A stretch of DNA of 64,000 nt from Candidatus Daviesbacteria bacterium (GTDB taxonomy: Bacteria > Patescibacteriota > Microgenomatia > Daviesbacterales > UBA10151): positions 2,317 to 66,316 of the forward strand of contig JACPEW010000006.1 in the NCBI GenBank assembly GCA_016183305.1. The letters are read 5' to 3'. Positions 1-64,000 of this stretch are shown one piece after another (positions within the stretch are counted from its first letter, which is position 1; every line of letters starts with the position of its first letter). The position numbers were made by a program, and so were the translations under genes. The notes under the pieces were generated by a model. It searched no databases, was not told where the DNA came from, and was given only the letters and a program-made list of their open reading frames with translations.

Positions 1-2
1 TG

Positions 3-158
3 CATGGTTCACTTTTACCTAAAAATCCTAAGTTAGCTGACTGGCTTCTACAAAAAGCTTTAGAAATAAAATATGGCAAACAAATTGAGCTTAAACCTTT
101 AGATGATACTCTAGAACTACAAGCTCACCAAAAAGCCATCTCAAGATTCAGCAAATAA
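3..158 (+). CDS. 3' end of unidentified CDS (start outside window)
   Basis: Frame open from window edge to TAA 156-158 (51 codons); no diagnostic motif. Confidence 0.3.
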   Translation, partial: HGSLLPKNPKLADWLLQKALEIKYGKQIELKPLDDTLELQAHQKAISRFSK

Positions 159-180
159 TCTGCTAAAATACACCTAGGAA

Positions 181-263
181 GCGGATGTGGTGAAACGGTA
201 TACACGATAGGTTTAGGACCTATTGCCCGCAAGGGCGTGGAGGTTCGATTCCTCTCATCCGCA
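181..263 (+). tRNA. tRNA-Leu (anticodon UAG)
   Basis: Cloverleaf by eye: acceptor GCGGATG/CATCCGC, anticodon arm ATAGG-TTTAGGA-CCTAT, long variable arm TGCCCGCAAGGGCGT, T arm GGAGG-TTCGATT-CCTCT, discriminator A. Confidence 0.9.
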
Positions 264-292
264 CTCTTACTATTTTCTTACTATTTAGCGAT

Positions 293-574
293 TTGACTTC
301 TGGTATAAAAGAGTTAGAATATCCTCGTCTAACTATGAATGATCCAGTAAACCCAGCAAGTCCTGAATTTGGACCGGGCGGTCCTGTCAGACAACCAGAA
401 ACTACTATAACAGCATCATCTGGTAGAACAATAATTTTTAATCAACACCCTGCGCCAAACACTGGCCCTATGCCACCTAGCGATCCAGCAACAATTATTG
501 AGGCAGGCAAAAGAGCCCTACCTCTGCCAGAAACGCGACGCCGGGCTGCTGAAGCAATCCAAGAAACTAAGTAG
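293..574 (+). CDS. hypothetical Pro-rich protein
   Basis: 93-codon ORF from track (TTG start, internal ATG at 335); no recognisable family. Confidence 0.3.
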   Translation: MTSGIKELEYPRLTMNDPVNPASPEFGPGGPVRQPETTITASSGRTIIFNQHPAPNTGPMPPSDPATIIEAGKRALPLPETRRRAAEAIQETK

Positions 575-615
575 ATTTCTGAAAAATTGGCTGAAAAGGT
601 GTAAAATATACACCC

Positions 616-1290
616 ATGAACACCTTTGGAACAAAAAATAGGATTAATCCCAAGAATATCCTGGGGGGTATGGGCTTTTTTGATGAAACTGGTTTTGAAA
701 AAGAGTCAGCCATGGTCTCTTCTGCAGTAGCCACTGTAGCCTCTGCTTCTAGCCAGGTGGTCAGTGGCTTTTTTGAAGCAGCTATCGGCCTGGGCCAAAA
801 TATCGGCGGAACTGAATCTAAACAGGAAGCAAACGGTAAATTCTCCAAAGGTTCTTTAAATAACTTTAATGATAAAGCCCGCTTTGAACAACTTCAGCAA
901 CAACAAACTGAAACAGAAAAGCAAAGAGCAGAAAAAGATAGAAAAACCATCTTCTTCCAGGCTCTTAAAGAAGACCAGCAAAGGGCTCAACAAGCTAAAG
1001 AAAAAAAGCTGGAAGAAGATGAGATAAATGATATTATTGCCAATTTACCGACAGAGCAAAAAAACAGGTTATTACACTACCAGGCAAGTTATAAGGACAG
1101 AAGTATTTACCAAAAAGCAGAACTTAGAAAGAAGCTGATTGAAGAACAAAAGAAAGCAGAAAAACAACAAAAAGAAGCACCCATCCCAAGTCCGGCTAAA
1201 CAACCTTCTGCTATGGAAGGCGCTTTTGAAGGCAGAAGCGGAGCCCAGGGCAGTGGTACCTCTAATTTATCTGCCCAAGCTGTAGGGTAA
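616..1290 (+). CDS. hypothetical Lys/Glu/Gln-rich (coiled-coil-like) protein
   Basis: 224-aa ORF, low-complexity charged central region; no family recognised. Confidence 0.45.
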   Translation: MNTFGTKNRINPKNILGGMGFFDETGFEKESAMVSSAVATVASASSQVVSGFFEAAIGLGQNIGGTESKQEANGKFSKGSLNNFNDKARFEQLQQQQTETEKQRAEKDRKTIFFQALKEDQQRAQQAKEKKLEEDEINDIIANLPTEQKNRLLHYQASYKDRSIYQKAELRKKLIEEQKKAEKQQKEAPIPSPAKQPSAMEGAFEGRSGAQGSGTSNLSAQAVG

Positions 1291-1308
1291 GTGTGCTAAA
1301 ATATCCCA

Positions 1309-1391
1309 GTGTGTCCTTGTCAAAAACTGTCATTTAGACAATTTTTGACAAGCGGTCTCCCTTGCCGGGTCAGACTCGGCTCCGGTCCGAT
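1309..1391 (-). repeat. R5 element copy 1 (TCGGACCGGAG ... GGGAGACCGCTT ... hairpin ... TTTTTGACAAGG)
   Basis: Reverse complement aligns block-by-block with 35799-35905; contains 16-bp hairpin CTTGTCAAAAACTGTC/GACAATTTTTGACAAG; abuts 5' end of tRNA-Val. Confidence 0.55.
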
Positions 1392-1468
1392 GGGCGGTTA
1401 GCTCAGTTGATTAGAGCGCAGCATTGACATTGCTGAGGTCGTTGGTTTGACTCCATCACCGCCCACCA
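1392..1468 (+). tRNA. tRNA-Val (anticodon GAC), CCA encoded
   Basis: Acceptor GGGCGGT/ACCGCCC, anticodon arm CAGCA-TTGACAT-TGCTG, T arm GTTGG-TTTGACT-CCATC, A73 then CCA. Confidence 0.9.
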
Positions 1469-1496
1469 TTGACAATCCGGTAAGAAATATCATAAT
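1469..1496 (+). promoter_or_regulatory. sigma70-like promoter (TTGACA-N16-CATAAT)
   Basis: TTGACA 1469-1474, CATAAT 1491-1496; predicted start a few nt before ATG 1506. Confidence 0.5.
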
Positions 1497-1505
1497 ATCA
1501 AAATA

Positions 1506-1565
1506 ATGATTAGATTTTTACAAACTTGTTGCACTACAACTATCCTTCTAAGGGAGGTTACGTAG
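1506..1565 (+). CDS. candidate leader peptide MIRFLQTCCTTTILLREVT (19 aa, 5 Thr, 3 consecutive)
   Basis: ATG 1506 to TAG 1563-1565; Thr codons ACT ACA ACT at 1533-1541; ORF ends inside the 5' strand of the antiterminator. Confidence 0.45.
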   Translation: MIRFLQTCCTTTILLREVT

Positions 1566-1622
1566 TGTAATTTTTGTAAAAATTTACACAAAGACAAACC
1601 TCCTCCAAAAGGAGGTTTTTTT
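1550..1622 (+). promoter_or_regulatory. alternative antiterminator/terminator structure (attenuator)
   Basis: GGGAGGTT (1552-1559) can pair with AACCTCCT (1597-1604), which alternatively pairs with AGGAGGTTT (1610-1618). Confidence 0.5.
1596..1622 (+). terminator. rho-independent terminator
   Basis: 9-bp stem AAACCTCCT/AGGAGGTTT, 5-nt loop, T-run through 1622. Confidence 0.7.
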
Positions 1623-1646
1623 GTGCTTTGAAAGGAGGTGATTTTC

Positions 1647-1832
1647 ATGAAAACAGAAATAGTAGCTGAAAGATTCCTTGGATCAGACATGAGCGATAAG
1701 GTGCGTTTGGCTGAACCAGCTGATGGTAATCCAAATAAACCACCACGCGTAATCCCATCTGATATGAGTAATCCTGGCAGATTATTCGGCGCAAAGGAAT
1801 GGGTTAATCCGGCGCTACCTATTACTAGGTAG
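1647..1832 (+). CDS. hypothetical small protein (61 aa)
   Basis: ATG 1647 preceded by AAAGGAGGTG SD at 7-nt spacing; no family recognised. Confidence 0.4.
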   Translation: MKTEIVAERFLGSDMSDKVRLAEPADGNPNKPPRVIPSDMSNPGRLFGAKEWVNPALPITR

Positions 1833-1908
1833 TTTTTCTGTAGTAATTGGGATGGATGCTAGCTGTCCCAATCTACCAAAGTAAGAAGCTATCTGATATA
1901 TTACAGAT

Positions 1909-3645
1909 ATGGATAATAAAGATTTAAATAATCTAAGACATTCCTGTGCTCATCTTTTGGCAGCTGCTGTTTTGGAACTGTGGCCAGATACTAAACTGAC
2001 CATTGGTCCTGCTACTCAAGATGGGTTTTATTATGATTTTGAGTTTGTAAAACCCATAACTGAAGATGGCTTACCCAAGATAGAACAGAAGATGAAACAG
2101 CTTTTACCCAGCTGGACCCGTTTTGAACACAGGGAAGTAACAGAACAAGAAGCAAAAGAATTATTTAAAGATAACTCTTATAAACTAGAACTAATTGAGG
2201 AAATAGCACAAAAGAAAGAACCAATTACTCTTTATAAATCAGGAAACTTTGAAGATTTGTGCAGAGGAGGGCATTCTGAAAATCCCAGCAAAGAAATTGG
2301 AGCTTTGAAACTATTATCTATTGCTGGGGCTTATTGGAGGGGATCAGAGAAAAATAAAATGCTTACCAGAATCTATGGCACTTGTTTTCCCACTAGAGAA
2401 GAACTTGATGAGTATCTTAATATGTTGAAAGAAGCTAAAAAAAGAGACCATAGAAAATTAGGAAAAGAACTGGACTTATTTATCTTCTCAGACTTGGTTG
2501 GTCCTGGGCTGCCTTTATTTACCCCTAAAGGCACTATCTTAAGGGAAGAACTGTTTAAATTCTCAGAAAGCTTGCAGCTGGCTAATGGTTATCAAAGAGT
2601 TTGGATTCCCCATATCACTAAGACAGATTTATATAAAAAAAGCGGTCACTGGGATAAATTTGGCGGTGAATTATTCCTGGTTAAAAGCCGGGAAACCAGT
2701 GATCAGCTTGTCCTAAAACCAATGAATTGCCCACATCATGTTCAAATCTATGCTTCCAAACAAAGGAGTTATAAAGAGCTCCCAGTCAGATATATGGAAA
2801 CTACCACCCAGTATAGAGATGAAAAAATGGGTGAGCTGTTAGGTTTATCCAGAGTCAGGTCTATTTCTATTGATGATTCCCATATCTTTTGTACCATGGA
2901 TCAGGTTGAAGAAGAGTTCAGAAAAATCATGGATATGGTCAAAACTATGTATAAAACTTTAGGGATGGAGTTTAAAGCCAGGCTCTCTTTTAGAGATTCC
3001 TCAGATAAGTTTCTGGGTGAGCTTAAAGATTGGCAAAAGGCCCAAGCAATTATTGAACAGGTGGCTAAAAATTTAGGAATTAATTATTTTATTGCTGAAG
3101 GAGAGGCTGCTTTTTATGGTCCTAAAATTGATATTTTAGTTATGGATAGTTTAGGACGCGAGTGGCAATGTGCCACTGAGCAGCTTGATTTTGTCCAACC
3201 TCAAAGGTTTGGCCTAACTTATATTGATGCAGATGGTAGCGAAAAAACTCCATTTATGATCCATAAAGCAATCTTGGGTTCAATAGAAAGATTTCTCTCT
3301 GTTTATATAGAACACACTGGGGGGGCTTTTCCTATTTGGCTTTCGCCTGTACAAGTACAAATTATACCCATTGCTGATAGGCACCAAAAATATGGACAAA
3401 AGTTACTCGAACAATTAAAGTCTGCAAATATTAGATCAGAGATTGATTCAAGAGCAGAAAAAATGCAAGCAAAAATAAGGGATGCCCAACTGCAGAAGAT
3501 CCCTTATATGTTAATTATTGGTGATAGGGAAGAACAAGATAATAAAACAGCTGTTAGAACCAGGGCAGGGCAGGATTTAGGAGCAATAGAGTTTAAAGAA
3601 TTTTTAACAAAAATTAAATCTGAAATTGAGTTTAAATCTTCCTGA
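1909..3645 (+). CDS. thrS: threonyl-tRNA synthetase, lacking the N-terminal TGS domain
   Basis: Starts in editing/SAD region (HSCAHLLAAAV); class II core and C-terminal anticodon-binding domain recognisable by eye. Confidence 0.93.
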   Translation: MDNKDLNNLRHSCAHLLAAAVLELWPDTKLTIGPATQDGFYYDFEFVKPITEDGLPKIEQKMKQLLPSWTRFEHREVTEQEAKELFKDNSYKLELIEEIAQKKEPITLYKSGNFEDLCRGGHSENPSKEIGALKLLSIAGAYWRGSEKNKMLTRIYGTCFPTREELDEYLNMLKEAKKRDHRKLGKELDLFIFSDLVGPGLPLFTPKGTILREELFKFSESLQLANGYQRVWIPHITKTDLYKKSGHWDKFGGELFLVKSRETSDQLVLKPMNCPHHVQIYASKQRSYKELPVRYMETTTQYRDEKMGELLGLSRVRSISIDDSHIFCTMDQVEEEFRKIMDMVKTMYKTLGMEFKARLSFRDSSDKFLGELKDWQKAQAIIEQVAKNLGINYFIAEGEAAFYGPKIDILVMDSLGREWQCATEQLDFVQPQRFGLTYIDADGSEKTPFMIHKAILGSIERFLSVYIEHTGGAFPIWLSPVQVQIIPIADRHQKYGQKLLEQLKSANIRSEIDSRAEKMQAKIRDAQLQKIPYMLIIGDREEQDNKTAVRTRAGQDLGAIEFKEFLTKIKSEIEFKSS

Positions 3646-3740
3646 AAAAAATTTTAATGATTAAAAATCAAACCATTGAATCTCAAGCCTGGTTTATGTT
3701 AGAATCTACCAAAGATTATATGACAAAGGAGACTGTCTAA

Positions 3741-4280
3741 CTGGCCAAGTTCTATCGTTTGAATGAACATATCCAAGCTGAAAAGCTTAGGGTAATTGAT
3801 TCCAAGGGGGAACAATTAGGCATCTTAACTAAAGCAGAAGCTTTAGGAAAAGCTAAGGAATTAGGGCAGGATTTAATAGAAATCGCCCCAAATGCTGACC
3901 CTCCTGTTGCCAGGATAACTGACTTTCAAAAGTTCAGGTATGAGGAAAATAAAAAGGAAAGGGCATCAAGGAAAGGTAATTCTGCAGGAGAATTAAAAGA
4001 ACTTTGGCTATCTCCCAGGATAGCAGAACATGATCTTCAGGTTAGGTTAAATAGAACTGAAGAATTTTTGAAAACAGGCCATAAAGTAAAATTAACAGTT
4101 AAGTTTAAAGGCAGGGAAATGGCTCACCAGGAAATAGGGTACCGTGTCTTGCAAGAAGCTTTAACCCTCTTGGGTGACAAAGTTGCGGTAGAAAAAGATG
4201 CCAAAATGGAGGGAAGAAAGCTGTCAATGATTGTAGCAAAAAACAAAGGAGTAAAATCAAATGCCGAAACAGAAAACTAA
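3741..4280 (+). CDS. infC: translation initiation factor IF-3 (probable CUG start)
   Basis: RLNEHIQAEKLRVID...PPVARITDFQKFRYE match IF-3. Frame is open back to CTG 3741, 9 nt after AAGGAG 3726-3731; the track start is TTG 3759. Confidence 0.85.
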   Translation: MAKFYRLNEHIQAEKLRVIDSKGEQLGILTKAEALGKAKELGQDLIEIAPNADPPVARITDFQKFRYEENKKERASRKGNSAGELKELWLSPRIAEHDLQVRLNRTEEFLKTGHKVKLTVKFKGREMAHQEIGYRVLQEALTLLGDKVAVEKDAKMEGRKLSMIVAKNKGVKSNAETEN

Positions 4281-4396
4281 CAAATCAATACTTAAAAGAG
4301 TGAAGATTACCTCAACTGGTAAACTATTAAGAAAGCACCAGTTTGGTTCAGGCCACCTTAAAAGCAAAAAGATTAAGAAAGGTGATTGGACTTTAA
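4261..4396 (+). CDS. rpmI: ribosomal protein L35 (short; frame as given runs on into rplT)
   Basis: MPKQKTNKSILKRVKITSTGKLLRKH is the L35 N-terminal signature. No in-frame stop before the rplT ATG; TAA 4394-4396 lies in the +1 frame. Confidence 0.7.
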
Positions 4397-4743
4397 TGGC
4401 TAGAGTTAAAAGAGGGTTTGTTGCACACAGAAAACATAAAAAGGTTTTAGAACTTACCAAAGGCCACAGGGCTGGCAGAAGCAAGCTTATTAAAGAAGCA
4501 AAATCATCTCTCTTGCATGCAGGAGCTTATGCTTTTGCTGGCAGAAAACTTAGAAAACGTGATATGAGAGCCCTTTGGATTACTCAGCTTGGAATTGCAG
4601 TAAAAAATGAAGGCTTAAGCTATTCTAAGTTTATTTCCCAACTCAAAGCAAAAAATATCAACTTAGACAGAAAAATCTTAGCAGATTTGGCTGTCAATAA
4701 TCCTGATGACTTTAAAAAAATTATCACCCAAATCAAAAGTTAA
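4396..4743 (+). CDS. rplT: ribosomal protein L20
   Basis: MARVKRGFVAHRKHKKVLELTKGHRAGRSKL; GGTGA SD-like 8 nt upstream. Confidence 0.92.
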   Translation: MARVKRGFVAHRKHKKVLELTKGHRAGRSKLIKEAKSSLLHAGAYAFAGRKLRKRDMRALWITQLGIAVKNEGLSYSKFISQLKAKNINLDRKILADLAVNNPDDFKKIITQIKS

Positions 4744-5464
4744 ACCTTCCCATAAAGTTATCTTAGCAGTCGGAGCCCATCCTGATGATATTGATATTGG
4801 TTATTCAGGTTCCATAGCTAAATGGACAGAACAAGGAGCAGAAGTTTATTATTTAGTCTTAACTGATGGCAGCAAGGGCTCAGAAGACCCTCATATCTCC
4901 AATAAAGAATTAACTCAAATAAGACAGGCAGAACAACAAGCAGCAGCTGATATTTTGGGAGTAAAAAAAGTGTACTTTTTAAACTTTGTTGATGGGGAAC
5001 TGGAAAATACTCCTGCTTTAAGAAAACACATAATAAAAATTATCCGTCAAATTAAGCCTAATACAGTAATTTGTTCTGATCCAACTTTTTACTATGATAC
5101 GCACCGTCATTTTATAAACCATCCGGATCATAGGATAGCAGGGGAAGCAACAGTTGATTGTGTTTATCCTTTTGCCAGGAATGCCAGGACTTTCCCAGAA
5201 CTTCTAGCAGAGGGTTTGCAGTCTCATGTGGTAGAAGAACTGCTGCTGGTTAACTTTACTAAAGCTACTTACTTTATAGATATTAGTAAAACAATAGAGA
5301 AAAAAGTTACTGCTATATCAGCCCATAAAAGCCAGTTTAATGATATAAAAAAGTTTACTGAAATGATTAAACAAATGAGTTCCTTAATGGGTAAAAAAGC
5401 TAAGCCTAAGAAATTAAAGTATGCTGAAGGCTTTATCAGAATCCTCCTCCATCAATCTAGTTAA
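4706..5464 (+). CDS. PIG-L/LmbE family N-acetylglucosaminyl deacetylase-like protein
   Basis: AHPDDIDIG and HPDH motifs; start uncertain (overlaps rplT by 38 nt as drawn). Confidence 0.7.
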   Translation: MTLKKLSPKSKVKPSHKVILAVGAHPDDIDIGYSGSIAKWTEQGAEVYYLVLTDGSKGSEDPHISNKELTQIRQAEQQAAADILGVKKVYFLNFVDGELENTPALRKHIIKIIRQIKPNTVICSDPTFYYDTHRHFINHPDHRIAGEATVDCVYPFARNARTFPELLAEGLQSHVVEELLLVNFTKATYFIDISKTIEKKVTAISAHKSQFNDIKKFTEMIKQMSSLMGKKAKPKKLKYAEGFIRILLHQSS

Positions 5465-5562
5465 CCTAACGTGTTGTTCAAGCAATACAGTATTTCTGTC
5501 AGGATTCCAGTCTTCAACACCCTCATTTATCATAAGGCGCTTAGTGTGCTAGAATTGAGCTT

Positions 5563-6603
5563 GTGGAAGAAAAAATTTCTCAAATTCAAACTGAATATTT
5601 AGAACAAATCCAGCAAGCTCAAAGTTTAAAAGAGCTGGATGAGATTTTTTTAGGGCTATTTGGTAAGAAAGGCCAGCTTGATTTATTACCAAAAGAGTTT
5701 GGCAAACTTTCAATAGAGGAAAGGAAGAAAGTTGGGCCTTTATTCAATTCTGCTAAGCAGAATTTAGAGCAAGCTATTGAGAGAAAAAGAGGGGAAGTCC
5801 GCGGAGAAAGTTACAAAAAGCTTGCAAACGAAAAGCTTGATCTGTCTGATACTAAATTAATAACAAGGAAAGGCCATCTCCATCCTGTTACCCGGTTAGA
5901 AAACGGGGTTGTAACTTTATTTAAAAAACTAGGTTTTACCCAATACGGTGCTCCTCATATTGACAGCGAAGAATATAATTTTGAACTCTTAAATATCCCG
6001 CAAGGCCACCCAGCCAGGGATTTATGGGATACTCTATATATAGACCCACATAACTTAAAAGTCAGTCCAGGAGAATTACTGCTTAGAACTCATACCTCAA
6101 ATGCCCAAGTTAGATTAATGAAGGAATTTAAGCCTCCTATCAGAATGATGATTATTGACCGCTGTTTTAGATATGAAAATGTTGATGCCAGACACGAGCA
6201 TACCTTGGACCAATTTGAAATTGTTTATATAGACAAAGGTGTTAGTATGGCTAATTTGCAGTATTTATCAGAGTATTTTTTTCAAGGCATCTTAGGCAAG
6301 GATATAAAAGCAAGGCTAAGACCAAAATATTACCCTTTTGTTGAACCAGGAGCAGGGGTGGATGGTCTTTGTATTTTCTGTAAAGGTAAAGGCTGTAAGG
6401 TTTGTGGAGGAATAGGCTGGTTAGAACTGGCAGGAGCAGGTATGATTCACCCACAGGTTTTAAGAAATGGGGGGATCGACCCAAATGTTTATTCCGGAAT
6501 TGCCTGGGGCGCAGGCCCGGAAAGAATGGCCATGTTGAAATTCGGTATAGAAAATATCCGCTCATTTAAAAGTGGTGATCTAAAAATATTGGAGAAATTT
6601 TGA
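5563..6603 (+). CDS. pheS: phenylalanyl-tRNA synthetase alpha subunit
   Basis: GHPARD, FRYENVDARHEH, CxxC-x4-CxxC knuckle, GAGMIHPQVL; GTG start. Confidence 0.93.
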   Translation: MEEKISQIQTEYLEQIQQAQSLKELDEIFLGLFGKKGQLDLLPKEFGKLSIEERKKVGPLFNSAKQNLEQAIERKRGEVRGESYKKLANEKLDLSDTKLITRKGHLHPVTRLENGVVTLFKKLGFTQYGAPHIDSEEYNFELLNIPQGHPARDLWDTLYIDPHNLKVSPGELLLRTHTSNAQVRLMKEFKPPIRMMIIDRCFRYENVDARHEHTLDQFEIVYIDKGVSMANLQYLSEYFFQGILGKDIKARLRPKYYPFVEPGAGVDGLCIFCKGKGCKVCGGIGWLELAGAGMIHPQVLRNGGIDPNVYSGIAWGAGPERMAMLKFGIENIRSFKSGDLKILEKF

Positions 6604-6607
6604 CTTT

Positions 6608-6675
6608 GTCATCCTGAACTTGATTCAGGATCTATACCAACAATCGTATAGATTCCAGATCAAGTCTGGAATGAC
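6608..6675. repeat. R2 composite palindrome (two inverted GTCATCCTGA..TCAGGATC units)
   Basis: GTCATCCTGAACTTGATTCAGGATC TATAC...GTATA GATTCCAGATCAAGTCTGGAATGAC between pheS and pheT. Confidence 0.8.
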
Positions 6676-6687
6676 AGAAAGGAATTT

Positions 6688-8328
6688 ATGAAAGTATCAA
6701 TAAATTGGTTAAAAGAATTAGTTGATTTAAAAATATCCATTGAAGAAGTTATTAGGCTGTTACCTCTTAGAACTATTGGCCTTAAAGAAGTAACCCCAGA
6801 TTATATTGAGCTGGATATGAAAGGTTATAACAGGGCAGACCTTTTATCCTTAAGAGGAGTGGCTTATGAAATAGCAGCTATAACCAATTCAGAAATTAAA
6901 TTTGAAGAAGAAAAACAATTTGTATGGGAAGAAAATAATTTAACCAAAACTAAAGTAACTGTGGAAAATAAATATCTAGCACCACTTTATTGTATTGCAA
7001 GAATAGAAAACCTTAAAGTTGAGGAGTCAAATGAAACATGGGTAAAAAGACTGAACGATTCAGGCATTAGAGCTGTAAATAATATAGCTGATGTTACTAA
7101 TCTAATAATGGTGGAGTTTGGACAACCAATGCATGCTTTTGATGCTGCCCAGGTAGCTGATGAGGCTATAATTGTTAAAGCAGCTAAAAATGGGGAAGAA
7201 TTAACGACTCTAGATGGAAAAGCAAGAAAGCTTACTCCTGAAGATTTGTTAATTACTGATCCTCAAAAAGCTTTAGGATTGGCTGGAGTAATGGGAGGCA
7301 AAAATTCAGAGGTTACAGAGGAAACTTCTGCTATTTTACTAGAAGCTGCTATCTTTGACTCAAAGACTTTAAGGAAAACCTCTACCAAATTAGGACTTGT
7401 ATCTGAAGCCGGCAAAAGGTTTTACCATGGCCTGACCAAACAAAGACTTTTCCAAGCTTTAAACAAAGCTATAAAAATGTATGAGGAAATTGGCGGTAGA
7501 TTAACTGCTTTAACAATTGTAGATAATCTAAACCAGCAGTCTATTACTTTAGACTTAACTCAAAAGAAAACTAACTCTCTTATTGGAATAGAAATTCCAG
7601 CTAAGCAAGTTGAAAAACATTTGGCAGCTTTAAGGTTTAAACTAGCTTCCCACATCGGAAGTGGGAGTGTAGTTTGGGAAGTGACTGTTCCATACTGGAG
7701 ACTGGATATAGAAATTGAGGAAGATTTAATTGAAGAAGTAACCAGGATGTATGGCTATGAAAAGATTCCAGCCAAGGCTTTGAACACAAATATACCAATC
7801 ATATCTCAAAATCTCTTTTTTGACCTGCTGGAGAGGCTTAAACAGGCATTTTCTCAGGCTGGTCTGACAGAAGTCCAAACCTATTCTTATTATTCCTCTC
7901 AAGTGATTAATAATTTAGGATTAAGGATTAATGATTTAATAAAAATAGCTAACCCAATATCATCTGAAACCGAATATTTAAGGGATAATCTCTGGCCAAA
8001 TCTTTTAGAAGTAACTGCTAAAAATACTAGGAATGGGACTGCTGATGCTGCTGTATTTGAAATAGGCAAAGTGTATAAGATACAAGATGGTTTACCACAA
8101 GAAAGCTACCACTTAAGCATTGCCTTAAGCAATGGTACAACCAATCCTCTGCAAGAGCTTAACCAGATAGCCCAAAAATTAAACCTTCAACTGAAGGATC
8201 AATTAACTGGTGAATACTTTCACCCAATAAGACATATTGAGGGAATAGCTGAAGTCCACCCAAGAATTGTTAATAAATTTAAAGTAGAACAAAGAATAGC
8301 CGTTTTAGAGTTGGATCTTTCTAGTTAA
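6688..8328 (+). CDS. pheT: phenylalanyl-tRNA synthetase beta subunit, minimal form
   Basis: MKVSINWLKELV start, B3/4 and B5 regions present. At 546 aa it lacks the OB-fold tRNA-binding insert and the C-terminal anticodon-binding domain of long bacterial PheT. Confidence 0.88.
   Translation: MKVSINWLKELVDLKISIEEVIRLLPLRTIGLKEVTPDYIELDMKGYNRADLLSLRGVAYEIAAITNSEIKFEEEKQFVWEENNLTKTKVTVENKYLAPLYCIARIENLKVEESNETWVKRLNDSGIRAVNNIADVTNLIMVEFGQPMHAFDAAQVADEAIIVKAAKNGEELTTLDGKARKLTPEDLLITDPQKALGLAGVMGGKNSEVTEETSAILLEAAIFDSKTLRKTSTKLGLVSEAGKRFYHGLTKQRLFQALNKAIKMYEEIGGRLTALTIVDNLNQQSITLDLTQKKTNSLIGIEIPAKQVEKHLAALRFKLASHIGSGSVVWEVTVPYWRLDIEIEEDLIEEVTRMYGYEKIPAKALNTNIPIISQNLFFDLLERLKQAFSQAGLTEVQTYSYYSSQVINNLGLRINDLIKIANPISSETEYLRDNLWPNLLEVTAKNTRNGTADAAVFEIGKVYKIQDGLPQESYHLSIALSNGTTNPLQELNQIAQKLNLQLKDQLTGEYFHPIRHIEGIAEVHPRIVNKFKVEQRIAVLELDLSS
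7642..7672 (+). repeat. R1 REP hairpin inside pheT
   Basis: CTAGCTTCCCAC ATCGGAA GTGGGAGTGTAG; translated in-frame as ASHIGSGS. Confidence 0.8.
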
Positions 8329-8371
8329 TACTGAAGGCGGTGATTTAAGAATTGGGATAGTAGATCGAAGT

Positions 8372-8731
8372 ATGTTTCTTAAACTCACTCCTGAGCAGGC
8401 TCAAATTCTTGATAAATTGCTTTCAAGCGGAGATTATAGAGGATTTGTCTCTTCGTTAATAGATCAAGTGATGGATGATAATAAGATATTAAGTGAGGGT
8501 GTCCGTAGGACTACTAAAGATAACATGTTTCAAGCTCTAGCAAGAGAATATCTAACGCAGAAACTTCAAAGTTTACTAAGGTTCAGTTTAGATATAGACA
8601 ATTTTGCACTACTTAGAAAAATGCTTGAAGAGTTTGATCGGGCAAGATTAGAGGTTCCTTTGGAAATGCGGTTAATGATCAAAAGCGTTGAATCACTTCG
8701 TAAATTACAGTGCTACAGTAACTCCTATTGA
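8372..8731 (+). CDS. hypothetical protein
   Basis: 119-aa ORF, helical-looking; no family recognised. Confidence 0.4.
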   Translation: MFLKLTPEQAQILDKLLSSGDYRGFVSSLIDQVMDDNKILSEGVRRTTKDNMFQALAREYLTQKLQSLLRFSLDIDNFALLRKMLEEFDRARLEVPLEMRLMIKSVESLRKLQCYSNSY

Positions 8732-11263
8732 GGTTGAAAAAGTCCCACCATTATTATCTTCTAATGTAACTGTAATAGTATGAGAACCTTTATCTCCCTC
8801 TGGAAACTCCACACGTAAGGCAAACTGGCCTGAGGTTTGAGTAGATTTTTGAGCCCCATCAATTAACCAGGTAACTTTTTTAACTCCAGCAGGAGAATTT
8901 ACAGAAGCTAACACATCAAAAACTCTAGGCACATTGGCCCCGTTATTAACATTAACAATCTGAATAGCTCCGCCACCACCAGCAGTAAAACCCGGAATAC
9001 CAGAACAGCCTTTTGTTACACTAACTAATCTTGCATCCGGCGCTGTTAAAACCCACTGGTCTATTCCTATTTGCCATTTATCAGCTCCTGTAGGATCATC
9101 TTCTTTCAAAACTATCACATCTTTTTCCTCATTATCCTCATTATCATTGGCTAACCTGTGAGGATTGCTTTTGCAAACCTTTTGGCGTTGATAAGCGCTT
9201 GACTCTCCCTTAGGCTCTGTCCCCACAATAAAATATTCTTTCCTGGTAGGGGAACTACTGTGTGGCTTACCATTCATTAACCCATCAACTTCAACTTGGA
9301 TAACATTATCTGGTTTTTGGAAAGGCTCATTTTGCTTACCCTGTAAAGCAGCCACCATAATTTTATTCCAAATAGGTGAGGCTCCTGTGACTCCTGAGGC
9401 TACTGTTGAACTCATATCAGAATTATCATTGTTACCAACCCAAACTCCTACCGCAGCAGATAATGTGTAACCCACAGCCCAGTTATCTTTCTTCTGATCA
9501 GTGGTACCAGTTTTTACAGCTACAGTTTTACCTGGTATATTTAAAATAGAATTTGATCCAAAAGCTGCAGTCCTTGCCCCATTATCAGACAAAATATCAG
9601 AAATTATATATGCAATCCCAGGCTCCAAAACTTTTTTACCCTCTGACTGCCTAAACTCAAAAAGAGTTTTACCTTTACTATCTGTTACTTTCAAAATAGA
9701 GATAGGATCAAACTGACGGCCATTATTGGCAAATACTCCATAAGCAGAAACTAAATCCAATAACCTAACCTCCCTTCCTCCCAAAACTAAGCTTAAACCA
9801 ACTGAAGAAACATTTTCTGGGATAGGCTCCCAGGTAGTCAGTCCCATCCTAAATCCTAAATCCATTACATCCTTCACTCCTACTAAAGCTAAATTTTTAA
9901 CTGCTGGGATATTGTATGAATTACCCAAAGCATACCTCATCTGGACTGGCCCCCTAAACTGACCATCGTAGTTTACCGGAATATAAGAGGGCTTATCACC
10001 ACCAGGGAATTCTGTCTTAACATCAATATAAGTTTGGTTTGCAGTATAACCTTTTTCCAAAGCTTTAGAGTAGGCAATAGGTTTGGTAGCAGAACCTGGT
10101 TGCCTGGGGCTAATTGCCACATTAACATTTGGTTCAAAAGTACAACTATCTCCTTCTATGCAACCCTCAGGCAGAGAATCTCCAAAATAATCTTTGCTTC
10201 CTACCATAGAAAGAATCTGGCCTGTTTTAGGGTCTAAAACCAAAGCTGCAGCATTCCCAACCTTAGCTGAAGCCAAACTGTCAACTTCTTTTTTAACAAT
10301 TTCTTCAGCCTTTTTTTGCAAGTCATAATCTAAAGTGGTAGTTACTCTTAAGCCTCCGCCTTCAACCATTCTGCTGCCAAATTGTTCTATTAGTTTTTCT
10401 TTAACATACAAAACAAAATGAGGGGCTTTAAAACCTTGTTCGCTTTTGCTGGTTCTGTAAGTCAACTGCTCTTCTACAGCAACTTTGGCTTGTCCTTTAG
10501 TAATATATTTATCTTCTGCCATCCTGTTTAAAACTTCTTTTTGTCTTACCCGGGCAAGCTCAGGACGGGTACCATAAGGGGAATAAACTGAAGGCATTTG
10601 GGGTAGTCCAGCCAGTAGACTGGCTTCAGATAAATCTAAATCTTTAGCAGATTTCCCAAAATATAAATTAGCTGCTGCTTCAATCCCATAAGCAGTCCCT
10701 CCATAAGGAATCTCATTAAGATACATCTCTAAAATCTCATCTTTGCTGTAAGTCCGCTCAACTTGGATAGCTAAGATAAATTCTTTGAGCTTTCTGGTTA
10801 AAGTCCTTTCTCCGGAAAGCAAAGCATTTTTAACCAGCTGCTGGGTTAGGGTAGAACCTCCTCCTTCAACCTTACGGTGAACTACTAAATCAAAAACTGC
10901 CCTGCCAATACCAACAATAGAAAAACCTCCATGTTTATAAAAATCCTTGTCCTCAATTGCCAACGTGGCTTCTTTCACATAGTCAGGAACCTCTGAAAGC
11001 TTTACAGGAGTCCTGTTTTGTTCATGGTAAATATCATAAAGTAACTCCCCATTCTTATCATAAATTTTAGTAGCCTGGGCTATTTCCCTGTTAGTTAAAT
11101 CAGAAGGGGAGGGGATTTGGGTAGCAAAAAACACCACAGCGCTAAAAAGCAGAAGCAAAAAACCAACTACCCCTATTAAAATCCCAGTAGATAAATTTGA
11201 TAAGAGTTTAAACTTCCAAAGCTTTCTGCTTTCTTTTCTAACCCTCCAAGAACCATGGACCAT
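8705..11263 (-). CDS. class A penicillin-binding protein (PBP1A-type transglycosylase/transpeptidase) with C-terminal extension
   Basis: GT51 motifs EDKDFYKHGG, GGSTLTQQ; transpeptidase SATKP, SYN, KTGTT; N-terminal TM. Confidence 0.92.
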   Translation of the reverse strand: MVHGSWRVRKESRKLWKFKLLSNLSTGILIGVVGFLLLLFSAVVFFATQIPSPSDLTNREIAQATKIYDKNGELLYDIYHEQNRTPVKLSEVPDYVKEATLAIEDKDFYKHGGFSIVGIGRAVFDLVVHRKVEGGGSTLTQQLVKNALLSGERTLTRKLKEFILAIQVERTYSKDEILEMYLNEIPYGGTAYGIEAAANLYFGKSAKDLDLSEASLLAGLPQMPSVYSPYGTRPELARVRQKEVLNRMAEDKYITKGQAKVAVEEQLTYRTSKSEQGFKAPHFVLYVKEKLIEQFGSRMVEGGGLRVTTTLDYDLQKKAEEIVKKEVDSLASAKVGNAAALVLDPKTGQILSMVGSKDYFGDSLPEGCIEGDSCTFEPNVNVAISPRQPGSATKPIAYSKALEKGYTANQTYIDVKTEFPGGDKPSYIPVNYDGQFRGPVQMRYALGNSYNIPAVKNLALVGVKDVMDLGFRMGLTTWEPIPENVSSVGLSLVLGGREVRLLDLVSAYGVFANNGRQFDPISILKVTDSKGKTLFEFRQSEGKKVLEPGIAYIISDILSDNGARTAAFGSNSILNIPGKTVAVKTGTTDQKKDNWAVGYTLSAAVGVWVGNNDNSDMSSTVASGVTGASPIWNKIMVAALQGKQNEPFQKPDNVIQVEVDGLMNGKPHSSSPTRKEYFIVGTEPKGESSAYQRQKVCKSNPHRLANDNEDNEEKDVIVLKEDDPTGADKWQIGIDQWVLTAPDARLVSVTKGCSGIPGFTAGGGGAIQIVNVNNGANVPRVFDVLASVNSPAGVKKVTWLIDGAQKSTQTSGQFALRVEFPEGDKGSHTITVTLEDNNGGTFSTSIGVTVAL

Positions 11264-11363
11264 ACAAAGTGATTATATCAACTCTAGCCTTTCAATGCTA
11301 ACCAAAACTTTCATTGAGCAGCTGCTTGACTTTTAAGTAAACCGTATGAAATCATAAATATAG

Positions 11364-11645
11364 ATGGATAGCATATCACCCCCTTCAAACCAATCCCCAC
11401 TACCTTCTCCGCATGCAACGCCTATCCGGTTTGAGACTCAGTCTCAAGTTAAAACTCCTACCTTTATCGCTATAATCACTATACTTCTTTTGGTATTCTT
11501 TCCTTTAATCGGTGGCTTGCTGCTCTGGTTTGCAACAAAGTGGAGTATAAAAACAAAAATCCTTCTTGAAATAGGTTCGCTGATAGTATTTGTAATCATA
11601 GTAATTTTTGCAGCAATTTTAATAATTGCGCTACATCCATCATAA
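11364..11645 (+). CDS. hypothetical membrane protein
   Basis: Two strongly hydrophobic segments after a Pro/Ser-rich N-terminus. Confidence 0.4.
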   Translation: MDSISPPSNQSPLPSPHATPIRFETQSQVKTPTFIAIITILLLVFFPLIGGLLLWFATKWSIKTKILLEIGSLIVFVIIVIFAAILIIALHPS

Positions 11646-11652
11646 TTAAGAT

Positions 11653-12009
11653 ATGGATACACAAGGAACTATTCAGAATCAAAATATACAATCACAAAAT
11701 CAATCAATAATAGTCTATCCATCCCTAATTAAAAGTCTGGGACTACTATTGGGTTCTGTTTGTTTTATGGGAATTGCTATATGGATGCTCATTGTTAATG
11801 GTTTTAATCTTTTAACGATATTGATTCTATTCTTTTTTACTTTTGTAGCAATCTTTTACTTGTATATGGTGGTTATACGCAAGCCAATTTTAATCATTAA
11901 TAAAAGTGGTATTTATGATCATGCTTCAGCTGTTGGAGTTGGATGGATACGGTGGGAAGCTTTATTTTCTTTATTTCGGTTCAACCATTTAATCCAAGTG
12001 CTATTGTAG
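11653..12009 (+). CDS. hypothetical membrane protein (possibly truncated paralogue of next gene)
   Basis: 2 TM segments, then KSGIYDHASAVGVGWIRWEAL, which resembles TQGITDHISLYSTGLIPWNKIEAL of the 12098 ORF. Confidence 0.35.
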   Translation: MDTQGTIQNQNIQSQNQSIIVYPSLIKSLGLLLGSVCFMGIAIWMLIVNGFNLLTILILFFFTFVAIFYLYMVVIRKPILIINKSGIYDHASAVGVGWIRWEALFSLFRFNHLIQVLL

Positions 12010-12097
12010 TAAGACAAAATTTATTTAAAAAATTTATAATCTCCTTAAACAAATCATTAGGCTATAGTACAACTAATATACCGGGCGAAATTCTTCC

Positions 12098-13057
12098 TTG
12101 CTCATAGGAATCTTGCATATTTTATCTAAATTGTTATCTTTTAAACCGGCAATCACCTTGGATACACAAGGTATCACTGACCATATCAGTCTATATTCAA
12201 CCGGTCTAATACCTTGGAACAAAATAGAAGCTTTATTAATCAACAGCGAAAGTTTTCATATTCAATTCAAAAAAGGCTTCTCAGTCATTTCTCAAGCTGG
12301 ATTACTGGCAAAAATTTGGATACGGATATTTAACCCATCAATGAATGATCTTAATATCAATCCGTATTTTATTAAATTTAATCAACCTCATTTAATCTCA
12401 GCAATAAAACAGTATTGTCCTAATATTCCAGTATATCTGCCACCTACCGGACATATCTATTATCATTATCAATCTCTCACTGATGGTGCAAAAGCCAGGT
12501 TGATATTTTTTGGTCTTGGTTCAATCCTGCTTGGATTATTCTTTGTATCATTTCTGTTCTTTATAAAGAATGACCCTACCGTGCTTGAAACACTCCTAAT
12601 TTTAATACCAGTTACTTTAGGCATAACTTTTATTCTATATGGTGTAAATAATTTTATCCAAGTTACCGGGTATAAATTTTTGGTATCTTTCCGTGCAGGA
12701 ATGTTAGCAATAGGGGTGTATTGCGCAGTTGCAACCTTAGGATTAGGATCTCATGTTTTACAACAAGCATTAAATTTCTCTAAATTTATTAAAACAGAAG
12801 GCACTGTCATTGATTTCCGGATTCATACTGATAACCAGCTGCATACCCGCTACGATCCGGTAATACAATATACAATCCCATCTAATCCTTCCGACATCAT
12901 TCTTGATAATTTCCTGGATATGACTACCCCTTTAGTACTAGCACTTGTTACTTTATCCGGATCGCTATACGGATTTTTTATTTTTACCCAAAAAAGAGAC
13001 GAATGGATAATCAAATTTATCAAGGTTTCACCTAAACCTCAAAATACATCTACTTAA
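12098..13057 (+). CDS. hypothetical membrane protein
   Basis: 319-aa ORF, several TM segments. Confidence 0.45.
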   Translation: MLIGILHILSKLLSFKPAITLDTQGITDHISLYSTGLIPWNKIEALLINSESFHIQFKKGFSVISQAGLLAKIWIRIFNPSMNDLNINPYFIKFNQPHLISAIKQYCPNIPVYLPPTGHIYYHYQSLTDGAKARLIFFGLGSILLGLFFVSFLFFIKNDPTVLETLLILIPVTLGITFILYGVNNFIQVTGYKFLVSFRAGMLAIGVYCAVATLGLGSHVLQQALNFSKFIKTEGTVIDFRIHTDNQLHTRYDPVIQYTIPSNPSDIILDNFLDMTTPLVLALVTLSGSLYGFFIFTQKRDEWIIKFIKVSPKPQNTST

Positions 13058-13128
13058 GAGCCTTTATTAATTTAGGGCATGTAACCCCTAGATCGTAAAT
13101 TAGGATTAAGATATAATATCAATCTGTA

Positions 13129-13211
13129 CCAGAGGTACCCAAGTGGCCAACGGGGGCTGACTGTAAATCAGCTGGTTTATACCTTCGAAGGTTCGAATCC
13201 TTCCCTCTGGA
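13129..13211 (+). tRNA. tRNA-Tyr (anticodon GUA), long variable arm, C1:G72
   Basis: Acceptor CCAGAGG/CCTCTGG, D arm CCCA-AGTGGCCAAC-GGGG, anticodon arm GCTGA-CTGTAAA-TCAGC, variable arm TGGTTTATACCTTC, T arm GAAGG-TTCGAAT-CCTTC, A73. Confidence 0.9.
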
Positions 13212-13245
13212 CATTGTAAAGTTTGGCTAGTTTTCCTGGACAAAT

Positions 13246-13932
13246 TTAAGTTAAAATTGAAATATCAGTATCTGCCTTTAATCTGAATCTTATTTTAGAA
13301 ATTGGTTCACTTATACCAATTACCTTATACAATACTTGGAATTTAGTAAGTTCTTCAGGAGTAGGTTCTTCAATTTGATTTTGAAACATCTGTAAGTCCT
13401 TTGCTGTTTGTTCTTTAAGCCTAAAGCCTCTACCTGCTTCTGCATCTCTTTTTTGGGTTCTCTCAACAGCTAAGTCAAATGGTAGAGTGAGATTGAAAAG
13501 GATATTTCTGGCTCCATAACTTTGGGCAAGTTGATAAACCTGTTCTCTGTTATAGCTGGTTCTATTATTATCATCCATAATCACGCTGTATCCTTGACCC
13601 AGATAATGGCGTGTTAAAGCTTCTTGGATAACATAGGCTTTATAGTAATCATAATCTGATTCTTTCGGTAAACGCTCAAGTCCAATAATGTCACTTCTAA
13701 GATGTAAGGCAGGGATAAATTCCTGAAGGAGGGTAGAAAAAGTTGATTTACCACTGCCCGGAATACCAATTAGGGACACAACTACCGACCTTGCTAATTT
13801 TCGGTCAGGAGTTTTTAATTCATTCTTCAATTGCTCAAACAATTGTTGAAACTCAGTAGTTTGAGGATAATTTTTTAAACGGTCTCTCCAATAATTATCA
13901 AAACTATCAGGCTTACTTTCCTGTTTACTCAT
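13246..13932 (-). CDS. P-loop kinase-like ATP-binding protein (AAA_33/zeta-toxin-like fold)
   Basis: Walker A GIPGSGKST, downstream DD motif; family assignment by eye only. Confidence 0.5.
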   Translation of the reverse strand: MSKQESKPDSFDNYWRDRLKNYPQTTEFQQLFEQLKNELKTPDRKLARSVVVSLIGIPGSGKSTFSTLLQEFIPALHLRSDIIGLERLPKESDYDYYKAYVIQEALTRHYLGQGYSVIMDDNNRTSYNREQVYQLAQSYGARNILFNLTLPFDLAVERTQKRDAEAGRGFRLKEQTAKDLQMFQNQIEEPTPEELTKFQVLYKVIGISEPISKIRFRLKADTDISILT

Positions 13933-13965
13933 AATTCAGGCATATTCTATTATAAATAGAGCTAT

Positions 13966-14038
13966 TTATAAATCTGCATCTGTTTAATTGATAAACTGGG
14001 AATCAGGGTCAGACTAACGTTTACCAGAAGTTTTGCAC
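13966..14038 (-). repeat. R4 inter-cassette repeat, copy A
   Basis: Contains invariant GACTAACGTTTACCAG (14012-14027); aligns with copies at 14681 and 16041. Confidence 0.75.
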
Positions 14039-14047
14039 CAAACTCAT

Positions 14048-14299
14048 TTACTTCAAATGTTTTAATATTTCTTCTTTAGTAAACCCAAGACGTTTAAGCT
14101 GAGTAATATACCTATTAGCTGAATTTGGATCATAAGTCTTTCGGCCTAATTGGAAAGTAAAAAAGGGACGTACGCCAGGTAAGGGGTCTCTGTCATGCGG
14201 TGGTGTGTATTTAGCGTGATGACTGGAACTTATACTGTCGAATGTAAAACCAAGTTTTTTAACACATTCCTCTAAATCTTTTGAGCCAAATGCTTTCAT
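14048..14299 (-). CDS. hicA: HicA-like toxin (type II TA)
   Basis: SKDLEECVKKLGF..SSSHHAKY resembles the HicA KxLxKxLxKxGF...GSHxxF pattern; 4-nt overlap with the upstream partner. Confidence 0.5.
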   Translation of the reverse strand: MKAFGSKDLEECVKKLGFTFDSISSSHHAKYTPPHDRDPLPGVRPFFTFQLGRKTYDPNSANRYITQLKRLGFTKEEILKHLK

Positions 14300-14592
14300 C
14301 GAAATAATCGGCCAACCTCAGAGGAATAAAACTTTTGGAAAATCAAATGTGACTTTATATCTATTTCTTTCTTTGTTTCCGCCGGAACATATCTTATTAC
14401 GTTCCTATATTCTTTGGGTACATCAAAATATACCCAAATCAGATCATTGATTAGATCGTCTAAATCACAAATTTGGTCAGCCTCTGTAGATATATCGTAT
14501 TCGGGTAACTCAGCGATAAATACTCCAGAAGAACCTTTAATTACATTGACTTTTATTCTTTCAGGCAGTTTAAGAAATTGTTGGGTAGACAT
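14296..14592 (-). CDS. hicB: HicB-like antitoxin
   Basis: VFIAELPEYDISTEADQICDLDDLINDL resembles the HicB N-terminal fold; TTGACA/TATAG-type promoter and AGGAGG SD upstream. Confidence 0.45.
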   Translation of the reverse strand: MSTQQFLKLPERIKVNVIKGSSGVFIAELPEYDISTEADQICDLDDLINDLIWVYFDVPKEYRNVIRYVPAETKKEIDIKSHLIFQKFYSSEVGRLFR

Positions 14593-14680
14593 AATTGTCC
14601 TCCTTATCTATATTCTACTATATTCTGTAGTGTCAAGAATTTTACCATAATTAAGTTAAAATTGGGTAAGAGTTAAATTT

Positions 14681-14756
14681 CTATATATCTCCAACTCTTC
14701 AAATGATAAACCTGGTATTATGGTTCGACTAACGTTTACCAGGCGGACTTGAAGTT
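14681..14756 (-). repeat. R4 inter-cassette repeat, copy B
   Basis: Invariant core 14727-14742; inverted CCTGGTA/TACCAGG and CTTCAA/TTGAAG. Confidence 0.75.
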
Positions 14757-15174
14757 ATTGAAGAACTTGAAAATCCAATCTATTGCTTCTTTTACCATCA
14801 GCAGAGGTTACCTCGGTCTGGAAACCTCCTGCTGATACACCAGGTATCTTTATTTTCAGCTCAGTTTCTGTCCAGCAGCTATAATCCCAGTCTTGTGTGT
14901 ATGCAAGAGGAGCGCCACCGGAATTATATTCACAGAGGGTTCCATAAAAAGAAACACCGCCTAAGAATTTTGTTGGATCAGGATAGTAAAAAGAACTTTT
15001 TTCAAACCCAAACCCTTAATAACAATTGTATCTCCTATTTTGCCACTTGTTGGTGAAAGTGAATCTAAGTGAACAGATGGATCTGGTGTTACTGAGGAAG
15101 GTTTCCCCATACGGCAAGTTTGGTGTTGGTTGCTTTGTGGGTGCGGTTGTTAGCTCAGGATTAGTTTTAATATC
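14755..15174 (-). pseudogene. decayed IPT/TIG-like domain gene (frameshifted, no start)
   Basis: Minus-strand frames read ...LSPTSGKIGDTIVIKGLG, then after an A-run indel FEKSSFYYPDP...IKIPGVSAGGFQTEVTSADGKRSNRLDFQVLQ*. No ORF over 60 aa in the track here. Confidence 0.5.
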
Positions 15175-15226
15175 CAACTCCTGTTGCAACTAGCTAGGGG
15201 TTATAATGCAGTTTAAAAAAAAGCAA

Positions 15227-15268
15227 TCTGTATATCTCTAATTCTTCAAAGGATAAGCTAAAACTATT
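15227..15268 (-). repeat. R4 inter-cassette repeat, partial copy D
   Basis: Shares the TATATCTC-N-TTCTTCAAAGGATAA half with copies A-C. Confidence 0.55.
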
Positions 15269-15269
15269 C

Positions 15270-15698
15270 TTACAACAGATCTTTTGCTAATTTATAACCG
15301 CATTTTTTAACATAGAAATCATCAAAACTAAAAATATAATCTGCCTTATATTTATCGGCTACTGCTGCAACAGCGCAGTCAAAAGAAGTATTCTTTTTAG
15401 TGGCTCTAGGATCAAAATATTTAGTGGCGCCAGTGATAATATCCTGACCAGTTGGCTCAATAATCATGTCGGGATCAGCAAACACTAATAAAGTTCCTGC
15501 TGCCATTTGAGGATTATTTAATTTTCTGAACATGGTGGTAGTAGATTCAAAAACTATACAGGAAGGATAAATAACTTTTGCTTCAATCTCTACGAGCTTT
15601 TCAGCGATTTTCACAGCTATCTCATGGTTGGAATCAGCTAAGTTACCTTGAGCAATTATCCCATCGCTGTCAACAACAACTATTGGTGATTTATTCAT
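15270..15698 (-). CDS. PIN-domain toxin (VapC-like)
   Basis: Acidic residues in VVDSDGI, FDCAVAA, SFDDF contexts; start moved to ATG 15698 (8-nt overlap with antitoxin). Confidence 0.65.
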   Translation of the reverse strand: MNKSPIVVVDSDGIIAQGNLADSNHEIAVKIAEKLVEIEAKVIYPSCIVFESTTTMFRKLNNPQMAAGTLLVFADPDMIIEPTGQDIITGATKYFDPRATKKNTSFDCAVAAVADKYKADYIFSFDDFYVKKCGYKLAKDLL

Positions 15699-15972
15699 CC
15701 CATGTATACTTATCAAGGTTTGTAGATAAATCCCCAGGCCCTTTAGCCTTTAATTGCTCTGCCATCTGAGCTACTTTTAGTAATGCCAGAGCAGATCCCT
15801 GCTGTTTTTGTTTACTCTTTAGTTCCTCAAATTCCTTAAAAGTTTCCAGACTCACAATTACTGCCTGAGGTTCCTTTTTACTAACAACCTGTCTCGGCTG
15901 TTTAGTTTTCTTAACCTCTTCAAAGACTTTCTTGGGGCTTCTAGATAAATCTCTTATATTGACTGTCAACAT
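15691..15972 (-). CDS. Phd/YefM-type antitoxin
   Basis: N-terminal VNIRDLSRSPKKVFEEV...AVIVSLETFKEFEE pattern; overlaps the PIN gene. Confidence 0.6.
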   Translation of the reverse strand: MLTVNIRDLSRSPKKVFEEVKKTKQPRQVVSKKEPQAVIVSLETFKEFEELKSKQKQQGSALALLKVAQMAEQLKAKGPGDLSTNLDKYTWDE

Positions 15973-16040
15973 ATAAACATATTATGACATGGGTCAAAAT
16001 TTGTCAATACTTTTGTCTAACAATGTGAGTGACAAAGCCG

Positions 16041-16115
16041 TTTGTAAATCTCCAGTTCCTTAAAAGATAATCCGGGTATAATGGTATGACTAACGTTTAC
16101 CAGGTGGACTCAAAA
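16041..16115 (-). repeat. R4 inter-cassette repeat, copy C
   Basis: Invariant core 16088-16103; lies directly after the stop of the 16117 ORF. Confidence 0.75.
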
Positions 16116-16116
16116 A

Positions 16117-16533
16117 TTAGCGGGACTCAAATTTAGAGGATCTTTTGACTAGTTTGGCCACAAAAACTATTTGTCTAAGTTGCCCATCTTCACCCTCAAT
16201 CTCATTTAAACCAGATAACCTTTGATATTCCCTTAAATAATCTGATAACCCTTCTTTTAATTCTTTTTGTTCTGATTTTAAAGATTTTAATTTATTAGCC
16301 AAATCAGCGGTATCTGGCCTTTTTAAAATTTCTTTTTTAGTATTGGCCCTAATCCTAACTGCTTCTTTAGCTGCTTTATCATGCTCTTGATAAGATTCAT
16401 CATTAGTAAAAATATCATTAACCATATCCCTATATTTGGTAATTTCTTCCTGTAAAGAATCAATTTGGGAAGTATGGGTTTTAATCATCTCCTCAATTCT
16501 AACCAGTAAAACCGCATCATTTCCATCATCCAT
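16117..16533 (-). CDS. hypothetical coiled-coil protein
   Basis: ORF trimmed to ATG 16533 (MDDGND...); heptad-like charged sequence. Confidence 0.4.
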   Translation of the reverse strand: MDDGNDAVLLVRIEEMIKTHTSQIDSLQEEITKYRDMVNDIFTNDESYQEHDKAAKEAVRIRANTKKEILKRPDTADLANKLKSLKSEQKELKEGLSDYLREYQRLSGLNEIEGEDGQLRQIVFVAKLVKRSSKFESR

Positions 16534-16584
16534 ATTAGAACAACTATAATATCCAGAAATTCTCCAAAAAAGCAAGGCTTGATT

Positions 16585-18348
16585 TTAGCTCTTCATCCAC
16601 CTAGCCCTAGGGGTTTGGACTCTGCCAAATTTCTGGCCTAAGCGTAAAACTATGCTTAGTAAAATATAATAAGCTTTCCCATGATAATGTTCTGCTGCTT
16701 TACTTAAATGCTCATAAGCTTTTTGCTGACCAATTTTAGAAGTAGAACCTCCATGATAATGGATAAACTGACTAGCAGGCACAAAATAAATTAGTACTCC
16801 AAATTGCTTTAATCTTCTGCAGTATTCTATATCCTCAAAAAAGATAAAGGTTCCTTCATCCAACAGCCCTACTTTGTTAATTATCTTTCTTGGAATCATA
16901 AAACAGGCCATTACCAAACCTTCCACTTTACTAGGTTTTTCCCCTTGAGGAGCATACATAAAATAAGCTCCCTTCTTTAACAGGAAATATTCCTTAAAAG
17001 CCCCAAAGATAGTAGGCAGGTGGAAAACACTATCCTGCTCACTCATGTCCTCAAAAAATAACTTACCTCCTAAAACTGCCTTGCCTTTAAACTCATCTTC
17101 TGTTTTAACTAATTCAGTAAGACTATCCTTTAAAACTTTAATATCTGAATTAAGCATTAAATAATACTCACCTAAAGAATATTTAATAGTTTTGTTATAA
17201 CCTTTGGAAAATCCTTCATTGTCTTGGTTTTGTAAGTATTTAATCTTAGGCAAAAACTCTTTGATGGCTTCTTTACAAGGATCAATTTGACCATTATCTA
17301 AGACAATTACTTCCATATTCTTGGGATCAAACCCAGACCCTTGCTTAAAAATACTCTCCAGTAATTTCTTAGTTAAATCAGCAGTGTTGTAATTAACAAT
17401 CCCAATAGATAACTTCAGGGGATACTCTACGTTCCCACTTGACGAGTGGGAAGCTAGGTTTCCTTGGCCTGTAATGCCTAAATAAAAATCTAAAACTCCT
17501 TTTCTTTGGGCTGGCCTGCCAAAAATAAACAGTTTTAAAGCTTCCCTTAATAAAGCAAACTTAGTCCTATCTCTTCCATACTTCATCCCAAAAATTAATC
17601 TATTCCTGGTATGGTAATAATCAGTAATAGGGGAGCCTATACCAGTTGACTGGGAAACTTTGTGGTAAATAGAAGTTTTTCCATTATAGTAAACTTTAAA
17701 TTCAGCATTTTTTGCTCTTTTATTAAAATCACTATCCTCAAAATAGAGAAAGTATCTCTCATCTAATCCTCCTAATACCTCTTTTTTAATCATCACACAA
17801 GCTCCAGAAAAAATCTCAGTTTCCTCAACAGCATCATATTGACCCTTATCCACCTCATCAATACCCCTGTGAATATTCCCGATATTATCCCAATCAAATT
17901 TTCCTCCAGCAAACCACAATACTTTACCTATCTCTTCTTTTTTATATCTATCCTTATGAAACTCAAACCCAGGAGCAAAATAAATCTTAGGAGAAACTAA
18001 ACCAATTTTAGAATCTGATTCTAAAGTATTAACTAAGTCTGTAACTAAGTTAGTATCTTTTATCAAACAATCATTATTAACCAGCAAAAAATAATCAGCT
18101 CCCCAAATTTGAGCATAGTCTATACCCTTGTTATAACCTCCAGCAAAACCTAAATTTTGTCCAGTTTGTACTATATTTACCTCTGGAAAAGCTTTATGGA
18201 TAGCAGAAACGCTCCCATCAGACGAAGCATTATCCACCACGATTACCTGTTGCCTGTAACCTTTTGCCTGTAACCTTTTTAATGATTCCAAAAACTCTAT
18301 CGTGTCTTTCTTGCCACTATAATTAAGTGTAATTATTGCAATTTTCAT
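16585..18348 (-). CDS. tandem double GT2 glycosyltransferase (two GT-A domains in one ORF)
   Basis: Two copies of the ...IITLNYSG/..SIGIVNYN.., DNASSDGS/DNGQ, and xED motif pattern, joined by a linker that contains an R1 REP. Confidence 0.8.
   Translation of the reverse strand: MKIAIITLNYSGKKDTIEFLESLKRLQAKGYRQQVIVVDNASSDGSVSAIHKAFPEVNIVQTGQNLGFAGGYNKGIDYAQIWGADYFLLVNNDCLIKDTNLVTDLVNTLESDSKIGLVSPKIYFAPGFEFHKDRYKKEEIGKVLWFAGGKFDWDNIGNIHRGIDEVDKGQYDAVEETEIFSGACVMIKKEVLGGLDERYFLYFEDSDFNKRAKNAEFKVYYNGKTSIYHKVSQSTGIGSPITDYYHTRNRLIFGMKYGRDRTKFALLREALKLFIFGRPAQRKGVLDFYLGITGQGNLASHSSSGNVEYPLKLSIGIVNYNTADLTKKLLESIFKQGSGFDPKNMEVIVLDNGQIDPCKEAIKEFLPKIKYLQNQDNEGFSKGYNKTIKYSLGEYYLMLNSDIKVLKDSLTELVKTEDEFKGKAVLGGKLFFEDMSEQDSVFHLPTIFGAFKEYFLLKKGAYFMYAPQGEKPSKVEGLVMACFMIPRKIINKVGLLDEGTFIFFEDIEYCRRLKQFGVLIYFVPASQFIHYHGGSTSKIGQQKAYEHLSKAAEHYHGKAYYILLSIVLRLGQKFGRVQTPRARWMKS
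17427..17457 (-). repeat. R1 REP hairpin (loop variant TTGACGA) in GT2-GT2 linker
   Basis: TTCCCAC TTGACGA GTGGGAA GCTAG; reads ASHSSSGN on the gene strand. Confidence 0.8.
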
Positions 18349-19262
18349 ATCACCCTCAATCCTTCCATATAAATTTTTGCTCTTTTTGTCTTTCCCAAAA
18401 TAGAAAAAGCAATCACCCTTAAAATTAATCCTGCCACCAAAAATAGTTTAACAAACAGATAAAAATTATGGTAATGCTTTAACAAGTAATACTTAATTCC
18501 TTTTAGCTCATTTAAAAAACTTGAACTTAAATCAAAATTAGTAGAAGCTCCATGAAGATGTATTACAGAAACTTGTGGCACATACCAAATCTTAAAGTTT
18601 TTATCTTTAATCCTCTTACACCATTCAATCTCCTCCATATGCATAAAAAACTTCTCATCAAATCCAGTTGTTTTTTCCAAAACCTCTTTTTTCAGCATAA
18701 AAAAAGCACCCATAATCCAGCCGGCAGGATGAGCTTTAGAAAAATATTTTTTATCCTTGGGATGGAATGAGGGAACTAGCTTATTAATAACAGGTATTAA
18801 GCTCAAACCTAAAATCCAAAAAATTATATTTAAGGGGTTGGGTAAATTGCCGGCGCTTGGTTGTAAATTACCGGTAGCATAATTTAACCTGGCCCCCGAT
18901 ACATCACAGTTTAAATTAACCCTAAAATAAGCCAGGGCTTTATATAAACTTTCTTCTTCCAAATAAACATCAGAATTTAAAAGCAAAATAAAAGGATTTT
19001 TTGCCTGTTTTAAAGCTAAATTATTACCTTTAGAAAAGCCTAAATTTTCCTTGGAAACAATCAGTTTTACCCAGGGAAAATCAGCTTTAATCATCTGGGC
19101 TGAATTATCAGAAGACCCATTATCCAAAACAATTACCCCAACTTTATTCTTAAGTCTTGCTTCACAATATTCCTTTGTTAACTTAAGCTTGCTTAAACAT
19201 CTTGATGTCACATCCTTAGTATTAAAGCTTAAAATTATTACTGTTAAATCTAAATTACTCAT
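18345..19262 (-). CDS. GT2 family glycosyltransferase
   Basis: LTVIILSFN..., DNGSSDNS, EEIEWC motifs. Confidence 0.8.
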   Translation of the reverse strand: MSNLDLTVIILSFNTKDVTSRCLSKLKLTKEYCEARLKNKVGVIVLDNGSSDNSAQMIKADFPWVKLIVSKENLGFSKGNNLALKQAKNPFILLLNSDVYLEEESLYKALAYFRVNLNCDVSGARLNYATGNLQPSAGNLPNPLNIIFWILGLSLIPVINKLVPSFHPKDKKYFSKAHPAGWIMGAFFMLKKEVLEKTTGFDEKFFMHMEEIEWCKRIKDKNFKIWYVPQVSVIHLHGASTNFDLSSSFLNELKGIKYYLLKHYHNFYLFVKLFLVAGLILRVIAFSILGKTKRAKIYMEGLRVI

Positions 19263-19273
19263 AACTCTCCCTT

Positions 19274-19406
19274 GTCATTCTGGCGAGTCCCGGAGGGACG
19301 TGTCCGAGAATCCTCCTTTTGTCATCCTGGGCCCGCTTTGCGGGCTGCAGACTTGTCCAGGATCTTGATTCTGGAGTCGTCGCTAACCACCCCTCCCCAG
19401 AATGAC
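19274..19406. repeat. R2 cluster: three nested-hairpin units (two forward, one inverted)
   Basis: GTCATTCTGG..CCGAGAATC; GTCATCCTGG-GCCCGCTTTGCGGGC-..CCAGGATC; GATTCTGG..CCAGAATGAC. Confidence 0.8.
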
Positions 19407-19417
19407 AGACATCAAAT

Positions 19418-20467
19418 TTAAGCCTTAGTTTTTATCCTAAGCTTCCTATAATTTTCTAATAATTTAATTCCTCCTAAGACAAAATCCCTAAACAGGGGAG
19501 GGTACTTTTTATAGTAGTGTTTCTTATAAAAAATCTTCATAGCAGTGACTCCATAAATTGCAGTTTCTAATTTAGTTTCTTTTGGAACAGTAGTTAATGC
19601 TGTAGTCCAAAGCCCGGAAGAAGAACCTTTGTAATGGATTATTTTTACCTCCGGGTAATAATAAATCTTCCAGCTTTTTTCTTTTAAAGAGTAACAAAAT
19701 TCTATATCCTCACCATTCCAAAAATAATCTGTATTCCACCATCTTATTTGTTCTCCAGCAATTTTCCTTACCATCAAAAAAGCCCCTGTTAAGGAGTCAA
19801 TCTCATGGGCTTTATTAATATCTAAGTAAGAAGCTGTATAGCCAGAAAAAAGAGAGGATTTAGGAAAGATTTTAGACAGCCCGCTAAAGTAAGCAAAAGA
19901 ATTCCAGGGAGTAGGGAAACCTCTATGACAGGAGTAATCTAATCTTCCATCAGGCAGCTCAACCCTGCAAGTTAAGGCTCCAATATCAGGATCTGACAGT
20001 AACTTTTCTAAGGATTTTTGAATAGCATGATCAACAATAATAGTATCTGGATTTAAAAACAAAACCACTGGAGCTTTAGCAAATTTTACCCCCACATTAT
20101 TCCCAGCAGAGAAACCTAAGTTCTCCTTGTTTTCAATAAGCTGTACCACCCTATCACTCTTAATTTCTTCTTTGTCATACTGAGCTCCATTTTTGTCATT
20201 CTGGTTTGTCCAAAATCTTCCCTTTCCCCTGTCATTCCCGCCCGCTCCGCGGAGCGGGCGAAGGCGGGAATCTATACCAATAACTCTATATTTTCCCTTC
20301 ACAGCTTCTACAGACCCGTCAGAGGAAGCATTATCCACCACAATTACCTGCCACCTGTCTAACTTATCCTTACTTTGAAAAATTGAGTCTAAACATTTAA
20401 GCAATAAATCCTTAACATTGTAGTTAAGGATAATAATAGAAAGCTCTGGAGTCTTTAAATTTGTCAT
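19418..20467 (-). CDS. GT2 family glycosyltransferase carrying an R2-derived insertion
   Basis: LSIIILNYN, DNASSDGS, ENLGFSAGNN, EDIEFC; ~35-aa low-complexity insert between them. Confidence 0.8.
   Translation of the reverse strand: MTNLKTPELSIIILNYNVKDLLLKCLDSIFQSKDKLDRWQVIVVDNASSDGSVEAVKGKYRVIGIDSRLRPLRGAGGNDRGKGRFWTNQNDKNGAQYDKEEIKSDRVVQLIENKENLGFSAGNNVGVKFAKAPVVLFLNPDTIIVDHAIQKSLEKLLSDPDIGALTCRVELPDGRLDYSCHRGFPTPWNSFAYFSGLSKIFPKSSLFSGYTASYLDINKAHEIDSLTGAFLMVRKIAGEQIRWWNTDYFWNGEDIEFCYSLKEKSWKIYYYPEVKIIHYKGSSSGLWTTALTTVPKETKLETAIYGVTAMKIFYKKHYYKKYPPLFRDFVLGGIKLLENYRKLRIKTKA
20174..20272 (+). repeat. three tandem R2 units inside the GT2 CDS
   Basis: GTCATACTGAGC.., GTCATTCTGG..AAAATC, GTCATTCCCGCCCGCTCCGCGGAGCGGGCGAAGGCGGGAATC; translated as ...SRLRPLRGAGGNDRGKGRFWTNQNDKNGAQYDK... 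Confidence 0.75.
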
Positions 20468-20499
20468 TTAGATAATTGTATAACAGATCTGCTTAACTT

Positions 20500-20541
20500 G
20501 TCATTCTGAGCGCAGCGAAGAATCTCTGAACTTGTTTCAGA
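20500..20541 (+). repeat. R2 unit plus small hairpin
   Basis: GTCATTCTGAGCGCAGCGAAGAATC then TCTGAACTTGTTTCAGA; between GT2 start and atpC stop. Confidence 0.75.
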
Positions 20542-20548
20542 TACAATC

Positions 20549-20959
20549 TTAACGGACTCGGTGCCGGCGTTTCACACGAAGTTGGGCCAATGATTTTTCC
20601 AAATTAGCTAGAGTTTCTGCATATTCCTCATCAGACAAAGTTTGCTCCAAAGCTTGCTCAGCTCTTTTTTTGGCTTCTTCCACAGCTCTTTCATCAATAT
20701 CACCAGCATAAGTTGCCAAATCAGTCATAACAGTTAAGTTATTATCAGCAACCTGTAAAAACCCATCCCCAGTTACTAAAGATTCCACCTTGCCATTTTT
20801 TTTAATTATTAACTCTCCTGGTTCAAGTTTAGCCATCAAATTAGCATGGTTAGGAAGTATCCCAATTTCTCCCTGTTTAGTAGAAGCATTAACCTGGGAA
20901 ACCTCCTCATCTATTAACAATTTTTCTGGAGTAACTATCTTTAAATGCAACTGAGCCAT
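20549..20959 (-). CDS. atpC: F1 ATP synthase epsilon subunit
   Basis: LHLKIVTPEK...GILPNHANLM...LTVMTD and C-terminal helical hairpin. Confidence 0.85.
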   Translation of the reverse strand: MAQLHLKIVTPEKLLIDEEVSQVNASTKQGEIGILPNHANLMAKLEPGELIIKKNGKVESLVTGDGFLQVADNNLTVMTDLATYAGDIDERAVEEAKKRAEQALEQTLSDEEYAETLANLEKSLAQLRVKRRHRVR

Positions 20960-20973
20960 AAGCCTATTATATC

Positions 20974-22452
20974 CTAAATATAGCCTGAATGGTCAACTAT
21001 TTTTAAAACTTCTCTGGCATCCTCATCAATTAATACTGGTACTGGAATAATTTTACCTGTTTCTATCATTTCCCCTAAACCCTTATCCTCAATAATATCC
21101 CTTAGTAACCCTGCATTGGAACCTATTATTCTTTGTAAAACCTGGTTATTATCTTTTAAATCCCTAATCCCAACAGAATTACAAACAAATAAAATATATG
21201 GTTCATTTTTACCACCATGCATAATAGAAAGCATAGTATTAATATTTTCTATAGCCTGCCTTGGATCAGCTGGAGTAGAGGCAAAAGCCTGATTCTCCGG
21301 ATCAAACTTACCAATAGTTGACCCTCTCATAGCCACAGCCATATAAGATTCCTCATGCTTAGAAAAAGGCCTTTCTTCAATTTTAGCTATGTTTAAACAA
21401 AAGCCTGTTAAATACTGCAGCGCAATATTCCTAATTAACACAAACTTTAAAGTCTTTTTCTGGTTAGCTGTTAAATCCTGATAAAACTCATTTAAATAAT
21501 TTTCTACTTCTGTTTGAAGCTCTGATGCTACTTTTTGGTCAAGTATTGCCTCAGTAACAGATAAGATATTTTGAGAAAAAACAGTTAAATATTTTAAGTC
21601 TGTAAATTTTTGCCTGAATGAACCTAAAACTATATTTTTCTTAACAAAATATTCATCCAGCTGATCTTTATATTTATTAGCTAGGGAAGTGGTAGATAAA
21701 ACTTTTTTTGATTCAAAATTCAAAATAATCCCAAAGCTGTCAGTATCATAAACTGCTGGAATAGCCACTATTTTTTGTGGTTCTAAACCCAGCTGCTCCC
21801 TAAACTCATTGTACATATTAGAGATTGCAGTAATAGTTTTTTCCTTAATAATCTTTAGATTATTTTCTTCCAAAGAGAGTTTGGGGTCCAAAAGCCCTGT
21901 TTTTTTCTTAGCTAACATTGCCCCGCAACCATGATGAGGATCAAATAAGCTGGTGTGGGCTAAAACTATTTCCAACAGATCATTACCTGTGGTAGAAGTC
22001 CTTCTTAAAGCCTCATTTAAATCTGAAGAATCAGGGATTAACTTACCGTCTGATTTTCTTTTGATAACAGAAATTTCTGCTGCTGGAATTTCAAAATGCC
22101 TGGCAAACCTGCCTCCTAAAAAAATAGTAGGGATTCTTCCATCAATACAAAAAACAAAACCTAAGGAAACTCCCTCAGATAACTGCCTTTTTCTTTTAAT
22201 AATTTTTCTATATCCGGGGGTAGATAAAATTTTGGCCACCTGATTATTCCGTTCAATAATATTCCAAATCCTTGCCCTGTCTTTAACAGAAACCTTATGG
22301 CCAGTATGGGCACTAAGATGATCTAAATATAGGTTCAATTGTTCTTCTAAATAAGTTTTTGAGGCAGATAAACTAATCTGTCCTCTGTTATATATCTTTT
22401 CAAAAATACTTTTAACTCTTGTTATATTCAGATGCGGTTGTGGTATTTGCAT
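20974..22452 (-). CDS. CsoSCA-like (beta-class-related) carbonic anhydrase homologue, function unverified
   Basis: C102-I-D104-G-R106 and AH166TSLFDPHHGC176GA match the CxDxR / H-x10-C zinc-site pattern of carboxysomal CsoSCA; 492 aa. Confidence 0.5.
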   Translation of the reverse strand: MQIPQPHLNITRVKSIFEKIYNRGQISLSASKTYLEEQLNLYLDHLSAHTGHKVSVKDRARIWNIIERNNQVAKILSTPGYRKIIKRKRQLSEGVSLGFVFCIDGRIPTIFLGGRFARHFEIPAAEISVIKRKSDGKLIPDSSDLNEALRRTSTTGNDLLEIVLAHTSLFDPHHGCGAMLAKKKTGLLDPKLSLEENNLKIIKEKTITAISNMYNEFREQLGLEPQKIVAIPAVYDTDSFGIILNFESKKVLSTTSLANKYKDQLDEYFVKKNIVLGSFRQKFTDLKYLTVFSQNILSVTEAILDQKVASELQTEVENYLNEFYQDLTANQKKTLKFVLIRNIALQYLTGFCLNIAKIEERPFSKHEESYMAVAMRGSTIGKFDPENQAFASTPADPRQAIENINTMLSIMHGGKNEPYILFVCNSVGIRDLKDNNQVLQRIIGSNAGLLRDIIEDKGLGEMIETGKIIPVPVLIDEDAREVLKIVDHSGYI

Positions 22453-22565
22453 ATTGTTTAATCCATCATTATACTCTCAAATTACCTGTTTGATAAGTAG
22501 TCTGAGATTAAAAGATCTACATAAGATATCTTGTTTTCCTAAAATCTTTAACATAATATATTGTT

Positions 22566-22937
22566 ATGGCTGACTCAGATTATGACAAAATTGCCAAACT
22601 CTTTAAAGACCGGGTAAGAGACCTCAAAGATGTTGTAGAACTTATTAAACATAAAGTTGATAACATTCAAGTATTTCAAGACGCATCTTCTGAAAACATC
22701 CATTTAATGAAAGAACAGCAATCTTTAATGAATGAAAAATTGGATAATCTAGAACAAAATGTTAAAAAAATCCAGGAAAATGTTGATGCAGCAAGAGGGG
22801 ATATTGAATCACTCCATATGGATGTAAAAGGTATTAGAGAAAAAGAGAGTTTATTTCACTCAAGGAACAAAAGAGAAATTGATGAAATTAAAACTCACCT
22901 AGACATCCCCTTAATACCTGATACCCCTCAAATTTAG
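22566..22937 (+). CDS. hypothetical coiled-coil protein
   Basis: 123-aa charged helical ORF. Confidence 0.4.
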   Translation: MADSDYDKIAKLFKDRVRDLKDVVELIKHKVDNIQVFQDASSENIHLMKEQQSLMNEKLDNLEQNVKKIQENVDAARGDIESLHMDVKGIREKESLFHSRNKREIDEIKTHLDIPLIPDTPQI

Positions 22938-23012
22938 CTTCTGTTTAGAGCTTTACATTTTTCTTAACTAATCCTTATTAAAAAAAGACTATTTAGAGTT
23001 ATCCTTAAATTT

Positions 23013-23405
23013 ATGGTTAAGAGAATTGAGAGTATCATCTTATTTTCTGAAGATGCTAAAAATTTAGCTGAGTTTTATAAAGATAAGGTGGGTTTGGAGA
23101 TGACTATGGAGGCAGAAATAGGGGAGAAAGGAGAGGGTTTATATGGTTTTGAGTTTGGAGAAGAAAAAACAGCCCTTTATATAATGAATCATTCTAAAGT
23201 TAAAGGCAAAAACTCCCAACCAGAAAGAATTATTTTTAATCTGGAGGTTGATGATATAGAGAAAGAAATTAAAAAATTAGATGAGGCAGGAGTTAGAAAG
23301 ATTGCTGATATTTATCATATGCAAGAATATGGCTTAATTGCTACTTTTGAAGATATTGATGGCAATTACTTCCAATTAGTCCAAATCAGACCCGGTGAAG
23401 CCTGA
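23013..23405 (+). CDS. glyoxalase/VOC-fold protein
   Basis: 130 aa; beta-alpha-beta-beta-beta-like pattern, ...DIDGNYFQLVQ C-terminus typical of VOC family. Confidence 0.55.
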   Translation: MVKRIESIILFSEDAKNLAEFYKDKVGLEMTMEAEIGEKGEGLYGFEFGEEKTALYIMNHSKVKGKNSQPERIIFNLEVDDIEKEIKKLDEAGVRKIADIYHMQEYGLIATFEDIDGNYFQLVQIRPGEA

Positions 23406-24782
<1,377 letters not shown>

Positions 24783-24787
24783 TTATT

Positions 24788-24855
24788 GTCATTCTGAGCG
24801 ACTAGCGAATAATCTCTATATTAACCTTAAGATCCTTCACTGCGTTCAGGATGAC
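24788..24855. repeat. R2 composite (forward unit + inverted unit)
   Basis: GTCATTCTGAGCGACTAGCGAATAATC ... GATCCTTCACTGCGTTCAGGATGAC between atpG and atpD. Confidence 0.8.
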
Positions 24856-24860
24856 ACTCA

Positions 24861-25787
24861 TTATGTCATCACAGCTGCTGCTGTTGCTATTTCTAAAATT
24901 TCTTTGGTAATACCAGCCTGTCTGGTCTGATTAAAAGTTAACTTCAAATCATCCAAAAGCTCTAAAGCATTATCTGTAGCATTTTGCATAGCTATCATTC
25001 TAGCAGATTGCTCAGAAGCTTTAGTCTCAAGCAAAGCTTGGTAAATTTTAGTTTCAATATGATGAAGTAAAATAAAATCCAATAAAACATCCGGGTCAGG
25101 TTCAAAAAGGAATTCTTTATTGTCATTCTGAGCGACTGGCTCGCTCCGCGGAGCGAGCGAAGAATCTTTAGACTTGTCCTTATAATCTTGAGATCCTTCA
25201 TCTCCCAGATTCCGGATAACAGACGCTAAATCTACAGGTAGAAGCTGGACTAATTTTGCTTGCTGCCTTAGGGTGGAAACAAATTCTGGATAAACAATTA
25301 ATACTTGTCCTACTTCACCAGCATTAAAAGCTTCTATCACTAATCTGGATAATTGTTTGGCCTGCCTGAAAGTAACTTTTTCAGGATTTTCAAAATCAGC
25401 TTTTAGATTTTTACTAGTCCTGGCCACATATGCCCTGCCTTTTTTACCCAGGGTGTAATAAACAGTATCTGCAGGCAAATTTGAAGAAAAAATTGTCCTG
25501 GTTAAATTAGTATTTAAAGCCCCAACCAAGCCTTTATCAGTTGAGAGTAAAATTACCCCGGAGGTTTTTATGCTTTTGGGAGATAATAAAAGATGAGACT
25601 GTATATTAATTCTAGGTAAAAGCCTTAATAAGGCTTGGCCTAAATTTTGGGTGTATGGCCTGCCGGAAAGAGCCTGGTTTTGTGCCCTTTTCATCTTAGT
25701 AGCAGCCACCATCTGCATAGCCTTAGTTATTTGGCTTGTATTCTTAATAGATTTTATTCTTCTTCTTAATTCTCTAGTACTAGCCAT
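24861..25787 (-). CDS. atpG: F1 ATP synthase gamma subunit with R2-derived insertion
   Basis: MASTRELRRRIKSIKNTSQITKAMQMVAATK N-terminus, ...SARMIAMQNATDNA...ITKEILEI C-terminus. Confidence 0.9.
   Translation of the reverse strand: MASTRELRRRIKSIKNTSQITKAMQMVAATKMKRAQNQALSGRPYTQNLGQALLRLLPRINIQSHLLLSPKSIKTSGVILLSTDKGLVGALNTNLTRTIFSSNLPADTVYYTLGKKGRAYVARTSKNLKADFENPEKVTFRQAKQLSRLVIEAFNAGEVGQVLIVYPEFVSTLRQQAKLVQLLPVDLASVIRNLGDEGSQDYKDKSKDSSLAPRSEPVAQNDNKEFLFEPDPDVLLDFILLHHIETKIYQALLETKASEQSARMIAMQNATDNALELLDDLKLTFNQTRQAGITKEILEIATAAAVMT
25122..25166 (+). repeat. R2 unit inside atpG CDS (45 nt, in-frame)
   Basis: GTCATTCTGAGCGACTG-GCTCGCTCCGCGGAGCGAGC-GAAGAATC; reads KDSSLAPRSEPVAQNDN on the gene strand. 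Confidence 0.8.
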
Positions 25788-25803
25788 ATTTTAATTAAGT
25801 TTT

Positions 25804-25863
25804 CCAAGAACCAAATTACAAGTATTCCAAACTTTGGTACTTGTTATTTGGATACTTGGTACT
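25804..25863. repeat. R3 heptamer-array hairpin
   Basis: CCAAGAACCAAATTACAAGTATTCCAAA / TTTGGTACTTGTTATTTGGATACTTGG between atpA stop and atpG start. Confidence 0.65.
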
Positions 25864-27194
25864 TATTTTTTAGTTCCTTTCATAAATATCCCCGCAAATT
25901 CTTTAGTCACCTTTTCTAAATCTCCAATTTTCCCCTCATCTAAAACCTTTTTATCTGCCAGCTCTGCTAATAACTTCTTCTGTCTTAACTTAAGATGTGC
26001 CAAATATTTTTCCTCAAATTCTTTAATCCTGAAAACCTCTACCTCATCCATATACCCCTGAGTAACAGCCCACAACACCACTACCTGTTCCTCAACCGGA
26101 ACAGGGGAGTAGGGAGGCTGTTTTAATACTTCAGTAATTCTCCTGCCTCTTTCTATCTGCAGTTTTGTTTGAGGATCCAAGTCAGAAGCAAATTGGGCAA
26201 AAGCCTGTAACTCCCTAAATTGAGCAAGGTCTAATTTTAACCTACCAGCCACACTCTTCATTGCTTTAGTCTGGGCAGCCCCACCAACTCTTGAAACAGA
26301 AATTCCCACATTTAAAGCTGGTCTTACTCCTGCAAAAAACAAATCGGGTTCAAGGTAAATCTGCCCATCAGTGATGGATATAACATTAGTGGGGATATAG
26401 GCAGACATATCATTAGCCTGTGTTTCAATTACTGGCAAGGCAGTTAAAGACCCGCCGCCAAAATCTTTATTTAATCTTGCTGCCCGCTCCAAAAGTCTTG
26501 AATGTAAGTAAAACACATCTCCAGGGTAAGCCTCGCGCCCGGAAGGCCTTCTTAAAAGTAAAGACACCTGCCTGTAAGCCCAGGCATGTTTTGACAGATC
26601 ATCATAAATAATTAAGGCATCCTTACCCTGATCCATAAAAAACTCACCCATAGCACAACCAGCATAAGGGGCAAGGTATTGCATGGTAGCAGAATCAGAA
26701 GCAGAGGCAGAAACTACAATAGTATGTTTTAAGCTGCCAGTCTCTTCCAGTTTAGCCACAAGCTGGGCTACCTTGGAAGTTTTTTGGCCAATTGCTACAT
26801 AAATACAAATAACATCTTCTTGATTTATAATTGTATCTATAGCAATTGTTGTTTTCCCGGTGTTCCTATCCCCAATAATCAGTTCCCTTTGACCTCTGCC
26901 AATCGGAATTAAAGCATCAATTGCTTTTATCCCGGTCTGAAGCGGGGTAGTAACTGATTGCCTGGTAATAACTCCAGGGGCAATTTTTTCAACCGGATAA
27001 AGGGTTTTTGTTTTAATTGGGCCTTTGCCATCAATAGGAGAGCCTAAAGCATCAACCACCCTCCCAACCAAACCCTCACCAACTGGAACTTGCAGGATCC
27101 TTCCTGTAGTTTTGACTGTATCTCCCTCTTTTATTTTGGTAAAATCCCCAAAAATAACTGCTCCAACACTATATTCTTCCAGGTTTAAAGCCAA
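25863..27194 (-). CDS. atpA: F1 ATP synthase alpha subunit (5' end anomalous)
   Basis: Walker A GDRNTGKT and the whole nucleotide-binding and C-terminal domains are present. The ORF starts at the ALNLEE block via TTG; an N-terminal-like mini-ORF at 27265-27185 is in another frame. Confidence 0.88.
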
Positions 27195-27273
27195 ACCATA
27201 TACCCCTTTGCTTTAAGTTTTAAGCCTTTAATCTGGTTTTCAATCTTGTTTATTAAGTCACTCATAGCTATTT

Positions 27274-27332
27274 GACAAACTGAGTACAATTTCTTCGCTC
27301 AGTTTGTCACCCTGAGCGATTAGCGAAGGATC
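27274..27332. repeat. R2-related hairpins upstream of atpA
   Basis: GACAAACTGAG..CTCAGTTTGTC (11-bp stem) overlapping GTCACCCTGAGCGATTAGCGAAGGATC. Confidence 0.7.
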
Positions 27333-27357
27333 TACTTCATGAGTCCGCTAAGCTCCT

Positions 27358-27753
27358 TTACCTTCCTATTGCCTCCTTTATTTGTTGTATTTTCCCAGCT
27401 ACTGATTCATCCCAGATCTCATCTCCAACCCTTAATTTAAACCCTCCTAAAATATCAGCATTTATATTAACTAAAACTTTGGTAATCTTAACTTTTTTTT
27501 CTACAATCCCTTTTACTTTTTTAATTTGGGATTGGGCCAAAGGCATTGTGGTCTCTATATATAAAGTATGCTCCCTTTCTTTTCTTTTTAAACTGCGTAA
27601 ATATTCTGATAAGGATATTATTGCTTCAGCCCTGGGTAAGGATTTCAAAGCTTTAATTGATCTAACAACCTGGCTCTCTGAAATCTTATTATCTTTGAAG
27701 CTTAAATCAACCAACCTGCTGACTGTTTTTTGTAATTGCTTTTTAATTTTCAT
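27358..27753 (-). CDS. atpH: F1 ATP synthase delta (OSCP) subunit, short
   Basis: Operon position; C-terminal ...GGFKLRVGDEIWDESVAGKIQQIK pattern. Confidence 0.65.
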   Translation of the reverse strand: MKIKKQLQKTVSRLVDLSFKDNKISESQVVRSIKALKSLPRAEAIISLSEYLRSLKRKEREHTLYIETTMPLAQSQIKKVKGIVEKKVKITKVLVNINADILGGFKLRVGDEIWDESVAGKIQQIKEAIGR

Positions 27754-27780
27754 AATTTTAATACTTTAAAATTTCAAACT

Positions 27781-28275
27781 TTACTTATAATTATTAATAT
27801 TTTTTGCCAAAATTTCTTTCTTTTGGCTTTGTGTTAATACTTTACCAGTAATCCTCTCCAGCGCCAAAACTACAAAATCTGCCACGCTGTCTTTAATTTC
27901 TTGCTGAAGCTTAACTTTTTCAGCCTCATTTAGTTTTTTAGCATCTTCCGCAGCTCGAGTAACAATATCCTTATATTTTTTCTTTGCTTCCTCTATTATT
28001 TGCGCTGCAGAATCTCCTGCTTCCTTAATAATTTTTTCACCCTCTTTGGCTGACTTTAAGATTGCTTCCTGTTCGCGTTCGCCAGTCTCATTTAACCTTT
28101 TCTCAATCTCTTCAGCATTCTTTAAACTCTCTTCAATCTTGTTTTTTCTGGTTTCCAATACTCCTAGCAAAGGTTTATATAATAACTTCTTTAAAATAAA
28201 AAGAAGTATTAAAAAATTAACCACTTGCGCGGCCAAAAGTATTGGATCTATGCCGAACTGTTTTAAAATCTCCAT
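27781..28275 (-). CDS. atpF: Fo ATP synthase b subunit
   Basis: N-terminal TM followed by long charged helix; operon position. Confidence 0.7.
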   Translation of the reverse strand: MEILKQFGIDPILLAAQVVNFLILLFILKKLLYKPLLGVLETRKNKIEESLKNAEEIEKRLNETGEREQEAILKSAKEGEKIIKEAGDSAAQIIEEAKKKYKDIVTRAAEDAKKLNEAEKVKLQQEIKDSVADFVVLALERITGKVLTQSQKKEILAKNINNYK

Positions 28276-28281
28276 AGAAAA

Positions 28282-28356
28282 TTAGGGGTTAGTTTGTAGG
28301 TTTTAGGTTAAAGTTTTCTTATGATTATTACAACCTACCCACTACTCCCTATAACC
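28282..28356. repeat. R3 heptamer-array hairpin (TAGGTT / AACCTA units)
   Basis: TTAGGGGTTAGTTTGTAGGTTTTAGGTTA ... ACAACCTACCCACTACTCCCTATAACC between atpF and atpE. Confidence 0.6.
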
Positions 28357-28575
<219 letters not shown>

Positions 28576-29298
28576 TTAGTGTTCTGCTGCATGTTTTTCT
28601 GACAACAACACCATAAATACCAGTGTTAACATCATGAAAACAGCTGCCTGTACAAATCCTACAATAATCTCTAAGAAATAAAAAGGGAGTGGCACTATAA
28701 AGGCAAAAATCCTTGAGACAGTTGCCAGCACCACTTCTCCTGCAAATATATTACCAAAAAGTCTGAAAGATAGCGATACCACTTTTGTCACCTCACCAAC
28801 CAACTCCAATAAACCAACAAATAAAAATATTGGGTTTAAAGTAAACCATTTCTTTAAATAATCCACAATCCCTAAGTAATAAATAGCAAAGCCATGAGTT
28901 AAAACAGCAGAAGTTAAAGCCAATGCCAAAGTCATATTTAAATCAGAGTTCATTGAACGGAATAATGGTTCCTTATGATAGGTAATGGTGGCAAACCCAG
29001 GGAACAGGCCTAATAAGTTACTAAATAAAATATAAAGGAAAAAAGTCATTACAATAGGAAAAAATACCTTAGCTTTTTTGCTCCCTGCCAAATCCAAAAC
29101 CGTGGTATAGCCAAAATCTAAAATTAGCTCAAATAAATTCTGCAATCCAGAAGGCACTAACTTAGCTTTACGGCCAGCCAAAAAAGCAATAATGATCAGT
29201 ATCACCATCACTATCCAACTAACCAGCAGGGTATTGGTAATTGGCAAACTTTTAAAATAGCCCAAAACTTCGGGCTTTAAAACAATCGCTTCTTCCAT
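28576..29298 (-). CDS. atpB: Fo ATP synthase a subunit
   Basis: Polytopic; SLSFRLFGNIFAGE with the conserved Arg. Confidence 0.88.
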   Translation of the reverse strand: MEEAIVLKPEVLGYFKSLPITNTLLVSWIVMVILIIIAFLAGRKAKLVPSGLQNLFELILDFGYTTVLDLAGSKKAKVFFPIVMTFFLYILFSNLLGLFPGFATITYHKEPLFRSMNSDLNMTLALALTSAVLTHGFAIYYLGIVDYLKKWFTLNPIFLFVGLLELVGEVTKVVSLSFRLFGNIFAGEVVLATVSRIFAFIVPLPFYFLEIIVGFVQAAVFMMLTLVFMVLLSEKHAAEH

Positions 29299-29404
29299 GA
29301 TTATATTATCCTAGATTAAAGGGTTATTTTACAAGAAGCTTTTAAAATCCGCCGATAGCAGATTGACATCACCTGAACATAGGAAAAATAACTACCTTCC
29401 AACA

Positions 29405-29435
29405 CTACCTTCCCACATCGGATGTGGGAAGGTAG
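29405..29435 (+). repeat. R1 REP hairpin (31-nt near-perfect palindrome)
   Basis: CTACCTTCCCACATC G GATGTGGGAAGGTAG. Confidence 0.85.
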
Positions 29436-29436
29436 T

Positions 29437-30114
29437 TTAATCATCAGCGTCAATTAACAATTTAGAAAGAGCAGGGCTATCAACTTCAGTTTCCTCCACA
29501 AAAGACTGATAAGTTAAATTAGGGTTAGTTTTAGAAAAGTAAGAAGAGATAAGATTTGTATCACAAAATGGATGCGGTTCTCCTGATAAATAATAAGGAT
29601 ATGAGGAATATGGATAAAATCTATGTTCCCACATCGGAAGTGGGAAGCTGTTTCTATGGATATATTTTGATAAATGAAGTAAGTACTCATCTGTCTCAAT
29701 TAGCTTTGCCTTAAATCCACCCTGAAATAAAGAACCTACTCTCTTGTGTCTGGTATTGAAATACCGAGTGTAACTATCTGCCACTTTCCTTAAAAATTCT
29801 GATATACCTCCATCAGCCAATTGTTGAATTAGCAAATGAAAATGATTCGGCATTAAACAGTAACAATATATCCTCACCAGCTCTGTTTGATTATCTATCT
29901 TTTTAAGCTTTATCACACCTCTTCTGAAATCTGAAAGCTTCATTGGAACCGGAGATTTACGGTAATAGTCCAAAGTTTCTAAAAACCTTAGGTGGTCCCA
30001 TCTGTCCATAAAGGTCTTCCTTTTCTCAACACCGCGGTTATAAATATGGTAAAAGCTGCCACTAATAAATGGGGGATTAACCACGCTTCTATTGTCTAAT
30101 CCGTATTCCCACAC
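29437..30114 (-). CDS. REP-associated tyrosine transposase (RAYT; IS200/IS605 TnpA-like Y1 HUH enzyme)
   Basis: YHIYNRG, HUH motif LMPNHFHLLI, Tyr motif SKYIHRN; 225 aa. Confidence 0.75.
   Translation of the reverse strand: MWEYGLDNRSVVNPPFISGSFYHIYNRGVEKRKTFMDRWDHLRFLETLDYYRKSPVPMKLSDFRRGVIKLKKIDNQTELVRIYCYCLMPNHFHLLIQQLADGGISEFLRKVADSYTRYFNTRHKRVGSLFQGGFKAKLIETDEYLLHLSKYIHRNSFPLPMWEHRFYPYSSYPYYLSGEPHPFCDTNLISSYFSKTNPNLTYQSFVEETEVDSPALSKLLIDADD
29621..29650 (+). repeat. R1 REP hairpin inside the RAYT CDS
   Basis: TTCCCAC ATCGGAA GTGGGAA GCTG; reads SFPLPMWE immediately after YIHRN. Confidence 0.8.
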
Positions 30115-30131
30115 GTCAAGTGGGAAGGTAG
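30106..30131 (+). repeat. R1 REP hairpin (loop variant ACGTCAA)
   Basis: TTCCCAC ACGTCAA GTGGGAA GGTAG overlapping the RAYT start. Confidence 0.8.
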
Positions 30132-30410
30132 TTGTATGAGGTCAGCCAGCAGATCATGTACACCTTTCATTTAGAATTAACGGCTTAGATTTATTTTTTT
30201 TTATTATTTATTACCTACTTTTTTGTTATAACTCAACTAAATGATAGAACAACTACTGCCCAAAAATATATTTTTCACCACTTAGACATAAAAATCAATA
30301 CCTTGTCCAATTTTTGTGACTGCTTATCCAGTATAATTAGGAATATGCACAAATTTAGAGAATTAGAAATAGTTATACTAACCCGTAATATTAAAAAATA
30401 GAGAATCTAC

Positions 30411-31982
30411 TTAATCCAACTTTTCCCTTTGGGTTCTGAGGAATGAAAACCATTGTTCAAAGAAGGCAAAGATTCCTTTAAATGGAGTCTCAATTATAAA
30501 GTCAAAAACAAACAAAAGAATATTTATTTGGGAGATAGCTAAAGTTAACCTTCTTCCTACTTGAATAAAAGGCATAAAGAAAAAGTCAAAAGCAAGTGAG
30601 CCAAAATTATCTTTTTTCTTTTTGATAATATACATATTAGCTGTCCTGTTAATCCTGTAACTGACAAAAGATACTATTGCCAGGAAAAAGACAAATACTC
30701 CTTGGGAGAAAGGATTTACATGAAGCTTAGTCAAGATAAAAACTATTGATCCCAGACTAACAGCAAATGTAAACAGCCAAAGTACTACAAACATTCCCCA
30801 AAGCATTGGATCAGTTTTTTTAGGTTTTTTCCTGACTACCAAAGGCTCACTTAACTGGGGATCCCCGTCATATAAAATAGTATTTATTTTCTTTAGGATT
30901 TTTAAGGAATTTTCCCTGGTTGGAGTTTTTATTAAAAATCCTACCCCAATCATCAAAGTTGGAGGAGTAAAGATATTAATTAAGATAGATGACCAAATTG
31001 TCCTGCCATAAAAAAATCTTTCAAAAGCTCCTTCTATAAATAAAGCGAATAAGGCTTTTGTTACAAATATAAAAATCACACTTCTGACAATTGCTCTTCT
31101 GACTTTGCTTGAGATATTTTTATAGCGGGCGCTACAATCTGCAATCACTTCTGAATTTAATAAATCTTCATCAGCCACCAGTGAAGAAGTCTTACCACGG
31201 TATTTTCTTAAAACATCATCCAAAATCAGAAAAGGAATGCTTTGCTTTTTAATGTAGGTATAAATCCTGTCTTTTGCTGGATACTTAAATTGGGTTTCTA
31301 TTTGTTTAATAGCCTCAGGAAAATGGTTAGCAACCCGTTCTAAATTATGTTCATTTAAACCTTCAAAATATTGTTTAAATAAGTGGTAGCGCAAAAAAGC
31401 TAAATCATCATTAGCATATGCTCTTCTTACAGCAATAAAAACTTGGACATCCCGGATTTGCTCATCATCATCAGAAATAGCAACTCTGTCTCTGAAAATC
31501 CTAAACATAAAATTGCTCATAATATCTTTAGGATCATTAGGCTTTAAAATATGTTCTATCTCAGAAGATAAAAGATGTAAAACCCACTCATTAACCAAAC
31601 CTTTATTAATCCTGTGTTTAACATTTACTTTTTCTTCTAACTTTAAATACAAGTCTGTTTGTTCTGCTACTTTGGTAATTTGAGACTCAGGAATTGTGGA
31701 ATCAGGAAAATAACGGGCCCAAATCAACTCCCTTATTAAAGGAGCAGCGATTGATTGACCATCCCCACCCAGCATCAGTCTTCTTTTTAAAATCCTTTCA
31801 ATTGTGGAACGCAGGATTACCTCATCTTCCCTATAATCCATTGCTGTCCTAAACTTTTCATACCAGGTAGCCAGTTCTGCCACCAAAGGATTAACAGAAA
31901 TAGTTTTATCATGGTTGGGAATAGCTGCCCTGTCATATGCTGTTACCAAGGCTGTGGATAATTTATTTAATGTTTTAGCCAT
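30411..31982 (-). CDS. hypothetical polytopic membrane protein (523 aa)
   Basis: Soluble helical N-terminal half, 5-6 TM C-terminal half. Start moved to ATG 31982 because the 22 codons upstream are R2-repeat sequence. Confidence 0.5.
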   Translation of the reverse strand: MAKTLNKLSTALVTAYDRAAIPNHDKTISVNPLVAELATWYEKFRTAMDYREDEVILRSTIERILKRRLMLGGDGQSIAAPLIRELIWARYFPDSTIPESQITKVAEQTDLYLKLEEKVNVKHRINKGLVNEWVLHLLSSEIEHILKPNDPKDIMSNFMFRIFRDRVAISDDDEQIRDVQVFIAVRRAYANDDLAFLRYHLFKQYFEGLNEHNLERVANHFPEAIKQIETQFKYPAKDRIYTYIKKQSIPFLILDDVLRKYRGKTSSLVADEDLLNSEVIADCSARYKNISSKVRRAIVRSVIFIFVTKALFALFIEGAFERFFYGRTIWSSILINIFTPPTLMIGVGFLIKTPTRENSLKILKKINTILYDGDPQLSEPLVVRKKPKKTDPMLWGMFVVLWLFTFAVSLGSIVFILTKLHVNPFSQGVFVFFLAIVSFVSYRINRTANMYIIKKKKDNFGSLAFDFFFMPFIQVGRRLTLAISQINILLFVFDFIIETPFKGIFAFFEQWFSFLRTQREKLD

Positions 31983-32016
31983 TTGATGTACTATGATAAT
32001 ATTAACACAGTCCATT

Positions 32017-32041
32017 GTCATCCCAGACTTGATCTGGAATC
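32017..32041 (+). repeat. R2 unit in tyrS divergent intergenic region
   Basis: GTCATCCCAGACTTGATCTGGAATC. Confidence 0.7.
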
Positions 32042-32060
32042 TGTGCAAAGTAATTTATTT

Positions 32061-33182
32061 ATGACTACTGATGAGAAAATAAAGCTAATTACCAGAAATC
32101 TGGAGGAAGTTTTAACCGAAGAAGAGTTAAAGGCCTTAATAGAATCAGGTACCCCTTTAAAACACTACATTGGTTTTGAAATCTCTGGAAAACTGCATAT
32201 TGGTTCTTTATTTACTTTGATGAAAGTAAAAGACTTACAAGATGCTGGGGCAGAAACAGTTATTTGGATGGCAGACCTTCACTCAGCAATTAATGATAAA
32301 TTGGATGGAAATTTAGAAACTATTAAGAAAGTAGCAGATGAATATTTTAAAGAGGCAATGAAAGCTTTGTTTACTTGTATTGGCGGAGATCCAGAAAAAC
32401 TTATTTTTAAATTAACCTCTCAAACTTATGCTCAAAATCCAGACTTTTGGCTAACACTTTTAGAAATTGGCAAAACAACCACACTAGCTCGCACTAAAAG
32501 ATCTATTACCATTATGGGTAGGGAAGGCTCTGATGATAGCATGCCGACTGATAAACTCTTTTATCCTATTATGCAAGCAGCAGATATTTTTCTTTTAGGA
32601 GCCAACATTGCTCATGCTGGAATTGATCAAAGAAAAGTACATGTAATAGCCAAAGACGCTGCCATGCAAGTTAAAACCTTTCCTTTAAAAGATACCCAAG
32701 GGAATAAAATCAAGCCAGTAGCTATTCATCACCCTATCTTGCTCAGCCTTAGTGGACCAGTAAGCGCTGGAGGAGAGGCTGATGAAGCAGCAATGAAAAA
32801 TAAAATGAGTAAATCTAAACCAGGCAGCGGGATAACAATTCATGATACTCCTGAACAAATCAAAGTAAATATTAATCAGGCCTATGCTCCTGAAGGAGTT
32901 ATAGAAGGGAATCCTGTTTTAAATTGGACAAGATATTTAATTTTTTATGGCAATAATTCCAGCTTAACTGTCACCAGGGATCCAAAATGGGGAGGGGATT
33001 TAACTTATACCTCATATGAGGATTTAGAAAAGGATTATGTAGAAAGAAAACTCCATCCTCAGGACCTAAAAATGGCAGTAGCAGAGTGGCTAATTGCTAA
33101 GCTAAAACCAGCAAGAATTTATTTTGAAGACCCTAAAGGAAAAGCAGCTTTAGCAGAAATAGAAAGGCTAACCAAAAAGTAA
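32061..33182 (+). CDS. tyrS: tyrosyl-tRNA synthetase, archaeal/eukaryotic type
   Basis: By-eye colinear match to M. jannaschii TyrRS: YIGFEISGKLHIGS, MADLHSAIN, YPIMQAADI, KMSKSK, VIEGNPV, KWGGDLTYTSYEDLE, KLHPQDLKMAVAE. Start set at ATG 32061. Confidence 0.85.
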   Translation: MTTDEKIKLITRNLEEVLTEEELKALIESGTPLKHYIGFEISGKLHIGSLFTLMKVKDLQDAGAETVIWMADLHSAINDKLDGNLETIKKVADEYFKEAMKALFTCIGGDPEKLIFKLTSQTYAQNPDFWLTLLEIGKTTTLARTKRSITIMGREGSDDSMPTDKLFYPIMQAADIFLLGANIAHAGIDQRKVHVIAKDAAMQVKTFPLKDTQGNKIKPVAIHHPILLSLSGPVSAGGEADEAAMKNKMSKSKPGSGITIHDTPEQIKVNINQAYAPEGVIEGNPVLNWTRYLIFYGNNSSLTVTRDPKWGGDLTYTSYEDLEKDYVERKLHPQDLKMAVAEWLIAKLKPARIYFEDPKGKAALAEIERLTKK

Positions 33183-33186
33183 TTTA

Positions 33187-33289
33187 CAATTTTCAGCTTT
33201 CAATTTAGAATGAATTTTCAATGATTCAATGTTTGAAAATTGTTAAATTGAGATTTGATTGAAAATTGAGAATTGGTACTTGAAAATTG
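33187..33289. repeat. R3 heptamer-array hairpin (CAATTTT / GAAAATT units)
   Basis: CAATTTTCAGCTTTCAATTTAGAATGAATTTTCAATG ... TTGAAAATTGTTAAATTGAGATTTGATTGAAAATTGAGAATTGGTACTTGAAAATTG. Confidence 0.65.
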
Positions 33290-33374
33290 TCTTATGATGT
33301 ATTCACAGAAATTCAGAATCTTTTGGATAATTTTATCTATAATTGCTGGTCTGGCAATTATTCTTTTTTCCCTG

Positions 33375-33668
33375 CTACCCCTTCTCATCAGTTTTTAATT
33401 CAGATGATTCGTTTTTAGGTTTTCCCCTATATCCAACCCTGCCACCAAAAACGGGGTAAAATCCCCTATTAAAATCCCAAACTTCAATTATATCCGCAAC
33501 ATACCCTGCTTCTCTCATAAGCCTCATCTCAGTACTCAACCGATGCAACCCTTCAGCCAATCTCTGAAGAGTAACCGGAAGATATACTACAGCTACCAAC
33601 CACTCCCTAAAAGTAGGCGGTTGTATTGGCAACCTTTCTGAAGTTGGATGTTCTGTTCTTCGTTCCAT
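33375..33668 (-). CDS. hypothetical protein
   Basis: 97-aa ORF, locally higher GC; no family recognised. Confidence 0.35.
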   Translation of the reverse strand: MERRTEHPTSERLPIQPPTFREWLVAVVYLPVTLQRLAEGLHRLSTEMRLMREAGYVADIIEVWDFNRGFYPVFGGRVGYRGKPKNESSELKTDEKG

Positions 33669-33704
33669 GTGTTGTATTTTAGCACAAATTGGTATAATTG
33701 CCTT

Positions 33705-35798
33705 ATGAATTTAAAAACTCCTTTATCCAGTTTAACTGGAATTGGCCTAGGGCTTAATTTTAAGCTTAAAAGGTTGAACTTAATTACCATTGAGGATTTA
33801 GTCTATTATTTTCCTTTCAGGTATGAAGATTTTTCTAATAATACCTCTGCTTTAGAAGCTAAAATAGGGGAGTCTGTTACCCTGCAGGGTGAAATTTGGT
33901 CTATTCAAAACATTTATACCAGGTCCAGGAAAATTATTACTAAAGCTATTTTTAATGATGGCACCTCACCTATAGAGCTAACCTGGTTTAACTCATCCTG
34001 GCTAACAAAACAAATTAAAACAGGGGACAGACTGCAAATCTCAGGAAAGATCAGTAAATATAAAAACAAGCTTTCCATCATAGCCCCGCGATGGGAAAGG
34101 CTTGACAGCGAAAAACAGCTTCCCACATCGGAAGTGGGAACGCAGATTCATACAGGCAGATTGGTACCTGTTTATCCTGAAACAGAAGGTTTATCTTCTA
34201 AATGGCTAAGAACTAAAATTTCCCAAACCTTACCTCATATTTTAAATCAAATAGAAGATTCCTTACCTGATGATATTAGAAAAGCAATGTTGCCTTTAAC
34301 AGAGGCTATACAGCAAGTCCATTTTCCCAAAAACTGGCAAGAGGCAGAAAAAGCCAGGGAAAGGTTAGGCTTTGATGAGCTGTTTTTTATCTCCTTAGCT
34401 ACTCAAAAAGCCAGGTTAAATTGGCAACAGAAACCTTTGGTTAAACCCTTAAAAATAAATTCTACAAAATTAAACCAGTTTATAAACAAGCTGCCCTTTA
34501 AATTAACTGCTGCCCAAGAAAAAGTCTTACAAGATGTAATAGCTGATTTAAAGAAAAACCAGCCAATGAACAGGTTAATCCAAGGTGAAGTAGGATCTGG
34601 AAAAACAGTAGTGGCTGCAATTATTGCTTACCTAACTTATCTTAATGGCTTAAAAACACTATTCATGGCTCCGACTGAAATCCTAGCTTTCCAACATTTT
34701 GAGACTCTTAAGAAATTCCTTGAACCATTTGGAATTACAATGGGGATATATACAGGGAGCAAAAAGGATTTAGTGACTAGTGACAAGAGTCAAGAATCAA
34801 GAAAGAAACCCCCTCACTTGACTCTAGCGGCTAGCGGCCACCCCGATACTATAATTGGCACTCATGCCTTACTTTCACCCAAATTAAACCTGGAAGATAC
34901 CGGGCTAATTATAGTAGATGAGCAACAACGCTTTGGAGTGGGACAAAGAACTGTACTTAGATCCAAAGCCAGAGTCCCACACTTTTTAACCATGACTGCT
35001 ACCCCTATCCCTAGGACTATTGCCTTGACCATTTATGGAGATTTAGATATGTCTGTAATCGATGAGTTGCCAAGAGGACGCCGGATGGTCAAAACCTATG
35101 TGGTGCCAGAAAAGAAAAGAGCTGATTCATATAAATTTATTGCCAAAAAAGTAAAAGAGGGCGGTCAAGCCTATATCATCACTCCTTTAATAGAACCCTC
35201 AGAAACTTTAGCCACTGTTAAAGCAGTTAAGGTAGAGTTTGAGAACTTAAAAAAGGTTTTCCCTGATTTAAAACTAGGCTTGCTTCATGGCAGGATGAAA
35301 GGAGCAGAAAAAGCTCAAGCAATCAAAAGCTTCCGTTTGGGACAAACAGATATTTTAGTTTCTACTTCTGTAGTTGAAGTTGGAATGGATAATCCCAATG
35401 CCACAATTATAGTTATTGAAGGAGCAGAAAGGTTTGGCTTGGCCCAGCTTCATCAACTAAGAGGCAGGGTAGGAAGAGGCTATAAAGAGTCTTTCTGTTT
35501 GCTTTATACCTCTAATTCTTCAATTGATGAGGGCAGAAGACTAAAGTATCTAGAAACTACTTTTGATGGTTTAAGATTGGCAGAGCTGGATTTAAAAATC
35601 AGAGGTTCAGGACAAATCTTTGGTACTGCCCAGTCAGGCAGGTTTGAGCTTAAAATAGCTTCTTTTTCTAACCTAAGCTTACTAGAAAAAACCAAAGATG
35701 CTGCTTTTAAACTACTCTCTTCAGATCCAGGTCTTGACAAATACCCTGTAATCAAGGCAAAATTACAGGATATCGCATCAGAAGTGATGCCTGATTAA
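33705..35798 (+). CDS. recG: ATP-dependent DNA helicase RecG
   Basis: Wedge/OB N-terminus, GEVGSGKT, DEQQRFGV, TATPIPRT, HGRM, QLRGRVGRG; start set at ATG 33705. Confidence 0.92.
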   Translation: MNLKTPLSSLTGIGLGLNFKLKRLNLITIEDLVYYFPFRYEDFSNNTSALEAKIGESVTLQGEIWSIQNIYTRSRKIITKAIFNDGTSPIELTWFNSSWLTKQIKTGDRLQISGKISKYKNKLSIIAPRWERLDSEKQLPTSEVGTQIHTGRLVPVYPETEGLSSKWLRTKISQTLPHILNQIEDSLPDDIRKAMLPLTEAIQQVHFPKNWQEAEKARERLGFDELFFISLATQKARLNWQQKPLVKPLKINSTKLNQFINKLPFKLTAAQEKVLQDVIADLKKNQPMNRLIQGEVGSGKTVVAAIIAYLTYLNGLKTLFMAPTEILAFQHFETLKKFLEPFGITMGIYTGSKKDLVTSDKSQESRKKPPHLTLAASGHPDTIIGTHALLSPKLNLEDTGLIIVDEQQRFGVGQRTVLRSKARVPHFLTMTATPIPRTIALTIYGDLDMSVIDELPRGRRMVKTYVVPEKKRADSYKFIAKKVKEGGQAYIITPLIEPSETLATVKAVKVEFENLKKVFPDLKLGLLHGRMKGAEKAQAIKSFRLGQTDILVSTSVVEVGMDNPNATIIVIEGAERFGLAQLHQLRGRVGRGYKESFCLLYTSNSSIDEGRRLKYLETTFDGLRLAELDLKIRGSGQIFGTAQSGRFELKIASFSNLSLLEKTKDAAFKLLSSDPGLDKYPVIKAKLQDIASEVMPD
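34116..34145 (+). repeat. R1 REP hairpin inside recG
   Basis: CAGC TTCCCAC ATCGGAA GTGGGAA CGCAG; reads QLPTSEVGTQ. Confidence 0.8.
34773..34841 (+). repeat. R3 heptamer arrays inside recG
   Basis: GTGACTA GTGACAA GAGTCAA GAATCAA GAAAGAA ... CTTGACT CTAGCGG CTAGCGG CCAC; reads VTSDKSQESRKKPPHLTLAASGH. Confidence 0.7.
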
Positions 35799-35905
35799 TC
35801 GGACCGGAGATCAAAATAATTATAATGGATAAAGAATTATTTTGATCGAGGGAGACCGCTTACAAAAAGGATCTAAATGATCATTTTTGACAAGGGCAGA
35901 CGAAA
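35799..35905 (+). repeat. R5 element copy 2 (between recG stop and rpmF)
   Basis: TCGGACCGGAG, 13-bp hairpin GATCAAAATAATT/AATTATTTTGATC, GGGAGACCGCTT, hairpin CAAAAAGGATC-TAAAT-GATCATTTTTG, ACAAGG. Confidence 0.55.
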
Positions 35906-35918
35906 CCAAGAAGAAGCT

Positions 35919-36113
35919 ATGGCAGGAGAACCAAAGAGAAGACATTCTAAAGCGCGCAAGCGGACCAGAAGAGCTGCTATTAACTTAGCAGTGAATTTAG
36001 TATCTTGCAGGAACTGCGGCAAATTAACTTTGCCTCACACAGTTTGTAGGGAGTGTGGTTTTTATGCAGGAGAAACTGTTACAAAAGAGAAAGTCAAAGT
36101 AACAAAAGCTTAA
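35919..36113 (+). CDS. rpmF: ribosomal protein L32 (zinc-ribbon form)
   Basis: MAGEPKRRHSKARKRTRR; CRNC...CREC. Confidence 0.88.
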   Translation: MAGEPKRRHSKARKRTRRAAINLAVNLVSCRNCGKLTLPHTVCRECGFYAGETVTKEKVKVTKA

Positions 36114-36127
36114 TTCTGAGTCCTCTC

Positions 36128-36493
36128 ATGAAAACAGCAAAAGACCCAAGACACCTCAAAAGAATCAAACTCATGCAAGCTCTATTTTCCTGGCAATTTA
36201 GATCTGGTAAAAAACCAACTAAAAAGTTAGAACCAATAACTTCTAATTTATCAGAGATTGATAAATTAATTGGCAAGTGCGCTCCGGACAGGCCAATTAC
36301 TGAAATTAACAAGGTTGATTTATCTATCTTGCGTTTAGCAGTTTTTGAGTTAATAATAGATAAAGGGGCACCACCAAAAGTGGTAATTGATGAGGCTGTA
36401 GAATTGGGTAAGGAATATGGTTCTGATTCCAGCTCTAGTTTTATTAATGGAGTATTAGGTAAATTAGTAGAAATCAAAAAGATAAAAACTTAA
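36128..36493 (+). CDS. nusB: transcription antitermination factor NusB
   Basis: DPRHLKRIKLMQALF..., ILRLAVFEL, VVIDEAVELGKEYG, FINGVLGKL; start set at ATG 36128. Confidence 0.85.
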   Translation: MKTAKDPRHLKRIKLMQALFSWQFRSGKKPTKKLEPITSNLSEIDKLIGKCAPDRPITEINKVDLSILRLAVFELIIDKGAPPKVVIDEAVELGKEYGSDSSSSFINGVLGKLVEIKKIKT

Positions 36494-36496
36494 ATT

Positions 36497-36736
36497 ATGA
36501 CTGATACAGATGTTAAAGTTGTACAAATTATTGCAGAATATTTAGGTCTTTCTCCTGAAGATATAGACAGGCATGCTCTTTTAAGGGAAGAGCTTAATCT
36601 GGGTCCAATCGAGCTGCATGATTTGCTGACAGAATTATCACAAAAGTTTAATGTTACTTTTGATGATGTGGATATGGAGGATTTAAAAAAAGTTGATGAT
36701 TTAATTGTTTTGATTGAGGATAATTTATTAGACTGA
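36497..36736 (+). CDS. acyl-carrier-protein-like protein lacking the conserved Ser
   Basis: 79-aa four-helix ACP pattern and conserved position upstream of rnc. The DSL motif position reads LGPIEL. Confidence 0.6.
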   Translation: MTDTDVKVVQIIAEYLGLSPEDIDRHALLREELNLGPIELHDLLTELSQKFNVTFDDVDMEDLKKVDDLIVLIEDNLLD

Positions 36737-37431
36737 TGGAAGAAAAAAAATTTACTAATCTCCTTAAACTTCTAGATTTAGAATTTAAAAATTCACAACT
36801 TCTCCAACAAGCTTTTTTACACCGGTCTTATTTAAATGAAGTAAAGGTTAATTTGCTTTCTAATGAACGCTTGGAATTTCTAGGAGATTCTGTTTTATCC
36901 CTTGCAGTGTCTTCTTATCTATACTGTTTAAGGATTCAAGACACTGAAGGAGAATTAACAAACTTAAGAGCTTATATAGTCAAAACCAAATCCTTAGCAG
37001 AAGCTGCAAAAAGATTAGATTTAGGTAGTTATTTAAGTTTATCTAAAGGAGAAGAACTTTCCGGCGGTAGGGATAACCCACAACTTCTTGCAAATACTTA
37101 CGAAGCATTGTTGGGAGCAATTTTTTTGGACCAAGGCATAGAAGCAGTCAAAAAAGTGATTGATAAAACTTTGCTGTCATTTTTTACCAGTGAGGTTAAA
37201 TCAGGTCCGCCAAAAGATGCCAAATCAAACTTACAAGAAATAGTCCAACAAAAGTTCAAACAATCACCAAACTATAGAATCTTACAAACCAAAGGACCAG
37301 ACCATGCCAAGCAGTTCACTGTTGCTGTCTATATTGGAGGCAAGGAAATAGGCAGAGGCGCAGGCAACAGTAAACAAGTTGCAGAAGAGCAAGCAGCAAA
37401 TCTAGCTTTATCCCGGTTAGACCGGGATTGA
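36736..37431 (+). CDS. rnc: ribonuclease III
   Basis: ERLEFLGDSVL signature, C-terminal dsRBD. Confidence 0.92.
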   Translation: MEEKKFTNLLKLLDLEFKNSQLLQQAFLHRSYLNEVKVNLLSNERLEFLGDSVLSLAVSSYLYCLRIQDTEGELTNLRAYIVKTKSLAEAAKRLDLGSYLSLSKGEELSGGRDNPQLLANTYEALLGAIFLDQGIEAVKKVIDKTLLSFFTSEVKSGPPKDAKSNLQEIVQQKFKQSPNYRILQTKGPDHAKQFTVAVYIGGKEIGRGAGNSKQVAEEQAANLALSRLDRD

Positions 37432-37463
37432 CTTAAATTCTTCTTACAGATATACTTAACCAC

Positions 37464-37832
37464 ATGTTAAAAATCCGTTTAATGAGAATCGGAACAAACA
37501 AACAACCATTCTACCGGGTGGTAGTGGTTAACGGGCGTTCAAAAAGAACTGGTGCTTATGTGGAATTATTAGGCACATATAATCCTTTAACAGAACCAAA
37601 AGATATAAAACTTAAACAAGACAGGATTGATCATTGGATAAAACAAGGAGCACAACCTTCTACTGGATATTTAAGGATGCTTGGCAAAGCTCCACAAAGA
37701 CCACCAAGAAAGCCTAAGAAAGAAAAGAAAGAGTCTTCAGCCGCCAGTCCTCAGTCATCAGACAGTCAAGTTAAAGAATTAACTGAAATACCTGCCGGAG
37801 AAACTAAAGAGGAGAATAAGTCTGAAAGCTAA
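37464..37832 (+). CDS. rpsP: ribosomal protein S16 with Lys/Ser-rich C-terminal tail
   Basis: MLKIRLMRIGTNKQPFYRVVV. Confidence 0.9.
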   Translation: MLKIRLMRIGTNKQPFYRVVVVNGRSKRTGAYVELLGTYNPLTEPKDIKLKQDRIDHWIKQGAQPSTGYLRMLGKAPQRPPRKPKKEKKESSAASPQSSDSQVKELTEIPAGETKEENKSES

Positions 37833-38116
37833 TGGCTGAAAGCTATATGAAGGATCTGCTTAATTTCATTATCACCAGTTTAGTATCCAAACCAGGAGCT
37901 GTCTTAATCGAAGAACAACAAGCAGAGGGAACAATCAACCTTAACTTAACAGTTGATCCCTCAGATATGGGCCTTATTATTGGTAAAGGCGGTCAAACTA
38001 TCAGAGCTATCCGGAAGTTATTAACAGTCAGGGCAATTGCTGAAAATGTTAGGGTGAATTTGCAGTTAACTGAACCCCAAGGGGTAACAAGTACAGAAGT
38101 AACAAGTGACAAGTAA
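37832..38116 (+). CDS. KH-domain RNA-binding protein (KhpA/YlqC-like)
   Basis: IIGKGGQTIRAIRKLL; conserved position between rpsP and trmD; last ~11 codons come from an R3 hairpin arm. Confidence 0.8.
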   Translation: MAESYMKDLLNFIITSLVSKPGAVLIEEQQAEGTINLNLTVDPSDMGLIIGKGGQTIRAIRKLLTVRAIAENVRVNLQLTEPQGVTSTEVTSDK

Positions 38117-38151
38117 TACTTATTATCTTTACTGTACTAGTTACTTGTTAC
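38084..38151. repeat. R3 heptamer-array hairpin (GTAACAA / TTGTTAC units)
   Basis: GTAACAAGTACAGAAGTAACAAGTGACAAGTAATA ... TACTGTACTAGTTACTTGTTAC; spans the KH stop codon and ends 2 nt before the trmD ATG. Confidence 0.7.
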
Positions 38152-38152
38152 T

Positions 38153-38905
38153 ATGAGGATCTCTATCATCACTTTATTTCCAGAAGTTTTTGAACCAATT
38201 TTAAATTCTTCTATTCTTAAAAGGGCTCAAAACAAAGGTTTGGTAGAATTTGAGCTTATTAATCTGCGCCCATTTGGTGAAGGCAAACACCAAGTTGTGG
38301 ATGATAGGCCATATGGCGGGGGAGCAGGCATGGTACTTAAGGCTAACGTGTTGGCTAAAGCATTAAAATCGGTCTACCGTTTTCCGGCTACCGGCTACCG
38401 CAAAAGCAGAAGACAGAAGACTATAGACAGAAGTCAAATTGTCCTCACTTCAGCCTCAGGAGCTCAATATAAACAATCCAAAGCTAGAGAATTTTCTAAT
38501 TCCGGTCATCTAATCATAGTCTGCGGGCATTATGAAGGGATAGATCAGAGATTTATTGATAAATATGTGGATGAAGAAATTTCTATAGGGGACTATGTCT
38601 TAACCGGAGGAGAGATTCCTGCCATGGTGATTGTTGATTCTATCACCAGGCTTATCCCAGGTGTCCTGGAAAAACCGGAAGCAGTTGAAGAAGAATCCTT
38701 TTCTATAACCTATAACCTACAACCTACAACCTTACTAGAATACCCGCATTACACCAGACCTGAAGAATTTGAAGGAGAAAAAGTCCCAGAAATTTTACTT
38801 TCTGGCAACCATGCCCAAATCAAAAAATGGCAGACCCAAAAGTCTCTTGAAAAAACCAAAAAAATCAGGCCTGATTTATTAAAAAGTCTTACTCAAAAGG
38901 GTTAG
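38153..38905 (+). CDS. trmD: tRNA (guanine37-N1)-methyltransferase with two heptamer-array inserts
   Basis: VDDRPYGGGAGMV, CGHYEGIDQR, IGDYVLTGGEIPAMV, HYTRP, LLSGNHAQI. Confidence 0.92.
   Translation: MRISIITLFPEVFEPILNSSILKRAQNKGLVEFELINLRPFGEGKHQVVDDRPYGGGAGMVLKANVLAKALKSVYRFPATGYRKSRRQKTIDRSQIVLTSASGAQYKQSKAREFSNSGHLIIVCGHYEGIDQRFIDKYVDEEISIGDYVLTGGEIPAMVIVDSITRLIPGVLEKPEAVEEESFSITYNLQPTTLLEYPHYTRPEEFEGEKVPEILLSGNHAQIKKWQTQKSLEKTKKIRPDLLKSLTQKG
38374..38435 (+). repeat. R3 heptamer arrays inside trmD (CTACCGG and GACAGAA units)
   Basis: CTACCGT TTTCCGG CTACCGG CTACCGC ... AGCAGAA GACAGAA GACTATA GACAGAA; reads YRFPATGYRKSRRQKTIDRS. Confidence 0.7.
38705..38732 (+). repeat. R3 tandem heptamers inside trmD
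   Basis: ATAACCT ATAACCT ACAACCT ACAACCT; reads ITYNLQPTT. Confidence 0.8.
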
Positions 38906-39602
38906 ATTTACCTCTTGGGGAAACAGGTTGTTCAACTGGTTGTACAGTGGAAGAACCCCGTTCTGCCTCAACTGTACTTGCTAAAGAGGCTAGTAATCCT
39001 TCTTCTTGTTGAGTCAACTGAGACAAAGGAGCATCTACAGTCCCAAAGCTTTGAGGTACAGAGGAATACAAAGCATCCAGTGTAAGCGAGGCGTCTATAG
39101 TTTGAAAAGCCTGATTTGTTGAAACATCAATGCTGCTTACCCTAATTAAACGGAGCGAGTTGTCTAGGTTATTTAGTAAAGTCTGGAATAAAACCTTAAC
39201 ACCCTTAACTTGCAACTTCACTGAGTAGCTATTAGTTTCTGCCAGCTTACTTCCACTCTCTCCTAAAGAAATTGACACTACACTAAATCCAGATTGAGCT
39301 GTCAGTTGTTGCAATAATCCTAGAATATTTCCAAAATCTTTTTCCTGGGGAAAAACACTTAAGGTATTTTCTACCTGTTGGGACAAATCATTATTACTGT
39401 AGTCTTCCAAAATAGAAGCTTTTGTTTCTAAAAACTTAGACTTATTTAAAAGATCACTGGCTACTTTTTGATTATCTAATAATTTGGTTGTTTGCGGTAT
39501 TATGGCAAAAACTATTAAAAATAGGCTTGATAAAGCAACAACAGCTGGAAAGATAAAAAGTTTATATGCTTGATAAAATTTAAGTAATTCTTCTTTTTTC
39601 AT
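38889..39602 (-). CDS. PilO-like pilus assembly protein
   Basis: Single N-terminal TM plus coiled coil; follows pilM-pilN. Confidence 0.45.
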   Translation of the reverse strand: MKKEELLKFYQAYKLFIFPAVVALSSLFLIVFAIIPQTTKLLDNQKVASDLLNKSKFLETKASILEDYSNNDLSQQVENTLSVFPQEKDFGNILGLLQQLTAQSGFSVVSISLGESGSKLAETNSYSVKLQVKGVKVLFQTLLNNLDNSLRLIRVSSIDVSTNQAFQTIDASLTLDALYSSVPQSFGTVDAPLSQLTQQEEGLLASLASTVEAERGSSTVQPVEQPVSPRGKSNPFE

Positions 39603-40144
39603 GGGCTGACTTTAAAACTTACCCTATATAAACCATCTCTGCCCCGATTAAGGCTGTCTACAGAAACTTGACTAATTTTGCCGTCATTATTTTCTTTTAT
39701 AGTCAGGTTGTTAATTAACTCATCTAGGCTAGCGCTATCAGGAGTTAAGGCTAAAAATACTACCCGGCCTGTTTTATCTACAGTTATAGCATTTATTACA
39801 ACAGAAGAAGGTGTTAATTTCTCAATTAACTGATACATCAAAGACTGCTTAGATAACACTCCAAAATATCCGTTAATAATCTTTAATCTATCTTTTAGCA
39901 AAATTAGAGATGCTTGGGTATTTTTAAAACCCGAAACTTGCTGTTCCGCTTGAGCTACTTTAGCAGAAACTTCAGTAATATTACGGCTCTGTAATATCCT
40001 CAAAACAGTAGTTAAAGAGGCCAAAAAAACCATAATCAAAATAATTACTATTCCTGCTGCTTGTATTTTATAAAATTTAGTTCTTTTAATTTCTGCCTGG
40101 ATAATCTCCGAAGGCAATAAATTAATCCTTAAACTGCTAGCCAT
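39599..40144 (-). CDS. pilN: PilN-like pilus assembly protein
   Basis: RINLLPSEI N-terminal motif, single TM. Confidence 0.6.
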   Translation of the reverse strand: MASSLRINLLPSEIIQAEIKRTKFYKIQAAGIVIILIMVFLASLTTVLRILQSRNITEVSAKVAQAEQQVSGFKNTQASLILLKDRLKIINGYFGVLSKQSLMYQLIEKLTPSSVVINAITVDKTGRVVFLALTPDSASLDELINNLTIKENNDGKISQVSVDSLNRGRDGLYRVSFKVSP

Positions 40145-40148
40145 AAAT

Positions 40149-41204
40149 TTAATCCTCCCTTAGAGCTAACCCTGCTGCAACTGAATAAAAGGAAGCATCC
40201 TGCGCCAGCTTTGGAGCCATAGCTTTATCTTTAATAATTGAAAACCAAGGATCAGCTTCTTGTACTTCTAGTCCTAACATATTAGCAAGATAAATCACCA
40301 AACCAGGCATTTTTGCTCCTCCTCCTGACAAAACAACCCTTTTGATGGGACTTTGAGGATATTTGGTAGCAAAAGCCTGAATTACTCTTTTACCTTCACC
40401 GGCAATAATATCCATTACTGGCTTTAAAGCTTCAAACACTTTTCCTTCCAGTTGATCTTCCAGTAATCCATAAATTTTTTTATATTGCTCTGCCTGATTT
40501 ACTTCAAAATTAAAATGTTGGGCCAAAGAACGGGTTAAAACCATGCCTCCAGTGGAAATTGAACGGGTAAACCAAATTAATCCTTTTGAGACAGCAGCAA
40601 AATCAGTAGTCTGCGCCCCAAGCTGCATAATTAAAGTACTAGGAGAGAAGGGATTACTTCCAACCAAAGATCTTGCAACTGCAATTATTTCTGTTTCTAA
40701 AGCTTTAGGCCTTAGTCCGGCTAATTCTAATACTCTCATATACTTTGCTACCTCATGTTTAGGAGAAGCAATAACTAGCACTACTGTTTTTGTATCTTTA
40801 CCCCTAGTTTCAGATCTTACTAATACCTGCCAGTTTAAATTAACATCCAGTAAAGGCATTGGTATAAATTCCTCTGCAGCATAACGGATTGCAGACGAAA
40901 GCTCATCATCAGTAAGATATGGTAAATCATCAATTACTCTAGTAAAAACCTTTGATTCAGGCAAGGCCATAATTACTTCTTTTTCATTAATTCCAGTTGC
41001 CTGCAATAGTCTTTTAATAGCATTTGCCAGATTTTCTAAATCCTCCTCAGTATCTGAAACGATTCCAGGCCGGGGAGAGGGAATTGAACCTAAAGAATTA
41101 ATCTTAAAATGATCTCCCTCTTTTGAGAGTGACACAACTTTAATTGAAGAAAAACCAATATCTAAGCCAACAGTAGTTTTGGACATTATATCTATTGTAA
41201 CCAC
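40149..41204 (-). CDS. pilM: type IV pilus assembly ATPase-fold protein PilM
   Basis: Actin-like fold motifs VGLDIGFSSIKVV, VVLSGGGAKMPGL; start may be ATG 41186. Confidence 0.75.
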   Translation of the reverse strand: MVTIDIMSKTTVGLDIGFSSIKVVSLSKEGDHFKINSLGSIPSPRPGIVSDTEEDLENLANAIKRLLQATGINEKEVIMALPESKVFTRVIDDLPYLTDDELSSAIRYAAEEFIPMPLLDVNLNWQVLVRSETRGKDTKTVVLVIASPKHEVAKYMRVLELAGLRPKALETEIIAVARSLVGSNPFSPSTLIMQLGAQTTDFAAVSKGLIWFTRSISTGGMVLTRSLAQHFNFEVNQAEQYKKIYGLLEDQLEGKVFEALKPVMDIIAGEGKRVIQAFATKYPQSPIKRVVLSGGGAKMPGLVIYLANMLGLEVQEADPWFSIIKDKAMAPKLAQDASFYSVAAGLALRED

Positions 41205-41212
41205 AAATGAAT

Positions 41213-41298
41213 TTAAAATTCAAAATGCAAAATTCAAAATTACAATTTAAAAGTTAAGAGTGTTAAAAACTTTTGAATTTTGACTTGTATTTTTGACT
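41213..41298. repeat. R3 heptamer-array hairpin (AAAATTC / GAATTTT units)
   Basis: AAAATTCAAAATGCAAAATTCAAAATTACAATTT ... CTTTTGAATTTTGACTTGTATTTTTGAC. Confidence 0.6.
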
Positions 41299-41300
41299 TT

Positions 41301-43079
41301 TTACTTAACTTGATAAGTTCCTTTGACTAAAGAATATGATCCAGAAGGACCTGAAGAGAAAAAGGTTGAAGCAAAGCCAGATTGATAATTTAAAATTGCC
41401 GAAGTACCTAAATTAATCCCCCAAGCTGTAATTTCTCTAAAAGCTGCCCCGTTGGCCAATTCAACTTTTCCTAAAGGCGCATACAAAATACCGCTAATTG
41501 ATGAGTTGCCAATTGTAATAGCAGCATCTCCATTGATAATAGAACTATATAGTACTAGCAACATTAAATAACTTCCCTTTGTTCCTGAACCTAAAATGTC
41601 TGCCCCATTGCCCAAAACTGTTTTACCGTCAACAATAATCACTCCTGAGGCAGGACCAAAATCCTGGTCAAGAATTAATTTAGTGCTGTTGCCTGTATTG
41701 AGAGTTCCAGTAATCCATACAGGAGCAATCACTTTGGTATTACAACTATTTCCTAATAAAACATCACCATTTATCTTTCCAGGCCCAAGGGTAGCCACAC
41801 AACCGCTAATACTCCCGCCAGATCCTGCTGCCTCTGCTTGATTTTTCCAATCAGTCATATTTGCTTCAGAAATGGGAAACACAGTTGGGGCAGGATCGGC
41901 AGAACCTGGATATTTAGTTCCTGAAACTACCACAGAAGGCCCTAAATTCTGGTAATATGCATCTTTGGTAATAGTCATATTACCTTCAATCATATTAGCA
42001 TGAACATCTCCGGAAACTACCGAACCATTGCCTAAATTAAGCAATGTAGCAGCACCACCCAAAAAAGTCCTAAAACCTAAATCTCCTAAAATATCTGTCC
42101 ATGCAGAATCACCTGTTTGCCAATCAGAAGACCACTTAGGCCCTCCTTGAGGATACCCTTGGGCAAAATCATTTGACCATGACCAGTAATTAGCAGCATC
42201 TAATGATTGAGTATGAACCATAATCCAATAGATAGTATTTCCTTCAAGAGTAGGTGTAGTATCAAAAGTAATATCTATAAAACCATACTCTTCCGTAACT
42301 AAATTAGCAGATAAAGTCCCTGTTGCTAAAACGTTGTTTTTGTTAGGTTTACCATTTGCATCAGTCATAATTCTAACTGTTGGATTAGTGGGTAGACCAA
42401 ATTTTTTAAATTTTAAGGAAACTTTATTTAAAACTCCAGAAGTCGTTGGCTTAAAGCTCTGAGCAATATCTTGCCTATTCTCTCCGCTTACTGCTTTACC
42501 AAAAATATAATCCTGACAATTTAGTTGGTTGCAATCACTTTCCACATCAGCACTTGCCTGAGCAGCTCCAGCTATCCAAACATCACCTATAAAAGTGGCA
42601 TTATTTCCTCCTGTAATATTGCCATTAGAATAAATTGATCCATTAAAAATAGCTCCTGTGCCCATATTAATCCCGCCTTCCCCAACTTGCAGACCATAAA
42701 CAAAAGAAATACCTGCCCCTTTTGAAGCTTTTATGGTAACTGTCCTCTTTGTTCTTGGGTTTGTTTTAGCTGGAATATAGCCTGTGGCTTGTAAAATTTT
42801 AGTAGAAGCATCCTTGTCTGTTATGGTAACTGAGTAAGAGCCTGCCCCGTAGGAAGTTTCAGCCTCTCCGTTATAACTCCCGCCAGTCTTATTTAAAGAA
42901 GTTAAGGCTTTATCTACCCCTGCTTCTGCCAAAGCAAGAGCTTTTTCTACGTCTACAGAATATTGGGCATTTTGGAAATAAAGCTGGGCTGCTCCTATCA
43001 CAAACAAAACAGTAAAAAGCACAACTCCCAGAGCCACAACCGTTAAAAGCAATATTTGCCCTTTTTGATTTTTAATCAT
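41301..43079 (-). CDS. large PilX-N-like minor pilin / pilus-associated protein (592 aa)
   Basis: N-terminal QKGQILLLTVVALGVVLF...AEAGVDKAL pattern; Gly/Asn/Thr-rich repetitive body. Confidence 0.45.
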   Translation of the reverse strand: MIKNQKGQILLLTVVALGVVLFTVLFVIGAAQLYFQNAQYSVDVEKALALAEAGVDKALTSLNKTGGSYNGEAETSYGAGSYSVTITDKDASTKILQATGYIPAKTNPRTKRTVTIKASKGAGISFVYGLQVGEGGINMGTGAIFNGSIYSNGNITGGNNATFIGDVWIAGAAQASADVESDCNQLNCQDYIFGKAVSGENRQDIAQSFKPTTSGVLNKVSLKFKKFGLPTNPTVRIMTDANGKPNKNNVLATGTLSANLVTEEYGFIDITFDTTPTLEGNTIYWIMVHTQSLDAANYWSWSNDFAQGYPQGGPKWSSDWQTGDSAWTDILGDLGFRTFLGGAATLLNLGNGSVVSGDVHANMIEGNMTITKDAYYQNLGPSVVVSGTKYPGSADPAPTVFPISEANMTDWKNQAEAAGSGGSISGCVATLGPGKINGDVLLGNSCNTKVIAPVWITGTLNTGNSTKLILDQDFGPASGVIIVDGKTVLGNGADILGSGTKGSYLMLLVLYSSIINGDAAITIGNSSISGILYAPLGKVELANGAAFREITAWGINLGTSAILNYQSGFASTFFSSGPSGSYSLVKGTYQVK

Positions 43080-43617
43080 TTCTTAAATTTGCTTCTGCCG
43101 TAGCAATATTAGACTGCAAAACCAAAGTAATTTTGACTTTATTGGCATCTTGCGGGTCAACTTCAGTTGGGGGGGAGGAGGCAAGATACTTAAAAACCAA
43201 GCTATTAATATCTTTCAATAAAATCCTGTCTGCTGGTTTCCGGAAGCTTGAAGGATCAGGAAAAATTTTAAAACGGAGGAAGCCTTGGTCGAAGAAAAAA
43301 ACAAAATAATCAGTACTGTTTTCAATAAGATTATTTGATGAATCTATTGACGCAGCTTGTAATACCAGTTGGTTAACTCCTGAAGTATAGGCAGTTGAAC
43401 CATCTATATATTGATTTGAGACTGCGCCCGCTTGTTTAGTAGTGTTTCTTACCAGCGATAAGGCATCATTGATATTTAAGCCTTCCTGTACTTTAGGCAG
43501 TTGGTTGGAAAACAATCCTGCACTGTTAACAATAATTACTATCAACATTGCTCCTGTTACAGTAGCAATTCCCATCGCCACTAAAACCTCTATTAATGTC
43601 AGTCCATAATTTTGCAC
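43072..43617 (-). CDS. prepilin-type minor pilin
   Basis: N-terminal YGLTLIEVLVAMGI. Confidence 0.6.
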   Translation of the reverse strand: MQNYGLTLIEVLVAMGIATVTGAMLIVIIVNSAGLFSNQLPKVQEGLNINDALSLVRNTTKQAGAVSNQYIDGSTAYTSGVNQLVLQAASIDSSNNLIENSTDYFVFFFDQGFLRFKIFPDPSSFRKPADRILLKDINSLVFKYLASSPPTEVDPQDANKVKITLVLQSNIATAEANLRND

Positions 43618-43619
43618 TT

Positions 43620-44015
43620 TTATTGGTTTATCCCTCCTTCACCAATCATGGTTTTTAAATTAATTTTTTGGGGTTTATTATTATCTAACCAAGATACCTC
43701 AACTGTAACTTGTTTTACTCTCTCTGAGTTAGTGCAAACTGCTGGATCGCAGTCTTCAACCACTACTGTCCCGATTGCTTGGGGCAGTAAACTTAAACGG
43801 GAATCAGAAATAGGGGAGTTATCGTTGGCTAAGTTCTCAAAGCTTAAAGCCCTTTTATCTTCAATCTGCTTAACTGCTATCTCGCGGGCCAAAGAGGCAT
43901 GCCCGCTTTTTCCAATCAGCATCATAGCATTAGGGATATTAGCAATCAAAAATACAATTGAACCAATTATGACTACAACCAAAAGGGTCTCAATTAGAGA
44001 AAAGCCTTTTTCCAT
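43620..44015 (-). CDS. prepilin-type minor pilin
   Basis: N-terminal KGFSLIETLLVVVIIG. Confidence 0.65.
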   Translation of the reverse strand: MEKGFSLIETLLVVVIIGSIVFLIANIPNAMMLIGKSGHASLAREIAVKQIEDKRALSFENLANDNSPISDSRLSLLPQAIGTVVVEDCDPAVCTNSERVKQVTVEVSWLDNNKPQKINLKTMIGEGGINQ

Positions 44016-44905
44016 TATTCTTTATTGATCTCTCCAGCAGAAAAAATAGCATAATCAAAAAAAGGAGGAACTACTTTATCTATTTGAAATAATTTTATTT
44101 TTCTCTGCGTTGCCCCTGCTGTTCCAGTGGCAATTAATGTCCTTGCTTGCGGTGGGATAGAACAATCTAAACCACAATTTCCAACAGCCTGAACTGCAAA
44201 AGGCTGGGAGGTTGCATTGTAAAGCAACCTTGCCCTAAGAAGCATTAAACCAGAAGGCAATAAACCATCTGGATCCGCAATTCCACTATTAGTCCCTCCA
44301 ATTGTATACATGCATTGATATATATTGGAACCAATAGTAAAACCCCCACAGCTTGCATTGGTGTCAAAATTATTAGCTGGAGTTCTTGCAGTCTGGTCTA
44401 AATACCATTTTCTACTTTTGTATTTTGTTCCATCATAATAAACTAAGGTTAGCTCTAAAGCAGCTTGGTCCGTAGCAGAATTCCCCCAATAAACGTCAAG
44501 TGTGTCTTTTGTATAAACTGCAGGCGGAGGATTAGAAGTTAAAGCATAATTTGCAAACCAAACATGAATAACTTCTTCTTTAGCCAAAAGAGAATACTCA
44601 AAAGGTGCTTGTCTAACTACACTACCTTGAAGACAATCAGTAGAGCCTGGCACACAAGGTATTTTGTCGCCACCTAAAACTTCAGCTATTGAACCATTAT
44701 CTGCAAAATTTATAGTGCCTGTGCCTCCGCTTAGCTTATTTTCTATTCCTGCTTCTGCTGCAGAAAAAGCCCTGGAGGATTGTTCTAATTTGGTGGCAGT
44801 AGATACATCAGATAATGAGCGTTGAATGACTGATAAACCGATAGCTAAAGCTACAATCATCACTAAAATTAAGATTAAAATAACCTGGCCTTTTTGATTA
44901 TTCAT
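44015..44905 (-). CDS. PilX-N-like minor pilin
   Basis: N-terminal NQKGQVILILILVMIVALAIG...AEAGIENKL. Confidence 0.45.
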   Translation of the reverse strand: MNNQKGQVILILILVMIVALAIGLSVIQRSLSDVSTATKLEQSSRAFSAAEAGIENKLSGGTGTINFADNGSIAEVLGGDKIPCVPGSTDCLQGSVVRQAPFEYSLLAKEEVIHVWFANYALTSNPPPAVYTKDTLDVYWGNSATDQAALELTLVYYDGTKYKSRKWYLDQTARTPANNFDTNASCGGFTIGSNIYQCMYTIGGTNSGIADPDGLLPSGLMLLRARLLYNATSQPFAVQAVGNCGLDCSIPPQARTLIATGTAGATQRKIKLFQIDKVVPPFFDYAIFSAGEINKE

Positions 44906-44910
44906 ATACT

Positions 44911-45540
44911 TTATCTTAACCCAATTGTTGTCTCAAAAGAAACAGGATCTATCTGACTTGAGAGTACTGCAGGAGCTCCAATAGCAGGACTCAAGTTAAA
45001 CTTAATAGTAATACTATCTTTGAAACCTGGCTCTGGCTGTGGAATCCTGGTAAAAAATCCACTGCTACTGACTGATACACCTGTCTGGGTATTTGTATCA
45101 GTCAAAACTTTTGGACTAACTAGAGGGTCTGCATCTGGACATACAGCGTTTAAAAAAGCTGGTGTATTTCTGGGGGAAGGAGCAGGTGAGTTTTGAATAC
45201 AGGGTGAGGGTGTGTTTGGATCAGGTTGAGGATGATCTTGTTGAATTTGACCATTCCGGGTCGAGTTTTGCTCCACAAATCTATATCTGGTATAACATCC
45301 ATCCTTTTCAATTAATAGCGTCTTAAAAGAAACACACACTACATTATCAGCTCCTCTGATAGTTTTATCCATATTTTCCAATACTGCCTGACCATTTTGT
45401 TTGATATTTGCTAAAATTTGTGATTTGTTGCTTCCTCTTAGGGTATTAGTAAAAATTGTTACCAATACTGTCCCTATAACAGCTGTAATAGCCATCACCA
45501 CCAGTATTTCAGCTAATGTAAACCCAGCGCTACTTTTCAT
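44911..45540 (-). CDS. prepilin-type minor pilin
   Basis: N-terminal AGFTLAEILVVMAI. Confidence 0.6.
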   Translation of the reverse strand: MKSSAGFTLAEILVVMAITAVIGTVLVTIFTNTLRGSNKSQILANIKQNGQAVLENMDKTIRGADNVVCVSFKTLLIEKDGCYTRYRFVEQNSTRNGQIQQDHPQPDPNTPSPCIQNSPAPSPRNTPAFLNAVCPDADPLVSPKVLTDTNTQTGVSVSSSGFFTRIPQPEPGFKDSITIKFNLSPAIGAPAVLSSQIDPVSFETTIGLR

Positions 45541-46091
45541 AATTTCCTTAATATTGTCGTTAACCTTGATTCATGTGGTCCAGCAAAATCAGTCCATCTG
45601 ACAAGTACAGTAACTTTTTTTTCGGTAGAGTAAGTAGAGGCATCGTCTGATAAGATAATTATTCTCTTGAAAATAGACTGAGGAATTTCTTCAGGCGCAG
45701 ATGGAAAATCTGCATTAGTATCAACAAATTCCAAATTCAGGGAAGTGAAGATAAATTTGAAATAAGCATTACCTCCGCTACCATAACTATCATGTATCTT
45801 GCAATTCCAAATCGGCGAACCGCTATCGCTACCATCCCAAGAATTTACAGCATTTCCACTTGTAGGACAATCCGTTGTACTAACCAAATTTATTTGCACA
45901 TTCTTATCTCTTCCACTTCTCACTCTTTCTATTCCTTCCTGGGCTAATTTGGTAGCCTGGGCAGAATTTTTAGCAAATTGGGCATTCCTTAAAGAGAAAA
46001 TAGTGGCGAAAACCAAAGCTGTTACCACTAAAATCCCTACAGTCATAGCAATAATTACTTCTAAAAGGGACTGTCCTCTCTCATGGTTCAT
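45537..46091 (-). CDS. prepilin-type minor pilin
   Basis: N-terminal RGQSLLEVIIAMTVG. Confidence 0.55.
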   Translation of the reverse strand: MNHERGQSLLEVIIAMTVGILVVTALVFATIFSLRNAQFAKNSAQATKLAQEGIERVRSGRDKNVQINLVSTTDCPTSGNAVNSWDGSDSGSPIWNCKIHDSYGSGGNAYFKFIFTSLNLEFVDTNADFPSAPEEIPQSIFKRIIILSDDASTYSTEKKVTVLVRWTDFAGPHESRLTTILRKL

Positions 46092-46615
46092 AAATCCTGT
46101 GGTTCATAAATCCTGCCTCCTGGTTCTACCTTTATTTGTTTTGTTCCGTCTGTCTTAGAATTAGTTAGAGTGACTTCTAAAGCTTTTGAGTTACAGTTAG
46201 ATGTCATAGTTCCATAAAGGGGAGTAAATGTTACTTTAGTGCCAGAAGGACAGCTTGATATACCTGAGGTAAAACTTGCAACAGAGATGCTGCCACTGCT
46301 AGGAAGAATTACAGCCTTAAGGGAATTACTGGTACCAGAACTATATTCACATTTTAAATCAAATCTTGTTTCAATTGTGCTATTTGTATATTCAACTAAC
46401 CAACTCAAGTTAGCAGCATTCTGGCACTTTAGGTTTGAAGTGGAATTAGCTTGGGCTTGCCTAAGCAGGCTTTGTATATCTAAAGATGCATTTTTTAGTT
46501 TTTGATCTTCCCCAAAAGAGCTATACTTAGATAAAGCATAAGTAGACAGTAAAGCTATTATGGTTACTACAATTAAAAGCTCAACAAGAGTAAACCCTAA
46601 GGCAGACCTTCGCAT
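46088..46615 (-). CDS. prepilin-type pilin
   Basis: N-terminal LGFTLVELLIVVTIIALL. Confidence 0.65.
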   Translation of the reverse strand: MRRSALGFTLVELLIVVTIIALLSTYALSKYSSFGEDQKLKNASLDIQSLLRQAQANSTSNLKCQNAANLSWLVEYTNSTIETRFDLKCEYSSGTSNSLKAVILPSSGSISVASFTSGISSCPSGTKVTFTPLYGTMTSNCNSKALEVTLTNSKTDGTKQIKVEPGGRIYEPQDL

Positions 46616-46624
46616 CTTATCCTA

Positions 46625-46656
46625 ATTGTACATTGTACATTGTACATTGTACATTG
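46625..46656. repeat. perfect tandem heptamer (ATTGTAC)x4 plus partial
   Basis: 46625-46652 are four exact copies; located between a pilin stop (46658) and the SD/ATG of the next pilin gene (46615). Confidence 0.9.
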
Positions 46657-46657
46657 C

Positions 46658-47107
46658 TTATGGAGGAGTAACAGCAAAATTATAAGTTGCATTAGTACAA
46701 ACAGCAGGTTTATTAGCTCCATTAGTTCTATCTAACCCAGCATAAAGGCAATAACTGATACCTGAAGGCACATATAGATACGGAGCGTGGGGACTAGGTA
46801 AAGGCTCTGCTGGCACTTCATTCATATATACTTTAGGGCTTGGACTAGGATTAGGATTACCTGTATTACTAGTAAGAGAATTTCCACTCCCAAAAACAAG
46901 AGGACTAGGTGTAGCAGCCGGATAAAAACCCTGATCATGATTATATTGTTCCAAAGCTGACTGGATTGACCTTAAATCACTCTGTCTCTTAGAATCCCTG
47001 CCTTGTTGTAAAACTTCAGTATAAACAATGAGCCCAATAGTAGATAAAATAGCAATAATGCTGATAGTTATTAACAACTCAATTAAGGTAAATCCTTTTG
47101 TCTTCAT
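46658..47107 (-). CDS. prepilin-type pilin (GspG/PilA-like)
   Basis: KGFTLIELLITISIIAIL...RDSKRQSDLRSIQSALEQY. Confidence 0.7.
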   Translation of the reverse strand: MKTKGFTLIELLITISIIAILSTIGLIVYTEVLQQGRDSKRQSDLRSIQSALEQYNHDQGFYPAATPSPLVFGSGNSLTSNTGNPNPSPSPKVYMNEVPAEPLPSPHAPYLYVPSGISYCLYAGLDRTNGANKPAVCTNATYNFAVTPP

Positions 47108-47380
47108 TGTCTCCTTTTAATTTGGGTTGTATATTTTATATCACTAAATGCTTCTGAAGGACACGCCATAACACCGATAAGATGAGTAAACGATGAACCT
47201 CCTGTTGTTGAACTATAAACCGGAACATTAAGGGTCCAGCAATAGTCTTGATCAGGGCATGAGTCAAATAACATCTGTTTTACTTTGGGAGGATTGTTTG
47301 CAATGATTGTTGCCAGTTTCTAAAGTAACACAAATTTGAAAACCGGTATTATCATCATTCCATTCAATACCATAATCTCC
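47104..47380 (-). pseudogene. pilin gene remnant (no prepilin N-terminus, frameshifted)
   Basis: Minus-strand frames read GDYGIEWNDDNTGFQICVTLETG...*, then DSCPDQDYCWTLNVPVYSSTTGG...IKRRQ*, ending in ATGA overlap with the next pilin. No ORF over 60 aa in the track. Confidence 0.35.
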
Positions 47381-47422
47381 TCTTTTCTTTAAAGAACTTA
47401 TTTGGTGAAAGGCTGACCCAAA

Positions 47423-48508
47423 TTAGGATATACAACCATCATCGCTATCATATAAGGCTTTAACTTGAGAGGGAGTAAGGGCTTTAGTGTAAACGCGGAC
47501 ATCATCAATCAATCCTGGAAAACTAGTAATTTTATTACTACCACTTGAAGATTGAGCCCCAATCTTTGCATCATTCATAGTACCAGTCATACTAGAAGTA
47601 TATTCTTTAATTTCCTTTAGTCCGCCGTTAAGATAACCGTACATCCTCCCACTAGAATTCCAGGTCATCACCAGATGATACCATTTATTTAAATCACTAG
47701 CACCAAGTGTTATTAAAGTAATACTACCACCGGCGGTTCCTCTAACTACTCTAAACTCACTCTTGTGATATTGAATATAGAACCTGTTCTCACTACCCCC
47801 GGGTCCTATGGCTTGGAAAACATATCTATTTGCAATTGCATCGCCTGAAGCATTTGGCTTAGCCCAGGCAGAGATTGTTCCTGACCTATCATCCATGTCA
47901 TCTGCTACTCTGCTTACATCAATGTAATCATCACTACCATCAAAACTGCCTGCCCGCACAAACTTAGCATCAGCAGTTGTAGTAGCTTCATTTTTATATA
48001 TACCATCATTATGATTATTTGAGGAATCCGTAGCATCAGCACTATTTACTGCTTCATCCAGTTTCCAGTGGCCAACCAGCCCGTTATTTGCAAAGGAAGT
48101 GCAGGAGGAATAATCAGGTGTTGTCTGGTTTGAAGCAGCAGCATAATAAGTCCCGTCAGGTAATCTAGCTGATACCTGATACTCCTTAGTACTTATATTA
48201 TCACAATTTTCAGGTCCTATTGTACAAACATAAGGATTGCCGTCAGGCTGGACAGGGATTTTACCGGAGGCAAAATCAGTATCCCTTAATTTTTGATAAC
48301 CTCCCTGGCCGGAATTTAGAGAAGGATCGAATTTTTGCTCATAAACTTTCCTGATAGCATCTATGTCTGCTTTCATCTTAGCTTGTAAAGCCTGATTCCT
48401 GACATTTTTAAAGGACACAAAACCAACTACAGATAAAATAGTAATAATAACAACTGCAACCAGAAGTTCAACCAGGGTAAAACCATTTCTTTTTTTAAAG
48501 CAGGCCAT
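47423..48508 (-). CDS. prepilin fused to a LamG/concanavalin-A-like lectin domain
   Basis: N-terminal NGFTLVELLVAVVIIT; C-terminal LVGHWKLDE...FDGSDDYIDV...ISAWAKP...WYHLVMTW...GLIDDVRVYTKALTPSQVKALY. Confidence 0.72.
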   Translation of the reverse strand: MACFKKRNGFTLVELLVAVVIITILSVVGFVSFKNVRNQALQAKMKADIDAIRKVYEQKFDPSLNSGQGGYQKLRDTDFASGKIPVQPDGNPYVCTIGPENCDNISTKEYQVSARLPDGTYYAAASNQTTPDYSSCTSFANNGLVGHWKLDEAVNSADATDSSNNHNDGIYKNEATTTADAKFVRAGSFDGSDDYIDVSRVADDMDDRSGTISAWAKPNASGDAIANRYVFQAIGPGGSENRFYIQYHKSEFRVVRGTAGGSITLITLGASDLNKWYHLVMTWNSSGRMYGYLNGGLKEIKEYTSSMTGTMNDAKIGAQSSSGSNKITSFPGLIDDVRVYTKALTPSQVKALYDSDDGCIS

Positions 48509-48522
48509 ACTTATTTGTAGAT

Positions 48523-49035
48523 TTATTGAGCACTATTTCTGCAGTAAACACCACTAGAAGCCTCTAACTTGGCACACAGTTTCCAAGATTTTATCACATT
48601 GACACTGGCTGGCCAATTTGTACTTATAAAACCTCCGCCCTCTGTAGCTGGATACCAAACTGTATATTCACCTGTTACTGCTGTGCCATCAGGACATCCT
48701 GATTGATTAAATGCATTGGTTGGATTAGGGTCAGCTTTCGCGCCACCATCAGTCATATAAAGCTTGATACAATATTTAGCATCTGTAGTATCTGCCGGAA
48801 TAGAACCGCTGCTAAAACTTGTATTTACTAAAGGTGAATAATTAATAGTTCCTGCTTGCTTTTTAGTCTCCAGTGCAACTGCTATAGCATCAATATCATT
48901 TTTCCTTCGTGCATCTCTGGCACTCTGTTGCGCTCCAGTAAAAAGCGCCAATCCAATGACTGATAAAATTGCAATTATAGCAATTACTACCAATAGTTCA
49001 ACTAAAGTAAACCCTTTATTATTACTCATAATCAC
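48523..49035 (-). CDS. prepilin-type pilin
   Basis: KGFTLVELLVVIAIIAIL...ARDARRKNDIDAIAVALE. Confidence 0.7.
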   Translation of the reverse strand: MIMSNNKGFTLVELLVVIAIIAILSVIGLALFTGAQQSARDARRKNDIDAIAVALETKKQAGTINYSPLVNTSFSSGSIPADTTDAKYCIKLYMTDGGAKADPNPTNAFNQSGCPDGTAVTGEYTVWYPATEGGGFISTNWPASVNVIKSWKLCAKLEASSGVYCRNSAQ

Positions 49036-49487
49036 TGTTGACTAGCTCTACAATAATACTCAACTTCAGTATCAGTACTTCCAGGTACACTCAAACCTGT
49101 ATCGCTTGTTGAATTTCCATTCTTAATCTCCAATTTCCCGCATACTACAAATCTATCATTAGCAACATTAGTAGCACTAGCAACACTATACGTTACTTTA
49201 TAAGTATAAAAAGATGATGAAGAAGGATCCGTTGGCACACTATTATTAGCAAACATAGACGCTGTAACAGGATTCTTATAAGTACCACTAAGCGCACTTC
49301 GGTTTGATTCCAAAGCTGTAGCTATTGATTCAACATCAGCCCTTCTCCTGCCATCCCTTGCTTGTTTCTGAGCATTAGTGAAAGAAACTATTCCTATAAC
49401 AGATAAAAAAGCAATGATGGTTATTACCACCATTAACTCGATAAGAGTAAAACCGGAAGAAGTTTTAAGAACGGGCAGTTTTTTCAT
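49032..49487 (-). CDS. prepilin-type pilin
   Basis: SGFTLIELMVVITIIAFL...ARDGRRRADVESIATALE. Confidence 0.7.
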   Translation of the reverse strand: MKKLPVLKTSSGFTLIELMVVITIIAFLSVIGIVSFTNAQKQARDGRRRADVESIATALESNRSALSGTYKNPVTASMFANNSVPTDPSSSSFYTYKVTYSVASATNVANDRFVVCGKLEIKNGNSTSDTGLSVPGSTDTEVEYYCRASQQ

Positions 49488-49630
49488 ATTTTTTTCTTAC
49501 TAATCTATTATTTTCATAACTTAAAACACTTGTCAATACCTCAATTTAAATTCAGATTCAAATTAATTCTTTACTGGTTATTAAACCGGCAATAAGCCCC
49601 GGCAGTACTACCATCAGCTTTTGTAAAATC

Positions 49631-49677
49631 ACTTTTAAATTTTGAACTGTAATTTTGCATTTTGAATTTTAATTTTT
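49631..49677. repeat. R3 heptamer array (TTTTGAA units)
   Basis: ATTTTGA ACTGTAA TTTTGCA TTTTGAA TTTTAAT just downstream of pilD. Confidence 0.55.
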
Positions 49678-50569
49678 AAATTCTTCCTAATCTCAAATAC
49701 CAGTCAATAATCTCCTGTCCCCAAAACAGCATTATTAAACTTCCTATAACTAAAAATGGCCCAAAAGGAATTACCTGGCCAAAATGTTTTTTGCCAAGCA
49801 AAATTAGTCCTATGGAAAATACAGCACCTATAAAAAATGCTAAAACCACAGCAAATAGGGAAGAGGGAAAGCCTAACATTACCCCCATAAAGCCTCCCAG
49901 CTTTACATCCCCGCCACCCATCCCTTTTCCTTTAGTAATAACTATTAAACTGAAGAAAAACAGGGCAATGCCGGCTCCAGACAGAAGCGCCCATAAAAAG
50001 GGTTCAGCTATGGTTAAGGCATGCCTTTGGAAATATTCATTGTTTGGAGGAAGAAGTAATTTACCTAAAGCTGTCTGAGATAAGTAAAAATAAAGATAAC
50101 CTATTTTAATAATAACTGTTATTAACCCTAAGATAATACCAATAACTATGGAGGGCAAAACAATCCTGTCTGGAATAAACATCTTTTTAAGATCTGTCAA
50201 AAAAAGCACAGCCAAGATAGTAATAAAGAAAATTTTAGTAATAAGTTCAAGTAAAAGAATTAATAATTGAAAATTGAAAATTGAAAATTGAAAATTCTTA
50301 AAGGTTTGCCAGAATAGTAAAGCTATCAGCATTCCCACCACCACCTCTATCACCACATATTCAATGCCTATTTTTTTATGACAATACCTGCATTTACCTT
50401 TGACTAAGATATAGGAAAAAATAGGGAAAAGGTCATACCAGCCTAATATGTGTTTACATTTAGGGCAGTATGACCTTCCCAAAAAAGACCTGTTATACAA
50501 ACTCCGGTCAGCCAGGGCCTTAACAAAACTTCCTAAAACCGTACCCAATAAAAAGCCTGCTAACCACAT
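49676..50569 (-). CDS. pilD: prepilin peptidase (A24 family)
   Basis: CPKCKH...CRYCHKKI zinc motif, GGGDVKL active-site region; start set at ATG 50569. Confidence 0.85.
   Translation of the reverse strand: MWLAGFLLGTVLGSFVKALADRSLYNRSFLGRSYCPKCKHILGWYDLFPIFSYILVKGKCRYCHKKIGIEYVVIEVVVGMLIALLFWQTFKNFQFSIFNFQLLILLLELITKIFFITILAVLFLTDLKKMFIPDRIVLPSIVIGIILGLITVIIKIGYLYFYLSQTALGKLLLPPNNEYFQRHALTIAEPFLWALLSGAGIALFFFSLIVITKGKGMGGGDVKLGGFMGVMLGFPSSLFAVVLAFFIGAVFSIGLILLGKKHFGQVIPFGPFLVIGSLIMLFWGQEIIDWYLRLGRI
50266..50296. repeat. perfect tandem heptamer (ATTGAAA)x4 plus partial, inside pilD CDS
   Basis: 50266-50293 are four exact copies; reads NFQFSIFNFQ on the gene strand. Confidence 0.9.
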
Positions 50570-50573
50570 TATA

Positions 50574-51128
50574 TTAATATGTACAACTCCCGCCTGATGC
50601 AGCAATTAAAGTTAGGTTAGAACCAACCTCATAACGGCCTGTTGTATCAGCGGCAGGTTCATTTCCACCATCAGTGGCCATTTTGCCTTTTTGTTGTTCT
50701 GATTCCAAAACAGTATTAATTTCCCAAGCATCACCATCAGAACAATAAGTATAGTGGTTTGTTGTATCGTTGAGCGGATCAATAGGTAAGGTTGGTACCG
50801 AAACGCTATTTTGCGCAGATAAATTAACCTTTACCCAACCCGTACCACCTGTAGCTCTTGTTCCAGTGTTACTTGACCCACTACATGGTGTAGCTCCACC
50901 TGAACAAAGAATTGCAGCTGCAGAAGCTGTAGCTTCCTGAACTGCCACATTAATAGCTTGTTGCAGATTAGCAAGATCAGTTAACCTCGCTGCATCCCTA
51001 CCTCTTCTGGTAAGCTCCAGCGGGTTAATAATCAAGACCACAACAGCTGCAAGAATTGCAATAATTGCGATAACTACCAAAAGTTCAACAAGAGTAAAAC
51101 CCTTGTGAACCTGAGCAGATTTTTTCAA
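50574..51128 (-). CDS. pilA: type IV pilin (candidate major pilin)
   Basis: KGFTLVELLVVIAIIAILAAVVV; lies directly after pilC; paired Cys near the C-terminus. Confidence 0.7.
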   Translation of the reverse strand: MKKSAQVHKGFTLVELLVVIAIIAILAAVVVLIINPLELTRRGRDAARLTDLANLQQAINVAVQEATASAAAILCSGGATPCSGSSNTGTRATGGTGWVKVNLSAQNSVSVPTLPIDPLNDTTNHYTYCSDGDAWEINTVLESEQQKGKMATDGGNEPAADTTGRYEVGSNLTLIAASGGSCTY

Positions 51129-51191
51129 ATTTTCTCACCCCCTCTGTCTCCATTGTAGACATAATTAATCACTATCAGTCAAGAGACCAGA

Positions 51192-52391
51192 TTAAAATGA
51201 TGTAGTTAGTTTGTAAATCGGCAGGATGATCGAAATTACTAAGAAAGCAACTCCCACTCCCAAAATAATTAACACTATTGGCTCAATAGCCACTGTCAGA
51301 TTCTTTACTAAATGATCAGATTCTGACTCAAAATAATCAGCCAGCTTAAGAAAAATCTCATCAACTTTACCGGTTTCTTCTCCAACTTTAATCATCTGGC
51401 TGACAATCTTAGGAAATACGTTTCCTGCAAGCAGGGACGAAAAAGGCAAACCTTTCTCAACCCCTTTGTAAGCATCTTTTAAAGAATTTTTAAATACTGG
51501 ATTATCAGTTAAATCAGAAACAATTCCAATTGACTCAAGTAAAGGAATTCCTGCAGCAGTAAGCAGCCCAAAAGTCCGGTTAAAGTTTGTTAAAGTCACA
51601 TTAGTAACTATTTTACCTGCAATTGGGGTTCTTAAAATCAGTTTGCCAAAAAACATGTTGCCTTCTGGAGTTTTTTTCCATTTATTTATACCAATAACTA
51701 TCCCAATCAAAATTATTAAACCAAGCCACCAGAATTTAGTGAATAAATTTGAGGTTGCAATTAATATTTGAGTTGGCAGAGGTAGTTCTATAGTTGATTG
51801 CTGGTAAAGATTAACTAGTTTTGGGATAACAAATACCATCATGATTATAATTACAACTACCATCATTGTTAAAACTACCACCGGATAAATCATTGCTCCT
51901 TTAATTTTTGCCTGAAACTCCCGGTCTTTTTCTAATCCGTCAGCCATTTGCAGAAGCACTGAATCCAGTTTACCTGAAGTTTCACCGCTTTTAACTAAAT
52001 TCACATAAAGGTGGGGGAAAATATTAGGATACTTGCTTAAAGCTTGGGCTAAGGTTAAACCTCCTTTTATATCCTGGGAAATATTCTCTAAGGCTTCTTT
52101 TAAAATTTTATTTGTCTGCTGCTCCTCCAAGATATCTATTGCCTGGGATAAAACTAAACCGCTTGAAACCATAGTAGCCAACTGCCTAGTCATGATAACC
52201 AACTCAGTAAAACCTACTTTATTAAGAAAACGGCCTAAGAACTGGTTTTCTGGAGGATTTTTCGGGTTGATGGAAATAATAATCAAGCCCTTTTTTCTTA
52301 TTGTATTAATGGCTGAACGGACATCTGGAGTAGCTACATTACCGCTATGATCATTTCCCTGCAGGTCTTTTGCTTTGTATAGAAATTCCAT
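51192..52391 (-). CDS. pilC: type IV pilus platform protein PilC (GspF family)
   Basis: Duplicated GspF domain, three TM segments. Confidence 0.88.
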   Translation of the reverse strand: MEFLYKAKDLQGNDHSGNVATPDVRSAINTIRKKGLIIISINPKNPPENQFLGRFLNKVGFTELVIMTRQLATMVSSGLVLSQAIDILEEQQTNKILKEALENISQDIKGGLTLAQALSKYPNIFPHLYVNLVKSGETSGKLDSVLLQMADGLEKDREFQAKIKGAMIYPVVVLTMMVVVIIIMMVFVIPKLVNLYQQSTIELPLPTQILIATSNLFTKFWWLGLIILIGIVIGINKWKKTPEGNMFFGKLILRTPIAGKIVTNVTLTNFNRTFGLLTAAGIPLLESIGIVSDLTDNPVFKNSLKDAYKGVEKGLPFSSLLAGNVFPKIVSQMIKVGEETGKVDEIFLKLADYFESESDHLVKNLTVAIEPIVLIILGVGVAFLVISIILPIYKLTTSF

Positions 52392-52404
52392 ATAATCACT
52401 GAGG

Positions 52405-53457
52405 CTATTTCAATAACTTAACTAGCAACTCTGGTCTCAGAACAAACCTGATAGCTTCATCTTGGGAGATTTTGCCTTTTCTAACCAAGTCAGCCAAAGA
52501 TCTTTCCAGGGTTTGCATTCCCAACTCCATTGAAGTCTCAATTACATTATCTATCAAATAAGATTTTCCTTCGCGGATAATGCTTCTTACAGCAGGAGTA
52601 GCAAACAATACCTCTGAGGATAAAGTTCTGCCTGGCTCAATTGTTGGAATAAGCCTAAGTGATAAAATTGCTTCCAAAGTTGCTGCCAGTTGCAACCTAA
52701 TTTGGGCTTGTTGAGCCTCAGGAAAAACATCAATAATCCTATCCACTGATTGGGCAGCTGAGTTGGTATGAAGGGTTGCAAACACCAAATGGCCTGTTTC
52801 TGCAATAGTCATTACTGAAGCAATTGTCTCCAAATCTCTCATCTCTCCCACTAAAACTACATCAGGGTCTTCCCGCAGAGAAGAACGCAAAGCATTAGCC
52901 CAAGACCTGGTATCACTATACATTTCTCTTTGTTCAATTAAAGATTTACCTTTGGGATAGACATATTCTATTGGGTCTTCAACTGTAATAACATGTGAAG
53001 CCCGGGTTTGGTTAATTCTATTAATAAATGATGCTAAGGCTGTTGACTTACCATGACCAGTCGGCCCTGTTACCAAGATAAGACCCTGTTTTAACTCTAC
53101 TAATTTATTAACCACAGAAGGAAAACCTAATTCTTCTAAATTAGGTATTTTATAGGGAATCAGCCTTAAGGCTACTGCAGAATTGCCTTTTTGTTTATAC
53201 AAGTTAACTCTAAACCTGGCTTTTCCAGCAAACTCAAAGGAAAAATCCAACTCTAAAACTTGTTTATAGATATTCATTTGCATATCAGATAAAAGAGGCC
53301 TAATTAAACTTTCGATTTGCTCTGGAGATATAAACGCTTCTCCGGGTACTGGAAATAAATCACTATGAACCCGGATCATCGGCGGAAATCCTACGGAAAG
53401 ATGTAGATCAGATGCGTTTCTTTGAATAGTTAACTCTAAAAGCTGCTGTATATTCAT
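52405..53457 (-). CDS. pilT: twitching-motility retraction ATPase PilT
   Basis: 350 aa, ASDLHL, Walker A GPTGHGKST, Asp and His boxes. Confidence 0.88.
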   Translation of the reverse strand: MNIQQLLELTIQRNASDLHLSVGFPPMIRVHSDLFPVPGEAFISPEQIESLIRPLLSDMQMNIYKQVLELDFSFEFAGKARFRVNLYKQKGNSAVALRLIPYKIPNLEELGFPSVVNKLVELKQGLILVTGPTGHGKSTALASFINRINQTRASHVITVEDPIEYVYPKGKSLIEQREMYSDTRSWANALRSSLREDPDVVLVGEMRDLETIASVMTIAETGHLVFATLHTNSAAQSVDRIIDVFPEAQQAQIRLQLAATLEAILSLRLIPTIEPGRTLSSEVLFATPAVRSIIREGKSYLIDNVIETSMELGMQTLERSLADLVRKGKISQDEAIRFVLRPELLVKLLK

Positions 53458-53458
53458 C

Positions 53459-55159
53459 CTAATCTTGTGCTACTCTTAACACCTCCTCCATAGTAGTTAC
53501 TCCTTCTAAAGTCTTTAAATACCCATCCTGCTTCATTGTCACCATACCGTTCTCTCTAGACAACTGCTCAATACTGCTGGAAGAGGCACGTTCTAAAATT
53601 AAGTTAGCCATTTGATCTGAGACAATTAATACTTCAAAAATGCCTGTTCTGCCCAAGTAACCAGTATTACCACACCTGGCGCAGCCTTTTCCTTTAAAAA
53701 GCTTATCAGGCTGTTTTTGACTTGGCAGATATTTACCCAGAACTGATTTAATATTTTCCATTACTTCTGTCGGAGGACTAAATTCTATTTTGCAAAAGGG
53801 GCAAATTTTCCGCACTACCCGCTGGGCTGCTATTGCGTTTAAAGATGAGGTAAGCAAGAATGGCTCAATTCCCATATCTAACAGCCTGGGCGGTGCACCA
53901 GCGCTAGAGTTAGTATGAACTGTGGAAAAAACCTGATGGCCGGTTAAAGCTGCCTGAATTGTTAAATTAGCAGTTTCTGAATCACGGATCTCACCTACCA
54001 TAATAATATTGGGATCCTGACGAAGAAAGTTTCTTAATGCTGAAGCGAAAGTTAATCCCACCTGCGGGTTGACCTGAACCTGATTTACCCCCGGAATTTG
54101 ATATTCTACAGGATCCTCAATCGTCACAATATTAACCCTGCTGGTAGAAATTTTGCTTAAGATAGAGTAGAGAGTCGTAGTCTTACCGCTACCGGTTGGA
54201 CCACAGATTAAGATAATGCCATGTGGTCTTTGCAGTTGGCTTTCCAAACTCTTTAATGCATTACCTCTTAAACCTAATTCCAATAAACTGGGGGCAGCAG
54301 TTGATTTGGGTAATAGTCTTAATACCACTTTCTCCCCAAAAACAGTCGGGATCACAGAAACCCTAAGATCAACAACCTTTTGTTCGTAAGTAAAGGTAAA
54401 TCTGCCATCTTGAGGCAATCTTTTTTCATCGATCTTCAAAATTGCCAATATCTTAATCCTTGATACTAAAGCTTCATGCACCCCTTTAGGCAGCAGAATT
54501 TTTTCCTGTAAGATGCCGTCAATTCTGTATCTGACTCTGGTCCGGTCTTCTTGAGGCTCAATGTGAATGTCTGATGCCCGTGATTTAATAGCATATTGCA
54601 AAAGCTGATCAATAATATTGGAAACAGGCGCTTCTCTTAAGACTTCAGGACCGTTCTGAATGTCTTCTTCCGGGCTTACCGATGCAACCTCTTTTAAAGC
54701 TGACGTTACTTCAGAAGTTAAATTTTGTTGGTATTGATCAGAAATTGCCTTTAAAATATCTTCTGGTTGTGCCAGATAAGACTTCACCCTAAGTCCTGCC
54801 CTTTTTTCTATAAATTGGGTAATCTGGATATCCAAAGGATCTGCCATTGCTACCCATAACTCCTCACCTTTTTTCTCAAATGGGATAATAGTGTAGCGCC
54901 GGGCTGCCGGTTCTGGAATTAAGTTCAGAATATCTGCTGAAATAGCCCTTCCATCAAGATTAATATAAGGAACATTTAAAATTTGAGCTTTAGCTTCAGT
55001 GATTTTGTCAACAGGAATCAGGTTGTGCTGAATCAGGATTTTTTCAATTGGGGTACCTGAATTCAGGCTTTCGAGTTTAACAGCAGATAGTTGATCAGAA
55101 CTAATTAATCCTTGCTTAAACAGAATATCTTCTAAAGTCTGGGCAGTTACAGCGGGCAT
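53459..55159 (-). CDS. pilB: type IV pilus extension ATPase PilB (GspE family)
   Basis: Walker A GPTGSGKTTT, tetracysteine CPFC...CARCGNTG, N-terminal GspE-N domain. Confidence 0.9.
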   Translation of the reverse strand: MPAVTAQTLEDILFKQGLISSDQLSAVKLESLNSGTPIEKILIQHNLIPVDKITEAKAQILNVPYINLDGRAISADILNLIPEPAARRYTIIPFEKKGEELWVAMADPLDIQITQFIEKRAGLRVKSYLAQPEDILKAISDQYQQNLTSEVTSALKEVASVSPEEDIQNGPEVLREAPVSNIIDQLLQYAIKSRASDIHIEPQEDRTRVRYRIDGILQEKILLPKGVHEALVSRIKILAILKIDEKRLPQDGRFTFTYEQKVVDLRVSVIPTVFGEKVVLRLLPKSTAAPSLLELGLRGNALKSLESQLQRPHGIILICGPTGSGKTTTLYSILSKISTSRVNIVTIEDPVEYQIPGVNQVQVNPQVGLTFASALRNFLRQDPNIIMVGEIRDSETANLTIQAALTGHQVFSTVHTNSSAGAPPRLLDMGIEPFLLTSSLNAIAAQRVVRKICPFCKIEFSPPTEVMENIKSVLGKYLPSQKQPDKLFKGKGCARCGNTGYLGRTGIFEVLIVSDQMANLILERASSSSIEQLSRENGMVTMKQDGYLKTLEGVTTMEEVLRVAQD

Positions 55160-55201
55160 ATCTACATTATGTTAAAACTTTGAGGTGATTGCAAGGCTTT
55201 T

Positions 55202-56806
55202 TTACCTTTTTATCTCTAATTTATACAAACTGCATTTATTATTACAGCCCTTTTCTGCTAAAGATAAGTTAAATTCTTCTTTTATTTTCTGCATATCAAA
55301 AGAAAACCAATATTTATCTTCAGTTTGGTAAACTGATACTAATACAGTTTTACTTTCCCTTAGATAATCTTTATACAAATCTATTAAACTGCCTTGAGGA
55401 CTAATACCCCAAGTTTGCTCTACACCTCCTGTAAAATATTGACGGAAAGACAAAGGTAAAACTTTGTATTTATGGTTTGAATAAAAATCAATCATATAAG
55501 GGGAAAGTGTAGAGATAATTACGGGTTTCAAAGTATAAGAGTTAGCATATTGATTCATTATCTCAATAGCTTCATAGTTTTTAGCTTTTTCTGGCTGCAG
55601 GAAAATAAGTTTTAGCTCATTGCTAACTTGACCCAGCGGCAAAGGAATCATTGCTAAAATAACAGTAAGATAAATAAACCCCATTAAAAATTTAAAATAT
55701 AGTCCTTGATAACGCCATTTTAAAAAATTCCCTAAAGTCTGTAAAAAAATACCGGAGATAAGGAAAAATATAGGAATAAAGACAAATAAATAACGGGCAT
55801 CAACAATATAAAAAGTACTTATAAAATATAAAGTTCCAGTAATAGAAAGAAAAAAATAAAAGCTTAATAATTTATTTTTTCCAGTTAACAGGTTAATAAA
55901 AATAGCTGCAATAGAAGTCATCCCTACTATAATAGGCAGTAAAATAAAATCTTTTTGCAAAACAGTCACCTGCCCTCCCATAATCCCAGCCAGATAACGG
56001 ATAAAATTATTCTTTAGGTAAACCGTTGAAAAAGATCCCGATGAAGAAACAGTTACCAGGTTTTGCAAAACTAATATAACTGTATTTAAAACATTAACTT
56101 CCTTGTTTAAAAATTCAATATAAGCAAAGACCGAAAAAAGAATTAATAAACTTAAGAAAAATAAAAACAAGAATAAAAGTTTTTTCTTTAGCAAACTTTT
56201 AAATGATCTAACTTTGATAATAAAAGCAATAATTAAGGACAAACTCAACACCCAGGCTACATATTTTGTAGCAAAAAATGCCATGGTTAAAAACGGAAAC
56301 AGTATCACAGAAAAAATAGTAAGTGGCTGTAACAGCAACCAAACAGAAAATAGGTATAAAGGTATTAGCAAATTTTTAGCCATAGCTACTTGTGGATACC
56401 AAAAAATAATGTAGTTAGTCACAAAACCTAAAAATAAAATACTTTTAATTACTGGGCTTGCAAATAATTTGCAGATAATTTTATAAAACAAAATGGCAGA
56501 GATTAGTGTTAAAAATACATTAGTAATATAAAAAAACCTAATCTCCCGGAAGATAAAATAAATAGGAAAAAGAGTTAAAGAATATAGAGGAGGAACTGTG
56601 GTAGGAATATCTCTGCCCTCATAGGAAATAACTAAACCCTTACCATGCGCTAAACTTATCAGCGGATTTAAATAATGGATGCTGTCAGGAGAAGGTTCCA
56701 ACCCTGAGATAAAGTTATACGGAGATAAAGGGTTTTTAAAAAGCAGTAATAATAGCAAAAACATTCCCAAAACAAATATTTTGTTGTGTTTAAGAAATAG
56801 AATCAT
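55202..56806 (-). CDS. GT-C fold polytopic glycosyltransferase (ArnT/PMT-like)
   Basis: About 12 TM segments; first loop EPSPDS...TTVPPLYSL resembles the GT39/GT83 pattern. Confidence 0.45.
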   Translation of the reverse strand: MILFLKHNKIFVLGMFLLLLLLFKNPLSPYNFISGLEPSPDSIHYLNPLISLAHGKGLVISYEGRDIPTTVPPLYSLTLFPIYFIFREIRFFYITNVFLTLISAILFYKIICKLFASPVIKSILFLGFVTNYIIFWYPQVAMAKNLLIPLYLFSVWLLLQPLTIFSVILFPFLTMAFFATKYVAWVLSLSLIIAFIIKVRSFKSLLKKKLLFLFLFFLSLLILFSVFAYIEFLNKEVNVLNTVILVLQNLVTVSSSGSFSTVYLKNNFIRYLAGIMGGQVTVLQKDFILLPIIVGMTSIAAIFINLLTGKNKLLSFYFFLSITGTLYFISTFYIVDARYLFVFIPIFFLISGIFLQTLGNFLKWRYQGLYFKFLMGFIYLTVILAMIPLPLGQVSNELKLIFLQPEKAKNYEAIEIMNQYANSYTLKPVIISTLSPYMIDFYSNHKYKVLPLSFRQYFTGGVEQTWGISPQGSLIDLYKDYLRESKTVLVSVYQTEDKYWFSFDMQKIKEEFNLSLAEKGCNNKCSLYKLEIKR

Positions 56807-56822
56807 CTGTTAAAATGCTGTT

Positions 56823-57461
56823 ATGACAGCCAAGCTTTTATTATCTTTATCATATAATACAAGACTCATTGCTATCCAGGAGGAATTAAAAAAACAAAAT
56901 TTACCAATATCCCATCCTGACCTTTTATATTTTGATCAAGAAACAAAGCTGGGAATCTCTGAGGCAAGAAAAATTAAAGATCATTTTTCTTTAAAACCTT
57001 ATTCTGCCAAAGGCAGGGGAGTAGTTTTAGAAGATGCTGCCAAGTTAACAATTGAGGCCCAAAATGCCCTGCTTAAAACTTTAGAAGAATTGCCAAAAGA
57101 AGCTACTCTGGTTTTGGGAGCCAGCTCAGAAGCAAGCTTATTGCCAACTATTTTATCCCGCTGCCACATAATTCGTATACAAAACCCTACGTCTCATCAT
57201 ATTCCTACCCCGGAGGTAGGATATATAGAGAATATAAAAAACTTGTTAAATTCTGAAGTTGCAGATAGGCTTGAATACATAGAAAAGCTAAAAAACAAAG
57301 AAGAGTTTTTACAAGCTTTAATAGTATATTTCCATGATAATCTTTTAAAATATCCTGAGTTTGCAAACCAGCTTTTACAAGCAGAAGAATGGTCTAAACA
57401 AAATGTAAACATCAGGACAATTTTAGAATACTTGATGCTTGTGATGCCCCGGATAAAATGA
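56823..57461 (+). CDS. holB: DNA polymerase III delta-prime-like subunit, short
   Basis: AQNALLKTLEE, LPTILSRCHII. Confidence 0.6.
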   Translation: MTAKLLLSLSYNTRLIAIQEELKKQNLPISHPDLLYFDQETKLGISEARKIKDHFSLKPYSAKGRGVVLEDAAKLTIEAQNALLKTLEELPKEATLVLGASSEASLLPTILSRCHIIRIQNPTSHHIPTPEVGYIENIKNLLNSEVADRLEYIEKLKNKEEFLQALIVYFHDNLLKYPEFANQLLQAEEWSKQNVNIRTILEYLMLVMPRIK

Positions 57462-57475
57462 TAGACTATATATAG

Positions 57476-59434
<1,959 letters not shown>

Positions 59435-59631
59435 TAAGATCTGCACTTTATTATTGATTTTGATTCAACTTTACTTTGAATTTTTTACTTAAGATTTGAT
59501 GCCAAAGGCCAATCAGAAAACTTAAGGAAAAAACTTGCTAAATATGGTTATATTGTAGGAGCAGGCTATGGTGATACTCCCACAGTCTCAAAGATGTAAA
59601 ATTACTCCTAAAACGCATATAATATAGCCTG

Positions 59632-62277
59632 ATGGTTAAGAAAGCAGTCCATTTTCTAGGAATAGGGGGGTCTGGTACTTCTTCTGCTGCTGCAATTGCA
59701 GAGGCTCAAGGATTTGAGGTTGGTGGTTGTGATCTGCAACCCAATAATGAGTTCACCACCATTTTCCAACCAAACCAACTCCAAGTAGGCCATAGTCCCC
59801 AGCATTTAGCTTCCCACCTTAAAGGTGGGAACGTAGATATTTTAGCTGTTACTCCTGCTATTTTTTCTTTAGACCCAGATAACCAAAAAAAAAAAAAAGA
59901 AAAGAAAAAAGGGATTGAAGTTTTAACCTGGCAGCAGTTTGTTGGTAAATATTTAGCTAAGGACAAATCTGTTATTGCTGTTTGTGGCACTCATGGCAAA
60001 ACTACCACAACTGCTATGATTGCCCAAATATTAGAAGATGCAGGCTTAGACCCAACTGTAGAGCTGGGTGGTATTGTTCCCAGATGGAAAGCTAACTATA
60101 GAGTAGGAAAAGGAAAGTACTTTGTAGTAGAAGCTGATGAATTTAATGATAATTTTTTATCCCATTATCCTCAAATTACAGTAGTAACTAATATTGAAAT
60201 GGACCACCCAGAATATTTTAAGGATTTTGAGGCAGTGAAAAGTAGTTTTAAAAAGTTTTTACTTCAAACTAAAACAACAATTGTAACTAATTTAACAGAC
60301 TCTACTGTTGCTGAAATTCTTAAAGGTGTAATGAAGGAATCCTCAGTTTCTGCTCTGGATTTTACCAAAAGCCGGATGGATTTTAACTTAAAAATACCAG
60401 GTCAACATAATGTTTTAAATGCCAAAGCAGCAATGCAGGTAGGACTCCTTTTAGGAACAGGCCCAGAAATTATTAGAAAAAGTCTAAATAACTATACTGG
60501 AGCAGGCAGAAGGTTTGAGTATATTGGAGAGTTTAATCAAGCAAAAATTTATTCTGATTTTGCTCATCATCCTACAGAAATAAAAACAACTATGGAAGCT
60601 GCTAGGGAAAAATTCCCTAAGGAGAGAATATTTTTAGTTTACCAGCCACATATGTTCTCAAGAATTAAAGCCCTTTTTGAAGACTTTGTTAGAGTTTTCC
60701 AAAGCCTACCAGTTGACCAAATCTTTATTACAGATATTTATCCTTCCAGGGAAAAAGATACTGGTTTAGTAAATAGCAAACAGCTTGTTGATGCTACTGC
60801 TAAAGATTCTGTAAGTTATATTGGTAGTATAGATGAAACTTTAGAAAAATTAAAACCACAAATTAAACCAGGAAATGTTGTCTTTTTCATGGGAGCAGGC
60901 AGTATTGATCAATTAGCCAGAAAGTTAGTGAAACAAAAAGTTTTGGTATTTGGCTTAGGTCTAAACCAAGGCGGAGTAGGGGTAGCTAAATTTTTTGCTC
61001 AAAATGGAGCAGAAGTTAGAATAACTGATTTAAAAACTGAAAAAGACTTGCAAGCTTCTTTAGATAAGTTAAAAGAATTTAAAAACATTTCCTATACTTT
61101 AGGGGGGCATACATTTGAAGATATTGATTGGGCTGACTTAATTATTAAAAACCCGGCTGTTAAACCAGAAAATAAATATATTGGGTATGTATTGGAAAAA
61201 GATAAAGAAGTAGAAACAGATTTTTCCATTTTCCTCCAATATGCAGATCAAAAAAAGATTATCGCTATTACTGGCACCAAAGGTAAAACCACAACTGCTT
61301 CACTGATTTATGAAGTATTAAAAGCTGCAAATGAACAGGCAGTGCTGGCTGGAAATATTGGCAGAAGTATTTTAGATACCTTACCATATTTAGATAAAAA
61401 CCCTTGGATTATAGTAGAAATATCTTCTTTTCAACTACAAGCTTTGGCGGAAAAAAATTTTGCTCCAAAGATTGCTGTTATTACTAATATCTATCCGGAT
61501 CACTTAAATTGGCATTTCTCAATGGAAGAATATATTGAGGCTAAAAAAATAATTGCCGAATACCAAACAAAAGAAGATTTTCTTTTTATTAGAGGGGGGA
61601 ATGTAATGGTAGATAAACCGGATTTTTTAAAAGGTTTGAAAGCTAAAATTATCCGCTTTTCCAAAAATGACTTACCGGCAGGTTTACAACCTAATTTGCT
61701 AGGAGAACATAATCTAGAAAATATAGCAGCAGCGTATTCAATAGGTAAAGTTCTTAGCGTCAACTCAAACCTCCTCCTCAAATCTCTTACTCAGTTTAAA
61801 GGTGTGCCGTTTAGGATAGAACTTATTAAGGAGTGGTATGGAGTAAAAATTTACAATGATACTACAGCTACTTCCCCTGAAGCAGGGATCCAAGCCATAA
61901 AAACGCTTTCCAAACTACATTCCCACATCGGAAGTGGGAAGCTAGTTCTTATTTGTGGTGGCATGAATAAAAAAATGGATTATAAAAAATATGCAGAAGA
62001 AGTTATTAAAAATGTTCAACAAGTATTTTTTCTGGAAGGAGATGCAACTGAGGAAATCATCAAGAGAATTCAGAATTTAGAGTTCAGAGTTCAGAATGGT
62101 GGAATTTATAATAATATTGAAAAATTGCTACAGGATGTTAAAAAAGAAGTAAAACCTGGAGATACTATTTTGTTTTCACCAGCAGCCACTTCTTTTAATT
62201 TATTCCAAAATGAGTTTGACAGGGGAAGACAATTTAATAAAGCAGTTGAAAAAGTTTTTGGGGAAGATGCTTCTTAG
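59632..62277 (+). CDS. murC-murD: MurC-MurD fusion: UDP-MurNAc L-alanine ligase joined to UDP-MurNAc-L-Ala D-glutamate ligase
   Basis: MurC half: FLGIGGSGTS, CGTHGKTTTTAM, EADEFN, GAGRRFE, DFAHHPTE. MurD half from about aa 437: VFGLGLNQGGVG, ITGTKGKTTT, EISSFQL, NIYPDHLNWH, FKGVPFRIE, NDTTATSPEA. Confidence 0.88.
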   Translation: MVKKAVHFLGIGGSGTSSAAAIAEAQGFEVGGCDLQPNNEFTTIFQPNQLQVGHSPQHLASHLKGGNVDILAVTPAIFSLDPDNQKKKKEKKKGIEVLTWQQFVGKYLAKDKSVIAVCGTHGKTTTTAMIAQILEDAGLDPTVELGGIVPRWKANYRVGKGKYFVVEADEFNDNFLSHYPQITVVTNIEMDHPEYFKDFEAVKSSFKKFLLQTKTTIVTNLTDSTVAEILKGVMKESSVSALDFTKSRMDFNLKIPGQHNVLNAKAAMQVGLLLGTGPEIIRKSLNNYTGAGRRFEYIGEFNQAKIYSDFAHHPTEIKTTMEAAREKFPKERIFLVYQPHMFSRIKALFEDFVRVFQSLPVDQIFITDIYPSREKDTGLVNSKQLVDATAKDSVSYIGSIDETLEKLKPQIKPGNVVFFMGAGSIDQLARKLVKQKVLVFGLGLNQGGVGVAKFFAQNGAEVRITDLKTEKDLQASLDKLKEFKNISYTLGGHTFEDIDWADLIIKNPAVKPENKYIGYVLEKDKEVETDFSIFLQYADQKKIIAITGTKGKTTTASLIYEVLKAANEQAVLAGNIGRSILDTLPYLDKNPWIIVEISSFQLQALAEKNFAPKIAVITNIYPDHLNWHFSMEEYIEAKKIIAEYQTKEDFLFIRGGNVMVDKPDFLKGLKAKIIRFSKNDLPAGLQPNLLGEHNLENIAAAYSIGKVLSVNSNLLLKSLTQFKGVPFRIELIKEWYGVKIYNDTTATSPEAGIQAIKTLSKLHSHIGSGKLVLICGGMNKKMDYKKYAEEVIKNVQQVFFLEGDATEEIIKRIQNLEFRVQNGGIYNNIEKLLQDVKKEVKPGDTILFSPAATSFNLFQNEFDRGRQFNKAVEKVFGEDAS
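59885..59898 (+). repeat. A14 homopolymer inside the murC half
   Basis: 14 consecutive A, followed by GAAAAGAAAAAAGGG; reads QKKKKEKKKG. Confidence 0.95.
61915..61945 (+). repeat. R1 REP hairpin inside the murD half
   Basis: TTCCCAC ATCGGAA GTGGGAA GCTAG; reads HSHIGSGKL. Confidence 0.85.
62069..62096 (+). repeat. R3 tandem heptamers inside the murD half
   Basis: TTCAGAA TTTAGAG TTCAGAG TTCAGAA; reads IQNLEFRVQNG. Confidence 0.75.
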
Positions 62278-62761
62278 CTAATCTTTGAATTAATTCATAT
62301 CCACCAAAAAGTAAAATTGTGTATCCTACATCTCCAATTAAACTATTCCTGAAAAAGGGTATAGCCATTGTATAACTTTGTATCAAACCATTTAAAGTAT
62401 GGGGATACCAATTATTTGGTGGAGCCCATACCCCAAAATTAGTGATGATAAAAAATAATACTGAGGAAAAAACAGCTGAACCCAAAACCCATTTTATTGA
62501 TTTATGTTTCCTTAACCATAAACCTATACCAGCAATTAGGGCAAAGCTGCCATAAACATACAACATATCTATTCCATAAAACCCAATGAAATAATCACTA
62601 ATTAATAAAGCCAGTAAGGGCAAGAAAGCAAACTTTTTAGGTAAGTATGTCCCTCCGAATAAGCACAAGGCTGTAATAGGCACTATATTAGGATTATGGG
62701 GAAGTAACCTAGATAAAACCCCAGCCAAAACTATTAAAAAAGCTATTAGCTTTAAATTCAT
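62234..62761 (-). CDS. hypothetical small polytopic membrane protein
   Basis: 175 aa, 5-6 TM; SRLLPHNPNIVPITALCLFGG N-terminus; 44-nt convergent overlap with murC-murD. Confidence 0.5.
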   Translation of the reverse strand: MNLKLIAFLIVLAGVLSRLLPHNPNIVPITALCLFGGTYLPKKFAFLPLLALLISDYFIGFYGIDMLYVYGSFALIAGIGLWLRKHKSIKWVLGSAVFSSVLFFIITNFGVWAPPNNWYPHTLNGLIQSYTMAIPFFRNSLIGDVGYTILLFGGYELIQRLAKKHLPQKLFQLLY

Positions 62762-62855
62762 AGCCCTACTTTAAATTGTAGTTAAAATATTGTCAATCTA
62801 CTAGATATTGAGTAGTCGAAATACAAGCTCTCTTAAGATATAATTTATTCCTGGC

Positions 62856-63596
62856 ATGTATCAAACTATTAAAAAACAGACTGTTTACTATCAAAAAGTT
62901 GGAAAAGGTAAAGATTTAATTTTGCTGCATGGTTGGAAGCAGGATGTTTCTACCTGGTGGCCTTTGGTAGATCTATTAAAAGATCATTTCACCCTTTGGT
63001 TATTAGACCTGCCCGGGTTTGGTAAAAGTGAGAATCCAAAAAAAATCTGGGGGATGGAAGAATATACAAATTTTGTTTTCCAGTTTATTAAAGAAAATAA
63101 AATAAAAGAACCTGCTGTTTTAGGCCATTCTTTTGGGGGGGCTGTAGCTATTAAACTAGCAAGCATTTATCCTGATTTAATTTCTAAAATAATTCTAGAT
63201 GCCAGTTCTGGAATCAGACCCAAACCAACCCTGACTAATAGATTGGCAAAATCAGTTGCCAAATTAATAAAAATATTGCCCAATGTATTTAATAGTAAGC
63301 AGTTACTCCGTTTATGGTTTTATAAAACTATCCAGTCAGATTATTTAGAAGCAGGGGATTTAACAGAATCTTTTAAGAAAATACTTACTCAGGATCTAAC
63401 CAATGATGCTAAAAAAATCTCTCATGAAACTTTAATAATCTGGGGGGGGGATGATAAAACAGTGCCTTTAAAAAGAGGTTTAACTCTTTATCAATTAATA
63501 AAAAATTCCAGGATTGAGATAATGGAAGAAACCGGCCATAGCCCTCATTTAAAAAATCCAGTTTTATTTACAAACTATGTTAAAGACTTTATCTAA
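62856..63596 (+). CDS. alpha/beta-fold hydrolase
   Basis: LLHGW, nucleophile elbow GHSFGG, C-terminal GHSPHL. Confidence 0.75.
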   Translation: MYQTIKKQTVYYQKVGKGKDLILLHGWKQDVSTWWPLVDLLKDHFTLWLLDLPGFGKSENPKKIWGMEEYTNFVFQFIKENKIKEPAVLGHSFGGAVAIKLASIYPDLISKIILDASSGIRPKPTLTNRLAKSVAKLIKILPNVFNSKQLLRLWFYKTIQSDYLEAGDLTESFKKILTQDLTNDAKKISHETLIIWGGDDKTVPLKRGLTLYQLIKNSRIEIMEETGHSPHLKNPVLFTNYVKDFI

Positions 63597-64000
63597 AATT
63601 TTACCGCTGCTTGATCATCTATATATTTTCCAGGTTTTGGAATATAAACCAATTTTTTTTATTAGTTGGTTTTTAAAACATCTTTTTGCCAGAAACCTAC
63701 AAAGAAAACACCGGTTAGAATACACTTCTAAAATAAAATTGCTGCTGCTTTTTACTTTAGGTTGGATCTATTTATCTTGGCAATCTATTGGATTATTTTT
63801 AACCTTCCTTGTTCTTGTATTTATATCTCCAATATTTATCCTGTTGGGATTTATCACTTATCTGCCTTTGGATATTTATTTTAAAAGAAAAATTCTAAAT
63901 CAAGCAAAAGAAAAACTGGCTGCTTTACCAAAACTAAAAATTATTGCTATCACTGGCTCATATGGTAAAACCTCAACTAAAGATATGCTTTATACCCTGC
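63577..64000 (+). CDS. Mur ligase family protein (MurF-like), N-terminal part, runs off window
   Basis: ATG 63577; two TM-like segments, then P-loop IAITGSYGKTSTK; no stop before window end. Confidence 0.6.
   Translation, partial: MLKTLSKILPLLDHLYIFQVLEYKPIFFISWFLKHLFARNLQRKHRLEYTSKIKLLLLFTLGWIYLSWQSIGLFLTFLVLVFISPIFILLGFITYLPLDIYFKRKILNQAKEKLAALPKLKIIAITGSYGKTSTKDMLYTL

What the first reader, a model, noticed from the sequence alone, without database searches (positions are those of the whole stretch)
20974..22452. CsoSCA-like carbonic anhydrase homologue immediately upstream of a detached atpC
The 492-aa ORF has C102-x-D104-x-R106 and H166-x9-C176 (VFCIDGRIP ... LAHTSLFDPHHGCGAM). In the carboxysomal shell carbonic anhydrase CsoSCA the zinc site is Cys173/His242/Cys253 with the Asp175-Arg177 dyad. 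That gives the same order, similar spacing (64 and 10 residues here versus 69 and 11) and similar overall length (~514 aa). A later block (AVYDTDSFGI) also resembles the CsoSCA (G)VDTDTDAI block as I recall it. No carboxysome, RuBisCO or shell genes are in the window. Instead the gene ends 14 bp before atpC on the same strand. A non-carboxysomal member coupled to the ATP synthase epsilon subunit has no obvious precedent that I know of. It could relate to bicarbonate or pH handling, or it could be a zinc protein with a new function.
Basis: partly seen in the sequence, partly recalled or inferred. Interest (0 to 1): 0.62.

Follow-up and report, generated by a model that had tools for sequence, protein, structure and literature searches.

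The report
Carbonic anhydrase inside ATP synthase operon
A candidate-phylum (CPR) bacterium carries a very divergent relative of the carboxysome carbonic anhydrase CsoSCA with every catalytic residue intact, and in most related loci I sampled this gene sits inside or directly next to the ATP synthase operon, an arrangement I could not find reported and which points to an unrecognised link between CO2/bicarbonate chemistry and the proton-driven ATPase.

Summary
The 492-aa ORF (20974-22452, minus strand) of a Ca. Daviesbacteria genome has the stated motifs and ends 14 bp before atpC. The CsoSCA interpretation is supported. No Pfam, NCBIfam or PDB sequence hit exists, but the AlphaFold model (pLDDT 86) hits only CsoSCA structures strongly (Foldseek E 4e-10 to 2e-8, full length). 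A profile-profile alignment (P 4e-5) puts all seven CsoSCA catalytic residues in register. Those residues are present in 78-80 of 80 family members, against 23% mean column identity. Non-carboxysomal CsoSCA homologues ("CsoSCA2") are already published, so that part has precedent, but this family falls below the Pfam models used to define them. What appears new is the context. In 15 loci the gene lies between atpD and atpC. In 6 it lies directly upstream of atpB. In 5 a zeta-class (CDCA-like) carbonic anhydrase homologue follows it. Seven loci are unlinked. I found no paper reporting this. Best reading: a soluble zinc carbonic anhydrase co-expressed with a proton-coupled F1Fo ATPase, equilibrating CO2/HCO3-/H+ at its cytoplasmic face. 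Homology is firm, activity is probable, and the coupling mechanism is inferred. I rate it a new variant of a known kind, interest about 0.66.

The parts
20974..22452 (-). CsoSCA-like beta-class carbonic anhydrase homologue, 492 aa (NCBI HYU93_00985, annotated 'hypothetical protein', Ca. Daviesbacteria). Layout: helical N-terminal region (about 1-90), catalytic alpha/beta domain (about 95-250), helical segment (about 254-349), and a C-terminal beta-CA-like domain without a zinc site (about 360-492).
   Evidence: ORF; identity to P0001; AlphaFold2 model pLDDT 86.3, pTM 0.86; Foldseek top four hits all CsoSCA; hhalign to authentic CsoSCA P 3.9e-5; soluble, max Kyte-Doolittle(19) 1.48.
22135..22149 (-). 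Codons for C102-I-D104-G-R106: first zinc ligand plus the Asp-Arg dyad (equivalent to CsoSCA C173, D175, R177).
   Evidence: Translation check; conserved 80/80, 80/80 and 79/80; aligned to CADGR of CsoSCA.
21925..21957 (-). Codons for H166...C176 (HTSLFDPHHGC): second and third zinc ligands (equivalent to CsoSCA H242 and C253).
   Evidence: Translation check; conserved 80/80 and 80/80; aligned to YHFSSLDPQHEGC / YHFSTSDPTHSGC of CsoSCA.
21739..21747 (-). Codons for D236-T237-D238, the block shared with CsoSCA VDTDTDAI.
   Evidence: Conserved in the close clade and less strictly family-wide: D 65/80, T 72/80, D 51/80.
21349..21357 (-). Codons for H366-E-E368, contributed by the start of the C-terminal domain (equivalent to CsoSCA active-site H397 and E399).
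   Evidence: hhalign pairs KHEESYMAV with GHAERYISV; conserved 78/80 and 78/80; H397/E399 are listed as active-site residues in PMC9164163 Table 2.
20549..20959 (-). atpC, F1 epsilon subunit, 136 aa, starting 14 nt after the CA-like gene's stop. Probably co-transcribed with it.
   Evidence: PF02823 3.4e-25, PF00401 1.2e-8, TIGR01216 1.3e-32; gap sequence.
22468..22496 (-). Best sigma-70-like match in the region (TTATCA-17-TATAAT, 10/12), 16 nt upstream of the ATG. Candidate promoter of a CA-like/atpC bicistron.
   Evidence: Only suggestive: promoter-like matches are not enriched over shuffles (16 found, 12.6 expected).
23406..29298 (-). Rest of the F1Fo operon upstream on the same strand: atpB 28576-29298, atpE 28357-28560 (c-subunit, AEAIAIY, H+-type by motif), atpF 27781-28275, atpH 27358-27753, atpA 25863-27194, atpG 24861-25787, atpD 23406-24773.
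   Evidence: ORFs and translations; tblastn map.
22566..23405 (+). Two opposite-strand genes that split atpD from the CA-like gene: a 123-aa coiled-coil protein (weak XhlA-like match) and a 130-aa glyoxalase/VOC-fold protein. They are context, not part of the system.
   Evidence: Pfam. Relatives carry other unrelated genes at this position.

Best explanation
The ORF encodes a soluble, cytoplasmic, zinc-dependent beta-class carbonic anhydrase of the CsoSCA architecture: one polypeptide with an active catalytic domain packed against a degenerate second beta-CA-like domain that contributes His/Glu to the single active site. It belongs to a deeply divergent, CPR-restricted (Microgenomates-type: Daviesbacteria, Roizmanbacteria and relatives) branch that existing CsoSCA profile models do not capture. 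It is not carboxysomal. In this lineage it is expressed as part of the proton-coupled F1Fo ATP synthase operon. In the window it forms a bicistron with atpC. I infer that it keeps CO2 + H2O <-> HCO3- + H+ at equilibrium at the cytoplasmic face of the ATPase. In a fermentative CPR cell whose F1Fo probably runs as an ATP-driven proton pump, that would supply pumpable protons from CO2 and buffer local pH, analogous to the CA plus H+-ATPase pairing of acid-secreting animal cells. It could also supply bicarbonate, a known activating anion of F1-ATPases. What is shown: homology, the complete conserved catalytic set, and recurrent operon linkage. What is inferred: CA activity, co-transcription, and the proton or bicarbonate coupling itself.
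For: Homology: Foldseek top four hits are all CsoSCA at E 4e-10 to 1.7e-8 over the full length. The A2 profile hits all CsoSCA PDB entries in register. hhalign gives P 3.9e-5 over 308 columns. Three of 80 members weakly touch PF20686. Catalytic competence: all seven CsoSCA active-site residues listed in PMC9164163 Table 2 align and are present in 78-80 of 80 sequences, while mean column identity is 23%. Soluble: no hydrophobic segment. Linkage: 15 loci have atpD...gene...atpC on one strand, and 6 loci have the gene directly upstream of atpBEFHAGDC. Gaps are as small as 2-6 nt to atpD (L001, L018), 5 nt to atpB (L019) and 14-23 nt to atpC (window, L006). The gene is retained while the surrounding cargo genes turn over. 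A second carbonic-anhydrase-type gene (a CDCA/zeta-CA homologue; Pfam 39-80 bits against a cutoff of 29.2; PDB CDCA1 E 2e-23; metal site intact) follows it in 5 loci, which independently points to CO2/HCO3- chemistry. The c-subunit lacks the Na+-binding signature (interpreted from my own knowledge of the I. tartaricus c-ring). In the unlinked clade the gene follows VIT1, another H+-coupled transporter family.
Against: No activity data exist. No curated HMM recognises the protein. The sequence-level statistics to CsoSCA are modest (hhalign probability 71%, HMMER E 0.15-1.1), so the homology call rests mainly on the predicted fold plus motif register. Zinc-site geometry in the model could not be inspected. 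Seven loci (the VIT1-gene-fmt clade, L016, L029) lack any atp linkage, so the enzyme does not strictly need the ATPase. The atpD-atpC gap is a hotspot for unrelated insertions, so part of pattern (a) could be inherited position rather than selection. The locus sample is biased towards relatives of my queries. The direction in which CPR F-ATPases operate is unknown. The promoter evidence is weak.
Confidence: 0.5

Rival explanations
1. It is an ordinary housekeeping cytoplasmic carbonic anhydrase of the CsoSCA2 type, supplying bicarbonate for carboxylations or buffering pH. Its position in the atp operon is a historical accident: an old insertion into a permissive gap, inherited vertically, with no functional tie to the ATPase.
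For: The atpD-atpC gap accumulates unrelated genes: glyoxalase, coiled-coil, NUDIX, PIG-L, DUF6602, Exo_endo_phos. Seven loci have the gene elsewhere. CsoSCA2 proteins are described as free cytoplasmic enzymes of unknown role.
Against: There are two different positions relative to the operon: between beta and epsilon, and 5' of subunit a. Both have very short same-strand gaps, and both occur within one clade (P0071 against P0072, about 42% identical). The gene persists while its neighbours turn over. A zeta-CA-like gene is co-recruited into the same gap in 5 loci.
Confidence: 0.2
2. It is a physically associated accessory subunit or regulator of the CPR F1Fo complex. Either it makes CO2 hydration vectorial and energy-coupled, as CupA/B on NDH-1 and DabA on DabB do, or it gates ATPase activity according to CO2/bicarbonate.
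For: Operon embedding between structural subunits with 2-6 nt gaps. In pattern (b) it occupies the slot upstream of atpB. A family-specific helical N-terminal region does not align with CsoSCA (the local hhalign alignment starts at residue 94) and could be a docking module. There is precedent for CA-like proteins as parts of bioenergetic complexes: DAB (bioRxiv 10.1101/476713, listed) and, from my own knowledge, plant complex I gamma-CAs and cyanobacterial Cup proteins.
Against: There is no direct evidence of any interaction. Family members function in genomes or loci without adjacent atp genes. The protein is soluble with no membrane anchor. F1Fo has no known site for such a subunit.
Confidence: 0.12
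3. It uses the beta-CA zinc site on a different small substrate, for example as a carbonyl sulfide or carbon disulfide hydrolase, rather than acting as a true carbonic anhydrase.
For: From my own knowledge, COS hydrolase and CS2 hydrolase are beta-CA-fold enzymes with the same Cys-His-Cys and Asp-Arg residues, so the conserved residues do not discriminate between them. The zeta-CA CDCA1 also hydrolyses CS2 (PMC8217695, listed), and a CDCA-like gene is its neighbour in 5 loci.
Against: The closest structural relatives are all true CAs. There are no sulfur-metabolism genes nearby in any locus examined. Linkage to the atp operon is easier to rationalise for H+/HCO3- chemistry.
Confidence: 0.06
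4. It is a catalytically inert zinc-binding scaffold or assembly factor for the ATPase that merely retains the CA fold.
For: Its position in the operon, in some genomes in the slot usually occupied by the assembly factor atpI (the atpI comparison is from my own knowledge). Degenerate CsoSCA-like proteins exist in Thiomicrospira.
Against: Inert derivatives lose catalytic residues, as the Thiomicrospira examples do. Here the metal ligands, the Asp-Arg dyad and the His/Glu pair are all present in 78-80 of 80 sequences.
Confidence: 0.05

Closest known systems
CsoSCA (CsoS3), the alpha-carboxysomal beta-class carbonic anhydrase (PDB 2FGY, 8THM, 9G4T; Pfam PF20687/PF20686/PF08936)
   Same: Same overall fold over the full length (Foldseek E 4e-10). 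Same single-active-site pseudo-dimer architecture. All seven active-site residues are in register (C/D/R/H/C plus H/E). Shared DTD block. Similar length (492 against 514 aa).
   Different: Only 11-12% identity, and below all curated HMM thresholds. Not in a cso operon, and the window has no RuBisCO, shell, CsoS2 or CsoS4 genes. The N-terminal region is shorter and does not align, so the Rubisco- and shell-binding and hexamer 'hook' features described for CsoSCA are not evident. There is a longer helical segment between the catalytic and C-terminal domains (C-to-H spacing 190 against 144). The genomic partner is the F1Fo ATPase.
CsoSCA2: CsoSCA homologues outside carboxysome loci (Sutter, Kerfeld and Scott 2022, PMC9164163)
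   Same: Non-carboxysomal. Active plus defunct domain. All catalytic residues present. Truncated N-terminus. Reported in heterotrophs and in some CPR phyla (Falkow-, Magasanik-, Moran-, Pace-, Staskawicz-, Uhrbacteria). Uncharacterised.
   Different: CsoSCA2 was defined by matches to Pfam08936 in IMG genomes, and Pulsford et al. 2024 likewise used PF08936. This family does not match that model. Daviesbacteria and Roizmanbacteria are not in the published list. The term 'ATP synthase' does not occur in either paper's main text. I could not obtain CsoSCA2 sequences to place this family relative to them.
Energy-coupled carbonic-anhydrase-like systems: DAB (DabA/DabB) and cyanobacterial NDH-1 CupA/CupB
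   Same: A zinc beta-CA-like protein is genetically tied to an ion-translocating membrane complex. The idea is that proton flux and CO2 hydration are linked.
   Different: The partner here is the F1Fo ATP synthase, not an Mrp/NuoL-type antiporter subunit. There is no PF10070 (DabA) match and no Proton_antipo_M neighbour. Physical coupling is untested.
CA II with V-ATPase or H+/K+-ATPase in acid-secreting animal cells ('transport metabolon'; from my own knowledge)
   Same: A cytoplasmic CA supplies protons from CO2 to an ATP-driven proton pump. This is the functional analogy I favour.
   Different: That is an alpha-class CA in eukaryotic cells and not an operon arrangement. No bacterial F-ATPase example is known to me or was found in the literature searches.
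Zeta-class carbonic anhydrase CDCA1 of diatoms (PF18484; PDB 3BOB, 3BOH, 3UK8)
   Same: This applies to the neighbouring gene in 5 related loci, not to the window's ORF. It is a single CDCA repeat at E 2e-23 with the CxDxR, His and Cys metal site in register.
   Different: It is a bacterial (CPR), single-repeat protein encoded inside an atp operon. It is absent from this window.

Membership tests
CsoSCA (alpha-carboxysomal carbonic anhydrase) | Zinc ligands Cys173 / His242 / Cys253 | tested here: met
   C102, H166 and C176 align to them. Each is present in 80/80 family members.
CsoSCA (alpha-carboxysomal carbonic anhydrase) | Asp175-Arg177 dyad in the CxDxR motif | tested here: met
   D104 is 80/80 and R106 is 79/80. 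CIDGR aligns to CADGR.
CsoSCA (alpha-carboxysomal carbonic anhydrase) | Active-site His397 / Glu399 | tested here: met
   H366 and E368 align (KHEESYMAV against GHAERYISV). Each is present in 78/80 members.
CsoSCA (alpha-carboxysomal carbonic anhydrase) | Catalytic beta-CA domain plus a degenerate, zinc-free C-terminal beta-CA-like domain in one chain | tested here: met
   Full-length Foldseek alignments to 8THM, 9G4T and 2FGY (about 535-548 columns, TM 0.50-0.55). hhalign covers residues 94-477. No Cys/His/Cys set is conserved in residues 360-492 family-wide. Caveat: this rests on a predicted model, and rmsd is about 8 A.
CsoSCA (alpha-carboxysomal carbonic anhydrase) | Match to curated family models (PF20687, PF20686, PF08936; NCBIfam) above threshold | tested here: not met
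   No CsoSCA model is listed even at E<=10 for this protein. Only 3/80 relatives touch PF20686, with a best E of 0.014.
CsoSCA (alpha-carboxysomal carbonic anhydrase) | Encoded in a cso operon with RuBisCO, CsoS2, and CsoS1/CsoS4 shell genes | tested here: not met
   tblastn with rbcL, rbcS, BMC, EutN and CsoS2 finds nothing in the window. None of the related loci has them.
CsoSCA (alpha-carboxysomal carbonic anhydrase) | Extended N-terminal domain with the Rubisco-binding peptide and hexamer 'hook' motif | tested here: inconclusive
   The local profile alignment starts only at residue 94, and the N-terminal region is about 90 aa against about 144. The specific motifs were not searched individually.
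CsoSCA (alpha-carboxysomal carbonic anhydrase) | CO2 hydration activity, zinc content | not testable with these tools
   Requires recombinant protein.
CsoSCA2 (non-carboxysomal CsoSCA homologues, PMC9164163) | Located outside carboxysome loci, shortened N-terminus, active plus defunct domain, all catalytic residues present | tested here: met
   Description of CsoSCA2.
CsoSCA2 (non-carboxysomal CsoSCA homologues, PMC9164163) | Operational criterion used by the authors: membership of Pfam08936 | tested here: not met
   The criterion is quoted.
CsoSCA2 (non-carboxysomal CsoSCA homologues, PMC9164163) | Phylogenetic placement inside the published CsoSCA2 clade | not tested
Canonical beta-carbonic anhydrase (PF00484) | Pfam match and the H-x-x-C spacing of the second and third zinc ligands | tested here: not met
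   No PF00484 hit. The spacing is H-x9-C (H-x7-C in some relatives). Structural similarity to canonical beta-CAs is only E 0.05-1.
DabA (PF10070) energy-coupled CA | PF10070 match and an adjacent DabB (Proton_antipo_M) gene | tested here: not met
   No such Pfam hit. No such neighbour in any locus.

The most novel reading that the evidence does not exclude
In Microgenomates-type CPR bacteria the F1Fo ATPase has carbonic-anhydrase accessory components: a CsoSCA-like beta-CA and, ancestrally, a zeta-CA-like partner. These dock on the complex and make it either an ATP- or PMF-coupled vectorial CO2-hydration machine (a third kind of energy-coupled CA after NDH-1/Cup and DAB) or a CO2/bicarbonate-gated ATP synthase. 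Either would give a handle on the unsolved question of what ATP synthases do in organisms without an electron-transport chain.
Probability: 0.12. Interest if true: 0.9.

Novelty: new variant of a known kind. Interest (0 to 1): 0.66.

Why it matters
There are three reasons.

First, it extends the CsoSCA lineage, long treated as a carboxysome speciality, to a deeply divergent branch. That branch has at least 124 clusters at 50% identity, its named members are all CPR bacteria, and current family models miss it. This bears on the published suggestion that carboxysomal CsoSCA arose from free-living relatives.

Second, a carbonic anhydrase held inside the ATP synthase operon in two alternative positions, often with a second carbonic anhydrase of a different class, is an arrangement I could not find reported. 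It implies that CO2/bicarbonate/proton equilibration matters to how these ATPases work.

Third, CPR bacteria lack respiratory chains, and the role and direction of their F1Fo ATPases is an open question. A conserved, assayable partner enzyme makes that question experimentally approachable through heterologous expression of a compact operon such as L018.

As a by-product, it documents bacterial single-repeat homologues of the diatom cadmium/zinc zeta-carbonic anhydrase.

Tried and rejected
- Direct searches gave nothing meaningful. Pfam, NCBIfam and PDB phmmer with the single sequence, and the close-clade profile against the PDB, returned only chance hits such as LTXXQ, OTCase and NDUFS7.
- The A2 profile's top PDB hits were designed armadillo repeats matching a short C-terminal stretch. 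I judged them spurious: low-complexity, repeated 30-residue matches.
- Searching the 5.8-billion-protein set with the A2 profile only re-found the same 68 close relatives, which wasted one capped search.
- Searching with a Cyanobium CsoSCA fragment returned only short fragments. Their contigs are frameshifted long-read assemblies. I therefore rebuilt authentic CsoSCA sequences from PDB alignments.
- The weak 'atpA/atpD-like' hits near distant homologues turned out to be Rho, so those loci are not atp-linked.
- Promoter and terminator scans were not informative beyond one candidate promoter.
- Chance motif: rejected on conservation.
- Canonical beta-CA: rejected because CsoSCA hits are about 8 orders of magnitude better and the H-to-C spacing differs.
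- Degraded CsoSCA remnant: rejected because the catalytic residues are intact and the family is large and under constraint.
- I could not inspect model coordinates, so zinc-site geometry is unverified.
Full report
**1.

The window carries a 492-codon ORF on the minus strand at 20974-22452. It is identical to NCBI protein HYU93_00985, annotated 'hypothetical protein', from a Candidatus Daviesbacteria MAG. The window is 36% G+C.

- The gene's TAG stop is followed by 14 nt and then the ATG of a bona fide F1 epsilon subunit gene (PF02823 3e-25; TIGR01216 1e-32).
- atpC is separated from atpD (23406-24773) by this gene plus two opposite-strand genes: a coiled-coil protein and a glyoxalase-fold protein.
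- The rest of the operon (atpB-E-F-H-A-G-D) lies upstream on the same strand.
- The window has no RuBisCO, BMC shell, CsoS2 or CsoS4 homologue.

**2. What the protein is**

Direct profile searches are negative. No CsoSCA, beta-CA or DabA model of Pfam or NCBIfam is hit even at E<=10, and phmmer against all PDB sequences finds nothing meaningful.

The protein nevertheless belongs to a sizeable family.
- There are 68 close relatives at 49% identity or more.
- An exhaustive HMMER scan of 1.84 billion representatives finds 124 clusters, down to about 23% identity. Most are full-length proteins of about 460-530 aa.
- Where the source names them, they come from Daviesbacteria, Roizmanbacteria or 'Patescibacteria group'.

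In an 80-member alignment with 23% mean column identity, the only invariant columns are C102, D104, H166 and C176. R106 is present in 79/80, and H366 and E368 in 78/80 each. That is the signature of a constrained catalytic metal site.

An AlphaFold2 model built from the family alignment is confident (pLDDT 86.3, pTM 0.86). Foldseek against the PDB gives four strong hits, and all four are CsoSCA:
- Cyanobium 8THM (two chains) and H. neapolitanus 9G4T and 2FGY.
- E 4.4e-10 to 1.7e-8, probability 1.00, TM 0.50-0.55, alignments spanning the whole chain.
- Canonical beta-CAs follow only at E>=0.05.

The diverse family profile also picks up every CsoSCA entry in the PDB. The hits are weak (E 0.15-1.1) but always cover the same segment. 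The printed alignment pairs iiiCiDGRi...LeivlaHtslsdpd.hgCgam with ITPCADGRL...LKVALYHFSSLDPQHEGCAAHG.

To test the register properly I recovered authentic CsoSCA sequences. H. neapolitanus residues 53-513 and the Cyanobium sequence came from PDB alignments. A third came from a metagenomic alpha-carboxysome locus. I then ran hhalign against the 80-member family alignment. The result was 308 aligned columns with P 3.9e-5 and probability 71%.

| This protein | CsoSCA |
|---|---|
| C102 | C173 |
| D104 | D175 |
| R106 | R177 |
| H166 | H242 |
| C176 | C253 |
| H366 | H397 |
| E368 | E399 |

The DTD block aligns to VDTDTDAI. These seven residues are exactly the CsoSCA active-site residues tabulated by Sutter et al..

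The protein has no hydrophobic segment and is therefore predicted to be soluble.

**3. What is already known**

Sutter, Kerfeld and Scott (2022, PMC9164163) described 'CsoSCA2': CsoSCA homologues outside carboxysome loci. They are widespread in autotrophs and heterotrophs, including several CPR phyla, have truncated N-termini and all catalytic residues, and were still unstudied.

However, both that survey and the phylogeny of Pulsford et al. (2024) were drawn from Pfam PF08936 members. This family does not match that model. The phrase 'ATP synthase' does not occur in either paper's main text. Full-text searches combining carbonic anhydrase with the ATP synthase operon, atpC/atpD, CPR or Patescibacteria found no report of such linkage.

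**4. The genomic context is the unusual part**

I mapped atp genes around family members in 28 loci from genomes and metagenomes.

| Pattern | Arrangement | Loci |
|---|---|---|
| (a) | atpB-E-F-H-A-G-D ... gene ... atpC, all on one strand | 15, including the window; proteins 37-70% identical to the query |
| (b) | gene directly upstream of an uninterrupted atpBEFHAGDC | 6; proteins down to 35% identical to one another |
| (c) | no atp linkage | 7 |

- In pattern (a) the gaps can be as small as 2-6 nt after atpD (L001, L018) and 14-23 nt before atpC (window, L006).
- In pattern (b) the gap is as small as 5 nt (L019).
- In pattern (c), five loci have the gene flanked by VIT1 and/or an opposite-strand fmt, L029 has fmt upstream, and L016 has uppS-gene-Fic. 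The weak ATPase-like hits nearby are Rho.
- The genes between atpD and the CA-like gene, and between it and atpC, differ from genome to genome, while the CA-like gene is always retained.
- In five pattern (a) loci the CA-like gene is followed by a roughly 215-250-aa (one copy truncated) protein that passes Pfam's threshold for the cadmium carbonic anhydrase repeat (PF18484; 39-80 bits against a cutoff of 29.2). It matches all three repeats of diatom CDCA1 at E about 2e-23, with its own CxDxR, His and Cys metal site in register.
- The most compact example, L018, reads atpBEFHAGD-(6 nt)-CsoSCA-like-(49 nt)-CDCA-like-(19 nt)-atpC.
- The window lacks the CDCA-like gene.

A rough NJ tree rooted on CsoSCA places the 'a plus zeta' form in both major clades, with pattern (b) and the unlinked VIT1 clade nested among them. 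This is compatible with an ancestral atp-embedded state followed by relocation and loss. The tree has no support values, and the locus sample is biased towards my queries.

**5. How it most likely works**

Shown:
- homology to CsoSCA;
- a complete, conserved catalytic set;
- solubility;
- recurrent same-strand, short-gap linkage to F1Fo genes in two positions;
- frequent co-occurrence with a second CA-type gene.

Inferred:
- The protein is an active zinc CA.
- In the window it is co-transcribed with atpC. The best sigma-70-like match in the region lies 16 nt upstream of its ATG, but such matches are not enriched here.
- Its role is to keep CO2/HCO3-/H+ equilibrated at the cytoplasmic face of a proton-coupled ATPase.

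The c-subunit (AEAIAIY, with no Gln and no Ser/Thr) lacks the Na+-binding signature as I know it from the I. tartaricus c-ring.

In a fermentative CPR cell the F1Fo is generally thought to act at least partly as an ATP-driven proton pump. A cytoplasmic CA would then deliver pumpable protons from metabolic or environmental CO2 and damp local alkalinisation. This is the logic of CA II with proton ATPases in acid-secreting animal cells (my own knowledge). Bicarbonate, a classic activating anion of F1-ATPases (my own knowledge), is an alternative link.

I give about 0.95 to CsoSCA homology, about 0.7 to CA activity, about 0.6 to a real functional tie to the ATPase, and about 0.3 to the specific proton-supply mechanism. 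That makes about 0.5 for the statement as a whole.

**6. Rivals**

| Rival | Confidence | Main argument |
|---|---|---|
| Housekeeping CA whose position is a historical accident in an insertion-prone gap | 0.2 | Favoured by the cargo turnover and the unlinked clades. Disfavoured by the two alternative operon positions, the tight gaps and the co-recruited zeta-CA. |
| Physically docked accessory subunit making an energy-coupled or CO2-gated ATPase | 0.12 | The most novel reading and not excluded, but there is no interaction evidence. |
| COS or CS2 hydrolase | 0.06 | The conserved residues cannot discriminate. The nearest structures are true CAs and no sulfur genes are nearby. |
| Inert scaffold | 0.05 | Contradicted by conservation of the non-ligand catalytic residues. 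|

**7. Verdict**

Free CsoSCA homologues are already known, and the partner is the atp operon rather than epsilon alone.

The protein is a new, very divergent branch of a known enzyme kind. Its conserved embedding in F1Fo operons, often together with a zeta-CA homologue, appears to be unreported. I rate it a new variant of a known kind, with interest 0.66. The decisive work is biochemical (zinc content, CA activity, complementation) and structural or biochemical tests of association with the ATPase.

Noticed in passing
L001 8613-9353; L018 9556-10293; L008 1174-1935; L028 11417-12061; L025 6336-6530 (partial): Single-repeat homologues of the diatom cadmium/zinc zeta-class carbonic anhydrase CDCA1 are encoded in CPR bacteria, always between the CsoSCA-like gene and atpC. 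They score 39-80 bits on Pfam PF18484, match PDB CDCA1 at E 2e-23, and have the CxDxR/His/Cys metal site in register. None is present in the window.
   Followed up: yes
window 25863-27357 (minus strand): The atpA ORF starts at a TTG and lacks about 55 N-terminal residues present in orthologues (tblastn matches begin at residue 54 of the L001 and L018 atpA). A plausible N-terminus, [21 protein letters not shown], lies just upstream in another frame. This suggests a frameshift or assembly error, or a truncated alpha subunit.
   Followed up: partly
window 22566-23405 (+); L002 4432-5892 and 7529-9438; L003 3563-5908 and 7482-8300: The interval between atpD and atpC is a hotspot for unrelated, often opposite-strand genes that differ between related genomes: an XhlA-like coiled-coil protein and glyoxalase here; NUDIX, PIG-L, DUF6602, Exo_endo_phos and unannotated proteins elsewhere. 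As a result atpC is detached from atpD in most loci of this clade (compact in L018).
   Followed up: partly
L010, L011, L012, L013, L017: In the clade not linked to atp genes, the CsoSCA-like gene is flanked by a VIT1-family transporter gene (VIT1 detected in L011, L013, L017) on the same strand and by an opposite-strand methionyl-tRNA formyltransferase gene (in all five). queA-tgt lies upstream and rho downstream in L011. This is a second conserved neighbourhood with a putatively H+-coupled transporter.
   Followed up: partly
window 28357-28560 (minus strand): The ATP synthase c-subunit (67 aa) has the carboxylate in AFAEAIAIY, with Leu where Na+-binding c-rings have Gln and no Ser/Thr after the Glu. 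By motif it looks proton-coupled. This judgement is from memory of the I. tartaricus c-ring and was not tested.
   Followed up: partly
window 29437-30114 (minus strand): A 225-aa ORF immediately upstream of atpB contains an HFHLLI-type motif reminiscent of IS200/REP-associated Y1 transposases. It was not checked against any profile.
   Followed up: no
window 16585-20467 (minus strand): Three consecutive genes downstream of atpC look like family-2 glycosyltransferases by their N-terminal motifs (…IIILNYN…DNASSDGS…). The 349-aa one carries an odd Arg/Gly/Asn-rich insertion (RLRPLRGAGGNDRGKGRFWTNQNDKNG). None was profiled.
   Followed up: no
L005, L008, L009, L010, L013 (record titles): ENA MAG records titled 'uncultured Gammaproteobacteria bacterium isolate binchicken_...' carry loci whose atp genes are 70-87% identical to the Daviesbacteria window and which encode this family. 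The taxonomic label looks like a placeholder or a mis-assignment.
   Followed up: no
L002 541-1305 and 2235-3024: In one relative, two sets of three small unannotated ORFs (63-117 aa) are inserted between atpA and atpG and between atpG and atpD, further fragmenting the operon.
   Followed up: no

Follow-up and report, generated by a model that had tools for sequence, protein, structure and literature searches.

A 64-kb stretch of a Candidatus Daviesbacteria genome, called the window below, most probably carries a REPtron-like unit, in which a domesticated HUH/Y1 single-strand DNA enzyme of the RAYT type is paired with a cognate hairpin of 31 nt. It is a real RAYT/REP system and the first to be described from the CPR within the literature searched, where we found no paper linking RAYTs or REPINs with CPR/Patescibacteria. 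Most descriptions of REP/RAYT systems come from Proteobacteria, where the repeats lie between genes, and the spread of REPs is still unexplained. Unlike the usual REPs, the repeats of the system presented here are mostly intragenic and in frame. The CPR-like nature of the genome, originally guessed from the DNA, is borne out by PheT and RecG of the window, which are 100% identical to Ca. Daviesbacteria proteins at NCBI.

The enzyme is encoded by a minus-strand reading frame that does contain the motifs NHFHLL and YIHRN, as had been predicted. In its longest mechanical form the frame spans 29437..30114, from a GTG at 30114 to a TAA stop at 29437..29439. Judging from homologues, which usually have 215 aa and an N-terminus M-[VIL]-N-P-P-F, the GTG at 30084 with which they align is likely the true start. 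The upstream hairpin thus lies 16 nt before the gene, and the proposed overlap between hairpin and start applies to the mechanical frame only. In an alignment of 89 sequences both histidines of the HUH motif are invariant, and Y141, H143 and N145 are nearly so. The identification as a Y1/HUH transposase stands, given a significant match to Pfam PF01797 (37 bits, cut-off 23, E 4e-9), and YIHRN aligns with YIYINP of 4ER8, the structure of E. coli TnpA_REP. Assignment to the RAYT type is supported by 4ER8 as the best fold match and by the identity of the sole NCBIfam match, the equivalog model NF047646 (REP_Tyr_transpos), which however reached only 42.1 bits and remained under its cut-off of 80. 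Because of this low score the protein is, on sequence grounds, placed in a distant RAYT-like clade and not among the textbook RAYTs. A search against PDB sequences with the single protein sequence gave no match. With a family profile 4ER8 was the best hit (E 9e-4), in an alignment spanning YIxxNP to W-P-F-S-T-F / Y-P-W-S-S-Y. Both the NF047646 score and the missing PDB match of the single sequence count against the reading as a REPtron.

An AF2 model made from the 89 diverse sequences reached a pLDDT of 92.8 and superseded an earlier one from 22 close homologues, which had a pLDDT of 59 and gave no significant fold matches. The elements of the model follow in the order strand, helices, two strands, helix, strand and Tyr-bearing helix. 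Foldseek ranked 4ER8 at the top (E 1e-6, 190 columns), followed by the TnpA proteins of IS608 and ISDra2 (E 2e-5, about 135-150 columns). The predicted fold is nearer to TnpA_REP than to IS-encoded TnpA, with a C-terminal extension after the Tyr helix, albeit by a small margin.

Identity of the RAYT protein among species (62-87%) is on a par with core genes. Between the window and the Daviesbacteria locus L037 it amounts to 81%, compared with 82% for AtpA, 73% for RecG and 63% for AtpG, and the two share the gene order RecG, two ORFs, RAYT and atp operon. The position of the gene is kept in two of three related genomes compared; at the syntenic site of locus L041 it is missing. The recG gene of L041, 92% identical in DNA to that of L037, retains an intact hairpin despite the absence of RAYT from this site. 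The occurrence of this hairpin without an adjacent RAYT, together with the modest density of non-RAYT hairpins in other genomes (1 to 2 per 20 kb), is to be counted against the REPtron reading. There is one RAYT copy in the window, and neither a second copy nor a tnpB-like neighbour was found there. As to paralogues, a check on which had been suggested at the outset, none of the same clade turned up in any locus examined, but two distant ones exist in L038 and L041. The gene may be single-copy and vertically inherited, as far as can be judged from 64 kb, its absence from the L041 site being a reservation. The idea that the enzyme had been hit by its own substrate needs correcting as far as a recent hit is concerned: the family retains the internal hairpin segment as N-[SA]-F-P-L-x-x-W-E, its DNA in L014, L037 and L038 retains the stems with divergent loops, and the gene is as conserved as atpA. 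By these comparisons the internal hairpin is an ancient, family-wide feature and not a recent hit.

The conserved hairpin unit, CTA-NN-TTCCCAC-N7-GTGGGAA-NN-TAG, combines an invariant 7-bp stem and a variable loop of 7 nt with a 2x2 internal mismatch, which is also conserved, and an outer clamp of CTA/TAG. Eight copies are present in the window (Table 1). TTCCCAC-N7-GTGGGAA matches exactly seven times, versus no match in 100 dinucleotide-preserving shuffles, and a copy does flank the RAYT gene on either side, as first noted. The five sites originally listed as further copies all hold hairpins, but the one at 7647, in pheT, has a stem mismatch (GTGGGAG) and is matched only if mismatches are permitted, and an exact copy at 59811 had been overlooked. 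At the downstream hairpin a perfect 15-bp stem extends over 29404..29436 with a DNA folding energy of -16 kcal/mol, and RAYT homologues have a copy in the matching position. The upstream hairpin, in which TTCCCACACGTCAAGTGGGAAGGTAG occupies 30106..30131, has counterparts in matching position in L014/L018, L015, L037, L038 and L039.

Table 1. Coordinates of the RAYT-type gene, its motifs and the hairpin copies in the window
Feature	Position	Strand	Remarks
RAYT-type Y1/HUH gene	29437..30084	minus	215 aa, GTG start (likely), TAA stop
HUH motif N-H-F-H-L-L	29830..29847	minus	translation; both His invariant
Catalytic-Tyr motif Y-I-H-R-N	29650..29664	minus	translation
Hairpin CTACCTTCCCACATCGGATGTGGGAAGGTAG	29405..29435		1 nt downstream of RAYT stop
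Partial left-arm copy CTACCTTCCAACA	29392..29404		adjoins downstream hairpin
Hairpin inside RAYT gene	29621..29651	minus	read S-F-P-L-P-M-W-E-H, straight after YIHRN
Hairpin upstream of RAYT	30101..30131		16 nt before likely start
Hairpin in pheT, B5 domain, residues 319-329	7642..7672	plus	L-A-S-H-I-G-S-G-S-V-V
Hairpin in two-domain GT2 glycosyltransferase gene, residues 298-308, interdomain	17427..17457	minus	L-A-S-H-S-S-S-G-N-V-E
Probable variant hairpin in GT2 gene 19418..20467	20235..20270	minus	stem TTCCCGC/GCGGGAA
Hairpin in recG, wedge domain, residues 156-166	34115..34145	plus	other phase, Q-L-P-T-S-E-V-G-T-Q
Hairpin in MurC part of murC-murD fusion, residues 59-69	59806..59836	plus	L-A-S-H-L-K-G-G-N-V-D
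Hairpin in MurD part of murC-murD fusion, residues 762-772	61915..61945	plus	L-H-S-H-I-G-S-G-K-L-V

Each base of the TAG tag is kept in 37-44 of 48 unique copies; a G precedes it in 23 of the 48, and a C follows the 5' CTA, equivalent to GTAG on the other strand, in 22. In gene orientation the loops of the flanking hairpins read TTGACxx upstream versus ATCCGAT/ATTCCAT downstream. As to an inverted arrangement of the flanking repeats, the stems are self-complementary, the loops are unrelated, and no consistent link was seen between the loop and the way the internal mismatch is oriented. Additional base-pairing at the NN positions was rejected, as pairing there falls below the base-composition expectation and indicates a conserved bubble, not a stem. 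A terminator or CRISPR reading was ruled out by copies inside ORFs, the lack of a T-run and the lack of an array. At gathering thresholds Rfam reported only three tRNAs in the window and no RNA family at any hairpin. Doublets (BIMEs), a test for which had been suggested at the outset, do not occur in the window, where successive copies follow at 216 and 480 nt within the RAYT locus and at no less than 2.1 kb in the remainder.

The scattered copies are not extragenic. All five non-RAYT copies of the window reside in genes with housekeeping roles (one each in pheT, recG and a GT2 gene, two in murC-murD) and keep the frame open. Hairpin-bearing host genes are conserved full-length orthologues, and the hairpin segments are probably translated as a short loop, an inference based solely on the open frames. 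Four of the five copies read L-[AH]-S-H-x-x-[SG]-G-x-[VL]. The recG copy is read in another phase and contains no in-frame stop because the outer CTA/TAG is replaced by ACA/CAG. At least 10 RecG orthologues are filled in the phase of the window and at least 4 others in phase 0, so that one and the same RecG loop has been occupied independently, the lineages differing in whether phase 1 or phase 0 is used. The pheT site is filled in about 20 of the 120 closest orthologues, and the filled alleles of PheT site 1 are scattered over the orthologue tree. Filled orthologous sites were also found for the MurC part (L031/L034) and the MurD part (L025/L026). The variant copy at 20235..20270, at which the Pfam GT2 domain match is split, combines a compensatory A-T to G-C change in the stem with a 22-nt loop containing a GC-rich palindrome; the orthologous site in L037 reads TCCCCAC-TCGTCAA-GTGGGAA.

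As anticipated, the hairpin extends beyond the window to other Daviesbacteria genomes and metagenome contigs. RAYT homologues bracketed on both sides were observed in four further Microgenomates genomes, namely L014/L018, L037 (Daviesbacteria), L038 (Levybacteria) and L039/L040 (Patescibacteria). Pattern matches outside the CPR (Desulfobacteraceae L009/L016, L017 and L035) were left out as belonging to other lineages, and a scan of viral contigs gave no matches. By hand tally, about 26 of 33 non-RAYT copies (about 79%) across the CPR loci are intragenic, at a coding fraction of 0.895; some copies also lie between genes. Different species keep repeats at orthologous sites, related genomes repeatedly have the same protein loops as hosts, and orthologous hairpins differ in their own loops. 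Among copies found without flank constraint, phase 0 is used in 7 of 9 (p = 0.008). The stems are constrained at the nucleotide level: where amino acids are identical, codons are identical in 82 of 87 cases (94%) in stems versus 82 of 151 (54%) in flanks (p = 1e-11). Compared with unfilled alleles, filled ones are equally long in AtpG (0 aa), shorter in DNA polymerase III delta' (-4 aa), within about -2 to +2 aa in RAYT, and longer both at PheT site 1 (+4 to +8 aa) and in RecG (+4 to +11 aa). We dropped the reading as a clean 11-codon insertion, as the net length change varies in AtpG, delta', RAYT and RecG.

Two more distant RAYT paralogues are associated with palindromes of their own. The one at 3197..3859 of L038 has ACACCC(C)GGGGTGT on both flanks, and that at 15966..16688 of L041 has CCCACCCC-WG-GGGTGGG upstream and inside the 3' end of its ORF. 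The palindrome families seen are TTCCCAC/GTGGGAA, doublets of CACCTC-S-GAGGTG, ACACCC-GGGGTGT and GCTCCGCGGAGC, also written CCCACCCC-GGGGTGGG. Bracketing of the genes and paralogue-specific palindromes constitute the pattern predicted by a cognate pair of enzyme and substrate.

By analogy with E. coli TnpA_REP, the RAYT is inferred to mobilise or maintain the hairpins by a single-strand mechanism involving cleavage and rejoining of single-stranded hairpin DNA, although no enzyme activity on the hairpin has been shown. RAYT would bind the hairpin extruded on single-stranded DNA and cut and rejoin beside it, so that copies at other places in the genome would be seeded and kept up. The genome is about 90% coding, and the persisting copies are found within genes, where they occupy variable parts of housekeeping proteins. 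One of the three phases is barred by in-frame stops unless the TAG tag mutates, and most surviving hairpins are in the phase giving the small polar peptide L-A-S-H-x-x-S-G-N-V. A simple insertion would add +31 to +33 nt to an unfilled allele. The differences observed do not have this size, and a copying or gene-conversion mechanism is therefore not excluded. How the hairpins spread is unresolved.

A different origin of the repeats seems unlikely to us: the hairpin could be a host signal that spread independently of RAYT and accumulated in tolerant coding segments by point mutation and biased recombination, with RAYT merely sharing or exploiting the motif. Sequences of the DNA-uptake type, or sites bound by a protein of the chromosome or of replication, would be examples. 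The near-equal lengths of many filled and unfilled alleles (AtpG, delta', RAYT) would fit such a history, as would the intact recG hairpin of L041. The strong frame preference and the location in poorly conserved protein segments are likewise features reported for uptake sequences (PMC2346458). Against a host signal stand the presence of the motif on both sides of all RAYT homologues examined, the different palindromes of the paralogues, a RecG loop with the hairpin in two phases and filled alleles 4 to 11 aa longer than the shortest ones. Moreover, the loops vary freely with only the paired stem fixed, and there is no more than about one hairpin per 8 kb. Known uptake sequences are far denser than that.

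Even less probable is an active insertion sequence of the IS200/IS605 type, of which the flanking hairpins would be the left and right ends and the scattered ones solo ends or footprints. The Y1/HUH fold with the IS608 and ISDra2 TnpA structures as next-best matches, the different loop classes upstream and downstream, as expected of left and right ends, and the missing gene in L041 could all be cited in its favour. It is at odds with the single copy in 64 kb and the lack of same-clade paralogues in any locus, the preserved atp-operon synteny and core-gene-like protein identity across species, the absence of tnpB, a best structural match to a RAYT with C-terminal extension, and dispersed units that are complete hairpins rather than ends of longer elements. 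That the peptide L-A-S-H-x-x-S-G-N-V is selected at the protein level, with the DNA palindrome as a by-product, is hardly credible: its recurrence in many proteins in one frame is offset by the codon identity of the stems, by two further frames in which hairpin DNA is read (as P-T-x-x-V-G in RecG and as F-P-L-x-x-W-E in RAYT), by copies between genes and by functionally unrelated host proteins. A chance palindrome or an assembly artefact, for which only the short core length speaks, can practically be set aside; it is refuted by the shuffles and by the presence of a pattern specified by 20 bases in independent assemblies from several projects.

E. coli TnpA_REP, associated with GTAG-tagged REPs, has the HUH motif, the single catalytic Tyr and the C-terminal extension in common with the Daviesbacteria enzyme, and its gene too is bracketed by the dispersed short palindrome of its genome. 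Single-copy status and vertical inheritance are a further apparent parallel, as far as the loci compared allow it to be drawn. E. coli REPs measure 20-40 nt and, like the 31-nt unit described here, feature a terminal [CG]TAG tag and a conserved stem mismatch. Identity in the structural alignment is only 14%, however, TnpA_REP has 165 aa compared with 215, and E. coli REPs are extragenic; the conserved hairpin within the gene, the lack of doublets (BIMEs) in the window and the CPR host set the Daviesbacteria system apart. Parallels also exist with the REPIN/RAYT systems of Pseudomonas (Bertels and Rainey, PMC3116915): one family of repeats belongs to a RAYT that is apparently single-copy, different paralogues go with different families and repeats persist at orthologous positions across species; the Pseudomonas REPIN is an inverted doublet, whereas the Daviesbacteria repeat is a singlet hairpin in coding sequence. 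The IS200/IS605 elements IS608 and ISDra2 share the Y1 HUH fold, different flanking loops and, as inferred for the Daviesbacteria enzyme, recognition of subterminal hairpins, but the Daviesbacteria gene is not multi-copy and has no tnpB, and the hairpin alone is the unit found dispersed.

In-frame palindromes within genes that remain functional, among them aminoacyl-tRNA synthetase and DNA repair genes, are known from Rickettsia palindromic elements and intragenic REPs. RPE-1 is 100-150 bp long and has no known transposase. The Daviesbacteria unit, by contrast, comprises 31 nt, a cognate RAYT is present and one reading frame dominates. Intragenic REPs have been catalogued by Di Nocera et al. 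2013, and in those genomes they form a minority of a mostly extragenic family (PMC3733652); here all non-RAYT copies of the window and the great majority overall are intragenic. More tentatively, several RAYT paralogues in Daviesbacteria and related Microgenomates might each drive their own palindrome and edit proteins throughout the lineage without breaking the reading frame, rewriting the same variable loops in essential genes with little net length change; or the hairpins might be kept because they serve the host on single-stranded DNA or mRNA, in genomes with almost no intergenic space. We regard this broader idea as possible but speculative.

In summary, the RAYT of Ca. Daviesbacteria matches the ATP synthase alpha subunit in conservation, an argument for a function that the cell needs or cannot easily lose. 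As the repeats are located in coding sequence, each copy is embedded in an alignable, conserved gene, which permits a residue-by-residue comparison, over hundreds of orthologues, of alleles that are filled, unfilled, decayed or re-occupied. The choice of targets, the rate of turnover and the selection acting on the stem thereby become directly measurable. Annotators should bear in mind that such protein segments derive from repeats, and the hairpins may be the source of some of the short, lineage-specific insertions that housekeeping proteins of these ultra-small bacteria contain.

The minus-strand ORF next to the atp operon carries the HUH and catalytic-tyrosine motifs as originally described (see table), and its identification as a REP-associated tyrosine transposase (RAYT) was supported overall by Y1/HUH matches, by the fold of PDB entry 4ER8 and by the hairpins that bracket it. 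PF01797 (Y1_Tnp), the Pfam family named in the original prediction, matched with 37 bits at a cut-off of 23. The sole NCBIfam match, NF047646 (REP-associated tyrosine transposase), scored 42 bits, below its cut-off of 80. Among more than 7,700 scored matches, the best 120 homologues were 62-87% identical, most of them 215 aa long, and those with names belong to Ca. Daviesbacteria, Levybacteria, Microgenomates or Patescibacteria. When cluster representatives were searched exhaustively, 20,672 relatives passed E ≤ 1e-3, almost all of them 205-250 aa long. As a single sequence, the protein matched no solved structure. A profile of 89 diverse relatives found E. coli TnpA_REP first (4ER8, "REP associated tyrosine transposase bound to a REP hairpin"; E 9e-4), aligned over the HUH strand and YIxxNP up to the W-P-F-S-T-F / Y-P-W-S-S-Y segment, with ISDra2 TnpA as a close second. 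4ER8 was also the best PDB match (E 1e-6, 190 aligned columns) of a confident AF2 model based on an alignment of 89 diverse relatives (pLDDT 92.8, pTM 0.89); IS608, ISDra2 and IS200 TnpA ranked behind it. Thus, the enzyme falls within the RAYT-like branch of Y1 HUH enzymes as a distant member. Since the homologues' N-termini, M-[VIL]-N-P-P-F, align with a GTG at 30084, the true gene most likely spans 29437..30084, judging from sequence comparison, which would place the upstream hairpin 16 nt ahead of the start. The proposed overlap of hairpin and start therefore holds only for the mechanical ORF.

Features of the RAYT locus, the hairpin copies and their host genes (window coordinates unless stated)
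Feature	Position	Strand	Remark
RAYT ORF, mechanical	29437..30114	minus	encodes NHFHLL and YIHRN
HUH motif NHFHLL	29830..29847	minus	in translation of RAYT ORF
Catalytic-Tyr motif YIHRN	29650..29664	minus	in translation of RAYT ORF
Hairpin CTACCTTCCCACATCGGATGTGGGAAGGTAG	29405..29435		1 nt from TAA stop of RAYT
Hairpin TTCCCACACGTCAAGTGGGAAGGTAG	30106..30131		upstream side of RAYT
Eight hairpin copies	starts 7642, 17427, 29405, 29621, 30101, 34115, 59806, 61915
pheT hairpin			B5 domain; read LASHIGSGSVV
GT2 hairpin			inter-domain linker of two-domain GT2 gene; read LASHSSSGNVE
recG hairpin			wedge domain; read QLPTSEVGTQ, different phase
murC-murD fusion hairpins, two			read LASHLKGGNVD and LHSHIGSGKLV
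(CTACCAA)x4	L037 RecG, ~6250..6290	minus	read NLPTTNYQLPT; exactly at relatives' hairpin site

The hairpin reported to abut the RAYT stop codon was found there. The other copies listed previously are present, the one at 7647 with one stem mismatch; a copy at 59811 had been overlooked. TTCCCAC-N7-GTGGGAA matches the window exactly seven times, versus never in 100 dinucleotide-preserving shuffles. The conserved unit comprises 31 nt, CTA-NN-TTCCCAC-N7-GTGGGAA-NN-TAG. Folding energies of the eight copies range from -6 to -16 kcal/mol (DNA energy parameters), and the copy after the RAYT stop forms a perfect 15-bp stem. The 7-bp stem hardly varies across 48 unique copies, and the NN positions pair more rarely than base composition predicts, making them a conserved 2x2 bubble. 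CTAGC...CGTAG and CTACG...GCTAG, the two forms seen most often, are mutual reverse complements; the hairpin is therefore oriented, with one GTAG tag. Only singlet units and no doublets occur in the window. Partial left-arm look-alikes immediately before the hairpins in MurC and MurD, at 59791..59805 (CATAGTCCCCAG) and 61903..61914 (CTTTCCAAA), are missing from the orthologues in two comparison loci (L031 and L025) and may be remnants of earlier copies.

TTCCCAC-N7-GTGGGAA lies within about 30 nt both up- and downstream of RAYT in loci from Daviesbacteria (L037), Levybacteria (L038) and Patescibacteria (L039/L040) and in L014/L018; in L015 the upstream hairpin was seen and the contig breaks inside the gene. 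In gene orientation, upstream loops read TTGAC[GA][TA] and downstream loops [AT]T[TC]C[CG]AT in the window, L037 and L038, and L039 has CTGGAAG at both flanks. Some homologues bear N- or C-terminal extensions (MWEY..., MTSGNT..., ...ECIPTSDVGR) that are translated hairpin sequence; these by themselves pointed to family-wide bracketing, and the DNA of the above loci confirms it. The search for RAYT paralogues proposed earlier yielded distant ones in L038 and L041, each with its own palindrome. The L038 paralogue (3197..3859) has ACACCC(C)GGGGTGT on both flanks (3150..3164 and 3906..3918), with a third copy at 19585. The L041 paralogue (15966..16688; measured identity 37-38%) has CCCACCCC-WG-GGGTGGG upstream and within the 3′ end of the ORF. 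This is the pattern predicted by cognate enzyme-substrate pairs.

All five window hairpins away from the RAYT locus lie within long genes and keep the frame open, which the original prediction had not noticed. No in-frame stop arises in recG because CTA/TAG is changed to ACA/CAG. A 20-base-specified pattern scanned in 185,579 species genomes and in JGI metagenome contigs yielded 10 and 26 loci, respectively, most of them on Daviesbacteria-like contigs of 34-42% GC. Here too, most hairpins fall within long ORFs, read in the phase L-[ARHP]-S-H-x-x-S-G-[NK]-[VL], and host sites are reused across species (PheT sites 1 and 2, ATP synthase gamma, the MurC N-terminus, the MurD C-terminus and others). 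By our tally, about 26 non-RAYT hairpins are intragenic, and 7 lie between genes or at their ends. In L036, the hairpin's CTAG provides the stop codon of the upstream ORF. With a coding fraction of 0.895 in the window, hairpins thus show no avoidance of genes. Phase 0 (L-A-S-H-x-x-S-G-N-V) was used by seven of nine copies found without flank constraint (p = 0.008). Translation of the hairpin segments is inferred. The murC-murD host (59632..62277) is a single 881-aa ORF with two sets of Mur ligase domains (Pfam). PheT (6688..8328) has only 546 aa. Bacterial PheT chains have about 795 aa, of which it matches residues 160-601, and it thus lacks stretches at both ends.

At orthologous filled sites, stem codons were identical in 82 of 87 same-amino-acid comparisons versus 82 of 151 in the flanks (p = 1e-11), and loops differ freely. 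At one GT2 site, TCCCCAC-TCGTCAA-GTGGGAA in L037 corresponds to TTCCCGC...GCGGGAA in the window, a compensatory pair change; the window variant has a GC-rich palindrome nested in its loop.

The core of this second palindrome, GCTCCGCGGAGC, occurs in two exact copies (0.25 expected by chance), both intragenic: at 20244..20255 in that variant loop (GT2 gene 19418..20467) and at 25143..25154 in a variable insert of atpG (peptide SLAPRSEP). Daviesbacteria genes also contain another family in frame, CACCTC[CG]GAGGTG (L001 538..577, L007 7692..7704, L033 1223..1235), in L001 as a doublet encoding HLRGEKMRLHLGG; peptides of this type (HLEGEKMRLHLRGG, HPGGEEMRLHPRGG, HLEGVKAHLRGV) occupy PheT and RecG loops in many orthologues. 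L001, L004, L005 and L008 (contigs CAZYPW0100000xx) belong to a MAG titled 'uncultured Gammaproteobacteria', with five hairpin copies, 36-38% GC and an atp operon 59-98% identical to that of the window; this label looks wrong. A Desulfobacteraceae contig (L009/L016, 802..909) carries an inverted doublet with the TTCCCAC/GTGGGAA stem, 77 nt start to start, with a 46-nt spacer. Its first copy is tagged with GTAG, and its GC-rich loops are reverse complements of one another. Such an arrangement resembles a classical REPIN, here in an unrelated phylum; no RAYT was found within the locus DNA examined (8 and 14.4 kb).

Occupancy of the host sites is variable. The hairpin peptide is found at PheT site 1 in about 20 of the closest 120 orthologues and at site 2 in four; in the other orthologues there are short or expanded loops, decayed versions (LTSRSSDGNAV, LASHLTSRNVV) or peptides encoded by other palindromes at the hairpin site. 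Two of these other palindromes were confirmed in DNA. On a neighbour-joining tree, the hairpin at site 1 has a scattered distribution: its 20 filled taxa require 16 parsimony changes, versus a mean of 18.7 for shuffled labels. At the window RecG site, at least 10 orthologues carry the hairpin in phase 1 (P-T-x-x-V-G) and at least four others carry it in phase 0, so this loop has been occupied independently. A clean insertion of 31-33 nt does not fit the variable net length differences between filled and unfilled sites: 0 aa in AtpG, -4 in DNA polymerase III delta′, about -2 to +2 in RAYT, +4 to +8 at PheT site 1 and +4 to +11 in RecG. At the latter, the hairpin allele of L041, as in the window, is nearly equal in length to the tandem repeat of L037. 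As an untested possibility, homologous recombination that swaps entire loop alleles could account for both the patchy distribution and the similar lengths. That RAYT mobilises or maintains the hairpins is inferred, and their frame-preserving entry into genes remains unexplained.

Several features favour a domesticated RAYT. The window contains one copy, and L037 has the same gene order: recG, two ORFs, RAYT, atp operon. Between the two genomes RAYT is 81% identical, on a par with AtpA (82%) and above AtpD (77%), RecG (73%), AtpG (63%) and AtpF (49%). The hairpin inside the gene had been thought a possible hit of the enzyme by its own substrate. It is not a recent event: the segment is conserved family-wide as N-[SA]-F-P-L-x-x-W-E, with stems retained and loops varying in the DNA, and it fills the place taken in the wider family by NP plus 12 residues ahead of Y-x-x-S-S-Y. 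One reservation concerns L041: although its recG shares 92% DNA identity with that of L037, about 1.2 kb is absent where the atp operon adjoins the next ORF (7074..7157 versus L037 9525..10770). In L037 and the window, this stretch comprises a 102-aa ORF and RAYT with its hairpin on either side. Despite the absence of RAYT from the syntenic site, the recG hairpin of L041 is still intact.

Both RAYT/REP units (REPtrons) and REPs with a GTAG tag are well characterised; in the literature searched, no paper connected RAYT or REPIN with CPR/Patescibacteria. Intragenic in-frame REPs are a minority in Opitutus, Rickettsia (RPE) and others, and their host genes include tRNA synthetase and repair genes (PMC3733652). 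The system described here resembles known RAYT/REP systems in enzyme fold, gene bracketing and a tagged imperfect palindrome. It differs from them in the remote sequence clade of its RAYT, the conserved hairpin within the RAYT gene, and hairpins that are singlets, lie mostly in coding sequence, have one dominant reading frame and repeatedly reuse the same protein loops.

Follow-up and report, generated by a model that had tools for sequence, protein, structure and literature searches.

The 64-kb window analysed here, meaning the whole 64,000-nucleotide stretch of Candidatus Daviesbacteria DNA under study, encodes a tyrosyl-tRNA synthetase (TyrRS) of archaeal/eukaryal type. We consider it very probable that this is a working enzyme and probably the sole TyrRS of its host, a small groundwater-type bacterium, that it arrived by horizontal transfer and displaced the bacterial TyrS, and that the first base pair of the resident tRNA-Tyr was flipped in the process. 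The swap in Daviesbacteria is real, is fixed in the lineage, and has been known since 2017 (PMC5370408). In that year, Mukai, Reynolds, Crnkovic and Soll (Life 7:8) reported archaea/eukarya-type TyrRS together with C1-G72 tRNA-Tyr in Parcubacteria, Microgenomates, Dojkabacteria and Katanobacteria, and their tree includes Daviesbacteria as one of the “major bacterial groups” that carry this kind of enzyme (PMC5370408). The distinction between G1:C72 and C1:G72 had long been a textbook identity rule parting Bacteria from Archaea and Eukarya, and it was thought to block the transfer of TyrRS; Daviesbacteria suggest that flipping a single base pair of the resident tRNA can overcome this barrier. 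Such a hybrid tRNA-Tyr, bacterial (class II) in its body and archaeal at its acceptor end, would be nature's equivalent of the orthogonal pairs on which genetic-code expansion relies. Because the point was already made in 2017, the window adds a further example and counts, and no new principle.

The gene (tyrS, 32061..33182, + strand) is a stop-free frame of 373 codons starting from ATG. An alternative TTG start at 31983 would give a longer frame, and we preferred the ATG because solved TyrRS structures align with the ATG product from its third residue onwards. Family models assigned the 373-aa product to NF006330 (PRK08560) at 386.3 bits, over the cut-off of 220, in a match that spans positions 1-337 of the 342 in the model, and Pfam returned PF00579 (class I W/Y synthetases; residues 31-348, 1.4e-39) as the sole domain. 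No S4 domain was found by the Pfam search of the 373 residues, and the same search detected S4 (PF01479) in the bacterial-type TyrRS of relative G080, which served as a positive control. Among all PDB chains, the best matches were 2CYC (E = 9.6e-103, 375 aa), 2CYA, 7FG6, 2CYB and 1J1U (E = 1e-56), while the match to bacterial TyrRS 1H3E was weak (E = 5.3e-9). Of these, 2CYC, 2CYB and 1J1U are the TyrRS of P. horikoshii, A. fulgidus and M. jannaschii, respectively (PMC2831299). The protein aligned end to end with 2CYC, and its residues 6-352 aligned with positions 3-303 of the 306-residue 1J1U chain. The colinearity with M. jannaschii TyrRS and the lack of an S4-like C-terminal domain, both of which the earlier note had claimed from the sequence by eye, were thus borne out.

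The general tyrS model, TIGR00234, was also matched by the window protein (114.2 versus a cut-off of 113.8), as it was in all four archaeal control genomes, indicating that its cut-off does not separate the two kinds of TyrRS; we therefore told them apart by bit-score class on this model, at ~85-143 bits for archaeal-type and 307-361 bits for bacterial enzymes. Two other identities were tried and rejected. TrpRS models scored far under their cut-offs (TIGR00233, 83.3 versus 176.75), in agreement with the trees described below, and an identity as bacterial TyrS/TyrZ was rejected by the model scores, the trees and the missing S4 domain. Family models, solved structures and two trees together support the assignment of the window protein as an archaeal/eukaryal-type TyrRS, far from both bacterial TyrRS and TrpRS.

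The catalytic signatures and most of the residues expected to contact tyrosine and tRNA could be followed through the alignments. The class I “HIGH” signature reads HIGS here (residues 46-49; 32196..32207, + strand) where 2CYC has HLGT and 1J1U has HLGH, so that the last His of the motif is Ser in the window TyrRS at a place where 2CYC has Thr. The KMSKS loop is intact in the alignment (residues 248-252; 32802..32816, + strand). In the tyrosine pocket, Tyr36 (in HYIGFE), Gln172 and Asp175 (in MQAADI) correspond to Tyr32, Gln155 and Asp158 of M. jannaschii in the 1J1U alignment, which agrees with the initial reading that the tyrosine-binding Tyr and Asp had been kept and that a KMSKS loop was present. 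His332 and Asp335 correspond to His283 and Asp286 of M. jannaschii, and Trp310 stands in place of its Phe261, three positions that we take to be the anticodon-binding residues of the 1J1U work. At the acceptor end, Arg147, Arg191 and Lys192 are conserved with M. jannaschii Arg132, Arg174 and Lys175 in the same alignment. In M. jannaschii TyrRS, Arg174 is described as reading C1 directly and Arg132 as doing so via water, while Lys175 reads G72 (PMC1934993). These conserved residues suggest that the window TyrRS is catalytically active, and suggest its mode of tRNA recognition.

Relative to M. jannaschii TyrRS, the window protein carries two inserts with a conserved block between them. Insert 1 (residues 207-218; 32679..32714, + strand) is also present in 2CYC, and insert 2, directly before KMSKS (residues 233-247; 32757..32801, + strand), is shared at variable length with 2CYC, 2CYA and 7FG6. 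The earlier note had described a single extra segment of ~25 residues before KMSKS: the extra residues relative to M. jannaschii stand, but they form two inserts, both shared with 2CYC, and a unique 25-residue insert was ruled out. In a 60-row alignment, insert 1 had a patchy distribution, being present in the subclade of the window, in several other Microgenomatia lineages and in a high-GC clade, and missing from 8 of the 12 further rows that represent the family; insert 2, again of variable length, was also found in Asgard, Thermoproteota and DPANN rows. Because both inserts occur in 2CYC and the second is widespread among archaeal-type TyrRS, we regard them as a clade feature and not as a novelty of the window TyrRS.

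The only tRNA-Tyr(GUA) found in the genome lies within the window, 18.8 kb upstream of the TyrRS gene (13129..13212, + strand; ARAGORN, and Rfam RF00005 with 54.3 bits). It is 84 nt long with no encoded CCA, has C1:G72, C2:G71 and A73, and bears a long variable arm with a 3-bp stem, thereby joining the archaeal identity set of C1:G72 and A73 to the long variable arm of a bacterial tRNA-Tyr. The tRNA-Trp of the genome keeps the bacterial discriminator G73, indicating that only the tyrosine system was swapped. Among 30 aligned tRNA-Tyr homologues, the first two acceptor pairs were invariant and the stem of the variable arm was kept by compensatory changes, with pair 48:53 being GC in 22, CG in 4, UA in 3 and UG in 1; double changes were seen in 12 of the 23 predicted pairs.

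The type of TyrRS covaried with the 1:72 pair of tRNA-Tyr. Within the order, C1:G72 and A73 were found at 30 of 30 tRNA-Tyr loci (83-88 nt by ARAGORN, with flanking bases included in four), one of which belongs to a genome without an assembled TyrRS (G086). The tRNA-Tyr of G034 and G016 likewise had C1:G72 and A73. C1:G72 was also found in those recovered outside the order from genomes with an archaeal-type TyrRS, in 5/5 cases from families f9 and f39 and in 5/5 cases from f23, f36, f24 and f4. By comparison, G1:C72 was found in 7/7 members of the class with a bacterial TyrRS (307-361 bits). The totals of C1:G72 in 42/42 relatives (41 with an assembled archaeal-type gene) versus G1:C72 in 7/7 count recovered tRNA-Tyr only, many genomes having yielded none, and compare kin that are not independent, namely about two or three TyrRS clades with seven families carrying bacterial TyrRS. 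As for recovery, tRNA BLAST across the order found tRNA-Tyr in 48 of 96 genomes. An 11-base pattern for the anticodon arm gave matches in 19 of 40 chosen genomes, with 7 of its 22 matches not being tRNAs, and it missed tRNAs with a different anticodon stem that were later located adjoining the TyrRS gene.

We next consider the genome and its relatives. The window lies on contig 9 of a genome that totals 940 kb in 28 contigs and is rated 85% complete. This genome contains two PF00579 matches, the window TyrRS and a 337-aa bacterial TrpRS (TIGR00233, 296.7 bits); no bacterial-type tyrS/tyrZ was found in this 85%-complete assembly. Since the assembly is incomplete, the absence of a bacterial TyrRS rests on the relatives. 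The GTDB order surveyed comprises one family with 96 genomes in 63 genera, of which 89 carried an archaeal-type TyrRS above the cut-off, including the single-contig genomes G040, G071 and G072, where it was the only TyrRS. The other seven genomes (80-93% complete) yielded neither kind of TyrRS at the thresholds applied. A bacterial-type TyrRS was present in addition in just two of the 96, G034 and G080 (406 and 409 aa, ~314 bits, 66% identical to each other, with S4 seen in G080), and no such enzyme (>300 bits) was found in the other 94, 100%-complete and single-contig genomes included. The two types can thus coexist in one genome; in both G034 and G080, a 10-base pattern search found only C1:G72 tRNA-Tyr.

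Beyond the order, an even sample of the class showed archaeal-type TyrRS in 62 of 301 genomes from scattered families: 19/19 in f1, 18/18 in f24, 12/14 in f9, 3/8 in f4, and a few others. A quick tree of 111 rows, with bacterial TyrRS and TrpRS as outgroups, placed the window TyrRS deep among archaeal-type rows, and thus among archaeal/eukaryal-type sequences and away from both outgroups, as the first assessment of the gene had proposed. A more careful tree (60 rows, 377 columns, LG+C20+F+G4 by PMSF) was made by dropping the two distant outgroups and 51 other rows of the 111 and adding nine rows that were either named or high-GC; it was rooted on the two Woesearchaeota rows simply to draw it. 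Both trees were built without named Thermococcales, M. jannaschii or 2CYC sequences, and taxon names were available for four of the 20 nearest clusters (Brassica, “archaeon”, Micrarchaeota and Nanopusillaceae). In the careful tree, the family of the window formed a clade (100/98) within a polytomy (88/76) that also held other Microgenomatia (f4, part of f24, f23, f32 and f36), unnamed clusters and the high-GC clade. This polytomy was nested in a 40-row clade (98/93) together with the “archaeon” and the Nanopusillaceae archaeon, with the Micrarchaeota row just outside. Families f9 and f39, the rest of f24 and a Woesebacterium grouped apart, in a 100/100 clade shared with Asgard archaea and a double-length plant TyrRS2. 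As members of the class fall in two separate clades, these placements indicate at least two acquisitions of archaeal-type TyrRS in the class. DPANN archaea are plausible relatives of the window type of TyrRS, and the trees do not single out a donor.

These data bear on three other explanations of the gene. An archaeal contig, for instance from DPANN, might have been mis-binned into a bacterial genome, or the assembly might be chimeric; CPR and DPANN co-occur and their bins can cross-contaminate (PMC5370408), and the deeper relatives of the window TyrRS are archaeal. We assign this a negligible probability on account of the gene context and the conserved gene order. Downstream of the TyrRS gene lie recG, nusB, rnc (RNase III) and rpsP (S16), and upstream lie a divergently oriented 545-aa membrane ORF, an IS200-like Y1 transposase and the genes for F-type ATP synthase a and b (atpB, atpF); Pfam confirmed recG, nusB, rnc, rpsP, atpB and atpF and returned no family for the 545-aa membrane ORF, which is conserved among relatives. 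GC is even along the 64-kb window (0.32-0.41). In 27 loci of relatives, several of which stop at contig borders, the membrane protein adjoined TyrRS in 20 and recG followed it in 17, and the presence of the gene in 89 of the 96 genomes, three of them single contigs, likewise argues against mis-binning. The nearest public loci, at 48-82% identity, bear the titles Candidatus Daviesbacteria or Microgenomates, and a large number of “binchicken” records among them are titled “uncultured Gammaproteobacteria”, evidently a placeholder. The earlier note had called the flanks, a membrane protein and recG, ordinary bacterial genes and the gene a fixed replacement and not a contaminating archaeal contig, and both statements withstood this analysis. 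Alternatively, the window TyrRS could be an auxiliary second enzyme with a role in stress, resistance or another process, the housekeeping bacterial TyrS being hidden in the unassembled 15%. The incompleteness of the genome and the two relatives with both types would allow for this, but the lack of a bacterial-type TyrRS (>300 bits) in the other 94 of 96 genomes and the C1:G72 pair of the only tRNA-Tyr in the genome make it very improbable; the 1:72 pair is described as keeping the bacterial and archaeal/eukaryal tyrosine systems from charging each other's tRNAs (PMC1934993).

It is also conceivable that no transfer took place, the archaeal-type pair having come down by vertical descent from an ancestor early in the history of these bacteria, with bacterial TyrS reaching other lineages only later. 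Mukai et al. themselves raise the possibilities of an ancient origin of archaeal identity sets and of transfer from bacteria to archaea (PMC5370408), and both of our trees leave the root and the direction undecided. Set against this are the occurrence of the enzyme in only 62 of the 301 sampled genomes of the class, in scattered families, and the two unrelated TyrRS clades inside the class. The tRNA moreover keeps a class II bacterial body in which the first pair alone is flipped, which fits the adaptation of a resident bacterial tRNA. We therefore leave vertical inheritance a slim chance and favour horizontal transfer, its direction and donor being matters of inference. An ancestor of the Daviesbacteria lineage would have acquired an archaeal-type class Ic TyrRS horizontally, and the acquired enzyme would then have displaced the bacterial TyrS. 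Without an S4 domain, it would read the acceptor end (C1:G72 and A73) and the GUA anticodon and not the variable arm, and the resident, bacterial-shaped tRNA-Tyr would have adapted by a change of its first pair from G1:C72 to C1:G72 with the variable arm retained. On comparative evidence, this mechanism for the TyrRS/tRNA-Tyr swap appears well supported.

[quoted passage not shown] In their account, the C1-G72 tRNA-Tyr of CPR often retains the V-arm, which marks it as descended from a bacterial tRNA, and the TyrRS was acquired several times independently, probably from DPANN archaea (PMC5370408). What is added here are the counts for the order (89/96) and the class (62/301), and the two relatives with both enzymes. 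Among solved structures, the window TyrRS most resembles P. horikoshii TyrRS (2CYC) in its length (373 versus 375 aa), both inserts, a C-terminal helix and a fourth HIGH residue other than His, whereas 2CYC has an archaeal source, and a long variable arm is, according to the textbook rule, missing from archaeal tRNA-Tyr (PMC5370408). It shares with the M. jannaschii complex (1J1U) a chain that is colinear throughout and the residues for tyrosine binding and C1:G72 reading, but is 67 aa longer (the two inserts plus a C-terminal extension), has Trp for Phe261 and is paired with a long-variable-arm tRNA. With bacterial TyrS/TyrZ it has in common the reaction and the class Ic Rossmann core (PF00579); those enzymes differ in having a C-terminal S4-like domain and are only weakly similar to it (1H3E), and bacterial TyrRS binds the variable arm and serves G1:C72 tRNA (PMC5370408). 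A laboratory parallel is the engineered replacement of the E. coli TyrRS-tRNA-Tyr pair by an archaeal one, which reportedly gave a bacterium living on an archaeal tyrosine pair (PMC2887954). In that laboratory case the tRNA is moved along with the enzyme, whereas in Daviesbacteria the resident tRNA was apparently re-tuned at 1:72.

Mukai et al. confine the phenomenon to CPR, whereas in our data the same TyrRS clade also appeared on high-GC contigs with bacterial neighbours. The representative of the nearest non-CPR cluster (P0122) is 47% identical to the window TyrRS. Among its 120 listed homologues, the five with taxon names comprise four Candidatus Dormibacteria/Dormibacteraeota/Dormiibacterota and one Binatia, and some homologues are on contigs of up to 2.2 Mb. 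Of the 80 loci retained from scanning metagenomes with P0122, 40 had a GC of at least 0.60, and the high-GC TyrRS form a well-supported clade from soil and peat contigs with 66-73% GC. One of the high-GC loci with a tRNA-Tyr just upstream of the gene had LuxR/AAA_16, MMPL, GGDEF-EAL and DUF3048 neighbours, a bacterial context. A search for literature joining Dormibacter with tyrosyl-tRNA found none within an incomplete, openly searchable literature.

We tentatively entertain the idea that the window TyrRS belongs to a lineage circulating among bacteria and was not taken directly from an archaeon, a possibility that we judge to be real but short of probable. It is suggested by the careful tree, where the Daviesbacteria clade shares one group with other Microgenomatia lineages and the high-GC clade. 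If this were true, archaeal tyrosine identity would have spread beyond CPR as a two-gene cassette, and Daviesbacteria would be the case in which, instead, the resident tRNA was fitted to the incoming enzyme by a flip of its first pair. The high-GC TyrRS with an adjacent archaeal-shaped tRNA would, if confirmed, widen the phenomenon beyond CPR. In 14 of the 40 high-GC loci (12 of the 36 whose upstream sequence extends to 250 nt or more), the TyrRS gene is preceded on the same strand, at a distance of 35-108 nt, by a tRNA-Tyr; this tRNA measures 75-77 nt, including CCA where encoded, and has a short variable loop, C1:G72 and A73. Adjacency of tRNA-Tyr and TyrRS was also observed in some Microgenomatia, at distances of 145 nt in G016, 43 nt in G117 and 270 nt in G240.

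TyrRS genes from the clade of the window's enzyme were also found on high-GC contigs (0.66-0.73) among the 80 metagenome loci L134-L213. In 14 of the 40 high-GC loci (GC of at least 0.60), a tRNA-Tyr gene lay 35-108 nt upstream of the TyrRS gene. These adjoining tRNAs, 75-77 nt long, had C1:G72 and A73, and their variable loop was short. One such pair is carried by locus L134, with the tRNA-Tyr at 9880-9956 and the TyrRS at 9974-11116, and the adjoining genes, for LuxR, MMPL and GGDEF-EAL proteins, form a bacterial context. Among the close homologues listed for the high-GC enzymes, the names were Candidatus Dormibacteria (4) and Binatia (1). These high-GC loci may represent an archaeal Tyr identity beyond CPR, borne as a cassette of tRNA and synthetase.

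Five Microgenomatia genomes, G016, G117, G240, G294 and G299, have their C1:G72 tRNA-Tyr gene a short way upstream of the gene for the archaeal-type TyrRS. The tRNA genes concerned are L093 1271-1355, L083 2602-2687, L102 2854-2936, L089 3988-4063 and L101 347-419. The tRNA-to-synthetase distance was 145 nt in G016, 43 nt in G117 and 270 nt in G240, all three of which retained the long variable arm. For G294 and G299, whose tRNAs were short (73 and 76 nt), it was about 1.1-1.4 kb. Inspection of the window's tRNA-Tyr (13129-13212) and its family homologues in alignment A1 showed that CCA is unencoded in most of these genes: as reported by ARAGORN, 26 of 30 sequences ended in "...GGAC" with no CCA, while the remaining 4 continued as "ACCA".

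Besides the archaeal type, 2 of the 96 genomes of the order, G034 (L042 1486-2706) and G080 (L043 1489-2718), encode a TyrRS of the bacterial type that includes an S4 domain. The two bacterial-type enzymes were 66% identical to each other, and in G080 the genes for both types shared one contig. The C1:G72 tRNA-Tyr was the sole kind found in each genome by a 10-base pattern search, which is narrower than a full tRNA scan.

The double-length plant TyrRS2, represented by a 753-aa Brassica protein annotated as "tyrosine--tRNA ligase 2, cytoplasmic" (P0125), was 37% identical to the window's TyrRS. Its two halves were mutual nearest rows in the 111-row tree, and its C-terminal half grouped with the Asgard and second-CPR clade, outside the window's clade.

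Divergent from the window's TyrRS gene lies an ORF for a multi-pass membrane protein of about 520-545 aa (30411-32048, minus strand), for which no Pfam family was matched. This gene adjoined the TyrRS gene in 20 of the 27 relatives' loci (61-77% identity), and its translation probably begins not at the TTG start but 22 codons inside it, at the ATG near 31982. Between it and atpB sits a homologue of IS200-like Y1 transposases (29437-30114, minus strand; PF01797, 4.1e-9). A homologue with 35-84% identity stands in this position or close to it in 9 of the 27 loci, a pattern that seems to suit a domesticated, resident gene better than an active insertion.
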